DNA from: Heterodontus francisci
Taxonomy: Eukaryota
Assembly: GCF_036365525.1 (NCBI RefSeq)
Contig: NW_027140515.1
Span: 558,001 to 622,000, forward strand
Direction: 5' to 3'
Length of the DNA stretch: 64,000 bases
This document shows, one piece after another, positions 1-64,000 of the stretch. A model generated the notes under the pieces. It made no database searches and had not been told where the DNA came from. It saw only the letters and a list, made by a program, of their open reading frames with translations. The position numbers and the translations under genes were made by a program. How positions within the stretch are numbered: the stretch's first letter is position 1; the number at the start of each line of letters is the position of its first letter.

Positions 1-330
1 CACCTGCCCATCCTCATTTCCCAAGAGGAGGTCGAGTGTTGCCCCTTCTCTAGTAGGGCCATCCACATACTGCTTCAGAAAACTATCCTGGACACACTTA
101 GCAAATTCTTCCCCATCTGATCCCTTAGCACTAAGGCAGTCCCAGTCAATATTAGGGAAGTTAAAATCACCTACTATTACAACCCTATAATTCCTACCCC
201 TATCTGTGATTTCTCTACAATATGCTCCTCCACTTCCCTCTGACTATTAGGGGGTCTGTAGTATAATCCCATCAAAGTGATCACCCCTTTCTTATTTCTA
301 AGTTCTACCCATATGGCCTCGCTGGACATT
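1..330 (-). mobile_element. CR1-type LINE fragment (APE endonuclease region)
   Basis: Reverse strand around 140-187 translates as RVVIVGDFNFPNIDWD, the GDFN motif typical of CR1 ORF2 endonuclease. Confidence 0.7.
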
Positions 331-1072
331 CATCAGAGGAGGTTTTATGAGATTGGAAGGAGGGTTAGATTTAGATTAGATTTAGACGCAGGTATGCAGA
401 GTGTTATCAGAGCTGTATTGACTGCATTGAAGCAACCTGCCCTTTATTGGCTCCTCACCTCTTCGGAGTCCCTCGAGGACGATAAAGCATTGCCTACTGC
501 CGCCATCTGATGGACCATGTGCTCGGCCTCCTGTGTACAAACAAGCAGAGGGCGTGCTGAGTACGGGCGAGCTGCCCCCAAGCGTCAGCCCCAGAACGGC
601 CGCGTTATAGAACATTAAGAACCTCGCCCATTTGCTCTCCCTTCCTCGAGGCGCAGCAGTTAGTCTTGGGCTGCGTTTGCTGACAATGCAGCCACTAGGT
701 GGCGCAGCACTGGCACGTGCGCAAATGCAGCCTCCTCTACTGCAACGGCGCCGTCTGCGACGTCTCAGGCCGCTGCCAGTAACAAAGATGGCGCTGCTCA
801 ATTTGACACACACAAAAAAAAAAATCCGAATTGAATCCAAGCCCTTTCACCCCTCAACGGCCACAATGGCCGCCTCCACAAACCGCACCCCCCCACCCAC
901 CAACAGTACCTCCGCTCTCCCTCGCGATCACTTAACTGCCCCTCTGAAATGGCCCAACGAGACACTCAGTTGTCCAGGGCAATTGGGGATGGACACCCAC
1001 ATCCCATGAGAATAAAAAAAAAAAATCGGGCAACCCACAGCGTAAGTATCTCTGGGCAATTCCCATTCCTAC

Positions 1073-1279
1073 CTGTGTGAAGGTGAATTTCTCGGTGCGT
1101 GTGAAACGGGAGCCCTTGGCGACAGTGGCTGCCTTTCCAGTGCCAACGCATTGAAGGACCTGCGGGAGATCAGCGGCTGGGGGCAGCGAGCTCTGTGCCC
1201 CCGCGCCGTGCGGACCGTACTGCCGGAAGTGCTCCCGAAGCCGTTTCTGCAGCCGCTGGCCTTTTCTCGCTCTGTATTG
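1073..1279 (-). CDS. CCDC22: CCDC22 internal exon (207 nt, phase 0/0)
   Basis: QYRARKGQRLQKRLREHFRQ...KGSRFTRTEKFTFTQ resembles human CCDC22 (QRQRLQKQLTEHLRQ...KGSRFTHSEKFTF). On the minus strand the acceptor is ttctcag (AG at 1280-1281) and the donor is gtagga (GT at 1071-1072). Confidence 0.85.
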
Positions 1280-1419
1280 CTGAGAACGGAAAGCAGAGCA
1301 ACTTCGGAAACCAAGCGTGCAAAAGCCCAAACCAGCTGCACGGCACCAGGAAGGCAGCCGAGAAGAAAGCTGTAACCCAACACCACGAATCCCTTCACCT
1401 CTGGTCAGATAGGGCGCCG

Positions 1420-2150
1420 AAGGAGAACATTCAGTCCATGCCGGCTCTCCATGGTGCTAGCCCGTCAGTCCCACTTCCCCCCTCAATCCCTGAGAGTTTA
1501 CTTCCTTCAAGTGCCCATCTAATTTTCTTTTGAAGTCATTGATTGGCTCTGCTTCCACCACCCTCGTGGGCAGCGAGTTCCCGGTCAGCATCACCCGCTG
1601 CGTAAAAATGTTGTTTTCCCTCACACCCCCGCCACCCCCACTTGCCCAAAATCTACAACCCATGTCACCTAGTCCTTGTAGCGTTAGTTCACGGGAACAA
1701 GCTTGCTGAGTCTACCTTATCTACGCCTGTCGTAATCTTGTGCAGCTCTACCGAATCTCCCGTCAAGCGCAAAAAAAAAACAAAGCAAAATACTGCAGAG
1801 GCTGGAAATCTGAAATAAAAACAGAAAGTGCGGGACATACTCAGCGGCTCAGGCAGCATCCGTGGAGAGAGAAGCAGAGTTAACGTTTCGGGTCAGTGAC
1901 CTTTCATCAGAACTCAATCGCCCCTCAATCTCCTTTGCTCCAAGGGGAACAACCCCAACTTTTTCAACCAGACCTTGGAACTAAAATCCCTCATCCCAGG
2001 AACCATCCCGGTAAATCTCCTCTGCTCCCTCTCGAGGACCCGCACATCCTTCCCAAAGTGGGACTCCAGTTGTGTCCTAACCAGAGCTTTTATCAAGGTT
2101 CAGCTTAACCTCCCTCCTTTTGTGCCTCTATTTATGAAGCCCAAGATCCC
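1420..2150 (-). mobile_element. Degenerate CR1-type LINE 3' fragment, interrupted at ~1770-1915 by another repeat
   Basis: Minus-strand peptides LEREQRRFTGMVPGM..LGLFPLEQRRLRGD and FTQRV..NSLP..VVEAE are typical of the CR1 ORF2 C-terminus. Confidence 0.75.
1775..1915 (-). mobile_element. Penelope-like element terminal fragment containing a minimal hammerhead-ribozyme-like motif
   Basis: Minus strand reads gagtt-CTGATGA-aa-ggtc-act-gacc-c-GAAA-cgtt-aactc, and the segment is nested in the CR1 fragment. The Penelope assignment is from recollection of PLE terminal repeats and was not searched. Confidence 0.45.
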
Positions 2151-2331
2151 ATCTGCTCATTGTTCCTCTGCAAGGGAGACGATGAATCCAGACAAAGCGT
2201 TCCCCCGTGTTCAACCAGATCCGCTCCCCCGTGACGGCTGAAACCGTTTACATAGTTTTATTTAAAGAGGATGGAGCACTTACAATTCTAGGGGACTTCC
2301 GGTTGGCCTGGCAATGTGCTGGGTCACGTAC

Positions 2332-2501
2332 CTCTGGGGAAAGGTGGGATACCAGGCCCTGGCTGTTCCACTCCGTCTCCCACTCCTGAACGGCGCTCAG
2401 CTCTGCCAGCGCCCGCTCCAGCAGAGAAGTGGCAACGAAGGAATGCTGGCAAGGCTGGGCAGTGACGGGCAGGAGGTCCCGATCGTAATACTCCTTCACT
2501 T
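2332..2501 (-). CDS. CCDC22: CCDC22 internal exon (170 nt, phase 1/0)
   Basis: VKEYYDRDLLPVTAQPCQHSFVATSLLER...EWNSQGLVSHLSPE is CCDC22-like. Acceptor ttttcttgtag and donor gtacgt; it splices in frame to the 1073-1279 exon. Confidence 0.8.
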
Positions 2502-4443
2502 CTACAAGAAAATAAAAGAGGATGCAAAAAAAGAAAAAAGCAATCGGTCAGCCCGACGCAGCGCAGAGAGTCGGACGGCGAGAGGACACGGACGGCAGCG
2601 CGTCACACTTTCAGCACAGCCTCTGCAGACGCCGCTGCGTTCAATGAGCGAGAGGCGCGGGGTCGGGCCCACAGCAGGACGTACGGCAAAGTCCATTTGC
2701 TGAGCAGTCTGTTTAAACACCCGCGCCGCAGCAAACAGTCTACAGAGTCTACTTAAAAACTCTTCACAAACGACAGCAAACGGAGCCCGCGGCCAGAACT
2801 GCAGCAACGTCTCCGATTAAAACAGGGCGATTTCTCCAGCCAATTGCAGTGAGCAAAGGAGAGATTCATCATACAAGCTGCAGGTGGAGAATCAATCCCC
2901 GTCAGTCTCCCGGTGTCACCGGCGGGCAAGTTACCCATTATCTCGGCTGGCAATAGTGCTCATCAATATATGCAGCCCAGAGTCACGGTGCCAAAGGGAC
3001 AGTTAACTACAGCTTCGAGAGAATGTGAAATCTCAGCCACACTACAGTGCACAACGTGACGAGGACGACCCAACCAGGAAAAATCCCCACTCTCCCAGAA
3101 CTGCCTCCGCCTGGACACTCTCGGTCCAGGAGCACATCAGGAGACGGGGACAAGGAAGGTGAGCTGGTAACCGATTCCGCAGGTTAGGCACCAACTCCAA
3201 CTAAAATTACAAATCGTTGAAGATGCGCAAATGCCACAGACCTTTCGGAATTGTCTTTGCATTGGAATAGTTGTCAGGTAAACTGAGAGGCTGGGTGTGG
3301 AACCTCTGCATCAGACGAGAGCTCTGCAACGAAAGCAAAAGGGAAGTTTGAAGTGTTGTATCTAAAGGTACTACATCAATGAAGTTGTTGTTGTTTTGGG
3401 AGCAGGGAGTGTGACATTACAATCTGCTGACAAGTTGGGAATTTGGCCAACTGCGTGAGCAAGTTGAAAACACATTAGGAGCAGATTATAGGGAGGTTTA
3501 TTAAATGATATTGGGAAAAGACGGTTTCCTCTGATGGGGAGTTAGTGACGAGGAGTCTTCCATTAAAAAAATTGCCACTAAGAGAGGGACGAGGGGGATT
3601 TCTTTCGAGCTGTTCAAGGGCGAGATGCTGGACCTAACTTTGAGCCGGCGATCATTCAGTAGTGCCAGGGTAAAGTGGGCTGGTATAGGAAGTTAATCAC
3701 AGCACAAGGCTATAGGGAGAGAGGAGGGCCAACAAGGACGGGCCGAATGGTTTCTGGTGAACGGATTAAACGCTGCAGGGGCCCGACTACTTTAAACGTT
3801 TTCGGGAGGCGGGGGAAGAAAAGTACATCAGAGACGCTACACACTGTGCCCAACTCGTCCAGCCTGAGCTACAGGTTAAAGTCCAAAACGAACCTGAATC
3901 CAGAGGAGGGATGGAGGCCTGAGTGAGGCTGGAACCCACGGGATGGAGAGTAGCTCCTTTATCCTGGAAGAAATGGATCTCTGCAGCACCACGGATTTCC
4001 CTGTCGCAGGATTAAGGGCAGGTTAGAAAGAGAGAGCAACCCGTACTCGCGAGCACTCCCCTCCCCAACCTGCTCGGACAGCTGAACGTGAAGCAGTCCC
4101 AAAGTCAAGACCCTTCCCCTTGTTTCCTAATCTACCCCCATTTTTTCCCGTTGGTCCCAAAGCCCCTTCCCTCGCGACGGGTGCCCCAAACACACCGCAT
4201 TTGGAGCTCTGCGCACCGCACACCTTCTCCCCTCTCGCACACGCACCTCAGCGCACCCTCCCAGTCTGCCATCAACCGAGAGAAATCCACTCGACTACTC
4301 TTTACCCCCCCAGCCCTGGAAATGTTTCCCTGTTCAAGTATTTACCCAATTCCCTCCCAGACCCACTTCCGACTTCCACGCTGCCGGACACTGTTCCTCA
4401 GGAGAGACCGGGGGACCAGAGCAGGTCACTGAAGCAGCCCCGA

Positions 4444-4643
4444 NNNNNNNNNNNNNNNNNNNNNNNNNNNNNNNNNNNNNNNNNNNNNNNNNNNNNNNNN
4501 NNNNNNNNNNNNNNNNNNNNNNNNNNNNNNNNNNNNNNNNNNNNNNNNNNNNNNNNNNNNNNNNNNNNNNNNNNNNNNNNNNNNNNNNNNNNNNNNNNNN
4601 NNNNNNNNNNNNNNNNNNNNNNNNNNNNNNNNNNNNNNNNNNN
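4444..4643. other. 200-N scaffold gap
   Basis: Exactly 200 N. Confidence 0.95.
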
Positions 4644-7600
4644 TAGAGAGAGACCCGGGATAGAGAGAGAGAGAGACCCGGGATAGAGAGAGTGAGAGAG
4701 AGACCCGGATAGAGAGATAGAGAGAGTGAGAGAGAGACCGGGATAGAGAGAGAGAGAGACCCAGGAAAGAGAGAGGGAGAGACCGGGATTGAGAGAGAGA
4801 GAGAGACCCAGGAAAGAGAGAGTGAGAGACCCGGGATAGAGAGAGAGTGAGAGGCCCGGGACAGAGAGAGAGTGAGAGGCCCGGGACAGAGAGAGAGTGA
4901 GAGGCCCGGGACAGAGAGAGAGTGAGAGGCCCGGGACAGAGAGAGAGTGAGAGGCCCGGGACAGAGAGTGGGAGACCCGGGACAGAGAGAAAGAGAGAGA
5001 CCCTAGATAGAGAGAGAGGGAGAGAGACCCGGGATAGAGAGAGAGGGAGAGAGACCCTAGATCGAGAGAGAGGGAGAGAGACCCGGGATAGAGAGAGAGT
5101 GAGAGAGACCCGGGATAGAGAGAGAGTGAGAGGGACCTGGGATAGAGAGAGAGGGAGAGAGACCCGGGATAGAGAGAGAGTGAGAGAGACCCGGGATAGA
5201 GAGAGAGTGAGAGAGACCCGGGATAGAGAGAGAGGGAGAGAGACCTGGGATGGAGAGAGACCCGGGATAGAGAGAGAGAAAGAGGACCGGGATAGAGAGA
5301 GAGAGACCCGGGATAGAGAGAGAGAGAGAGGACCGGGATAGAGAGAGAGCGACCCGAGATAGAGAGAGAGAGACCCGGGATAGGGAGAGAGAAACTAGGG
5401 AGAGGGAGAGAGTCCCAGGAAAGAGAGAGGGCGTGACCCGGGATAGAGAGAGAGAGAGACGAGGGAGAGAGAGAGAGACCCAGGAAAGAGAGAGGGAGAG
5501 ACCCGGGATTGAGAGAGAGAGAGAGAGACAGAGAGAGACCCGGGATAGAGAGAGAGAGAGACAGACCCGGGATAGAGAGAGAGAGACCCGGGATAGGGAG
5601 AGAGAGAGAGAGAGACCCGGGATGAAGAGAGAGAGAGAGGTCCGGGATGGAGAGAGAGGGGTCCGGGTTGGATGGAGAGAGAGAGAGAGACCCGGGATGG
5701 AGAGAGAGAGAGACCCGGGATGGAGAGAGAGAAAGAGACCCAAGATAGATAGTGAGAGACAGACTCGGGATAGAAAGAGAGAGAGAGAGACACACACAGG
5801 ATGGAGAGAGAGAGTGACCCAGTATGCAGAGAGAGTATCCTGGGATAGAGGGAGAGAGAGGGAAGGACCCAGGGAAGGAGAGAGAGGGAGAGATCCGGAG
5901 TTGAAAGAGAGAGAGGGAGACCTGCGATAGAGAGAGACACACATGATGGAGAGAGTGAGAGAGAGAAGGAGGCCCAGGATGGCGAGAGAGAGAGAGACCT
6001 GGGAGAGAAAGAGAGAGAGAGGGACCCGGGATAGGGAGAGAGAGAGAGACCCGGGATAGAGAGAGAGAGAGAGAGAGAGACCCGGGATAGAGAGAGAGAG
6101 AGAGAGAGACCCGGGATAGAGAGAGAGAGAGAGAGAGACCGGGATAGAGAGAGAGAGAGAGATACCCGGGATAGAGAGAGAGAGAGAGAGGCCCGGGTTA
6201 GAGAGAGAGAGAGAGGCCCGGGATAGAGAGAGAGAGAGAGGCCCGGGATAGAGAGAGAGAGAGAGGCCCGGGATAGAGAGAGAGAGAGAGGCCCGGGATA
6301 GAGAGAGAGAGAGAGGCCCGGGATAGAGAGAGAGAGAGAGGCCCGGGATAGAGAGAGAGAGAGAGGCCCGGGATAGAGAGAGAGAGAGAGGCCCGGGATA
6401 GAGAGAGAGAGAGAGGCCGGGATAGAGAGAGAGAGAGAGGCCCGGGATAGAGAGAGAGAGAGAGGCCCGGGATAGAGAGAGAGAGAGAGACCCGGGATAG
6501 AGTGAGAGAGAGAGACCCGGGATAGAGTGAGAGAGAGAGACCCGGGATAGAGTGAGAGAGAGAGGCCCGGGATAGAGTGAGAGAGAGAGGCCCGGGATAG
6601 AGTGAGAGAGAGAGGCCCGGGATAGAGTGAGAGAGAGAGGCCCGGGATAGAGAGAGAGGGGCCCGGGATAGAGAAAGAGAGAGACCCGGGATAGAGAGAG
6701 AGAGAGGGGCCCGGGATAGAGAGTGAGAGAGGGGCCCGGGATAGAGAGAGAGAGAGGGGCCCGGGATAGAGAGAGAGAGAGAGGCCCGGGATAGAGAGAG
6801 AGAGAGAGGCCCGGGATAGAGAGAGAGAGAGAGGCCCGGGATAGAGAGAGAGAGAGAGGCCCGGGATAGAGAGAGAGAGAGGGGCCCGGGATAGAGAGAC
6901 CCGGGACAGGGAGAGAGAGAGAGACCCGGGATAGGGAGAGAGAGAGAGACCCGGGATAGAGAGAGAGAGAGAGAGACCCGGGATAGAGAGAGAGAGAGAG
7001 GCCCGGGATAGAGAGAGAGAGAGGGTCCCGGGATAGAGAAAGAGAGAGACCCGAGATAGAGAGAGAGAGGGGCCCGGGAGAGAGAAAGAGAGAGGGGCCC
7101 GGGATAGAGAACTAGAGAGGGGCCCGGGATAGAGAGAGAGAGAGGGGCCCGGGATAGAGAGAGAGAGAGGGGCCCGGGATAGAGAGAGAGAGAGGGGCCC
7201 GGGATAGAGAGAGAGAGAGGGGCCCGGGATAGAGAGAGAGAGAGAGGCCCGGGATAGAGAGAGAGAGAGAGGCCCGGGTTAGAGAGAGAGAGAGAGAGGG
7301 GCCCGGGATAGAGAGACCCGGGATAGAGAGAGAGAGAGAGACCCGGGATAGAGAGAGAGAGAGAGACCCGGGATAGAGAGAGAGAGAGAGGCCCGGGATA
7401 GAGAGAGAGAGAGAGGCCCGGGATAGAGAGAGAGAGGGAGTCCCAGGATGGCGAGAGAGAGACCTGGGATAGAAAGAGAGAGAGACCGATTTAGAGAGAG
7501 AGGCAGACCAGGGATAGAGAGAGGGAGACCGGGATAGAGAAAGAGAGAGTGATCCGGGATCGAGGGAGAGAAAGAGACCCAGGGTAGAGAGTGAAAGAGA

Positions 7601-10600
7601 GACCCGGGATAGAGAGAGAGAGAGAGAGACACGGGATAGAGAGGGAGGGAGAGAGACCCAGGATAGGGAGAGGGAGAGAGACCCGGGATAGGGAGAGGGA
7701 GTGTGACCTGGGTTGAGAGAGAGAGAGAGACCCGGGATAGGGAGAGGGAGAGAGACCTGGGATAGGGAGAGGGAGTGTGCCCTGGGTTGAGAGAGAGAGA
7801 GACCCGGGATAGATAGAGAGAGAGAGACCCGGGATAGATAGAGAGAGAGAGACCCGGGATAGGGAGAGAGACCCGGGATAGGGAGAGAGAGAGAGACCCG
7901 GGATAGGGAGAGAGAGAGAGACCCGGGATAGAGAGAGAGAGAGAGACCCGGGATAGAGAGAGAGAGAGGGGCCCGGGATAGAGAGAGAGAGAGGGGCCCG
8001 GGATAGAGAGAAAGAGAGGGGCCCGGGATAGGGAGAGAGAGAGAGACCCGGAATAGAGAGAGAGAGAGAGGCCCGTGATAAAGAGAGAGAGAGAGAGACC
8101 CGGGATAGAGAGAGAGAGAGAGAGGCCCGGGACAGAGAGAGAGTGAGAGGCCCGGGACAGAGAGAGAGTGAGAGGCCCGGGACAGAGAGAGAGTGAGAGC
8201 CCGGGACAGAGAGAGAGTGGGAGACCCGGGACAGAGAGAAAGAGAGAGACCCGAGAGAGAGGGAGAGAGACCCTAGATAGAGAGAGAGTGAGAGAGACCC
8301 GGGATAGAGAGAGAGTGAGAGAGACCCGGGATAGAGAGAGAGGGAGAGAGACCCGGGATAGATAGAGAGAGAGTGAGAGAGACCCGGGATAGAGAGAGAG
8401 TGAGAGAGACCTGGGATGGAGAGAGACCCGGGATAGAGAGAGAGGGAGAGAGACCTGGGATAGAGAGAGAGGGAGAGAGACCCGGGATAGAGAGAGAGAG
8501 AGAGCCCGGGATAGAGAGAGAGTGAGAGAGACCCGGGATAGAGAGAGAGTGAGAGAGACCTGGGATGGAGAGAGACCCGGGATAGAGAGAGAGGGAGAGG
8601 ACCGGGATAGAGAGAAAGAGGACCGGGATAGAGAAAGAGAGACCCGGGATAGAGAGAGAGAGAGGACCGGGATAGAGAGAGAGCGACCCGGGATAGAGAG
8701 AGAGCGACCCGGGATAGAGAGAGAGAGACCCGGGATAGGGAGAGAGAAACTAGGGAGAGGGAGAGAGACCCAGGAAAGAGAGAGGGGGTGACCCGGGATA
8801 GAGAGAGAGAGAGAAGGAAGAGGGAGAGAGACCCAGGAAAGAGAGAGGGAGAGACCCGGGATAGAGAGAGAGCGAGAGACCCGGGATAGAGAGAGAGAGA
8901 GAGACCCGGGATGAAGAGAGAGAGAGAGAGGTCCGGGATGGAGAGAGAGGGGTCCGGGTTGGATAGGGAGAGAGAGAGAGACCCGGGATGGAGAGAGAGA
9001 GAGAGAGAGAGACCCAGGATGGAGAGAGAGAGAGAGACCCGGGATGGGGAGAGAGAGGGGCCCGGGATAGGGAGAGAGAGAGAGACCCGGGATAGAGAGA
9101 GAGAGAGAGGCCCGTGATAAAGAGAGAGAGAGAGAGACCCGGGATAGAGAGAGAGAGAGAGAGAGGCCCGGGACAGAGAGAGAGTGAGAGGCCCGGGACA
9201 GAGAGAGAGTGAGAGGCCCGGGACAGAGAGAGAGTGAGAGGCCCGGGACAGAGAGAGAGTGAGAGGCCCGGGACAGAGAGAGAGTGGGAGACCCGGGACA
9301 GAGAGAAAGAGAGAGACCCGAGATAGAGAGAGAGGGAGAGAGAACCGAGATAGAGAGAGAGGGAGAGAGACCCGGGATCGAGAGAGAGTGAGAGAGACCC
9401 GGGATAGAGAGAGAGTGAGAGAGATACGGGATAGAGAGAGAGGGAGAGAGATCCGGGATAGAGAGAGAGTGAGAGAGACCCGGGATAGAGAGAGAGTGAG
9501 AGAGACCTGGGATGGAGAGAGACCCGTGATAGAGAGAGAGGGAGAGAGACCCGGTATAGAGAGAGAGGGAGAGAGACCTGGGATAGAGAGAGAGGGAGAG
9601 AGACCTGGGATAGAGAGAGAGGGAGAGAGACCCGGGATAGAGAGAGTGAGAGAGCCCGGGATAGAGAGAGAGTGAGAGAGACCCGGGATGGAGAGAGAGT
9701 GAGAGAGACCTGGGATCGAGAGAGACCCGGGATAGAGAGAGAGGGAGAGACCCGGGATAGAGAGAGAGAAAGAGGACCGGGATAGAGAGAAAGAGGACCG
9801 GGATAGAGAGAAAGAGGACCGGGATAGAGAAAGAGAGACCCGGGATAGAGAGAGAGAGAGAGGCCCGGGATAGAGAGAGAGAGAGAGAGGCCCGGGATAG
9901 AGAGAGAGAGAGGGGCCCGGGATAGAGAGACCCGGGATAGAGAGAGAGAGAGAGACCCGGGATAGAGAGAGAGAGAGAGGCCTGGGATAGAGAGAGAGAG
10001 AGAGGCCCGGGATAGAGAGAGAGAGGGAGTCCCAGGATGGCGAGAGAGAGAGAGACCTGGGATAGAAAGAGAGAGAGACCGATTTAGAGAGAGAGGCAGA
10101 CCAGGGATAGAGAGAGGGAGACCGGGATAGAGAAAGAGAGAGTGATCCGGGATAGAGGGAGAGAAAGAGACCCAGGGTAGAGAGTGAAAGAGAGACCCGG
10201 GATAGAGAGAGAGAGAGAGAGACACGGGATAGAGAGGGAGGGAGAGAGACCCAGGATAGGGAGAGGGAGAGAGACCCGGGATAGGGAGAGGGAGTGTGAC
10301 CTGGGTTGAGAGAGAGAGAGAGACCCGGGATAGGGAGAGGGAGAGAGACCTGGGATAGGGAGAGGGAGTGTGCCCTGGGTTGAGAGAGAGAGAGACCCGG
10401 GATAGATAGAGAGAGAGAGACCCGGGATAGGGAGAGAGACCCGGGATAGGGAGAGAGAGACCCGGGATAGGGAGAGAGAGACCCGGGATAGGGAGAGAGA
10501 GACCCGGGATTGGGAGAGAGAGAGAGACCCGGGATAGAGAGAGAGAGAGGGGCCCGGGATAGAGAGAGAGAGAGGGGCCCGGGATAGAGAGAAAGAGAGG

Positions 10601-13600
10601 GGCCCGGGATAGGGAGAGAGAGAGAGACCCGGAATAGAGAGAGAGGCCCGGGACAGAGAGAGAGAGAGAGAGGCCCGGGACAGAGAGAGAGTGAGAGGCC
10701 CGGGACAGAGAGAGAGTGAGAGGCCCGGGACAGAGAGAGAGTGAGAGGCCCGGGACAGAGAGAGAGTGAGAGGCCCGGGACAGAGAGAGAGTGGGAGACC
10801 CGGGACAGAGAGAAAGAGAGAGACCCGAGAGAGAGGGAGAGAGACCCTAGATAGAGAGAGAGTGAGAGAGACCCGGGATAGAGAGAGAGTGAGAGAGACC
10901 CGGGATAGAGAGAGAGTGAGAGAGACCCGGGATAGAGAGAGAGTGAGAGGCCCGGGACAGAGAGAGAGTGAGAGGCCCGGGACAGAGAGAGAGTGAGAGG
11001 CCCGGGACAGAGAGAGAGTGAGAGGCCCGGGACAGAGAGAGAGTGGGAGACCCGGGACAGAAAGAAAGAGAGAGACCCGAGAGAGAGGGAGAGAGACCCT
11101 AGATAAAGAGAGAGTGAGAGAGACCCGGGATAGAGAGAGAGTGAGAGAGACCCGGGATAGAGAGAGAGTGAGAGAGACCCGGGATAGAGAGAGAGGGAGA
11201 GAGACCCGGGATAGAGAGAGAGGGAGAGAGACCCGGGATAGATAGAGAGAGAGTGAGAGAGACCCGGGATAGAGAGAGAGTGAGAGAGACCTGGGATGGA
11301 GAGAGACCCGGGATAGAGAGAGAGGGAGAGAGACCTGGGATAGAGAGAGAGGGAGAGAGACCCGGGATAGAGAGAGAGAGAGAGAGAGCCCGGGATAGAG
11401 AGAGAGTGAGAGAGACCCGGGATAGAGAGAGAGTGAGAGAGACCTGGGATGGAGAGAGACCCGGGATAGAGAGAGAGGGAGAGGACCGGGATAGAGAGAA
11501 AGAGGACCGGGATAGAGAAAGAGAGACCCGGGATAGAGAGAGAGAGAGGACCGGGATAGAGAGAGAGCGACCCGGGATAGAGAGAGAGAGACCCGGGATA
11601 GGGAGAGAGAAACTAGGGAGAGGGAGAGAGACCCAGGAAAGAGAGAGGGGGTGACCCGGGATAGAGAGAGAGAGAGAGACCTGGGATAGAGAGAGAGAGA
11701 CGAGGGAGAGGGAGAGAGACCCAGGAAAGAGAGAGGGAGAGACCCGGGATAGAGAGAGAGCGAGAGACCCGGGATAGAGAGAGAGAGAGACCCGGGATGA
11801 AGAGAGAGAGAGAGAGGTCCGGGATGGAGAGAGAGGGGTCCGGGTTGGATAGGGAGAGAGAGAGAGACCCGGGATGGAGAGAGAGAGAGAGAGAGAGACC
11901 CGGGATGGAGAGAGAGAGAGAGAGAGAGACCCAGGATGGAGAGAGAGAGAGAGACCCGGGATGGAGAGAGAGAGAGAGACCCGGGATGGGGAGAGAGAGA
12001 GAGACCCGGGATAGAGAGAGAGAGAGAGGCCCGTGATAAAGAGAGAGAGAGAGAGACCCGGGATAGAGAGAGAGAGAGAGAGGCCCGGGACAGAGAGAGA
12101 GTGAGAGGCCCGGGACAGAGAGAGAGTGAGAGGCCCGGGACAGAGAGAGAGTGAGAGGCCCGGGACAGAGAGAGAGTGGGAGACCCGGGACAGAGAGAAA
12201 GAGAGAGACCCGAGATAGAGAGAGAGGGAGAGAGAACCGAGATAGAGAGAGAGGGAGAGAGAACCGAGATAGAGAGAGAGGGAGAGAGACCCGGGATCGA
12301 GAGAGAGTGAGAGAGACCCGGGATCGAGAGAGAGTGAGAGAGACCCGGGATAGAGAGAGAGTGAGAGAGACCCGGGATAGAGAGAGAGGGAGAGAGATCC
12401 GGAATAGAGAGAGAGTGAGAGAGACCCGGGATAGAGAGAGAGTGAGAGAGACCTGGGATGGAGAGAGACCCGGGATAGAGAGAGAGGGAGAGAGACCCGG
12501 TATAGAGAGAGNNNNNNNNNNNNNNNNNNNNNNNNNNNNNNNNNNNNNNNNNNNNNNNNNNNNNNNNNNNNNNNNNNNNNNNNNNNNNNNNNNNNNNNNN
12601 NNNNNNNNNNNNNNNNNNNNNNNNNNNNNNNNNNNNNNNNNNNNAGAGTGAGAGAGCCCGGGATAGAGAGAGAGTGAGAGAGACCCGGGATGGAGAGAGA
12701 GTGAGAGAGACCTGGGATCGAGAGAGACCCGGGATAGAGAGAGAGGGAGAGACCCGGGATAGAGAGAGAGAAAGAGGACCGGGATAGAGAGAAAGAGGAC
12801 CGGGATAGAGAAAGAGAGACCCGGGATAGAGAGAGAGAGAGAGGACCGGGATAGAGAGAGAGCGACCCGGGATAGAGAGAGAGAGACCCGGGATAGGGAG
12901 AGAGAAACTAGGGAGAGGGAGAGAGACCCAGGAAAGAGAGAGGGGGTGACCCGGGATAGAGAGAGAGAGAGAGACCTGGGATAGAGAGAGAGAGAGAGAC
13001 CTGGGATAGAGAGAGAGAGACGAGGGAGAGGGAGAGAGACCCAGGATAGAGAGAGGGAGCGACCCGGGATAGAGAGAGAGAGAGAGAGACCCAGGATAGA
13101 GAGAGAGAGAGAGAGACCCGGGATAGAGAGAGTGAGAGAGAGACCCGGGATAGAGAGAGAGAGACCCGGGATAGGGAGGGAGAGAGAGAGAGAGAGAGAG
13201 AGACCCGGGATGAAGAGAGAGAGAGAGAGGTCCGGGATGGAGAGAGAGGGGTCCGGGTTGGATAGGGAGAGAGAGAGAGACCCGGGATGGAGAGAGAGAG
13301 AGAGACCCGGGATGGGGAGAGAGAGAGAGACCGTGGATAGAGAGTGAGAGACAGACTCGGGATAGAAAGAGAGAGAGAGAGAGAGACACACACAGGATGG
13401 AGAGAGAGAGTGACCCAGTATGCAGAGAGAGTGTCCTGGGATAGAGGGAGAGAGAGGGAAGGACCCAGGATGGAGAGAGAGGGAGAGACCCGGAGACCTG
13501 CGATAGAGACAGACACACAGGATGGAGAGAGTGAGAGAGAGAGAGAAGGAGGCCCAGGATGGCGAGAGAGAGAGAGACCTGGGATAGAAAGAGAGAGAGA

Positions 13601-16600
13601 CCCGGGATTGAGAGAGAGAGAGAGACCCAGGATTGAGAGAGAGAGAGAGGGACCCAGGATAGATAGAGAGAGAGACCTGGGATGGAGAGAGAGAGAGAGA
13701 GAGACCTGGGATAGAGAGAGAGAGAGAGACCAGGGATAGAGAGTGAGAGAGAGACCTGGGACAGAGAGAACAAGGCAGACCCAGGATAGCGAGAGAGAGA
13801 GACCCGGGATAGAGAGAGAGAGGGAGACTCACGGGAAGGAGAGAGAGGGACCTGGGATGGTGAGAGAGAAACCCGGGAAGGAGAGAGAGAGATCTGGGAT
13901 GGAGAGAGAGAGAGACCAGGGATAGAGAGTGAGAGAGAGACCTGGGACAGAGAGAACAAGGCAGACCCAGGATAGCGAGAGAGAGAGACCCGGGATAGAG
14001 AGAGAGGGAGACTCACGGGAAGGAGAGAGAGGGACCTGGGATGGTGAGAGAGAAACCCGGGAAGGAGAGAGAGGGACCTGGGATGGAGAGAGAGAAACCC
14101 GGGAAGGAGAGAGAGGGACCTGGGATGGAGAGAGAGAAACCCGGGAAGGAGAGAGAGGGACCCGGGATGGAGAGAGAGGGACCCGGGAAGGAGAGAGAGA
14201 AACCCGGGAAGGAGAGAGAGAAACACGGGAAGGAGAGAGAGAAACCCGGGAAGGAGAGAGAGAAACCCGGGAAGGAGAGAGAGGGACCCGGGATGGAGAG
14301 AGAGGGACCCGGGAAGGAGAGAGAGGGACCCGGGAAGGAGAGAGAGGGACCCGGGAAGGAGAGAGAGGGACCCGGAATGGAGAGAGAGGGACCCGGGATG
14401 GAGAGAGAAGGAGAGACCCGGGATGGAGAGAGAGACCCGGGATAGAGCGAGAGAGAGAGGCCCGGGATAGAGAGAGAGAGGGAGTCCCAGGATGGCGAGA
14501 GAGAGAGAGACCTGGGATAGAAAGAGAGAGAGACCGATTTAGAGAGAGAGGCAGACCAGGGATAGAGAGAGGGAGACCGGGATAGAGAAAGAGAGAGTGA
14601 TCCGGGATAGAGGGAGAGAAAGAGACCCAGGGTAGAGAGTGAGAGAGAGACCCGGGATAGAGAGAGAGAGAGAGAGAGACCCGGGATAGAGAGGGAGGGA
14701 GAGAGACCCAGGATCGGGAGATGGAGAGAGACCCGGGATAGGGAGAGGGAGTGTGACCTGGGTTGAGAGAGAGAGAGAGACCCGGGATAGGGAGAGGGAG
14801 AGAGACCTGGGATAGGGAGAGGGAGTGAGACCTGGGTTGAGAGAGAGAGAGACCCGGGAAAGATAGAGAGTGAGAGACCCGGGATAGGGAGAGAGTGAGA
14901 GACCCGGGATAGAGAGAGAGAGAGAGGCCCGGGATAGAGAGAGAGAGAGAGGCCCGGGATAGAGAGAGAGAGAGAGGCCCGGGATAGAGAGAGAGAGAGG
15001 GGCCCGGGATAGGGAGAGAGAGAGAGAGACCCGGGATAGAGAGAGAGAGAGGGAGACCCGGGATAGAGAGAGAGAGAGGGAGGCCCGGGATAGAGAGAGA
15101 GAGAGAGAGACCCGGGATAGAGAGAGAGAGAGAGAGACCCGGGATAGAGAGAGAGAGAGAGAGAGAGAGACCCGGGATAGAGAGAGAGAGAGAGAGACCC
15201 GGGATAGAGAGAGAGAGAGAGAGACCCGGGATAGAGAGAGAGAGAGAGAGACCCGGGATAGAGAGAGAGAGAGAGAGACCCGGGATAGAGAGAGAGAGAG
15301 AGAGACCCGGGAGAGAGAGCGAGAGAGAGAGGCCCGGGACAGAGAGAGAGTGAGAGGCCCGGGACAGAGAGAGAGTGAGAGGCCCGGGACAGAGAGAGAG
15401 TGAGAGGCCCGGGACAGAGAGAGAGTGAGAGGCCCGGGACAGAGAGAGAGTGGGAGACCCGGGACAGAGAGAAAGAGAGAGACCCGAGATAGAGAGAGAG
15501 GGAGAGAGATCCTAGATAGAGAGAGAGGGAGAGAGACCCGGGATAGAGAGAGAGGGAGAGAGACCCGGGATAGAGAGAGAGTGAGAGAGACCCGGGATAG
15601 AGAGAGAGGGAGAGAGACCCGGGATAGAGAGAGAGTGAGAGAGACCTGGGATGGAGAGAGACCCGGGATAGAGAGAGAGTGAGAGAGACCCGGGATAGAG
15701 AGAGAGTGAGAGAGACCCGGGATAGAGAGAGAGGGAGAGAGACCCGGGATAGAGAGAGAGAGAGAGCCCGGGATAGAGAGAGAGTGAGAGAGACCCGGGA
15801 TGGAGAGAGAGTGAGAGAGACCTGGGATCGAGAGAGAGCCCGGGATAGAGAGAGAGTGAGAGAGACCCGGGATGGAGAGAGAGTGAGAGAGACCTGGGAT
15901 CGAGAGAGACCCGGGATAGAGAGAGAGGGAGAGAGACCCGGTATAGAGAGAGNNNNNNNNNNNNNNNNNNNNNNNNNNNNNNNNNNNNNNNNNNNNNNNN
16001 NNNNNNNNNNNNNNNNNNNNNNNNNNNNNNNNNNNNNNNNNNNNNNNNNNNNNNNNNNNNNNNNNNNNNNNNNNNNNNNNNNNNNAGAGTGAGAGAGCCC
16101 GGGATAGAGAGAGAGTGAGAGAGACCCGGGATGGAGAGAGAGTGAGAGAGACCTGGGATCGAGAGAGACCCGGGATAGAGAGAGAGGGAGAGACCCGGGA
16201 TAGAGAGAGAGAAAGAGGACCGGGATAGAGAGAAAGAGGACCGGGATAGAGAAAGAGAGACCCGGGATAGAGAGAGAGAGAGAGGACCGGGATAGAGAGA
16301 GAGCGACCCGGGATAGAGAGAGAGAGACCCGGGATAGGGAGAGAGAAACTAGGGAGAGGGAGAGAGACCCAGGAAAGAGAGAGGGGGTGACCCGGGATAG
16401 AGAGAGAGAGAGAGACCTGGGATAGAGAGAGAGAGAGAGACCTGGGATAGAGAGAGAGAGACGAGGGAGAGGGAGAGAGACCCAGGATAGAGAGAGGGAG
16501 CGACCCGGGATAGAGAGAGAGAGAGAGAGACCCAGGATAGAGAGAGTGAGAGAGAGACCCGGGATAGAGAGAGAGAGACCCGGGATAGGGAGGGAGAGAG

Positions 16601-19568
16601 AGAGAGAGAGAGAGAGACCCGGGATGAAGAGAGAGAGAGAGAGGTCCGGGATGGAGAGAGAGGGGTCCGGGTTGGATAGGGAGAGAGAGAGAGACCCGGG
16701 ATGGAGAGAGAGAGAGAGACCCGGGATGGGGAGAGAGAGAGAGACCGTGGATAGAGAGTGAGAGACAGACTCGGGATAGAAAGAGAGAGAGAGAGAGAGA
16801 CACACACAGGATGGAGAGAGAGAGTGACCCAGTATGCAGAGAGAGTGTCCTGGGATAGAGGGAGAGAGAGGGAAGGACCCAGGATGGAGAGAGAGGGAGA
16901 GACCCGGAGACCTGCGATAGAGACAGACACACAGGATGGAGAGAGTGAGAGAGAGAGAGTAGGAGGCCCAGGATGGCGAGAGAGAGAGAGACCTGGGATA
17001 GAAAGAGAGAGAGACCCGGGATTGAGAGAGAGAGAGAGACCCAGGATTGAGAGAGAGAGAGAGGGACCCAGGATAGATAGAGAGAGAGACCTGGGATGGA
17101 GAGAGAGAGAGAGAGAGACCTGGGATAGAGAGAGAGAGACCAGGGATAGAGAGTGAGAGAGAGACCTGGGACAGAGAGAACAAGGCAGACCCAGGATAGC
17201 GAGAGAGAGAGACCCGGGATAGAGAGAGAGGGAGACTCACGGGAAGGAGAGAGAGGGACCTGGGATGGTGAGAGAGAAACCCGGGAAGGAGAGAGAGGGA
17301 CCTGGGATGGAGAGAGAGAAACCCGGGAAGGAGAGAGAGGGACCCGGGATGGAGAGAGAGGGACCCGGGAAGGAGAGAGAGAAACCCGGGAAGGAGAGAG
17401 AGAAACCCGGGAAGGAGAGAGAGAAACCCGGGAAGGAGAGAGAGAGACCCGGGATGGAGAGAGAGGGACCCGGGAAGGAGAGAGAGGGACCCGGGAAGGA
17501 GAGAGAGGGACCCGGGAAGGAGAGAGAGGGACCCGGGAAGGAGAGAGAGGGACCCGGAATGGAGAGAGAGGGACCCGGGATGGAGAGAGAAGGAGAGACC
17601 CGGGATGGAGAGAGAGACCCGGGATAGAGCGAGAGAGAGAGGCCCGGGATAGAGAGAGAGAGGGAGTCCCAGGATGGCGAGAGAGAGAGAGACCTGGGAT
17701 AGAAAGAGAGAGAGACCGATTTAGAGAGAGAGGCAGACCAGGGATAGAGAGAGGGAGACCGGGATAGAGAAAGAGAGAGTGATCCGGGATAGAGGGAGAG
17801 AAAGAGACCCAGGGTAGAGAGTGAGAGAGAGACCCGGGATAGAGAGAGAGAGAGAGAGAGACCCGGGATAGAGAGGGAGGGAGAGAGACCCAGGATCGGG
17901 AGAGGGAGAGAGACCCGGGATAGGGAGAGGGAGTGTGACCTGGGTTGAGAGAGAGAGAGAGACCCGGGATAGGGAGAGGGAGAGAGACCCGGGATAGGGA
18001 GAGGGAGAGAGACCCGGGATAGGGAGAGGGAGAGAGACCTGGGATAGGGAGAGGGAGTGAGACCTGGGTTGAGAGAGAGAGAGACCCGGGATAGATAGAG
18101 AGTGAGAGACCCGGGATAGGGAGAGAGTGAGAGACCCGGGATAGAGAGAGAGAGAGAGGCCCGGGATAGAGAGAGAGAGAGAGGCCCGGGATAGAGAGAG
18201 AGAGAGAGGCCTGGGATAGAGAGAGAGAGAGGGGCCCGGGATAGGGAGAGAGAGAGAGAGACCCGGGATAGAGAGAGAGAGAGGGAGGCCCGGGATAGAG
18301 AGAGAGAGAGAGGCCCGGGATAGAGAGAGAGAGAGAGGCCTGGGATAGAGAGAGAGAGAGGGGCCCGGGATAGGGAGAGAGAGAGAGAGACCCGGGATAG
18401 GGAGAGAGAGAGAGAGACCCGGGATAGAGAGAGAGAGAGGGAGGCCCGGGATAGAGAGAGAGAGAGAGAGACCCGGGATAGAGAGAGAGAGAGAGAGACC
18501 CGGGATAGAGAGAGAGAGAGAGAGACCCGGGATAGAGAGAGAGAGAGAGAGACCCGGGATAGAGAGAGAGAGAGAGAGAGACCCGGGATAGAGAGAGAGA
18601 GAGAGAGACCCGGGATAGAGAGAGAGAGAGAGAGGCCCGGGACAGAGAGAGAGTGAGAGGCCCGGGACAGAGAGAGAGTGAGAGGCCCGGGACAGAGAGA
18701 GAGTGAGAGGCCCGGGACAGAGAGAGAGTGAGAGGCCCGGGACAGAGAGAGAGTGGGAGACCCGGGACAGAGAGAAAGAGAGAGACCCGAGATAGAGAGA
18801 GAGGGAGAGAGATCCTAGATAGAGAGAGAGGGAGAGAGATCCTAGATAGAGAGAGAGGGAGAGAGACCCGGGATAGAGAGAGAGGGAGAGAGACCCGGGA
18901 TAGAGAGAGAGTGAGAGAGACCCGGGATAGAGAGAGAGGGAGAGAGACCCGGGATAGAGAGAGAGTGAGAGAGACCTGGGATGGAGAGAGACCCGGGATA
19001 GAGAGAGAGTGAGAGAGACCCGGGATAGAGAGAGAGTGAGAGAGACCCGGGATAGAGAGAGAGGGAGAGAGACCCGGGATAGAGAGAGAGAGAGAGCCCG
19101 GGATAGAGAGAGAGTGAGAGAGACCCGGGATAGAGAGAGAGTGAGAGAGACCTGGGATGGAGAGAGACCCGGGATAGAGAGAGAGGGAGAGACCCGGGAT
19201 AGAGAGAGAGAAAGAGGACCGGGATAGAGAGAAAGAGGACCGGGATAGAGAGAGAGAGACCCGGGATAGAGAGAGAGAGAGAGGACCGGGATAGAGAGAG
19301 AGCGACCCGGGATAGAGAGAGAGAGACCCGGGATAGGGAGAGAGAAACTAGGGAGAGGGAGAGAGATCCAGGAAAGAGAGAGGGGGTGACCCGGGATAGA
19401 GAGAGAGAGAGAGACCTGGGATAGAGAGAGAGAGACGAGGGAGAGGGAGAGAGACCCAGGAAAGAGAGAGGGAGAGACCCGTGATAGAGAGAGAGAGAGA
19501 GGGAGAGACCCGTGATAGAGAGAGAGAGAGAGAGAGAGACCCGGGATAGAGAGAGAGAGACCCGGGAT

Positions 19569-19599
<31 letters not shown>

Positions 19600-22085
19600 C
19601 CCGGGATGAAGAGAGAGAGAGAGAGAGAGGTCCGGGATGGAGAGAGAGGGGTCCAGGTTGGATAGGGAGAGAGAGAGAGACCCGGGATGGAGAGAGAGAG
19701 AGAGACCCGGGATGGGGAGAGAGAGAGAGACCCAGGATAGAGAGTGAGAGACAGACTCGGGATAGAAAGAGAGAGAGAGAGAGAGACACACACAGGATGG
19801 AGAGAGAGAGTGACCCAGTATGCAGAGAGAGTGTCCTGGGATAGAGGGAGAGAGAGGGAAGGACCCAGGATGGAGAGAGAGGGAGAGACCCGGAGACCTG
19901 CGATAGAGAGAGACACACAGGATGGAGAGAGTGAGAGAGAGAGAGAAGGAGGCCCAGGATGGCGAGAGAGAGAGAGACCTGGGATAGAAAGAGAGAGATA
20001 CCCAGGATTGAGAGAGAGAGAGAGAGACCCAGGATTGAGAGAGAGTGAGAGGGACCCGGGATAGATAGAGAGAGAGACCTGGGATGGAGAGAGAGAGAGA
20101 CCCGGGATAGAGAGTGAGAGAGAGACCTGGGACAGAGAGAACAAGGCAGACCCAGGATAGAGAGAGAGAGACCCAGGATAGCGAGAGAGGGAGACTCACG
20201 GGAAGGAGAGAGAGGGACCTGGGATGGAGAGAGAGAAACCCAGGAAGGAGAGAGAGGGACCTGGGATGGAGAGAGAGGGACCCGGGATGGAGAGAGAGGG
20301 ACCCGGGATGGAGAGAGAGGGACCCGGGATGGAGAGAGAGGGACCCGGGATGGAGAGAGAGGGACCCGGGATGGAGAGAGAGGGACCCGGGATGGAGAGA
20401 GAGAAACCCGGGAAGGAGAGAGAGAGTCCCGGGAAGGAGAGAGAGGGACCCGGGAAGGAGAGAGAGGGACCCGGGAAGGAGAGAGAGGGACCCGGGAAGG
20501 AGAGAGAGGGACCCGGGATGGAGAGAGAGGGACCCGGGATGGAGAGAGAGGGACCCGGGATGGAGAGAGAGGGACCCGGGATGGAGAGAGAGGGACCCGG
20601 GATGGAGAGAGAGGGACCCGGGATGGAGAGAGAGAGAGAAACCCGGGATGGAGAGAGAGAAACCCGGGATGGAGAGAGAGAAACCCGGGATGGAGAGAGA
20701 GAAACCCGGGATGGAGAGAGAGAAACCTGGGATGGAGAGAGAGAGAGAGAGGGACCCGGGATAGAGAGAGAGAGAGGGACCCGGGATAGAGAGAGAGAGA
20801 GGGACCCGGGATAGAGAGAGAGAGAGAAACCCGGGATGGAGAGAGAGAAACCCGGGATGGAGAGAGAGGGACCCGGGATGGAGAGAGAGACCCGGGATGG
20901 AGAGAGAGAGACAGACCTGGGATAGAAAGAGAGAGAGAGAGACACACAGGATGGAGAGAGAGAGCGAGCCAGTATGCAGAGTGTGTGTCCTGGGATCGAG
21001 GGAGAGAGAGGGAAGGACCCAGGATGGAGAGAGAGGGAGAGACCCGGAGTTGAAAGAGAGAGAGGGAGGCCTGTGATGGAGAGAGAGAGAGAGAGACCTG
21101 CGATAGAGAGAGAGACACGGGATGGAGAGAGTGAGTGAGAGAGAGAGAGGCCCAGGATGGCGATAGAGAGAGAGAGAGAGAGACCCGGGATGGAGAAAGA
21201 GAGAGAGACCCGGGATGGAGAGAGAGAGAGAGACCCGGGATGCAGGGAGCGAGAGAGTCCGGGACAGAGAGAGAGAGTGTCCCGGGATGGGGAGAGAGAG
21301 AGAGCGAGTTAGACCCAGGATAGAGAGAGAGAGAGAGTCCCAGGATAGAGAGAGTTAGACCCAGGATAGGGAGAGAGACCCGGGGGAGAGAGAGAGAGAC
21401 CCGGGTTAGAGAGAGTGAGGCAGACCCGGGATAGAGAGAGAGAGACCCGAGATGGAGAGAGAGGCAGCCCCGGGATAGAGAGAGCGAGACCTGGGATAGA
21501 GAGAGACCCGGGATGGAGAAAGAGACACGGGATGCAGAGAGAGGGTGACTCCCGGGAAGAGAGAGAGACCTGTGATGGAGAGAGAGAGACCTGTGATGGA
21601 GAGAGAGAGACCTGTGATGGAGAGAGAGAGACCTGTGATGGAGAGAGTGAGTCCTGGGATGGAGAGAGAAACCCGGGATGGAAAGAGTGGGACCTGGGAT
21701 GGAGAGAGAGAGTCCTGGGATGGAGAGAGAGAGTCCTGGGATGGAGAGAGAGGGACCCGGGATGGAGAGAGAGGGACCCGGGATGGAGAGAGAGGGACCC
21801 GGGATGGAGAGAGAGGGACCCGGGATGGAGAGAGAGGGACCCGGGATGGAGAGAGAGAGAGAGAGAGAGACCCGGGGTGGAGAGAGAGAGAGAGAGACCC
21901 GGGATGGAGAGAGAGAGGGAGACCCTGGATGGAGAGAGAGAGGGAGACCCAGGAAAGAGAGAGAGAGAGACCTGGGATGGAGAGAGAGACACAGGATGGA
22001 GAGAGAAACCCGGGCTGGAGAGAGAGGGACCTGGAATGGAGAGAGAAAGGGAGAGAACCAGATAGAGAAAAAGAGAGTGTGAGAG
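4644..22085 (+). repeat. Purine-rich complex satellite: (GA)n tracts punctuated every ~20-30 bp by CCCGGGA(T/C) and variants, with kb-scale higher-order duplications
   Basis: Directly visible. Rare marker words recur, e.g. CAGTATGCAG at ~5820, 13416, 16830, 19816 and 20970. Includes two 133-N runs. Confidence 0.97.
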
Positions 22086-22925
22086 ACCAAAAAATGTGCC
22101 TCTTTCCCAAAAGACAAACAGCAGAAAAATGGAATCCAAGGAAATGTTACACTCATATGTGAAATGTAGAGACTGAAAACACAAGAACCCAAACAGAAGA
22201 GTTATAAAGATTGACTTTTCCTTTAAAAAGTGGACAATATGCTGCAAAATGGCCGCTGAAGCTCAAAATGTATATTCAAACTGTCTTACTGTCTGGTCAG
22301 GACAAAGGAATACATTCCAAGCTGAGAGGTGTCAATTACACCCATCCTGAGCCCATCAAGAGACAGTTTTGAATTGAATGGGTTCTTCTGAAACAAAGAA
22401 GGTGTGAAGGCGCCACATCCCGGGGTCATTATCAGTCATCACAGGGAGGGGGAATCTACGTTGCCCACCAGAGGCACCATTTTGGCACTCTCTGGAGGGA
22501 GAGAGAGAGGTGGGAACCAGAACAAACATCACAAAAGCCTGTCCAGCTGAGAGTTGGGAGAAATCCAGCAGAAGCCAAAGACAGTGCCCTGCTGTGAGTT
22601 CTAAACTTCAACGTCTGCAGTAGGGAACTGAAAGAGACCCCTCATTTCTAGTTTGAAGACTCAGGAAATCTACAAACCACCCAGGCCTGCAACTTTAAAA
22701 GAGAAATTGACCTCCAAGGAGATTCAACAGCTTTACTGTAAACCCCAAGAACCTACCTCACTTCTTTTCCTCTCTGTCTATCTCTTCTTGTGGGTGTGTT
22801 TGTGTGAGTGAATGCGTGCGTGGGTGTGGTTGCGACCATTTCAGGAATGAATATTGCTCAATAAACTGTTAATCTTCTGTTTTATAACTTCAAGAAAACC
22901 TGTCATTGTCTGTTTATTTGACAAA
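22085..22925 (+). mobile_element. Possible LTR-like sequence
   Basis: Non-coding, with a GT-rich stretch followed by AATAAA (~22860) and a T-rich tail, resembling a U3/R/U5 layout. No TG..CA ends or TSD confirmed. Confidence 0.25.
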
Positions 22926-22927
22926 GA

Positions 22928-23365
22928 CTTGACTATTCCAATGCGCTCCTGACTGATCTCCCACATTCTACTTTCCGTCACCTTGAGGTCATCCAAAACT
23001 CTGCTGCCTGTGTCTTATATCGTACCGAGCCCCACTCACCTATCACCCCTGTGCTCGCTGACCTACATTGGCTACTGGTCTGGCAACGTATAGATTGTAA
23101 AATTCTCATCCTTGTTTTCAAATCCACCACCCCCCCCCCTCCCCCGCCCCCCCCATGGCCCTCGCCCCCGTCCTATCTCTGTGACCTTCTCCAGCCCCGA
23201 CCATCCTCCGAGATCTTTGCATCCCCCGACTCCCGTGGCTCCGCCGTCGGCGGCCGTGCCTTCAGCTGCCTGGGCCGCTAACCTCTGGAATTCCCTCCCC
23301 GAACCTCTCCGCCTCCCTCTCTCTCCCCCTTGACGACGCTCCTTAAAAACCTACCTCTTTGACCT
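22928..23365 (+). mobile_element. L2-clade LINE 3' fragment
   Basis: Translates as DYSNALL..IQNSAA..PITPVLADLHWL, followed by AVGGRAFS and LWNSLP in shifted frames, typical of the L2 ORF2 C-terminus. Confidence 0.75.
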
Positions 23366-23704
23366 TCGAGCACGGAAGGCTAAGGGGGAGATTTAGTCGA
23401 GGCGTTCAAAGTCAGGAAGGGATTTGGCGGAGTAAATAAGGAGAAACTGTTTCCAATGGCAGGAGGGTCGGTAACCCGGAGGGACCACATATTTAAGATA
23501 ATTGTTAATAAATCCACAGGGGATTCCGTCTTATTTCTCAAAGTGGCAGAAATTAATTATAAACATTCACTTTAGAGATTAAACAACAGACTAGGAGCAA
23601 CTGGGGGGCTGAAATGTGCTATTAATAACCAGATTCAAGGACTGGTGAATAAATTAGAATACTGCTGAATATATTTGAATAATTATGAATATATTAGCAT
23701 GAAT

Positions 23705-23985
23705 AATAAGGGCGGGGTGACCACTTCCGGTGGGGCGGGGCCAGTTGCGGCGACGGCGGATCCCGTGAGCGGAAGCCGCCATCTTTGCTGGCTGCAGCGG
23801 GCCGGAGACTGAGGTCGGGGAGAGCCGTGGGGGGTTGTTGGGGGTCGTGGTCGCTCCCAAACCCACCCCGGGGCCCGCTCGCCGGCCCCTTTTTGGGGGA
23901 ACGTTGAGCGGGAAGTGCCCCCGGGCCCTTTGCTGCCGTGGGAGCCCAGGCTGCCGCTGCGCATGCGTGAGGAAGGAAGGAGGCG
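23705..23985 (+). promoter_or_regulatory. CpG-island promoter and probable non-coding exon 1 of the Rab7-like gene
   Basis: GC boxes (GGGCGGGG x2), ETS motif CACTTCCGGT, YY1 motif GCCGCCATCTT, NRF1-like TGCGCATGCG (~23958) and a candidate donor GAG|gtcggg at 23813/23814. Confidence 0.65.
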
Positions 23986-25580
23986 GGGTTTCCCCCAGGT
24001 CTCCCCTGAATGTGAAACTAGGTGTTGCAGGGGGTTCCCCAGTTCACCTCAATATGAAACTAGGTGTTGCAGGGGGTTCCCCAGTTCACCTCAATATGAA
24101 ACTAGGTGTTGCAGGGGGTTCCCCAGTTCACCTCAATATGAAACTAGGTGTTGCAGGGGGTTCCCCAGTTCACCTCAATATGAAACTAGGTGCTTGGGGG
24201 GGGGGGTGTTTTGGTACCCCAGTTCACCTCAATATGAATCTAGGAGGTGCTAGGGGGTTCCCCCAGGTCATCCCTGAATCTGAAACTAGGTGGTGTCAGG
24301 GGTTCCCCCAGGTCCCCCCATGAATCAAATTAGGTGGTGCCAGGGGGTTCCCCCAGGTCCCTTCTGAATCTAGGAGGTGCCGGGGGGGTTCCCCCAGGTC
24401 CCTTCTGAATCGAGGAGGTGCCGGGGGGGTTCCCCCAGGTCCCTTCTGAATCGAGGAGGTGCCGGGGGGTTCCCCCAGGTCCACTCTGAATCTGAAACTA
24501 GGAGGTGCCGGGGTGGGGGGTGGTTCTCCCAGGTCCCCCCTGAATCTGATACTGGGAGGTGCCGGGGGGTTCCCCCAGATCCCCCCTGAATCTGAAACTA
24601 GGAGGTGCCGGGAGTTCCCCTAGGTCCCCCCGAATCTAAAACTAGGTGGTGCCCGGGGGGACGGTGGGGGTTCCCCCAGATCCCCCCTGAATCTGAAACT
24701 AGGAGGTGCCGGGAGTTCCCCTAGATCCCCCCTGAATCTGAAACTAGGTGGTGTCAGGGGTCACCCCAGGTCCCCCCATCTAGGACCCCTCTGAATCTAG
24801 GAGGTGCCGGGGGGTTCCCCCAGGTCCCCCCATGAATCTGAAATTAGGTGGTGCCCGGGGGGTTTCCCCCAGGACCCCTCTGAATCTAGGAGTTGCCGGG
24901 GGGCTCCCCCAGGTCCCCCCTGAATCCGAATCTAGGAGGTGCCGGGGGTTCCTCTAGGTTGCCCCTGAATCTGAAACTAGGTGGTGCCCGGGGGGAGTTC
25001 CCACAGGTCCCCTCTGAATCTAGGAGGTGCCGGGGGATTCCCCTAGATTCCCCCCTGAATTTGAAACTAGGTGGTGCCGGCAGGGGGTTTCCCCAGGTCC
25101 CCTCTGAATCTAGGTGGTGCTGGGGAGTTCCCCCAGGTTTCCCCCTCCTGAATCTGAAACTAGGAGGTGCCGGGGGGGGGGGGTGGGGGTTCCCCCTGGT
25201 GCCCCCTGAATCTAGGTAGTGCCGGGGGGTTTCCCCAGGTCTCCCCTGAATCTGAAACTAGGTGCTGGGGGCGGGGCGGGTGTGGTTCCCCAGTTCACCT
25301 CAATCTGAAACGAGGCAGTGCCAGGGGTTTCTCTCCCCTGAATCTGAAACTAGGTGGTGCGGGTGGGTTCCTCCAGGTCCCCCCCGAATCTGAAACTTGG
25401 TGGTGCCAGGGGGTTCCCCCAGGTCCCCCCCTGAATCTAGGTGGTGCTGGGGGGGTTTCCCCCTCCCGAATCTGAAACTCGGTGGTGCTGGGGGGTTCCC
25501 CCAGGTTTCCCCCTCCCGAATCTGAAACTAGGTGATGCCAGGGGCTCCCCCAGATCCCCCTTCAATCTGAAACTAGGCAG
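23985..25580 (+). repeat. G/C-run minisatellite, ~36-45-bp units (TGAATCTGAAACTAGGTGGTGCCGGGGGGTTCCCCCAGGTCCCCC-like), in Rab7 intron 1
   Basis: Directly visible; the first units are near-perfect 42-mers. Confidence 0.92.
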
Positions 25581-25845
25581 TGGGCCAGGAGGTGACCAGG
25601 TGTCTCCTCTCCGGGACATCAGCATGCTTTGCTTCTTTCCTCCCTCCCTTTTCCACGAGGAATCACCACCCCTCCTTTGCTGCCTCGCTCCTGAACTTGG
25701 TGTCAGGAGTATCTGAAGGCGAGGGGTTGAGCCTGGGGGCGGGGAGAGGGGCAGTGTTTGGTGATGAAAAGCCTGCTGGCAGCCCTTGCGGCTTTGAACT
25801 CAGTTTCGTTTGTCTTCTGATTGCTCACTCAGAATTTTCCTGTTT

Positions 25846-26610
25846 CATAGAAATTAGGAGGAGTAGGCCATTCGGCCCTTCGAGCCTGCTCCGCCATTCA
25901 TTATGATCATGGCTGATCATCCAACTCAGTAACCTGTTCCCGCTTTCGCCCCATACCCTTTGATCCCTTTGGACCCAAGAGTTATATCTAACTCCTTCTT
26001 GAAAACATACAATGTTTTGGCCTCAACTGCTTTCTGTGGTAGCGAATTCCACAGGCTCACCACTCTCCGGGTGAAGAAATTTCTCCTCATCTCAGTCCTG
26101 AAAGGTTTACCCCGCATCCTTAGACTATGACCCCTGGTTCTGTTCTCCCCCACCATCGGGAACATCCGTCCTGCATCTACCCTGTCAAGTCCTGTTAGAA
26201 TTTTATAGGTTTCTACGAGATCCCCCCTCACTCTTCTGAACTCCAGCGAATATAATCCTAACCGACTCAATCTCTCCTCATACGTCAGTCCCACCATCCC
26301 GGGAATCAGTCTGGTAAACCTTCGCTGCACTCCCTCTATAGCAAGAACATCCTTCCTCAGATAAGGAGACCAAAACTCCACACAATATTCCAGGCGTGGC
26401 CTCACCAAGGCCCTGTATAACTGCAGCAAGACATCCCTGCTCCTGTACTCGAATCCTCTCGCTATGAAGGCCAACAAACCATTTCCCTTTTTTACCGCCT
26501 GTTGCACCTGCATGCTTACCTTCAGCGACTGGTGTACGAGAACACCCAGGTCTCGCTGCATATTCCCCCTCTCTCAGTTGATAGCCGTTCAGATAATAAT
26601 CTGCCTTCCT
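25846..26610 (-). mobile_element. 5'-truncated CR1/HER1-type LINE with intact 3' tail
   Basis: ORF 25926-26561 (RDLGVLVH..LYRALVRPRLEYC..VQRRFTRLIPG..WNSLP) and the 3' stem-loop tail ggctcgaagggccgaatggcctactcct. Confidence 0.9.
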
Positions 26611-26630
26611 TTCATTTCCCAGCCTTGGAC

Positions 26631-26683
26631 ATGACCTCACGGAAGAAGGTGCTGCTGAAAGTGATCATTTTGGGCGACTCTGG
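26631..26683 (+). CDS. RAB7A: Rab7a-like GTPase, coding exon 1 (MTSRKKVLLKVIILGDSG)
   Basis: Matches the Rab7a N-terminus. Acceptor cccag at 26621-22 and donor gtaagg at 26684. Orthologue versus ohnologue is unresolved. Confidence 0.92.
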
Positions 26684-26734
26684 GTAAGGCATAGGTGGCA
26701 GAGTGGGGGTGCGGGTGTATCCGAGCAGCTGATG

Positions 26735-27232
26735 CCCCATGGCTCGAAATATACCGGGGCTAACGGGGTTAAGTAACGAGGGACAGGTCGCACGGACTGG
26801 GCTTCTGTCCCCTCGAGTGTAGCAGGCTAAGGGGGTGATCGAAACGAGGCATTTAAGACGATTAAAGGATTCGATCGGGTCAATAAGAGAGAAACTATTT
26901 CCTTTGGTTCGCCGGGGGGGGGAAGTCCAAAAAAAAGGGGGCAGAACTTTAAAATTCCAGCCAGAAATGACGGAGAGGGGCTGAATGGGCCTCCTCCTGT
27001 TCCTGTGTAACAGGCCCGAGAGGGGGCTGAATGGGCCTCCTCCTGTTCCTGTGTAACAGGCTCGAGAGAGGGCTGAATGGGCCTCCTCCTGTTCCCGTGT
27101 AACAGGCCCGAGAGGGGGCTGAATGGGCCTCCTCCTGTTCCCGTGTAACAGGCCCGAGAGGGGGCTGAATGGGCCTCCTCCTGTTCCCGTGTAACAGGCC
27201 CGAGAGGGGGCTGAATGGGCCTCCTCCTGTTC
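26735..27232 (+). repeat. CR1 fragment ending in a 46-bp tandem repeat (6 copies, 26975-27232) of the LINE 3' tail motif
   Basis: GAATGGGCC recurs at 26983, 27029, 27075, 27121, 27167 and 27213. Confidence 0.85.
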
Positions 27233-27740
27233 CTTGGTATTTTTCCTTTCACAAGCAACGACCGACCATCAGAAAAACCTGAACACCCAGCGTAAAGCGT
27301 AAAATGGTTTTTTTTTGCCCGCCAGGCGCAGGTGACCCACGACAGGACGACCGAGCAGAGGTTTTTGCTGCACGTTTGTCGGGTGACAATCACCCAGAGG
27401 CAGGCGTGCGAGTCTCCAGGGACAGTGAGGAATGTGACCTGTTTATAACCAGCTTTTCACAAGTCAGCAGTAATTGCGATTTGAAACCGGGAAACCCCCT
27501 CCCCCCCCCCCACCCCCTACTATGTCTTGGTTTTTGTTGTTTTAATTATATCGTTTCCATGGGTTTGTTGTGACAGTGCGGAGTTTACGATTTAAATCCG
27601 GGAAATAGTGAAATTCGCGATTCTCAAAGCGCCGCGACCCTGAAATTTGCCCGTGGACTTGGGTCGGGGCCGAATGACAACTTGCCAGAGAGAGCCAATT
27701 TCGGGAGGGGTCGGGCAAGCTACGTTCCCTTCGTAACTGA

Positions 27741-28055
<315 letters not shown>

Positions 28056-28102
28056 TAAAATAACTTTATTAAAAGACAGATAAATAACCCAAAAACTCAA
28101 AT

Positions 28103-31100
28103 TCAAATGCCATTCTCGGCGTCGACGGTGCACTCCAGTCCCTGCGGTGCCCACCGGTCGCGGAAGGCCTCAAGCGTGCCGGCGGACACCGCATGCTCCC
28201 TCTCCAGGGACACCCGGGCGCGAACGTAACCGTGGAAGAGGGGCGGGCAATTAGGGAGGACGGCCCGCAGCCTGGACCTGTGAATTGCCACCTTGGCCAG
28301 GCCCAGGAGCAGACCGACGGGGAGATCCTCCTCCCGGCCCACGCCTCTCCGCACCGGGTGCCCAAAGATCAGCAGCGTGGGACTGAAGTGCAGCCAGAAC
28401 TTGAGGAGCAGCCCCTTCAGATACTCAAAGAGGGGCTGCAACCTCGCACACTCCGTATATTTGTGAAACACGGACTCGTCCAGGCCGCAGAAAGGACAGG
28501 CGGCCTGGGAGTCCGTGAACCTACTTAAAAGTCTATTGCACGGGACTGCTCTGTGCAGCACCCTCCACCCCAGGTCCCCGATGTAAAGGGGGAAGACTCC
28601 CATGTAGAGAGACCTCCATCAGGGTTTCCCCTCGCCGGCAGAAGGCAACGCGGACCGCCAGGGCGTGTCCGGCCGGCTGACGAGGGCGAGGAAGTGGAGA
28701 GTGTGCGGGAGCAGCCCGTACAGGAAACCCCTCCGCGCCGATTGGAATGGCAAGGAGGGCATTTCCGAGAGGCGGCTCGGGTGGTGCGGGAACGGCTCCC
28801 GAGGAGGATTTCAGGGCCTGGGTCCGATGAGCAGTTCCGGCCGAGCGGGAGTCAGCTCGGCCAGGAGTGCTCCGCACTCCCGAGCCCCCTCGCCACCCGC
28901 AGTGAGGGGCGTCCCGGGGGTTTCGGCTACTCCTCCGCCCGCCGGACCGTCCCCGGAGTCGGCCGCCCGGACAGCCGAGGCGCTCTCCTCCGCCGGCGGG
29001 GGAGCGCCCTGACTGGAGGCGACCATGTTCCAGACTCAGAATAGATCCCGGTAAAAGACAGGCAACTCCCTCAGAGAGGCGCGGCTAACGGACTCCACCG
29101 GGAGCTGCGTGTCGTCTTGAAGGCAGTGACACTGGCGGAAAAAATACGTCGCCAGCGCACACCATCTGGGAGGACGCTCGACGTACAGGTATCTCTGCAG
29201 GGTCCGAAGGCGGAGAGTCGCAGCCTGGGTGCGGACGCACACCAGCGACTGACCGCCCTCCTCGATCGGGAGACTCAGGACCGCGGCAGAGACCCAGTGT
29301 TTCCTCTTGCCCCAGAAGAAATCGACGAGTTTCTTCTGGATCTTGGTGACAAATACAGGGGGCGGGGCCAAAGTGACCAACCGGTACCACAGCATGGAGG
29401 CCACCAGTTGGTTTATGACCAACGCTCGGCCCCTGTAGGAAAGCACTCTGAGCAGTCCTGTCCAGCGCCCAGCCGAGCGGTGACTTTCGCATCCAACTCC
29501 TGCCAGTTTGCCGGCCAGGCTTCCTCAGCGGGGCTAAGGTGGACTCCCAGATAGAGGAGGTGCGTGGTGCTCCACGCAAAAGGTGTCATCTCCTCCGGCA
29601 GGGAGTCCACCCGCCACTGACCAACCAGGAGTCCGGAACATTTCTCCCAATTGATCCTCGCGGAGGACGCGGCAGAAAAGGTCTGCTGGCAGTCGCGCAT
29701 CCTCCGCAAGTCAACGGGATCTGTGATTGCGAGGAGCACGTCGTCGGCGTAAGCCGAGAGGACGGCCCGCATGGCCGGCTCGCGCAGAGCCAATCCCGTC
29801 AACCTCCTGCGAAGCAGGCACAGGAAGGGCTCCACGCAGATGGTATACAATTGGCCGGACATGGGGCACCCCTGACGCACTCCTCTCCCAAATCGAAGGG
29901 GCGCCGTCAAGGACCCGTTAACTTTGACTAGACACTCTGCGGCGGCGTATAAAAGTCGGACCCGGGCCACGAAATGCGGCCCGAGTCCGAAAGCGCGCAG
30001 AGTCCCGAAAAGGTAATCGTGATCCACCCTGTCGAACGCCTTCTCCTGATCGAGGGAGAGAAAGGCGACCGACTGACCAGTCCTCTGGGAAAGATGGATC
30101 AGGTCCCGGACCAGGTGGATGTTGTCCTGGATGGACCGCCCCGGGACCGTGTAGGACTGGTCGGGGTGGATCATGTGGGCCAGCACGGAGCCCAGGCGGG
30201 TAGACATAGCCCGGGCAAAGATCTTATAATCCGTGCTGAGAAGGGAGACCGGACGCCAGTTTTTAAGCAGGCGGAGATCGCCCCTCTTCGGCAGCAGGAC
30301 GATGACCGCCCTGCGCCACGAGAGGGGCATCACCCCGGTCGCCAGGCTTTCCCCCAGGACCCGCGCGTAATCGTCCCCCAGGACGTCCCAGAACGCCCGG
30401 AGGAACTCCACGGTCAACCCATCCAGCCCTGGGGATTTGCCCCTCGAGAGCTGGTGGAGGGCGCCAGTCAGCTCCGCCAACGTGAGCGGAGCCTCCAATC
30501 CTTCGGCGCCCTCCGGGCTGACCTGCGGCAGGTCCTCCCACAAAACTCTGCGCGCATCCTTGCTGGACGGATCCGGAGACAACAACGCACTGTAATAAGT
30601 CCGGACCAGGAGGCCCATTCCCTCCGGATCCGTGATGGAGGATCCGTCGTCGGCCAGCAGCTCAACGAGCTGCTTACGGACCCCCTGCCATTTTTCCAGC
30701 GAGTAGAAGAAGGGTGAGGTGCGGTCCAAATCTTCCAGTATCTGGATCCGCGACCTCACATACGCGCCTCGGGACCCTATGAGCTGCAGGTCCCTCAGCG
30801 CGCCCTTCTTCTCTTTGTATGCCTGCCACAGGGCCGGGTCCGCGACGGCATGACCGAGGCGGGACTCCAAGTCGAGCACCTCCCCCTCAAGGCGCCCGAT
30901 CTCCTCTTCCCGCCTCTTGGTCGACCCCTTCGCGTACTCCTGACAGAAGACGCGGATGTGAGTCTTGCCCACATCCCACCATAGCCTCAAGGAGGGGAAG
31001 CCCCCCTGCTTCCTTCTCCAGTCGGCCCAGAATCGACAGAACGAGTCCCGAAATCGCTCGTCCTCCAGCAGCCGGTTGTTAAAGTGCCAGTACGCGGACC

Positions 31101-31823
31101 CCGCCCGCGTGCGGAGCGGAGTAAACTCCGCCCACACCAGGCGGTGGTCCGAGCACGGCACCAGCCGCATGGAGGCCGCCGAAACGCGGGAGACGTACGC
31201 CTGCGAAATGTAGAGGCGGTCGATTCGCGACCCCCCTCCTCCAGACCTCCACGTGAAGGCGCTGGAGTCGGGATGGAGATTCCGCCAGACGTCCACCAAG
31301 TTAAGGGAGCTGATCAGTCCCCTCAACTTCTCCACCGACGCTTGGCCGCGCTGGGGACCGGAGCGATCCCCCACCTCGAGGGTGCAGTTAAAATCCCCCC
31401 CCCGAGGATGATGCACTCGCCGCTATCGATGGAGCTCAAGAGAGCGGACACTTCTTCAAAGAAGCGCGCTTGCAACGCGCCGGGCCTGGGCGCGTACACG
31501 TTCACAAAGTGGAGCGGCACGCTACCCAGGCGAACGGCGAGGTGGAGCAAGCGGCCCGGCACTAGCTCCTTGACTCCCAAGATCTCCGGCTGAAAAGTCG
31601 GGGCCAACAAGATAGCCACCCCACTAGAAATAGGGGTGAGGTGACTCATGTAGACCCCACCCTGCCACTCCAGGAGCCAGGTGGCTTCGTCTCCCGGAAC
31701 GGTGTGGGTTTCCTGCAGAAAGCTCACCGCGTATCTCCCTTCCCTAAGGACTGAGAGATTGTGAAATCTGCGGTGAGCCCCTCTGCTGCCGTTGATGTTG
31801 AGGCTGGCTATGGTTATCTTCAT
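28103..31823 (-). pseudogene. Tx1 copy 1 ORF2 (endonuclease + reverse transcriptase + C-terminal zinc knuckle), disrupted
   Basis: Motifs SLNING, FLQETH, GDFN, RIDR, SDH, KSPGLDG, LDQEKAFDRV, GVRQGCP, YADD and CPFC..H..C. Frameshifts in C-runs at ~31400 and ~29470; in-frame TGA at 29036, 28811 and 28619. Confidence 0.9.
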
Positions 31824-31855
31824 GTCAAAGGTAATTAAAACCCGTCACAAACACC

Positions 31856-33898
31856 TCACTGTGAGGAGGGAGTGGAAGTGCACCTGGCCCTCCACTCCCC
31901 CAGCAACCCATTGAAGAACACATTAAAACGGCGCCTCTCAACCAGTTTCACGTCCGCGCGCTTGCCCGCTATCTTAAGGGCGGCACGGACGGACTGTATG
32001 ATCAGCGCCAGATTCGACCAACGGTCGAGGGCCAGCTGAACTTTATTGCGGCAACCTCTGCAAGCCGCGAGGAAATCCCGGAGTTCCGCCGTGGGGATGA
32101 GAGGAGATTCGGTGGGAGGCACGAGGGACTCCACCACCTCACTGGCGATGGAATCAAGATCATCCTCCGTGCCCCGCACCGAATCCCCATCCTCCTCCGG
32201 GTCGTCACCGCCAGCGGCCGACACATCTGCCACACACTGTGGGGCGGACGTCCCGGCCGCGCCAGCTGGTCCCGCCTCCGTCACGATCCCACCCCCAGGA
32301 TCGATGACGGAGGAGTCCTCTCTGGGTTCTATTGTGAAACTGGAGCCTGTAGGCACCAGCGGTTCAGGACCCCCCTCCACCTCCGTCCCCAGGCCAATGA
32401 GTGGTCCAGGGGAGACAGAAGTTCCGGACTCCGGGAAACCAGCCGGAGCGGAGACTGGAGGCGGCGAGAGGAGGCCATCTCCCGCTCCGCCAGCACCCAC
32501 AGGCCCAGCAGATGGGGCAGCATTCTCAGTTATAACTGGGTCGGGTGTCTCCTGGTTGGTGGTGGACTCCGGCTGGGAGGCCGGACCCTCTGGGGCCTCG
32601 CCCTCCCCTTCATTCAGGGCACCCGACCCAGTAGCAGTGGCGGAATGGGCGGCTTCCCCAGGCTCCCCCACCACAAGCAGGGCCCCACTTACTCCTTCAG
32701 GAGGGGCCTCATGTACCGGGGCCATCCCCTCCCCTCCATCCTGAGGAATAGGGAGCACCTGCCCGTACTTTGTAGCCTTGGTAGTGGCGGTAGGGGGTAC
32801 CTGAGGACCAGAAACAGGAGACAGCTCCCCTCCAACAGATGGGCCCTGCACCTCAGGGCCCTGTGTTATTTCTGTGGAGGGGTGCCTTCTCCTCTTTTTC
32901 GCACTTGGGCGCGGAGACTCAGAGACCTCCATGTCATCAGAGGCCTCCGCCTCCACACCCTTTTTTTCCTTTCTTGTCACCCTCTGCCTGAGCCCAGCCC
33001 TGGGACAGGTGGATTCCATGGGAATGGGCTTTGGGCTGAGCTCAGGCTCGGGTTGAGTCAAAGTGTCCAGGGGACGCGCCTCATGATGTTTCTTTTTTCC
33101 CCGCGTCTTCCTTCCGCTCGGACGGACGCTCCCCTCCCCGCCGGAGGCTGTGAAAACCACAGCCTCCGGAACCGACTGAGTGGTGTTTATTGGATGTGTT
33201 GGGGGAGTGGGAGGAGGTGCTGTGGAACCACTCTGGGCCGCCGAGGTGGAGCTGGCGGCCGGGAGGTTGGGGCAGTTCTTACGAACATGCCCCACCCCCT
33301 TGCAGACGTGGCACCGCGCCCCATCCGAGGTCCAAAAGACGCGGTAGGCCGTCCCCTGGAACTCCACATTAAATTGGCCCTCCAAGACCTCCTCCCGCGC
33401 CACCTGCATAAATAACTGGCGGCGGAAGGAGTAGACATGTTGGAGGCTGTGCTCCCGAAGACCAAGCCGGACTGGGGTGATCCCCGACCTCACCTCCCCC
33501 AGATGGTGCAGGTGGGGGAGGAGGAGCTCACTGGGAATGAAGGGTGGGACGTTGGACAACATTATCCGATGCGCAGTGGCCCCCAGAGGGTCCACTGGCA
33601 GGAAGGTCCCCCCCACAGTGAGCCCTTTACTCAGGGCCAGGGACACCGCCCGCTCGGTCTTCAAAAAGAACACAGCCTTTCCATACATCTTTGAGGCCGC
33701 AACAATGGCCGAGGGGCCGACAACCACGGCCATTGCCTTAACGCAGGCCTCAATAGACATGTTGGGGTGGGGATAGCTCTTCACCCCATGGCTGCATGTC
33801 AATAATTTAAAGGGTGACGGGGCCACGTGGGCAGCCACAGAAGCTGCAGCTGCGTAGGTAGTAGAGGGCCCCGCCACCGGTGATGAAGGGCTTGCCAT
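31856..33898 (-). CDS. Tx1 copy 1 ORF1, intact, 680 aa from ATG 33898 (MASPSS...)
   Basis: Tx1-type N-terminal region (IVAASKMYGKAVFFLK..LSNVPPFI), zinc knuckle CHVCKGVGHVRKNC, basic NLS-like KKRRR and a long P/G/E-rich tail. Confidence 0.85.
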   Translation of the reverse strand: MASPSSPVAGPSTTYAAAASVAAHVAPSPFKLLTCSHGVKSYPHPNMSIEACVKAMAVVVGPSAIVAASKMYGKAVFFLKTERAVSLALSKGLTVGGTFLPVDPLGATAHRIMLSNVPPFIPSELLLPHLHHLGEVRSGITPVRLGLREHSLQHVYSFRRQLFMQVAREEVLEGQFNVEFQGTAYRVFWTSDGARCHVCKGVGHVRKNCPNLPAASSTSAAQSGSTAPPPTPPTHPINTTQSVPEAVVFTASGGEGSVRPSGRKTRGKKKHHEARPLDTLTQPEPELSPKPIPMESTCPRAGLRQRVTRKEKKGVEAEASDDMEVSESPRPSAKKRRRHPSTEITQGPEVQGPSVGGELSPVSGPQVPPTATTKATKYGQVLPIPQDGGEGMAPVHEAPPEGVSGALLVVGEPGEAAHSATATGSGALNEGEGEAPEGPASQPESTTNQETPDPVITENAAPSAGPVGAGGAGDGLLSPPPVSAPAGFPESGTSVSPGPLIGLGTEVEGGPEPLVPTGSSFTIEPREDSSVIDPGGGIVTEAGPAGAAGTSAPQCVADVSAAGGDDPEEDGDSVRGTEDDLDSIASEVVESLVPPTESPLIPTAELRDFLAACRGCRNKVQLALDRWSNLALIIQSVRAALKIAGKRADVKLVERRRFNVFFNGLLGEWRARCTSTPSSQ

Positions 33899-34586
33899 GG
33901 GTCCAAGAGCTAAACCCACCCCAAATTGTGGACTTGCACACCAAATATCAGCTATTAACTGAAAATATTGAATATATATATTAAAGACAAACAAACAAAC
34001 AACAGATTAGTGGAGAGGCTGAGGTAATAGAGGAGAGGCAAAGGCAGGCTGGAAGGGATGACTTGCTTTCTGGAGGTGGTGCTCACAGTACACTCAAAAC
34101 AGTCTTTGAAGTTGGTCTTCCGGTCTTCTGGTTGGGGGAGTCGTCTTCACCTGGGTCAGCTGAAGCTGCCCAGGCACTATCTATCCCCTTCCGTCTGTTT
34201 AGCTGGGCAGCTTCAGCTGACCCAGGCTTGGCAATTGGGGTGGGGAGGGAGCTTCCCTGTGTGCTTTTGCAGCAGCACAGATTCCTGTTGAATTGGCAGC
34301 CCCACCCCTTGTTGTTCCAGCCACTTGTTCCTCCCCCAACAGTCCAAAGTAAATTACTGGTGTTCAGCACCCACCTCCAGAAAAAGCCTTGTTTCCAAAA
34401 AATGTCCCTTTCTTCTCTTTAATGGAGACTGTTGTTGGAGTTTTCCTCTGCTTGTTGGTAGCTGCTCTCCCTTGCTCAGTGCAGCTCCTCTCTCCACCTC
34501 TGCAACCTCCAACTGCCACCAGCACTCTCAGCTGCACCTCGTTGAGGCTCTCAACACTCAGGCTCCCAAATCAGAGAGCAGCCAAT

Positions 34587-37520
<2,934 letters not shown>

Positions 37521-38108
37521 AAAACAATACTCCCAACTTGGTGCCGATTGGATCTCGTCTCAAGTTCTGAACTCCAGGCCATTTACGTGGAGCACAAACC
37601 CAGTGGAATGTCCCTTTAACTCTGCTCTTTCCCCTCCGCCCATGTCTTCCATTGGCCACATTCCCTTTAATTCCAGACGGAATTACCTTTCCCATAAGGT
37701 CGCTCGTGTGGCCCCTTATCGGACGCTGTTCCCTAAGTCCATATAAGCTGCATCCGCTGCATTTTCCTTGGTTGATTCTTTGTTCTGTCAAGCCTGGTTG
37801 CTGTCTCTCTGTGCTGCATTAGCTGGTTGTCTTTCCCCTCCCCCGACATCCCCCCCCGGGTCGATCAGGTTCACACTCACTATGCAGTGACCCACGTTGG
37901 AAAGCTTGCACGCTGGAGGGACGGTCAGGCTCCGCTGCGATGCCTCCCCGAGGCCAATACCCCCGACACGGCACTTTCTCTCTGGGCTCGCGTGGCGGAG
38001 GGAGGGAGGTGCGTGCAGGAACTGAGGCCTCTCAGTCCCCGAGGAGGCAGGCTGGTGACGTTTTTGACGTGCGCGTCTTCTGAGTGTCGGCCGGTTCTGT
38101 GTTCGCAG

Positions 38109-38204
38109 GAGACCGAGGTCGAGCTGCCCGACGAGTTCCCCGATCAGATAAAGCTGGACCCAAATGACAGGCCGACTTCAGCGACCGACGGTTGTCAGTG
38201 TTGA
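38109..38204 (+). CDS. RAB7A: Rab7a-like last coding exon (ETEVELPDEFPDQIKLDPNDRPTSATDGCQC*)
   Basis: CXC prenylation motif. The CDS totals 53+127+348+96 = 624 nt, or 207 aa, the canonical Rab7a length. Confidence 0.92.
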   Translation, partial: ETEVELPDEFPDQIKLDPNDRPTSATDGCQC

Positions 38205-39429
38205 ACTGTGGGAGAGGGAGTCGGGCTGGGGGTGGGGGAGGTCGGGGGAAGAGGACGTGTGGGGTAGCAGAGGGAGCGGGGAACAGGCAGATCCTGCACA
38301 AAGCCCTTCCCCACTCGCCCCCCGCCCCTTCGCCAATATCTTTCCTACCGGTGACTAAAAAAGCCCCACTTGTGCGGAAGGGTCTTTCTCCGCTGCCTCA
38401 GGGACCTCTGATTCCAGCGTGCGACTCCCCCCTCGCTCGTGAACTGGACCAAGCAGAGAGAGAAAGAGAGACCAGGCATCGTTCTTCCGGCTGAACTCTG
38501 TTGCAACTTGTGGGATCTTGCTTGTTTCCCTGCTGCCTCTCCCGCCAAGCCCTGGCCCCAGCCCACCCGCCTCTCAGTCACGCCAGCGAGGCTTAACGGG
38601 CGGGCAATGGAGAGGGTGATGGCACCTAACCATCACTGCACCCGCAGAGACTGCTCCCCCTGAGGTGGGCATCGCATATAACCATCAGATCAATTTAACA
38701 CTGATCCACCATGTTTGCTCTTTTTCATATGATGTATATATAACAATGTGTGTGTGACGTTTAACCGCAGTGAATAATACTACAAAACATAATCTGCTCC
38801 CCACTCGGGGAGGAGGGGAATCGGGAGCCTCATTCGCAAGCTCCCCAAAATTCTTCAGGGATTTCTCTCGTCCTTCCTGGAGGGAATCGGAAGCGGGGGG
38901 GGGTGGGGGTGGGGGTGGGGTGAATTTCGATGGCACACGCACGCCAGCTGACTCCCTTCCCATCACCCCCTACCCCCCCCCCCCCCCCCACCCAACTGCC
39001 TCCATGTACTCTGCTGCTGAACTTTCACTGTCACTTGAGAACCCCGCTGCTTTAGTTCGGCCGAGCCAACCCGCCAAGCGAGCTCGTCTCCGCTGTTGAA
39101 AATCGCGGTGCGCGACCCCGCACACTCCCGCTGCCCTGCAGATGCCCATTTCCCCCAGCGGCCTGGCACCCAGCTGGCGTTTTGAGCTTCTGCCCGGGCG
39201 GCGTGCGGGTCAAGTGGCCTGAGCAGGTCGGTGCCTCTCGCTGGCTCGGCGTGGGGCCGATTTTCTTAACGGGTCGACCGCGTGTATAATATATATCTAT
39301 CAAAGAAATTCTGATTTTATATGCTCCGGCGGAGAGAGGAGGGGTGTGTACAGATTTCCATCCCCCCTGCTTCTCCCCGTCGCATGATGTACTAAACACC
39401 GAGCTTTGCTTAAGTAACGTCTTTAGTGA

Positions 39430-39435
39430 AATAAA
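39430..39435 (+). terminator. Probable Rab7 polyadenylation signal AATAAA
   Basis: First AATAAA I found after the stop codon, followed by GT-containing sequence. Confidence 0.6.
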
Positions 39436-39816
39436 ACTGATTTGAAACCCCACGTGTGACGTCTCCCTGTGTGGGCAGTAGCTTCAGGACCCCCTCCCCA
39501 CCTCATCCCCATCGCTGAAACCCACCCTAGCCTGCGCAAACTGTCCTCATAGTTCAGCCAGAGGGACAGATTATAGTGAAAGGAGGTACAGAGAGCGGGG
39601 GAGGGAGGCTGTCCTGCCGAAGCAGACTGCTTCCTGTTCCTTCAGTTTAGTTTAGAGATACAGCACTGAAACAGGCCCTTCGGTCCACCGAGTCTTTCTC
39701 TCTCCCCGCCCCGCCCTGCCCTGCCCTGCCCAGAGAAACACACCCTCCACTTTCCGATACGCTCGACTTCCGAATGCAGAGAAACAGGAAGTGAATCGAT
39801 GCAGCTCTCTGCTCTC

Positions 39817-39822
39817 TTTATT
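39817..39822 (-). terminator. Probable LAGE3 polyadenylation signal
   Basis: TTTATT on the plus strand, ~300 nt downstream of the LAGE3 stop; tail-to-tail with Rab7. Confidence 0.55.
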
Positions 39823-40124
39823 CAGCCAGTTTTAACCCCAGTTTCATCTCCCTGGGTCACGTTTACACCGAGTATGTTTCTGTCCGATGTAACAGCCCCC
39901 CACACTCTGGAGTCCTGAATCAGTGGTCTCGTGCAGTTGGGCGAGGGTGCCCAACCTCGGTGCACTCGTCTCCTGGTCCGGTTTAACGTGCGGCAGTTAC
40001 AAGAAAAAGAGGCACGAGTGTTCTCCCCCCGCCCGGCCGCTGCCTGCGTGTTTTCTTTTCGCGTTGAAGGTTTGTTTTTTTTTGTTGCGACGAGAGTCGC
40101 CTCCGGCCGGCAGAGGTGCTGCCT

Positions 40125-40239
40125 CTACCTGGGGACCGGGGGACCGAATCTGTCCATGGTCTGCAAGACGAGCGCCAGGTGATCGAGGAAGGCGTTGACT
40201 GAAACGCGAAGGATGCGAGCTTCGTCTGCCTCCCAGTGG
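40125..40239 (-). CDS. LAGE3: LAGE3/Pcc1 (EKC/KEOPS subunit) exon 3 (HWEADEARILRVSVNAFLDHLALVLQTMDRFGPPVPR*)
   Basis: Resembles the human LAGE3 C-terminus (WKAEDCRLLRISVINFLDQLSLVVRTMQRFGPPVSR); acceptor ctctctctctgcag. Confidence 0.9.
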
Positions 40240-40329
40240 CTGCAGAGAGAGAGAAGGAAGATAGGGAATGGGTTCAACAACAGGCGACAACTCCACAGAG
40301 CTCCACCCAACACCCCACCCCCCATGAAC

Positions 40330-41665
40330 GAATAAATCTTGTGCCCCCCTCTGGTTACCGACCCTCCTGCCACTGGAAACTGTTTCTCCCCACTTACTCC
40401 ATCGAATCCCTTCCTGATTTTGAACGCCTCGATTAAATCTCCCCTTAACCTTCCCTGCTCTAAGGAGGGCAATCCCAGCTTCTCCACAGAACTGAAGGTT
40501 CCCCACCCCCCACCCAATCCCTGGAAGCATTCTCGTAAATTTGATAAGGTGCCACATCAAAGGTTATTGCAGAAAATAAAAGCTCATGGTGTAGGGGGCA
40601 ACATATTGGCAAGGATAGAAGATTGGCTAGCGAACAGGAATTGGCATAAATGAGTAATTTTCTGGTTGGCAAGATGTAACGAGTGGTGTGCCACAGGGAT
40701 CTGTGCTCGGGCCTCAACTTTTTACAATTTATATAAATGACTTAGATGAAGGGACTGAAGGTATGGTTGCTAAATTTGCTGATGACACAAAGATAGGTAG
40801 GAAAGTAACTTGTGAAGAGGACCTAAGGAGGCTACGAAGGGATATAGACAGGTTAAGTGAGTGGGCAAAGACCTGGCAAATGGAGTATAATGTGGGAAAG
40901 TGTCCACTTTGGCAGGAAGAATAAAAAAGCATATTTAAATGGTGAGATTGCAGAGCTCTGAAATACAGAGGGATCTGGGTGTCCGAGTGCATCAATCACA
41001 AAAGGTTAGCATGCAGGTACAGCATGTAATTAGGAAAGCTGACAGAATGTTATTGTTTACCTTGAGGGGAATTGAATATAAAAGTAGGGAGGTTATACTT
41101 CAGTTATACAGGGCACTGGTGAGACCACATCTGGAGTACTGAGTACAGTTCTGGTCTCCTTATTTAAGGAAGGATGTGAATGCATTGGAGGCTGTGCAGA
41201 GGTGGTTTACTAGACTAATACCTGGAGTGGGCGGGCTGTCTTTCGAAGAAAGATTGGACAGGCTAGGCTTGTATCCACTGGAATTCAGAAGAGTAAGAGG
41301 CAACTTGATTGAAACATATAAGATTCTGAGGGGTCTTGACAGGGTGGATGTGGAAAGGATGTTTCCCCTTGTGGGAGAATCTAGAACTAGGGGTCAATGT
41401 TTAAAAATAAGGGGTCGCCCATTTAACACGGAGATGAGGGTAATTTTTTTCTCTGAGGGTAGTGAGACTTTGGAATTCTCTTCCTCAAAAGGCAGTGGAA
41501 GCAGAGTCTGAATATTTTTAAGGCAGAGGTAGATAGATTCTTGATAAGCAAGGGGGTGGAAGGTTATCGGGGGTAGGTGGGAATGTGGAGTAATCAGATC
41601 AGCCATGAACTTATTGAACGGCAGAGCAGGCTCGAAGGGGCCGAGTGGCCCACTCCTAATTCGTT
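40330..41665. mobile_element. CR1-type LINE fragments in LAGE3 intron 2 (40330-40530 minus; 40540-41665 plus)
   Basis: FDKVPH, PQGSVLGP, KFADDTK, VRPHLEY and EFRRVRG motifs, with the 3' tail at ~41630-41660. Confidence 0.88.
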
Positions 41666-41740
41666 ATGTTGGTATGTATATTCGTAAATCGACTTCCGCA
41701 CCCTCTGTTCTTTGACTGTGAAGCAAAGCCCCACACTTAC

Positions 41741-41869
41741 ACCTGGAGTTGGCTGCCCCGCCGAGCCAACGTTTTGCTGATTCCTCCTTTCCGTGGCTCG
41801 GCATCTGGCTTGAGCGATCCCAGAGCGATCTGTGCCTCCAGCACCGAGGGGAAAGGCACACTCAGATTA
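41741..41869 (-). CDS. LAGE3: LAGE3 exon 2 (NLSVPFPSVLEAQIALGSLKPDAEPRKGGISKTLARRGSQLQV)
   Basis: Pcc1 signature LSVPFP..EA.IA..SL.PD.EP; 129 nt; donor gtaagt; in phase with exons 1 and 3. Confidence 0.9.
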
Positions 41870-42230
41870 CTGGCAGCACCCAGCTGAGGAGCAATGCAGT
41901 GACACAGAGTGAAAGGGGAAGCAGTCCAGTCTGCAGGGGCCATCAGCCCATTTCCCCCGCCCCCGCCCTCCCCAACCCCATAACACCCACAGGGTAGGTA
42001 CAGTACCTCTACTGGTGATGGGAAGCTCACCATCCTGTATGTGGTGTATGTATAGGAAATATCTTTTAACTATTCCTGCAAACTCTCTTCACTGTAACTA
42101 TTCCTGCAAACTCTTTTCACTGCATTAAAAGTAACTTCAAATTATAGTTGAGCATTTCTGGTGCAATGAAACCTTGTCCTATTTTTGAGATATCCCCCCT
42201 CCCCAAAAACAATTGAGTTGTGAGGAAACG

Positions 42231-42530
42231 ACAACTCCCAGCAGGCTGCGGCTCACTAAGCATGCGCAGTAACAAGCCGCCCACAACTCCCAGCAGGCTG
42301 CGGCTCACTAAGCATGCGCAGTAACAGGCCGCCGACAACTCCCAGCAGGCTGCGGCTCACTAAGCATGCGCAGTAACAAGCCGCCGACAACTCCCAGCAG
42401 GCTGCGGCTCACTAAGCATGCGCAGTAACAAGCAGCCGACAACACCCAACAGGATGTGGCTCATTGGGCATGCGCATTAACGATCAGCCGTCAACTCCCA
42501 GGATGCTCTGAGGCACCGCACATGCGCTCT
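42231..42530 (+). promoter_or_regulatory. 52-bp tandem repeat (4 near-perfect + 2 degenerate copies), each with ZNF143-like and NRF1-like motifs
   Basis: ACAACTCCCAGCAGGC at 42231, 42283, 42335 and 42387, with GCATGCGCA in each unit; lies in the CpG island next to LAGE3 exon 1. Confidence 0.6.
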
Positions 42531-42699
42531 CGGCTGTAAACACCATGCCGGAGAGCGCGATCGCAACCTTCCCGTTTGCCGGCCGACGGGGGGAAAAAAA
42601 ACTCTCCCTTCCGTCCCCTTGTTTCCCCACCCGCTTCCCGAGAACTCGCTTTAAAAACTCCGTTTAACCGGGGAGGTGTTGGTGTTGACGAAAGGATAC

Positions 42700-42752
42700 A
42701 ACTGTAGCCGGTTGCCGCCATTAGCAACAGCCGCAGCCACTGTCGCCGCCAT
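42700..42752 (-). CDS. LAGE3: LAGE3 exon 1 (MAATVAAAVANGGNRLQF)
   Basis: ATG lies within AAGATGGCGGC (YY1/Kozak-like); donor GTATCCTTT; phase 2 joins exon 2. The CDS totals 297 nt, or 98 aa. Confidence 0.78.
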
Positions 42753-43309
42753 CTTAGAAGCTGGGAGCGACCATTGACCGTGGGGGGGTGGGGGGAACTA
42801 GTGGGAGATACTATTGTGAGGTGGAAGGGGGGGGAACGTTGTTGGTGGATGAAACGATTGAGGAGGAGGATGTAAATTGGAGTGAGCAACAGGGGAGATA
42901 CCACTGTCGTGGCAGGGGGTACTGGGAGGGGTGCAGGTATGTGAGGAGGGGGAAAAGCGAGGTGATTGGGCAACAGGGCGCCCCCCCCCCCCCATCTCCT
43001 CAACTCCATCCACAGAGGGTGTGGCCATCCAGGAATTCCTGAATCCTTGCCAACAGAGCGGGAAGATCCCGGCTTCCACCCACCACCCCCGCCCCCCCCC
43101 CTCTGTCAGTGCTGGGGCTGGGCAGCAGAGGGCGCCCCAACAGGCCGCAGCATCATTGTAACGTGACATGTTTACATAGGCAGTTTCCATGATCGAGGTT
43201 GACATAGGAATTTATAATGAGGAATGAGGTTGACAGAACAAGCAAACAATATTGTTTACAAACAATACATTATATTATCAAAGACAGACTGTTCTCTTTC
43301 CTGGGGGGG

Positions 43310-43512
43310 GGGGCGTTGTATGTGGACAAATCATTGAAGGTGGCAGGGCAGGTTGAGAAAGTGGTAAATAAAGCAGTCGGGATCCAGAGCTTTATAAATC
43401 GAGGCATAGGGTACAAAAGCAAGGAAGTTATGATAAACCTGTATAAAACACTGGTTCGGTCGCAACTCGAGTATTGTGTCCAGTTCTGGGAACCACACTT
43501 TCAGAAGGACAT
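43310..43512 (+). mobile_element. CR1-type LINE fragment
   Basis: SLKVAGQVEKVV..LYKTLVRSQLEYCVQFW. Confidence 0.8.
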
Positions 43513-44214
43513 CACCGAATGGCCGTTCTCTGTGCTGGAACCAAAACGGGGATAGGTTTGGTCTCTCTCCCAGGGGCATCCGTGAGATGAGAGCAAGGAG
43601 AACATGTGCGGAGCAGGACAGCAGAATTTCGGCACGTTTGTTTTCTCCCTCTCTCTCTCTCTCTCTCTCTGTTACAGTGTTTACCCAGCGCCAGACTTGC
43701 CAATGTGAGATAGACTGGGGCCTCCGTGTTGTGTCTGGAGATAGCCCGTCGAACCGGAGGTCAGTGCCCTGTGTTTTACAGCTCGTCACTCCCAGGGTTG
43801 ACGCAGATCTCCATGCAACGTTGCTGGCTTATCTCTCACTGGTGGAGGGTTTTGCGTCTCCTGTACGTTGGCAGCTTATCGAAGGATTTTCTAAATTGTT
43901 TGTGTCCCACTCACCAGGTCGAGAAATGTTTTTTCTCCAATTCCCTCCCCCGCTTCCCCCTCCCCTGGGCAATTCACTGGGGGTACGGTCAGCTTTGTAT
44001 AATGGGCTGTTATGAGGGTTGAGGTCCAACAGCAGATGAGAGGGAAAGAATCCTTACCCAGAACGTTCATAGATACCCACCCTCTCAGTACATAGCCGCC
44101 TGAAGGGCAGCTGGTTCCGCTGGGACCCCCATCTCCTCAGGAAGAGTCTGTGCCCTCAGGGGAGCAGGAAGACCGATTAAGATTTCATTCAAGGTCCCAG
44201 CCAGAGCTCAGTGG

Positions 44215-47200
44215 AGTCAAGTCCCACTCCAGAGAACTGAGCCCATAATCCAGGCGAACACTTCCCATGCAGTACTGAGGGAGCGCCGCACTGTCGGAGG
44301 GTCAGTACTGAGGGAGTGCCGTACTGTCGGAGGGTCAGTACTGAGGGAGTGCCGTACTGTCGGAGGGTCAGTACTGAGGGAGTGCCGTACTGTCGGAGGG
44401 TCAGTACTGAGGGAGTGCCGTACTGTCGGAGGGTCAGTACTGAGGGAGTGCCGTACTGTCGGAGGGTCAGTACTGAGGGAGTGCTGTACTATCGGAGGGT
44501 CAGTACTGAGGGAGTGCCGTACTGTCGGAGGGTCAGTACTGAGGGAACGCCGCACTGTCGGAGGGTCAGTACTGAGGGAGCACCGCACTGTCGGAGGGTC
44601 AGTACTGAGGGTGTGCCGCACTGTCGGAGGGTCAGTACAGAGGGAGCACCGCACTGTCGGAGGGTCAGTACTGAGGGAGCGCCGTACTGTCGGAGGGTCA
44701 GTACTGAGGGAGCACCGCACTGTCGGAGGGTCAGTACTGAGGGAACGCCTCACTGTCGGAGGGTCAGTACTGAGGGAGCGCCTCACTGTCGGAGGGTCAG
44801 TACTGAGGGAGCGCCTCACTGTCGGAGGGTCAGTACTGAGGGAGCGCCGCACTGTCGGAGGGTCAGTACTGAGGGTGTGCCGCACTGTCGGAGGGTCAGT
44901 ACTGAGGGAACGCCGCACTGTCGGAGGGTCAGTACTGAGGGAGCGCCGCACTGTCAGAGGGTCAGTACTGAGGGAACGCCGCACTGTCGGAGGGTCAGTA
45001 CTGGGGGAGTGCCGCACTGTCAGAGGGTCAGTACTGAGGGAGCGCCGCACTGTCGGAGGGTCTGCACTGAGGGAGCGCCTCACTGTCGGAGGGTCAGTAC
45101 TGAGGGAGTGCCGCACTGTCAGAGGGTCAGTACGGAGGGAGCGCCGCACTGTCGGAGGGTCAGTACTGAGGGAGTGCCACACTGTCAGAGGGTCTGTACT
45201 GAGGGAGCACCGCACTGTCGGAGGGTCAGTACTGAGGGAACGCCGCACTGTCGGAGGGTCAGTACTGAGGGAGCGCCTCACTGTCAGAGGGTCAGTACTG
45301 AGGGAGCGCCGCACTGTCGGAGGGTCAGTACTGAGGGAGCGCCGCACTGTCGGAGGGTCAGTACTGAGGAAACGCTGCACTGTCGGAGGGTCAGTACTGA
45401 GGGTGCGCCGCACTGTCAGAGGGTCAGTACTGAGGGAACGCCGCACTGTCGGAGGGTCAGTACTGAGGAAACGCCGCACTGTCGGAGGGTCAGTACTGAG
45501 GGAGCGCCGCACTGTCTGAGGGTCAGTACTGAGGGAGCGCCTCACTGTCGGAGGGTCAGTACTGAGGGAGTGCCGCACTGTCAGAGGGTCAGTACTGAGG
45601 GAGCGCCGCACTGTCGGAGGGTCAGTACTGAGGGAGCACCGCACTGTCGGAGGGTCAGTACTGAGGGAGCGTCGCACTGTCGGAGAGTCAGTACTGAGGG
45701 AGCGTCGCACTGTCGGAGGGTCAGTACTGAGGAAACGCTGCACTGTCGGAGGGTCAGTACTGAGGGAGCGCCGCACTGTCGGAGGGTCAGTACTGAGGGA
45801 GCGCCTCACTGTCGGAGAGTCAGTACTGAGGGAGCGCCGCACTGTCAGAGGGTCAGTACTGAGGGAGCACCGCACTGCCGGAGGGTCAGTACTGAGGGAG
45901 CACCGCACTGCCGGAGGGTCAGTACTGAGGGAGCGCCTCACTGTCGGAGAGTCAGTACTGAGGGAGCGCCTCACTGTCGGAGAGTCAGTACTGAGGGAGC
46001 GCCGCACTGTCAGAGGGTCAGTACTGAGGGAGCACCGCACTGCCGGAGGGTCAGTACTGAGGGAGCGCCTCACTGTCGGAGGGTCAGTACTGAGGGAGCA
46101 CCGCACTGTCGGAGGGTCAGTACTGAGGGAGCACCGCACTGTCGGAGGGTCAGTACTGAGGGAGCACCGCACTGTCGGAGAGTCAGTACTGAGGCAGCGC
46201 CGCACTGTCGGAGGGTCAGTACTGAGGGAACGCCGCACTGTCAGAGGGTCAGTACTGAGGGAGTGCCGCACTGTCGGAGGGTCAGTACTGAGGGAGCGCC
46301 GCACTGTCAGAGGGTCAGTACTGAGGGAGTGCCGCACTGTCGGAGGGTCAGTACTGAGGGAGCGCCGCACTGTCAGAGGGTCAGTACTGAGGGAGTGCCG
46401 CACTGTCGGAGGGTCAGTACTGAGGGAGTGCCGCACTGTCAGAGGGTCAGTACTGAGGGAGTGCCGCACTGTCAGAGGGTCAGTACTGAGGGAGTGCCGC
46501 ACTGTCAGAGGGTCAGTACTGAGGGAGTGCCGCACTGTCAGAGGGTCACTACTGAGGGAGTGCCGCACTGTCAGAGGGTCACTACTGAGGGAGTGCCGCA
46601 CTGTCAGAGGGTCACTACTGAGGGAGTGCCGCACTGTCAGAGGGTCAGTACTGAGGGAGCGCCGCACTGTCGGAGAGTCAGTAGTGAGGGAGTGCCGCAC
46701 TGTTGGAGGTTCAGTACTGAGGGAGTGCCGCACTGTTGGAGGTTCAGTACTGAGGGAGTGCCGCACTGTTGGAGGGTCAGTACTGAGGGAGCGCCGCACT
46801 GTCGGAGAGTCAGTACTGAGGGAGTGCCTCACTGTCAGAGGGTCAGTACTGAGGGAGCGCCGCACTGTCGGAGGGTCAGTACTGACGGAGTGCCGCGCTG
46901 TCGGAGGGTCAGTACTGAGGGAGTGCCGCACTGTCAGAGGGTCAGTACTGAGGGAGCGCCGCACTGTCGGAGGTGCCATCTTTCAGGATGAGACGATTAA
47001 CCCGAGGCCCCCGTCTGTCCTCTCAGGTGGATGAAAAAGATCCCACGGCCACTATTGGAAGAAGACCGGGGTGGCGGGAGTTCTCCCCGGGACCGATATT
47101 TATCCCTCAACCAACGTCGCTAAAAAAAAGGATAATCTGGGTCATTTATCACATTGCGGTTTGTGGGATCTTGCTGTGCACAAATTGGTTGTCGCGTTTC

Positions 47201-47300
47201 CTGCATCACAACAGTGACCGCACTGCAAAAAAAAAAACTTCCTTTGTGGACCGTGAAGTGTTTTGGAACATCCTGAGCTGGTGACAGGCGCTATTGAAAG
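44215..47300 (+). mobile_element. SacSINE1-like (tRNA head, Deu-domain) SINE with an internally expanded minisatellite
   Basis: 5' part TCAAGTCCCACTCCAGAG..ATAATCCAGG (B-box-like). After the array the sequence resumes GGAGGTGCCATCTTTCAGGATGAGACG..AAAGATCCCA.., which is Deu-domain-like, through an L2-like tail. Family name is from recollection. Confidence 0.7.
44273..46973 (+). repeat. 33-bp minisatellite, ~82 copies
   Basis: Directly visible. Confidence 0.96.
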
Positions 47301-47399
47301 GCAGTGTGTGAGATTGAACCCTGTCAGTATTTGTTCAGCTAGCCAGACGATAACGGTTACACATTAACAGGAGCAGGGTCGTCGCAGTGTCCGAGCGGG

Positions 47400-47816
47400 T
47401 CCTGGACCAATCACAGAGTGAGAAGCCGACAAAACCTCCGAGCGGCGGTCCAATGAGAGGCTGGAATGCGTGTCAGACCCTGACGGAGCCCTTATTAGTC
47501 ATGGGGATGGCCCAGGTACTGGGTTCAGAAACTTGATATAAGGGCGAGTTAATATTCGGCTGCAAAAATCAGGAATTCTCCCGAACGTCGAGTGCACGGA
47601 GCGAGGGAGAGGCAGACTGAGGAAGCAGCGAGAGCAGACCACAGAGGGAGCCTCAGTCCTGGGCGGTGAGCTTTGCAAGCCCACCACTGGAGCCAGCTCT
47701 CCACAGCGTGCTTGTCTCACAAACGACGGAGAAAGAAGAACACACTGATCTCCCGATTGAGGAGCTCTGCACTGAAGTGGAATCCCGTCCTGGGACAGTG
47801 GCAGACTGCCCCTCAG
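47400..47816 (+). promoter_or_regulatory. Candidate promoter and first exon of the KLF15-like gene
   Basis: CCAAT at 47407 and 47450, TATAAG at 47537, and donor TCAG|gtaaac at 47816/17, phase-compatible with the acceptor at 54487/88. Confidence 0.5.
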
Positions 47817-47993
47817 GTAAACACCTTCAGCACATTCAACAGAGGCGGGGATGTGTCACATTTCCAACTGTGGCAAGATAACCAGGAGGTTTACTGATGG
47901 GGACAGTGTAGAGGGAGCTTTACTCTGTATCTAACCCCCGTTTTTTTTTTAAAATAACTTTATTAAAACCAGATAAATAAACAAAAAACTCAA

Positions 47994-50900
47994 ATTAAAA
48001 TGCCATTCTCGGCGTCAACGATGCACTCCAGTCCCTGCGGTGCCCACCGGTCGCGGGAGGTCTCAAGCGTACCGGCGGACACCGCATGCTCCTTCTCCAG
48101 GGACACCGGGGCGCGAACGTAACCGCGGAAGAGGGGCAGGCAATCGGGGAGGACGGAACCCCCTGACGGCCCGCAACCTGGACCTGTGAATTGCCACCTT
48201 GGCCAGGCCCAGGAGCAGACCGACGAGGAGATCCTCCTCCCGGCCCAAGCCCCTCCGCTCCCGGTGCCCAAAGATCAGGAGCGTGGGACTGAAGTGCAGC
48301 CAGAATTTGAGGAGCAGCCCCTTCAGATACTCAAATAGGGGCTGCAACCTCGCACACTCCGTATAAATGTGGAACACGGACTCGTCCAGGCCGCAGAAAG
48401 TACAGCTGGCCTGGGAGGCCGTGAACCTACTTCAAAGCCTATTGCACGGGACTGCTCTGTGCAGCACCCTCCACCCCAGGTCCCGCCGATTGGAATGGCA
48501 CGGAGGGCATTTCTGAGAGGCTGCTCGGGTTGTGCGGGACTGGCTCCCGAGGAGGGTTTTGGGGCCTGGGTCCGATGAGCAGTTCCGGCCGAGCGGGGGC
48601 AGCTCCGCCGGGATCGCTCCGCACTCCGGAGCCCCCTCGCCACCCGCAGTGAGGGGCGTCCCGGGGGTTTCGGCTACTCCTCCGCCCGCCGGACCGTCCC
48701 CGGAGTCGGCCGCCCGGACAGCCGAGGCGCTCTCCTCCGCCGGCGGGGGAGCGCCCTGACTGGAGGCGACCATGTTCCAGACTCGGAATAGATCCCGGTA
48801 AAAGACAGGCAACTCCCTCAGAGAGGCGCGGTTAACGGACTCCACCGGGAGCTGCGTGTCATCTTGAAGGCAGTGACACTGGCGGAAAAAATACGTCGCC
48901 AGCGCACACCATCTGGGAGGACGCTCGACGTACAGGTATCTCTGCAGGGTCCGAAGGCGGAGAGTCGCAGCCTGGGTGCGGACGCACACCAGCGACTGAC
49001 CGCCCTCCTCGATCGGGAGACTCAGGACCGCGGCAGAGACCCAGTGTTTCCTCTTGCCCCAGAAGAAATCGACGAGTTTCTTCTGGATCTTGGTGGCAAA
49101 TACAGGGGGCGGGGCCAAAGTGACCAACCGGTACCACAACATGGAGGCCACCAGTTGGTTTATGACCAACGCTCGGCCCCTGTAGGAAAGCACTCGGAGC
49201 AGTCCTGTCCAGCGCCCCAGCCGAGCGGTGACTTTCGCCTCCAACTCCTGCCAGTTTGCCGGCCAGGCTTCCTCAGCGGGGCTAAGGTGGACTCCCAGAT
49301 AGAGGAGGTGCGTGGTGCTCCACGCAAAAGGTGTCATCTCCTCCGGCAGGGAGTCCACCCGCCACTGACCAACCAGGAGTCCGGAACATTTCTCCCAATT
49401 GAACCTCGCGGAGGACGCGGCAGAAAAGGTCTGCTGGCAGTCGCGCATCCTCCGCAAGTCAACGGGATCTGTGATTGCGAGGAGCACGTCGACGGCGTAA
49501 GCCGAGAGGACGACCCGCATGACCGGCTCGCGCAGAGCCAATCCTGCCAACCTCCTGCGAAGCAGGCACAGGAAGGGCTCCACGCAGATGGTATACAATT
49601 GGCCGGACATGGGGCATCCCTGACGCACTCCTCTCCCAAAGCGAAGGGACGCTGTCAAGGACCCGTTAACTTTGACTAGACACTCTGCGGCGGCGTATAA
49701 AAGTCGGACCCGGGCCACAAAATGCGGCCAGAGTCCGAAAGCGCGCAGAGTCCCGAAAAGGTAATCGTGATCCACCCTGTCGAACGCCTTCTCCTGATCG
49801 AGGGAGAGAAAGGCGACCGACTGACCAGTCCTCTGGGAAAGATGGATCAGGTCCCGGACCAGGTGGATGTTGTCCTGGATGGACCGCCCCGGGACCGTGT
49901 AGGACTGGTCGGGGTGGATCATGTGGGCCAGCACGGAGCCCAGGCGGGTAGACATAGCCCGGGCAAAGATCTTATAATCCGTGCTGAGGAGGAAGACCGG
50001 ACGCCAGTTTTTAAGCAGGTGGAGATTGCCCCTCTTCGGCAGCAGGACGATGACCGCCCTGCGCCACGAGAGGGGCATCTCCCCGGTCGCCAGGCTTTCC
50101 CCCAGGACCCGCGCGTAATCGTCCCCCAGGACGTCCCAGAACGCCCTGAGGAACTCCACGGTCAACCCATCCAGCCCTGGGGATTTGCCCCTCGAGAGCT
50201 GGTGGAGGGCGCCAGTCAGCTCCGCCATCGTGAGCGGAGCCTCCAATCCTTCGGCGCCCTCCGGGCTGACCTGCTGCAGGTCCTCCCACAAAACTCTGCA
50301 CGCATCCTCGCTGGACGGATCCGGAGAGAACAACGCACTGTAATACGTCCGGACCAGGAGGCCCATTCCCTCTGGATCCGTGATGGAGGATCCGTCGTCG
50401 GCCAGCAGTTCGACGAGCTGCTTACGGACCCCCCGCCATTTTTCCAGCGAGTAGAAGAAGGGTGAGGCGCGGTCCAAATCTTCCAGGATCTGGATCCGCG
50501 ACCTCACGAACGTGCCTCGGGACCCTATGAGCTGCAGGTCCCTCTTTGTACGCCTGTCACAGGGCCGGGTCCACGACGGCATGACCGAGGCGGGAGTCCA
50601 AGTCGAGCACCTCCCTCTCAAGGCGCCCAATCTCGGCCTCCCCCGCCTCTTGGTCGACCCCTTCGCGTACTCCTGACAGAAGACACGGATGTGAGTCTTG
50701 CCCACATCCCACCATAGCCTCAAGGAGGGGAAGCCCCCCTGCTTCCTTCTCCAGTCGGCCCAGAATCGACAGAACGAGTCCTGAAATCGCTCGTCCTCCA
50801 GCAGCCGGTTGTTAAAGTGCCAGTACGCGGACCCTGCCCGCGTGCGGAGCGGAGTGAACTCCGCCCACACCAGGAGGTGGTCCGAGCACGGCACCAGCCG

Positions 50901-51542
50901 CATGGAGGCCGCTGAGACGCGGGAGACGTACGCCTGCGAAATGTATAGGCGGTCGATTCGCGACCCCCCTCCTCCAGACCTCCACGTGAAGGCGCTGGAG
51001 TCGGGATGGAGATTCCGCCAGACGTCCACCAAGTTAAGGGAGCTGATCAGTCCCCTCAACTTCTCCACCGACACTTGGCTGCGCTGGGGACCGGAGCGAT
51101 CCCCCACCTCGAGGGTGCAGTTAAAATCCTCCCCGAGGATGATGCACTCGCCGCTATCGATGGAGCTCAAGAGAGCGGACACTTCTTCAAAGAAGCGCGC
51201 TTGCAATGCGCCGGGCCTGGGCGCGTACACGTTCACAAAGTGGAGCGGCACGCTACCCAGGCGAACGGCAAGGTGGAGCAAGCGGCCCGGCACTAGCTCC
51301 TTGACCCCCAAGATCTCCGGCTGAAAAGTCGGGGCCAACAAGATAGCCACCCCACTAGAAATAGGGGTGAGGTGACTCATGTAGACCCCGCCCTGCGGGG
51401 TGGCTTCGTCTCCCGGAACGGTGTGGGTTTCCTGCAGAAAGCTCACTGCGTATCTCCCTTCCCTGAGGACTGAGAGATTGTGAAATCTGCGGTGAGACCC
51501 CCTGCTGCCATTGATGTTGAGGCTGGCTATGGTTATCTTCAT
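47994..51542 (-). pseudogene. Tx1 copy 2 ORF2, defective
   Basis: A 1036-aa open frame, but with RT YADD changed to YAVD, a deletion in the endonuclease (EATPQGG vs EATWLLEWQGG), a compensated frameshift at ~50540-50645, a further frameshift near 48600 and a ~160-bp deletion at ~48483. Confidence 0.88.
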
Positions 51543-51574
51543 GTCAAAGGTACTTAAAACCCGTCACCAACAGC

Positions 51575-53563
51575 TCACTGTGAGGAGGGAGTGGAAGTGC
51601 ACCTGGCCCTCCACTCCCCCAGCAACCCATTGAGGAACACATTAAACCGGCGCCTCTCAACCAGTTTCACGCCCGCGCGCTTGCCCGTTATCTTCAGGGC
51701 AGCACGGACGGACTGGATGATCAGCGCCAGATTCAACCAGCGGTCGAGGGCCAGCTGAACTTTATTGCGGCAGCCCCTGCAAACCGCGAGGAAATCCCGG
51801 AGTTCCGCCGTGGGGATGAGAGGAGATTCGGTGGGAGGCTGAGGGACCCCACCACCTCACTGGCGATGGAATCAAGATCATCCTCCGTGCCCCCCACCGA
51901 ATCCCCATCCTCCTCCGGGTCGTCACCGCCAGCGGCCGACACGCCCACCGCACACTGTGGGGCGGACGTCCCGGCCGCGCCAGCTGGTCCCGCCTCCATC
52001 ACGATCCCACCCCCAGGATCGATGGCGGAGGAGTCCTCTCTGGGTTCTATTGTGAAACTGGATCCTGTAGGCACCAGCGGCCCAGGACCCCCACCTCCGT
52101 CCCCAGGCCAATGAGTGGTCCAGGGGAGACAGAAGTTCCCGACTCTGGAAATCCAGCCGGAGCCGAGACCGGAGGCGGCGAGAGGAGGCCATCTCCCGCT
52201 CCGCCAGCACCCACAGGCCCAGCAGATGGTGCAGCATTCTCGGTTACAACCGGGTCAGGTGTCTCCATGTTGGTGGTGGACTCCGGTTGGGAGGGCCGAC
52301 CCTCTGGGGCCTCACCCTCCCCTTCACTCAGGGCACCCGACCCAGTAGCAGTGGCGGAATGGGCGGCGTCCCCAGGCTCCCCCACCACAAGCAGGGCCCA
52401 ACTTCCTCCTTCAGGAGGGGCTTCAAGTACCGGGGCCTTCCCCTCCCCTCCATCCTGAGGAATAGGGTGCTCCTGCCTGGACTTTGTAGCCTTGGTGGTG
52501 GCAGTAGGGGAAACCTGGGGACCCGAAACAGAAGACAGCTCCCCTCCAACAGATGGGCCCTGCGCCTCAGGGCCCCTCGTTACCTCCGTGGAGGGGTGCC
52601 TTCTCCTCTTTTTTGCACTAGGGCGCAGAGGCTCAGAGACCTCCATGTCATCAGAGGCCTCCGCACCCTCCTTTTTTTTGGTCACCCTGGGCCTGAGCCC
52701 AGCCCTGGGACAGGTGGATTCCATGAGAACGTGCTTTGGGCTGAGCTCAGGCTCGGGTTGTTTCAATGTGTCCAGGGGACGCGCCTCTTGATGTTTCTTT
52801 TGCCTCCGCGTCTTCCTTCCACTCGGACGGGCACTCCCCTCCACAGCCTCCGGAACCAACTGAGCGGTGTCTGTTGGATGTGTGGGGGGAGTGGGAGGAC
52901 CCTGGGCCGCCGAGGTGGAGCTGGCGGCCGGGAGGTTGGGGCAGTTCTTACGAACATGCCCCACCCCCTTGCAGACGTGGCACCGCGCCCTGTCCGAGGT
53001 CCAAAAGACGCGGCAGGCCGTCCCCTGGAACTCCAAATTAAATTGGCCATCCGAGTCCTCCTCCCGCGCCAGCTGCATAAATACCTGGCGGCGGAAGGAG
53101 TAGATTGGAGGCTGTGCTCCCGAAGACCAAGCCGGACTGGGGTGATCCCCGACCTCACCTCCCCCATGTGGTGCAGGTGGGGAAGGAGGAGCTCACTGGG
53201 AATAAAGGGCGGGACGTTTGATAAGATTATCCGCTGCGCAGTGGCCCCTAGAGGGTCCACCGGCAGGAAAGTCCCACCCACAGTGAGCCCTTTACTCAGG
53301 GCCAGGGACACGGCCCGCTCCGTCTTCAAGAAGAACACAGCCTTACCGTACATTTTTGAGGCTGCCACAATGGCCGAGGGGCCGACAACCTCGGCCATTG
53401 ACTTTACGCAGGCCTCTATAGACATATTGGGGTGGGGATAGCTCTTTACCCCATGGCTTTAAGTAATTAATTTAAAAGGTGACGGGGTCACACGGGTGGC
53501 CACAGAGGTTACAGCCGCATAGGTATGAGAAGGCCCTGCCACCGGTGATGATGGGCTTGCCAT
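51575..53563 (-). pseudogene. Tx1 copy 2 ORF1, frameshifted
   Basis: Homologous to copy 1 ORF1 but split over ORFs 52763-53425, 52047-53078 and 51733-52074; retains CHVCKGVGHVRKNC. Confidence 0.85.
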
Positions 53564-54187
53564 GGCTCAAGAGCCAAACCTACCCCCAATTTGCAGGTAA
53601 GCAAGCAAACAAAGAAACCAACTAGGAGGTTTGGGGAGAGGCTGAGGGTATACAGGAAATGGGAAAGACAGGCTGCAAGCGATGACTTTGCTTTTTTTCC
53701 CCCTTAAAGGGTGGTACTCAGAGCACTGTAAACACTTCTGGTCTTCTGGTTGTGGGAGGGGTCTTCACCTGGGTCATCCGAAAGCTGCCCAGGCTCTAGT
53801 TCGATCCTTATGTCTCTATTAGCCAGGCAGCTTCAGCTGACTCAGGCTGGCCAATTGGGGTGGGGAGGGAGCTTCCCTGCAACTTTAGTGCAACTGCACA
53901 GCTCCCTACAGAATTGTATAGCCCCCCACCCCTTGTTCTTCTGGCCTCTTTCACCTCCCACAACAGTCCAAATGAAATGAAAGTTTGGTGCTCGACACCC
54001 ACCTCGAAATACAGCCTTTTTCAAAGTCTTTCCTCCTCTGCAGCAAAAGTTGTTGAAAGGTTTTTTGCAGTTCCCTCCTCAGCTCTCCCTCTCCAGCAGC
54101 AACTGACTGCAGCACTGTCAGCTGCACCTCGTTGAGGCACTCAGTATTCCCAATCAGAGAGGAGCCAATCCCCGTTTTTTTTTTTTT

Positions 54188-54452
54188 GGAGCTTTACTCT
54201 GTATCTAACCCCCGTACTGTACCTGGCCTGGGTAGTGTTTGATGGGGACAGTGTAGAGGGAGCTTTACTCTGTATCTAACCCCCGTACTGTACCTGTCCT
54301 GGGAGTGTTTGATGGGGGACAGTGTAGAGGGAGCTTTACTCTGTATCTAACCCCTGTCCTGGGAGTGTTTGATGGGGGACAGTGTAGAGGGAGCTTTACT
54401 CTGTATCTAACCCCTGTACTGTACCTGTCCTGGGAGTGTTTGATGGGACAAT
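54188..54452 (+). repeat. ~70-bp minisatellite (Tx1 target repeat), ~4 units; left part at 47895-47940
   Basis: Same unit as 34587-34808; the array is interrupted by Tx1 copy 2. Confidence 0.92.
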
Positions 54453-54573
54453 TGGGTCTAATTCTGGTGTCCGTGTTCAATTGGCAGGTTTGAATCGGGT
54501 GACGATCGCAGACTCTCGGTTACGTGGAGTTATTTTCCCTGGACCTGTGCAGGAGTGTAACCCCGCTTTCGTG

Positions 54574-55358
54574 ATGTTCTACTACAACAGCCCGTGTGGC
54601 CGAGTCCAGGAGTCGCTGCCCTCACCGCACTGGGAGTATGACAGTGACAGTTCCAGCCAGGGCTTCCCATGCTCCAAGTGCTCAGGGCCCAGCCAGAGCT
54701 TCATTGACTACCTGCTGTCTCAGGCTGCGGGCTCCGAACAGCCTGGCAGAGAATTCCAGCTTCCCGACTACCACCAAAGGGCTACCCGCGTCTTCCAGCC
54801 CACCCTGGACGAGATCGACGAGTTCCTTCTGGAGCACACCGGCCTGACGCTGAGAGGGGACAGCGGCTCGGAGGCTGGGCACCGGCCTCCGCGAGTGGGC
54901 TGCGAGGCCCAGGGAGGACAGGGGGCCTGCCCGAGGCCAGCGGGGGCAGGGGGCGAGCAGCAGCAGCAGCTGGCGCGGGCCGGGGGACAGGCGCCCTCCA
55001 GCTCCCCGGCACCCTCTCCCCTCCTCCTGCAGCTGCAGTGCTTGCGGGAGGGCCGGGGGCCGCTCTCCCAGCTGCTGGTCAGCATCCAGGGCCAGACCTA
55101 CGCCCTGGTGCCCCAGGTCGCCCCCTCCGCGGCCCCCCGGCAGTTCGTCCACATCGCTGCCAAGCTGTCGGCTCAGGGCCAGGCCGAGTCGGCCAGCAAG
55201 CCCCCCGGCCTCAGCTCGCCAGCCGTGCTGAAAGTGCACAAGTGCTCGTTCCCGGGCTGCAGCAAGATGTACCGGAAAAACAGTCACCTGAAAGCCCACA
55301 ACAGGCGGCACACTGGAGAAAAACCCTTCGCTTGTACCTGGCCTGGCTGTGAGTGGAG
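54574..55358 (+). CDS. KLF15: KLF15-like zinc-finger transcription factor, main coding exon (exon begins at 54488; start codon uncertain)
   Basis: KLF15-type motifs [30 protein letters not shown] and [16 protein letters not shown]; ZF1 [34 protein letters not shown]; donor AG|gtgagt. Probably a paralogue rather than the orthologue. Confidence 0.85.
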
Positions 55359-55389
55359 GTGAGTGGAGACTGCAGCGACCGCCAGTCAT

Positions 55390-55770
55390 TACATAGCACC
55401 ATTAACACCGTCAACTAAAAGCAATATCCCCAAAAACGCTTCCCAGCCGAAATCAGGCACCAGACGCAAAGGGACAGCTCACAAAGGCTGGGTCAAGGGC
55501 GTAAGATTTAAGGAGCGTCTTAAAGGAGGGTAGAGAGAGAGGCGGAGAGGTTTAGGGAGGGAATTCCAGAGATTCGGCCCCCCCCCCAGGCAGCTGAAGG
55601 CTCGACCGCCAATGGTGGAGCGATGGGAATCGGGGGGGGGGGGGGTGAAGAGGCCGGAATGGGAGGAGCGCAGAGATCTCGGAGGGTTGTGGGGGCTGGA
55701 GGAGGTTACAGAAATAGGGAGGGAGGGGGGGGGGAGCGAGGACCATGGAGGGATTTGAAAACGAGGATTA
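55390..55770 (-). mobile_element. L2 LINE 3' fragment in the KLF intron
   Basis: Reverse-complement similarity to the L2 fragment at 23100-23365 (YFCNLLQP, gccttcagctgcc, ctctggaattccctccc). Confidence 0.7.
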
Positions 55771-55837
55771 TAGATAAGAATGGAACCGGGTGAGCGCAGT
55801 CCGCTCTGATGGTCTGTTCCCTGTCTCTGTCCCGCAG

Positions 55838-56006
55838 GTTTTCCCGATCGGATGAACTATCTCGACACAAACGCTCACACTCTGGGATTAAGCCCTATCA
55901 GTGCTCGGTGTGCCAGAAGAGGTACGCTCGCAGCGATCACCTGTCCAAGCACGTCAAGATCCACCGCCTCCCGCGGTGCATCCGGGACACGCAGGCGACT
56001 CACTGA
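55838..56006 (+). CDS. KLF15: KLF15-like last exon ([55 protein letters not shown])
   Basis: KLF/Sp ZF2-ZF3 recognition helices; acceptor cccgcag; phase 2 matches the previous exon. A probable AATAAA lies at 57043. Confidence 0.9.
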
Positions 56007-56319
56007 CCACCTCCACGCTTAACCGCCACCCCCCCCCACCCCCCCCCCCCCCCACCCCGCCGCCACTCCCCGAGCGTCTAGACAAAAAGAAGACACAGGG
56101 CCTTCTCTCCGAGACGGGAGCAGGAGCAGACGGAAGACAGTCAGGATCCTCTGGCTGAAGCACAGCGAATCCGGGTCCAATGTCCGGCTTTTTACAGGGA
56201 GCGGTCTCCAATTATGAGACATCCTCCCCTCACTAATGGACAAGGCTGCTTTCTCAACAAGCACAGATTGATGGGGGGGGGGGGGGGGGGGGGGTTCCCT
56301 AACTCATGCTTCATAATCA

Positions 56320-56785
56320 CACAATCGTTAAGGGTGTAGAAGGAGGCCATTCGGCCCACCGTGTCTGCACCGGCTCTCTGAAAGAGCAATTCCCTCAGTT
56401 CCACTTCCCCCGCCATCTCCCCGTAACCCCGCACATTCGTCTTTTTCATATAACTGTCTAATTCCCTTTTGAATGCTCCAATCGAACCTGCCTCCACCAC
56501 GTTCTCAGGCAGCACATTCCAGACCTTAACCACTCGCTGCGTGAAAACGTTTCGTCCCCCCGTGTCACTTTTGCTTCTGTTGCCAAATACTTGAAATCCG
56601 TGCCCTCTCGTTCCCGATCCTTTCACGAGTTGGAACAGTTTCTCCCTATCCACTCTGTCCAGACCCCTCATGGTTTTGAACACCTCTATCAAATCACCTC
56701 TCAGCCTTCCCTTCTCCAAGGACAACAGTCCTGACTTCTCCAATCTATCTTCATAACTGAAATTCCTCATCCCTGGAACCATTCC
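56320..56785 (-). mobile_element. CR1-type LINE 3' fragment in the probable KLF15-like 3'UTR
   Basis: MVPGMRNFSYEDRLEK..RLRGDLIEVFK..WNVLP plus the tail. Confidence 0.85.
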
Positions 56786-57289
56786 AATCCCCACACAAAC
56801 TGGGGAGGATTCCCCCCCCCCCCCCCCACTCACTATCCCCACACAAACTGGATATTCCTCAGGGGGTGTCGGTGGGCGCTGGTCTCTGCATCTCGGGAGC
56901 TGTCGATGTGTGTCTGATCACTGGTGAAATACCTGTTGATCTTCATGAACTGGGGATTTATTCACATTATGTCTAGAAACCATTCTGAATTGTGATGATT
57001 GATTTGATTTCAGTATTTCTCAAGTGCAGGGAATTTCTTCTGAATAAATACTTAATATAATGATTGGATGTTATTTGATTGCTGTTCTCTCCACAATCCC
57101 TGTCTCACCGTCTGTTTCTCTTCTCCGTGTCGGATCCCTGTCTCTCTCTCGTTTCCTGTCGGATTCTGTTTTACTCTCTGCCACTTCGCCAGGCTCCATG
57201 GTCTCTGGCCTGTCCGCTCAGCCCCCCTCATTCCCCTCCCTCTCTGTGCCCCCCCCCCCAATTCCCCTCCCTCTCTTCGCACGAGGAGG

Positions 57290-57930
57290 GGGATGTACAG
57301 AGTAGATGGAGAGAAACTTCCTATTGGTGGAAGGATTGAGAACCAGAGGACACAGATTTAAAGTAATTGGCAGAAGAACCAATAGCGACACGAGGAAAAG
57401 CTTTTTATGCAGCGAGTGTTTAGGATCTGGAATGCACTGTCTGAGAGTGTGGCGGAGGCAGGTTCAGTGAGTGTTTAGGATCTGGAATGCACTGTCTGAG
57501 AGTGTGGCGGAGGCAGGTTCAGTGAGTGTTTAGGATCTGGAATGCACTGTCTGAGAGTGCGGCGGAGGCAGGCTCAGTGAGTGTTTAGGATCTGGAATGC
57601 ACTGTCTGAGAGTGCGGCGGAGGCAGGCTCAGTGAGTGTTTAGGATCTGGAATGCACTGTCTGAGAGTGCGGCGGAGGCAGGTTCAGTGAGTGTTTAGGA
57701 TCTGGAATGCACTGTCTGAGAGTGCGGCGGAGGCAGGTTCAGTGAGTGTTTAGGATCTGGAATGCACTGTCTGAGAGTGCGGCGGAGGCAGGTTCAGTGA
57801 GTGTTTAGGATCTGGAATGTATTGTCTGAGAGTGCGGTGGAGGCAGGTTCAGTGAGTCTTTAGGATGTGGAATGCACCGTCTGAGAGTGTGGTGGAGGCA
57901 GATTCAATCGAGACTTTCAAAAGACTGGAA
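57290..57930 (+). repeat. CR1 fragment with an internal 55-bp segment tandemly amplified 9 times (57414-57905)
   Basis: TAGGAT(C/G)TGG recurs every 55 bp from 57421 to 57861; the flanks continue as CR1 sequence. Confidence 0.88.
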
Positions 57931-57944
57931 TTGAAAAAGAATGT

Positions 57945-58305
57945 GACCCTCCCTCTCTCTCTCTGTGACCACCCCTCACCCCCCTCTCTCTGACCCTCCC
58001 GCTCCCCCTCTCTCTGTAACCACGCGCCCTCTCTCTCTCTCTGTAACCACCCCTCCCCTCCCTCTTTCTCTGACCATCCTGCACCCTCTCCCTCTCTGTG
58101 ACTTCCCCGTTCCTTTCTTTCTCTCTGTGACCACATTCCTCTCCCTCACTCTGTGACACCCCCTGCTCTCTTCTGTGACCCCCCCTTCCCTTCTCTCTCC
58201 GTGAACCCCCCCAGCTCCTTCATCTCTCTCTCTGTGACACCTCCAGCTCCCTTCTCTCTCCGTAACCCCCCCCCCCCCCAGCTCCCTTCTCTCTCTCTCT
58301 GTGTC
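57945..58305 (+). repeat. Pyrimidine-rich low-complexity repeat (CTCTCTGTGACC-type units)
   Basis: Directly visible. Confidence 0.75.
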
Positions 58306-58992
58306 CAGACGCAGACTCCTCTGTCTTGCTTCCCCTGTTGGTGAGGACACAGAGAAACCCTGACGTTGGCAGGGGCAGGGGGGACATGCAGCTGTCACCG
58401 CGGATCCCTGTGGATTCCCTTCCTGCTCCTGGATCACGTGGCGGAGAGTGGTTCTGCGCAGGGACCCAGCCAGCGACACAGACCTTCACCCTGATTCAGC
58501 AAACAACTGGTCAGTTCACCGGGGAGTGACGCTAAACACAGCTTGTAACAGCAATTCCACCATGGGCAGTAGTTTACTGTAGAATTAATAATTGATAACC
58601 TCACCGCCTATTGATGTCAGAACACTTCCGAAATAGGCACTAATATTTGATGGTAAATTTAGTTATTGACTTAGATCTTGAGATACCGGCATATTGGACA
58701 GGTTCCTCAAACGATCCAGCACAAGAAGGGCTCCATTCGACAGCACCTTCCAAACCCAGGACCTCGACCACCTAGAAGGACAAGGGCAGCAGACGCATGG
58801 GAACACCACCACCTGCAAGTTCCCCTCCAAGCCGCACACCATCCCGACTTGGGGAACTATATCGCCCTTTCCTTCACTGTCGCTGAGAGAAAGAGTCGGA
58901 GGGTTAGAAGCAGGGTCTTTTAAAAGGTCAGCTCTGTTAATAAGTAACTCGGTTGGGAACGAAGTATAAAGTCCCGTGGTACTTTTCATTTA

Positions 58993-58996
<4 letters not shown>

Positions 58997-59026
<30 letters not shown>
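58997..59026 (+). repeat. (CA)n microsatellite
   Basis: Directly visible. Confidence 0.9.
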
Positions 59027-59029
<3 letters not shown>

Positions 59030-59189
59030 GCAGACACGAAACCAGGGAAAAACAAGGCAATTACGTCAGTGATTGACGTTGTCGGCAGTCGCTGACGCCG
59101 TTTGGAGCAGAATCTTTCTCCCTCGTCAAGTTAGACACGCGTTGTCTTCAACATCCGAAAACATGGTGCGTACATTTCACACGCAGACA

Positions 59190-59502
59190 CGTATTCGGGA
59201 CAGGTGACCAACAGCTTAACCGTAGAGGCTGTTTTAAGAAGTGTCTTAAAAAGGGAGGAGAGGCGGAGACATTTAGGGAGGGAATTCCAGGGCTCAGGGG
59301 CCCCAGAATCTGACCCCCACTTTGACAGGATAAGCAAAGAGCATTTACGTGCAGAGAACTGGAGGAGCAAAGAGAAATTGGAGGGTTGTAAGGCTGGAGG
59401 AGGTTACAGAGATCGGGAGGGGAGGGTGAGGACATGGGCGGATTTGAAAACAACAATGAGAAGTTTAAAAGTGAGGCATTGGCAGACTGGAAGCCAATGC
59501 AG
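59190..59502 (-). mobile_element. L2 LINE 3' fragment
   Basis: LCNLLQPY, WNSLPK.LRLS..FKTLLKT. Confidence 0.7.
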
Positions 59503-59523
59503 CCTGCGACGTGACGTGTGCTA

Positions 59524-60007
59524 TAGAGAGAGAGGGGGAAATCAGCCAGGGTTCCTGCTCCCGATCACTGTCCAGTGACCCCTGGGTTAGAGAGAGGGGG
59601 AAATCAGTCAGGGTTCCTGCTCCCGATCACTGTCCAGTGACCCCTGGGTTAGAGAGAGGGGGAAATCAGCCAGGGTTCCTGCTCCCGATCACTGTCCAGT
59701 GACCCCTGGGTTAGAGAGAGGGGGAAATCAGCCAGGGTTCCTGCTCCCGATCACTGTCCAGTGACCCCTGGGTTAGAGAGAGAGGGGAAATCAGTCAGGG
59801 TTCCTGCTCCCGATCACTGTCCAGTGACCCCTGGGTTAGAGAGAGGGGGAAATCAGTCAGGGTTCCTGCTCCCGATCACTGTCCAGTGACCCCTGGGTTA
59901 GAGAGAGGGGGAAATCAGTCAGGGTTCCTGCTCCCGATCACTGTCCAGTGACCCCTGGGTTAGAGAGAGAGGGGAAATCAGTCAGGGTTCCTGCTCCCGA
60001 TCACTGT
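59524..60007 (+). repeat. ~62-bp minisatellite (AGAGAGAGGGGGAAATCAG(C/T)CAGGGTTCCTGCTCCCGATCACTGTCCAGTGACCCCTGGGTT), ~8 copies, running into a gap
   Basis: Directly visible. Confidence 0.93.
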
Positions 60008-60207
60008 NNNNNNNNNNNNNNNNNNNNNNNNNNNNNNNNNNNNNNNNNNNNNNNNNNNNNNNNNNNNNNNNNNNNNNNNNNNNNNNNNNNNNNNNNNNNN
60101 NNNNNNNNNNNNNNNNNNNNNNNNNNNNNNNNNNNNNNNNNNNNNNNNNNNNNNNNNNNNNNNNNNNNNNNNNNNNNNNNNNNNNNNNNNNNNNNNNNNN
60201 NNNNNNN
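60008..60207. other. 200-N scaffold gap
   Basis: Exactly 200 N. Confidence 0.95.
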
Positions 60208-60342
60208 TTGAGAGAGAGAGAGAGAGAGACCCAGGATAGTCAGAGAGAGAGAGAGAGACCCGGGATAGTGAGAAAGAGACCCGGGATAGTGAGAGAGAGA
60301 GAGACCCGGGATAGTGAGAGTGAGAGAGAGAGAGAGACCCAG

Positions 60343-60376
<34 letters not shown>

Positions 60377-60628
60377 CCCGGGATAGTGAGAGAGAGAGAG
60401 AGAGAGACCCAGGATAGTCAGAGAGAGAGAGAGAGACCGGGATAGTGAGAAAGAGAAAGAGACCCGGGATAGTGAGAGANNNNNNNNNNNNNNNNNNNNN
60501 NNNNNNNNNNNNNNNNNNNNNNNNNNNNNNNNNNNNNNNNNNNNNNNNNNNNNNNNNNNNNNNNNNNNNNNNNNNNNNNNNNNNNNNNNNNNNNNNNNNN
60601 NNNNNNNNNNNNNNNNNNAGAGACCCGG

Positions 60629-60659
<31 letters not shown>

Positions 60660-60785
60660 ACCCGGGATAGTGAGAGAGAGAGAAAGAGAGAGAGACCCGG
60701 GATAGTGAGAGAGAGAGAGAGACCCGGGATAGTGAGAGAGAGAGAGACCCGGGATAGTGAGAGAGAGAGAGAGAGAGAGACCCGG

Positions 60786-60816
<31 letters not shown>

Positions 60817-61556
60817 ACCCGGGATAGCGAGAGAGAGAGAGAGAGACCCGGGATAGTGAGAGAGAGAAAGAGACCCGGGATAGTGAGAGAGAGAGAGACC
60901 CGGGATAGTGAGAGAGAGAGAGAGAGAGAGACCCGGGATAGTGAGAGAGAGANNNNNNNNNNNNNNNNNNNNNNNNNNNNNNNNNNNNNNNNNNNNNNNN
61001 NNNNNNNNNNNNNNNNNNNNNNNNNNNNNNNNNNNNNNNNNNNNNNNNNNNNNNNNNNNNNNNNNNNNNNNNNNNNNNNNNNNNNNNNNNNNNNNNNNNN
61101 NNNNNNNNNNNNNNNNNNNNNNNNNNNNNNNNNNNNNNNNNNNNNNNNNNNNNNNNNNNNNNNNNNNNNNAGAGAGAGANNNNNNNNNNNNNNNNNNNNN
61201 NNNNNNNNNNNNNNNNNNNNNNNNNNNNNNNNNNNNNNNNNNNNNNNNNNNNNNNNNNNNNNNNNNNNNNNNNNNNNNNNNNNNNNNNNNNNNNNNNNNN
61301 NNNNNNNNNNNNNNNNNNNNNNNNNNGAGANNNNNNNNNNNNNNNNNNNNNNNNNNNNNNNNNNNNNNNNNNNNNNNNNNNNNNNNNNNNNNNNNNNNNN
61401 NNNNNNNNNNNNNNNNNNNNNNNNNNNNNNNNNNNNNNNNNNNNNNNNNNNNNNNNNNNNNNGAGAGAGACCCGGGATAGTGAGAGAGAGAGAGAGACCC
61501 AGGATAGGGAGAGAGAGAGAGAGACCCGGGATAGTGAGAGAGAGAGAGAGACCCGG

Positions 61557-61590
<34 letters not shown>

Positions 61591-63271
61591 CCCGGGATGG
61601 AGAGAGAGAGAGTCCCAGGATAGAGAGATAGGGAGAGACCCGGAATAGATAGACAGAGAGAGAGAGACCCGGTATAGAGTGTGAAAGAGACCCGGGATAG
61701 AGTGAGAGATAGAGACCTGGGATAGAGGGTGAGAGAGACCCGGGATAGGGAGAGAGGGAGAGACGGAAAGACCCAGGATGCAGAGAAGGAGAGATCAGAC
61801 ACCGGATGGAGAGAGAGAGTCCCAGGATAGAGAGAGAGAGAGAGAGAGAGACCCGAGATGGAGAGAGAGAGAGAGAGTCCCAGGATAGAGAGAGAGAGAG
61901 AGAGTCCCAGGATAGAGAGATAGGGAGAGACCCGGAATAGATAGACAGAGAGAGAGAGACCCGGTATAGAGTGTGAGAGAGACCCGGGATAGGGAGTGAT
62001 AGAGACCCGGGATCGGGAGAGAGAGAGAGACCCGGGATAGAGAGAGAGAGAGAGAGAGACCTGGGATAGTGAGAGAGACCCGGGATAGAGAGAGAGAGAG
62101 AGAGTGACCCGGGAGAGTGAGAGAGACCCGGGATAGAGAGAGGGAGAGAGTGGAGAGAGAGACCCGGGATAGTGAGAGAGAGAGAGAGACCCAGGATAGT
62201 GAGAGAGAGAGAGAGACCCGGGATAGTGAGAGAGAGACTGGGGATAGAGAGAGACCCGGGATAGAGAGAGAGAGAGAGTGAGAGACCTGGGATAGAGAGA
62301 GAGAGAGACCCGGGACAGAGAGAGAGAGACCCAGGATAGAGAGAGAGACCCAGGATGGAGAGAGAGACCCGGGATAGAGAGAGAGAGACCCAGGATGGAG
62401 AGAGAGACCCAGGATAGAGTGATAGAGAGAGACCCGGGATGGAGAGAGAGAGAGAGACCCAGGATAGAGAGAGAGAGAGACCCGGGACAGAGAGAGAGAG
62501 AGAGAGACCCAGGATAGAGTGGGAGAGAGAGACCCGGGATGGAGAGAGAGAGAGAGAGAGACCCGGGATAGAGTGAGAGATAGAGACCCGGGATGAAGGG
62601 TGAGAGAGTCCGGGATAGTGAGAGAGAGAAAGAGAGAGAGAGACCTGGGATAGAGGGTGAGAGAGACCTGGGATAGTGAGAGAGACCTGGGATAGTGAGA
62701 GAGACCCGGGATAGAGAGAGAGAGAGAGAGAGCCAGGATAGGGAGAGAGAGAGAGAGACCTGGAATAGACAGACAGAGAGAGAGAGAGACCCGGGATCGA
62801 GTGTGAGAGAGACCCGGGATAGAGTGTGAGAGAGACCCGGGATAGTGAGAGAGACCCGGGATAGGGAGAGAGAGAGACCCGGGATGGAGAGAGGGAGAGA
62901 CAGAAAGACCCAGGATGCAGAGAAAGAGAGAGGGACACCGGATGGAGAGAGAGAGAGAGTGACCCGGGATGGATAGAGAGAGACCCGGGATAGAGAGAGA
63001 GAGAGAGTGAGAGACCCGGGATAGAGAGAGAGAGAGACCTGGGATAGAGTGAGAGATAGAGACCCGGGATAGAGGGTGAGAGAGACCTGGGATAGAGAGA
63101 GAGAGAGAGACCCGGGATAGAGGGTGAGAGAGACCTGGGATAGAGAGAGAGAGAGAGAGACCCAGGATCGGGAGAGAGGGAGAGACAGAAAGACCCAGGA
63201 TGCAGAGGAAGAGAGAGACACACCGGATGGACAGAGAGAGAGGGACTCCCAGGATAGAGAGAGAGACCCGA

Positions 63272-63302
<31 letters not shown>

Positions 63303-63412
63303 TCCCAGGATGGAGAGAGAGAGACTGGGGATGGAGAGAGAGAGACTGGGGATAGAGAGAGAGAAAGAGAGACCCAGCATAGAGAGAGAGAGAGGGAGAC
63401 ATGGGATAGAGA
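60208..63412 (+). repeat. (GA)n/CCCGGGATAG complex satellite, same family and strand as 4644-22085, with several irregular N runs
   Basis: Directly visible. Confidence 0.95.
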
Positions 63413-64000
63413 GGTGCTGGGAGACCCTGAGCTGGGAGAGTCTCAGTTGGGAGAGTGGGTGCTGGGAGACCCTATGTTGGGAGACTCTGTGCTGGGACAG
63501 TGGGTGTTGGGAGAGTCTGTGCTGGGTGACCCTGTGCTGGGATAGCGGGTGCTGGGAGACCCTATGTTGGGAGACTCTGTGCAGGGACAATGGGTGCTGG
63601 GAAACTCTGCTGGGACAGGAGCTTCTGGAAAACTCTGTGTTGGGACAACAGCTGCTGGGAATCTTTCTCCTGGAACAGGGGCTGCTGGGAGACTGTGCGG
63701 GGACAGGGGCTTCTGGGAAACTCTGTGCTGGGACAGCAGCTGCTGGGAAACTTTCGGATGGGACAGGGCTTCTGGGAAAATCTGTGCTGGGACAGGGGCT
63801 TCTGGGAAACCCTGTGCTGGGACAGCAGCTGCTGGTGAACTCTGCTAGGACAGTGGGTGCTGGGAGACCCTGTGCTGGGACATTGGGTGCTGGGGGATTC
63901 TGTGCTGGGTCAGGGGCTTCTGGGAAATTCTGTGCTGGGACAGCAGCTGCTAGGAAACTTTGTGCTGAGACAGCGGCTGCTGGGAGACTCTGTGCTGGGA
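63413..64000 (+). repeat. ~30-bp degenerate minisatellite (CTCTGTGCTGGGACAGCAGCTGCTGGGAAA-like)
   Basis: Directly visible. Confidence 0.85.

Follow-up and report, generated by a model that had tools for sequence, protein, structure and literature searches.

Two LINE copies and their target minisatellite

The window, by which we mean the whole 64,000-nucleotide stretch of Heterodontus francisci DNA analyzed here, contains two minus-strand copies of one non-LTR retrotransposon, each of which sits in a minisatellite array. Copy 2 (47951..54169, − strand) comprises a 5' UTR, an ORF1 (ATG at 53563) that is frameshifted, and an ORF2 encoding an APE endonuclease and a reverse transcriptase (RT) (about 51542-48432). 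It ends, soon after an AATAAA, in a poly(A) tail of 10 nt (47941..47950, − strand; T10 on the + strand). Copy 1 (27954..34586, − strand) is also frameshifted and has a longer, A-rich 3' end. The two copies are 97% identical in ORF2, 92% in ORF1, and 81% in the 5' UTR. Copy 2 has YAVD in place of YADD in the RT motif, a 158-bp deletion at 48483/4, and a 12-bp deletion in the endonuclease. As judged from their sequences, both copies are dead.

ORF2 displays an N-terminal APE endonuclease domain (PF03372, E 8e-13) and an RT domain (PF00078, E 3e-33). It is 52% identical to Xenopus Tx1L ORF2 over 89% of the query (1036 bits), with 62% identity in the RT, and it scores 242 bits to human L1 ORF2p and 82 bits to R2, in a different database from that of the Tx1L score. 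In an RT tree of 19 rows, rooted at the midpoint and built without an L1 outgroup, both copies group with a ray sequence and form a 100/99 branch with Tx1L, turtle, and sturgeon. These features place the element in the Tx1 clade. A horn-shark protein is 84% identical to the ORF2 query over a third of the query length. The endonuclease hairpin loop, which is the target-reading part, is WRSGGGG in both copies (ORF2 residues about 190-205) and in this horn-shark protein. A CCHC motif is visible in ORF1 of copy 1, with the zf-CCHC profile below the cut-off (E 0.04).

The untranslated ends show further features. Copy 1 extends ∼90 nt past the polyadenylation point of copy 2 (27954-28050), ending in an interrupted A-run, and this extension folds modestly (z −2.28, with 5 of 200 shuffles equally good); two 3' ends thus seem to exist in the family. 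The outermost part of the 5' end carries two CCAAT-like boxes 15 bp apart (54150 and 54165 in copy 2, 34567 and 34582 in copy 1), which are conserved though the remaining 5' UTR is 81% identical, and which may be a promoter element. An Rfam scan of 47000-55500 identified no family at the gathering score (two chance matches), and shuffled sequences fold as well as the 5' ends do (z −0.23 and 0.19); a 5' ribozyme is thus not indicated.

Both elements lie antisense within introns. Copy 2 occupies an intron of a C2H2 zinc-finger gene (47817..54487, + strand), as shown by a contig of the public run X1 (see below) that skips 6671 bp with GT..AG ends at a depth of 975. Profile matches to zf-C2H2 at this gene, which we take to be KLF/SP-like, are weak. 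Without the insertion, the intron would measure ∼397-440 bp, the lower value being obtained by subtracting the element, CCCCG, T13, and the 27-mer discussed below. Copy 1 is flanked by exons of a Ras-family GTPase (Pfam Ras; 27760-35206, + strand), presumably Rab7-like, and its intron is 6967 bp with the element and 329 bp without. The satellite thus acts as a landing pad on which an element of 6.2-6.6 kb swells introns of 330-440 bp about 15-20-fold.

The target is a minisatellite with a unit of 70-71 bp. To the left of copy 2, a partial unit (47895..47940, + strand) ends at the target bond, immediately after CTAACCCCCG, and the remaining array (54215..54447, + strand) consists of units of 71, 71, and 60 bp plus a partial unit, with empty bonds at 54285, 54356, and 54416. 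For copy 1, just 18 bp of the unit precede the bond (27936..27953, + strand), and on its right are CCCCG and three units (34587..34808, + strand), its 5' end joining CCCCG directly with no T-run. Both copies in the window thus share one insertion bond, between CTAACCCC(C)G and T, and read ends fall at the same bond on both sides. Two of the nine bond-like sites in the window are directly followed by an element, and the right side of the bond varies at +2 (TAC/TGC). The target motif had no match in the genome contig collection that was searched. Its 13 single matches in metagenome contigs and one in viral contigs are due to chance, since each is limited to 20 bp of the unit at most and none matches the element.

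Two aspects of the arrays are worth recording. Both elements occupy the leftmost bond of their array (27953 and 47940), for which the chance is roughly 1 in 16 to 1 in 20; this may reflect a positional preference, or right-hand arrays that were partly carried in or expanded later. With the elements removed, the arrays (27936-34808 and 47895-54447) begin and end at nearly the same unit phase, with overlaps of ∼23 and ∼10 bp, as though an integral number of units had been inserted into a short site of matching sequence, in what are two cases only. Other repeats in the window include a fragment of another LINE RT (36793-37818, − strand; RVT_1, E 1e-6), which we assume to be CR1-like and which shows no DNA-level relationship to the Tx1 copies, and two arrays of one 33-bp minisatellite (35257-36471 and 44270-46973; 37 and 82 copies, 93% matches). 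A very long GA-rich satellite with a CCCGGG core (4645-22046 and 60210-63413), 17 kb in one block, contains most of the eight N gaps of the assembly in the window.

The 5' junction of copy 2 and tail-only junctions in public runs

At its 5' end, copy 2 reads CCAAT (54165-69), CCCCG (54170-74), T13 (54175-87), and a 27-mer (54188-54214), the latter three exactly as given in the initial annotation when the letters are read again. CCCCG (54170..54174, + strand), which also follows copy 1 (34587-34591), is either an apparent 5-bp target site duplication (TSD) of the full-length element (6 bp with T) or an RNA-borne leader. T13 (54175..54187) is an orphan A13 on the − strand, whose orientation matches that of the element's own tail. 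In the window, CCCCG followed by at least five T occurs three times, every one at an element junction, and not at all on the opposite strand. Two of the 12 A/T runs of at least 8 nt are preceded by CCCCG, compared with ∼0.014 expected by chance, and CTAACCCC(C)G followed by T5 occurs twice, compared with none in 100 shuffles. Because these counts far exceed chance expectation, T13 is not a chance run; as originally proposed, it is a second poly(A)-type tail that begins at the same bond and has the same orientation. The order element, CCCCG, and tail is that of two insertions separated by a TSD-type piece of target.

The 27-mer is less informative. It is identical to 47914-47940 (47914..47940, + strand), and the match gains one base rightward (28 bp with T) and none leftward, so that the perfect 27-bp duplication originally described is real as an identity. 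It is, however, not independent evidence for an insertion, since it is the last 27 bp of the minisatellite unit and part of each unit, with four exact copies in the window (34777, 47914, 54188, and 54259) and four more with 1-2 mismatches. A 27-bp TSD as stand-alone evidence is thus ruled out. The partial unit (54188..54214, + strand) is either the TSD of the orphan tail or a unit remnant after a 44-bp deletion, and because the 27-mer has no diagnostic variant and the letters are identical, a TSD of 27/28 bp is indistinguishable from a deletion that removes 44 bp and runs into the following unit. Hence, T13 is the real signal at this junction, and the 27-mer proves little.

We next turned to four public runs of the best-matching species, aligned to 47400-54900 at 90% likeness. 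X1 (RNA by guess) and X2 (DNA by guess) are contig sets from one sample, possibly the window's own source; X21 and X22 are raw-read runs from other samples, X22 being RAD. Runs X6-8 are like X1, RNA by guess only. The rows listed (15 of 359 joints, 12 of 202 between-letter rows, and 24 of 2245 loose ends) speak to presence, not frequency. The element family is plentiful, its ORF2 and 3' end being covered in X21 at a depth of about 300-750, compared with 0-0.6 at the unique flanks, which by a rough estimate would correspond to thousands of genomic copies.

Among the 15 of 359 joints listed, X1 and X2 contain at least five distinct element-free joints in which the target, CCCCG, and a T-run lead directly into satellite. 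In X1, these are 47950>54283 (depth 588), where the satellite resumes 3 bp before the bond, and 47950>54412 (depth 160), where it resumes 5 bp before the bond (about 10 bp with the matching letters between). In X2, they are 47948>54385 (depth 102, two contigs), 47950>54256 (depth 49), and 47950>47917 (depth 44, with 18 further T-rich letters), where the satellite resumes 32, 30, and 24 bp before the bond, respectively. With a stated side length of 23-24, the left piece includes the bond in three of the five. The 27-bp register of the window lies inside the 24-32 group of these joints. A sixth joint, X1 54184>54238 (depth 56), is placed on the T-run at the 5' end and resumes at 48; it is probably either a different element's 5' end with a T-run behind it or a further allele of the copy 2 locus. 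The search for other tail-only insertions at the motif that the initial annotation had suggested was thus positive. Tail-only insertions are a standing class in the genome of this species, and the orphan tail of copy 2 is a genuine member of a class that is present elsewhere in the genome.

Full-length elements also join the target directly, as seen in the X1 joint 54144>54281 and in 217 X21 reads with loose ends before 54281, the consensus of which ends AGCCAAT (agreement only 0.54). A further 449 X21 reads continue past the bond as G plus T-rich sequence (agreement 0.47), indicating that the site is heavily used. No row among those listed for X1, X2, X21, and X22 spans the T13 junction of the copy 2 locus. 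The single-copy contigs of X2 end at 47923 and restart at 54481, and therefore X2 contigs cannot bridge the arrays. None of the tail-only joints known elsewhere in the genome is assignable to the copy 2 locus as an intermediate allele with the tail and without the element. No tandem joint, i.e. the 5' end of one element joined to the 3' end of another, occurs among the 15 of 359 joints listed. In X22, there is almost no depth at the PstI site near the element's 5' end.

Proposed serial insertion and competing explanations

The account that we favor, tentatively, is serial insertion at one bond, which once left a poly(A) tail only and later a full-length element. A Tx1-clade family with APE and RT would nick the + strand of a dispersed 70-bp minisatellite between CTAACCCC(C)G and T, and a poly(A) RNA would be reverse-transcribed with the nicked 3' end as primer, as in established target-primed reverse transcription (TPRT). 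The first event would have aborted after 13 nt of tail, its far end being rejoined 27-28 bp back in the unit (a TSD or, equally, the next unit with 44 bp lost), and the target would have kept its left half. Later, the same bond would have received a full-length element, which would have joined at CCCCG as full-length copies usually do. The nick chemistry, the order of the events, and the use of the same machinery for the orphan tail are what we infer here. The tail-only class together with the direct full-length junctions (copy 1, the X1 joint, and the 217 loose ends) favors serial insertion, as do the bond shared by both copies, with two of nine bond-like sites carrying an element, the position of the window's 27 within the 24-32 group, and the heavy use of the site. 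Copy 1, with only 18 bp of the unit on its left and a right side that is variable at +2, is in agreement. There are also precedents for sequential insertion in SINEU-3 (PMC4494074) and R1 (PMC2718515). On the other hand, the rows listed contain neither one that spans the T13 junction nor an allele with the tail alone that is assignable to this locus. In addition, an incoming R1 copy enters at the 5' junction of the existing one, which is the reverse order (PMC2718515), and the Tx1L endonuclease still nicks when 7 upstream bp are replaced (PMC1950540), so that, in the closest relative studied, recognition depends in large part on the side that serial insertion sacrifices.

The same letters could have arisen in other ways, which we consider less probable. 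An unlikely alternative is a template jump within one event: a full-length RNA starting with CGGGG is copied, the RT jumps to the 3' poly(A) of an RNA, writes T13, and stops, and the far end is joined at a second nick 27-28 bp off. This makes a third targeting event unnecessary, and the claim of the initial annotation that either of its two models implies such an event is therefore not valid in general. Template switching has been invoked for same-orientation two-transcript L1 insertions (PMC11702581) and for 5' additions to Tx1-mobilized SINEU (PMC4494074). The 27-bp register fits the 24-32 group here too, and X1 54184>54238 provides a second record of a T-run after a 5' CCCCG. Such a jump, however, requires a putative RNA 5' end exactly at CGGGG, and the element-free T-run joints demonstrate that no element has to be in place before a tail-only insertion arises. 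Rather unlikely is the second model of the initial annotation, a source element lying downstream of another tail, in a tandem or at a tail-bearing site, as in the "insertion site rearrangement" of R1A. Its transcript would carry A13-CGGGG at the 5' end, fail to anneal to the target, and be joined with a 27-28-bp TSD. Transcripts of melanogaster-type R1A do carry upstream target, in which case an RNA-borne leader comes after the TSD (PMC2718515), and some SINEU-2 copies carry the 5' flank of their source (PMC4494074). The head-to-tail source first proposed needs a tandem junction, which is absent among the 15 of 359 joints listed, where full-length 5' junctions are mostly direct.

It is quite unlikely, by our estimate, that the order was reversed, with the full element arriving before the tail and producing a 5-bp TSD. 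The bond between CCCCG and TACTG, regenerated on the 5' side of the element, would then have received a tail-only insertion that removed 44 bp from the following unit. This order predicts the same sequence as serial insertion with the tail first; because a TSD and a deletion look alike within an array, the order of events cannot be read from the letters. It would place the new insertion where R1 tandem copies are added (PMC2718515), and the Tx1L endonuclease tolerates replacement of upstream bases (PMC1950540). It would nevertheless require nicking at a site where no more than 5 native bases remain on the left, and a 39-47-bp deletion for each tail-only joint of the 24-32 group. Moreover, the short glycine-rich hairpin loop of the shark endonuclease may, speculatively, read fewer bases right of the nick. 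It is improbable, in our view, that T13 is all that remains of another element or SINE that lay alongside and subsequently lost its body, or that it is filler of non-retrotransposon origin introduced during break repair. The age of copy 2 suffices for private deletions (its 158-bp deletion, with read ends at 48484), but a deletion would have to end exactly at a tail, and filler is not expected to start at the family's bond. An assembly or polishing artefact at the edge of a repeat is very improbable. The N gaps in other repeats of the window and the lack of a listed read across the junction would allow for it, yet the T13-GGAGC join is absent elsewhere in the window, leaving no source for mis-copying, and similarly built joints appear in independent contigs from two runs of one sample. 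Twin priming is ruled out by orientation, the tract being A13 in the element sense, in contrast to the poly(T) of the L1 loci (PMC2837659).

Serial insertion with the tail first, which the tail-only joints favor, carries a corollary that the initial annotation had extended to both of its models, namely that recognition lies mostly left of the nick. This corollary is not general: it follows only from the tail-first order, whereas the order with the full element first and a 44-bp deletion would give recognition mainly on the right. Left-side recognition is consistent with copy 1, for which 18 native bases on the left suffice, with the variation at +2 on the right, and, more speculatively, with a hairpin loop that is short and glycine-rich compared with that of Tx1L. 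Evidence against it comes from Tx1L, whose endonuclease still nicks, more weakly, after 7 upstream bp are changed to a T-tract (PMC1950540), and from the entry of new R1 copies at the 5' junction (PMC2718515).

A broader reading is possible, although we consider it doubtful: an undescribed shark Tx1 family would hit one bond of a 70-bp minisatellite, join its 5' end in two registers, and drive variation of the repeat. The family would probably be present in thousands of copies and the minisatellite dispersed. By default, the second strand would be joined about 24-32 bp from the first nick, as visible in aborted tail-only insertions, and full-length RNAs would bear a CGGGG leader that anneals to the target and mimics a 5-bp TSD. 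Aborted reactions would leave runs of poly(T) and duplicated partial units in the satellite, and sites would be hit repeatedly because the left half of the target survives. If this were true, a LINE endonuclease would rank among the main sources of variation between units of the satellite that it targets. Abundant aborted insertions in a site-specific Tx1 family of high copy number would offer natural material for studying how the second strand is joined, which is the least understood step in LINE integration. Sequence analysis of a full shark assembly could address how TSD length varies with the completeness of the 5' end and whether recognition uses the left or the right side of the nick.

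Comparison with known systems

The junction is one footprint of a known process, with precedents in R1 and SINEU-3/Tx1, in a family and target that were not found in the literature searched. Tx1-like repeats are present in sharks (PMC8455134). The publications on shark or satellite-targeting Tx1 that we searched, as a set outside Repbase and subscription papers, contain no description of this family or its target. According to a tree legend in Kojima 2015, Tx1 targets include satellites, and the supplements of that paper list Tx1 targets and may thus bear on the novelty of the family (PMC4494074).

As at the L1 loci with 5' homopolymers, there is a homopolymer at the 5' end of a LINE. At those loci, Meyer 2010 describes twin priming, in which poly(T) in the element sense is an inverted tail (PMC2837659). 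The shark tract differs in being poly(A), set off from the element by target-type CGGGG, and twin priming is therefore inapplicable. L1 insertions composed of two transcripts are also on record (PMC11702581). L1 TSD length depends on truncation, in the direction opposite to that of the two-register reading in the shark (Kojima 2010, PMC2912911).

In Drosophila R1, tandem arrays form by re-insertion into the regenerated target (Stage and Eickbush 2009), and in R1A the second-strand registers differ between full-length and truncated copies, and the TSD can have an RNA-borne leader behind it (PMC2718515). The shark locus resembles R1 in that, under serial insertion, a regenerated target would have been re-used. 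Unlike the shark element, R1 belongs to another clade, targets rDNA, and places new copies at the 5' junction, whereas under the tail-first order the shark element would have entered at the 3' junction of an older tail (PMC2718515). Tandem SINEU-3 copies sandwiching a TSD have been read as sequential insertion by Tx1 machinery (Kojima 2015), and like SINEU-3/Tx1-Mar of crocodilians, the shark family targets another repeat (PMC4494074). Both SINEU-3 partners, however, are whole SINEs, in contrast to the bare tail and two registers (5 and 27) at the shark locus.

The closest studied relative is Tx1L of Xenopus laevis (YTX2_XENLA), the only biochemically studied member of this vertebrate clade in the literature searched. 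Tx1L has a TSD of ∼23 bp, compared with 5-6 bp at the full-length junction of the shark family. Like the shark element, it has two ORFs with APE and RT and inserts at one site in a repeat (PMC1919474, PMC4494074, and PMC1950540), and in a nicking assay its target specificity resides in the endonuclease (PMC1950540). The two differ in their targets, which are the Tx1D transposon for Tx1L and a dispersed 70-bp intronic minisatellite for the shark family, and in the hairpin loop of the endonuclease, which at 7 aa (WRSGGGG) is four residues shorter in the shark family than in Tx1L (YVRVRDGHVSQ, 11 aa).
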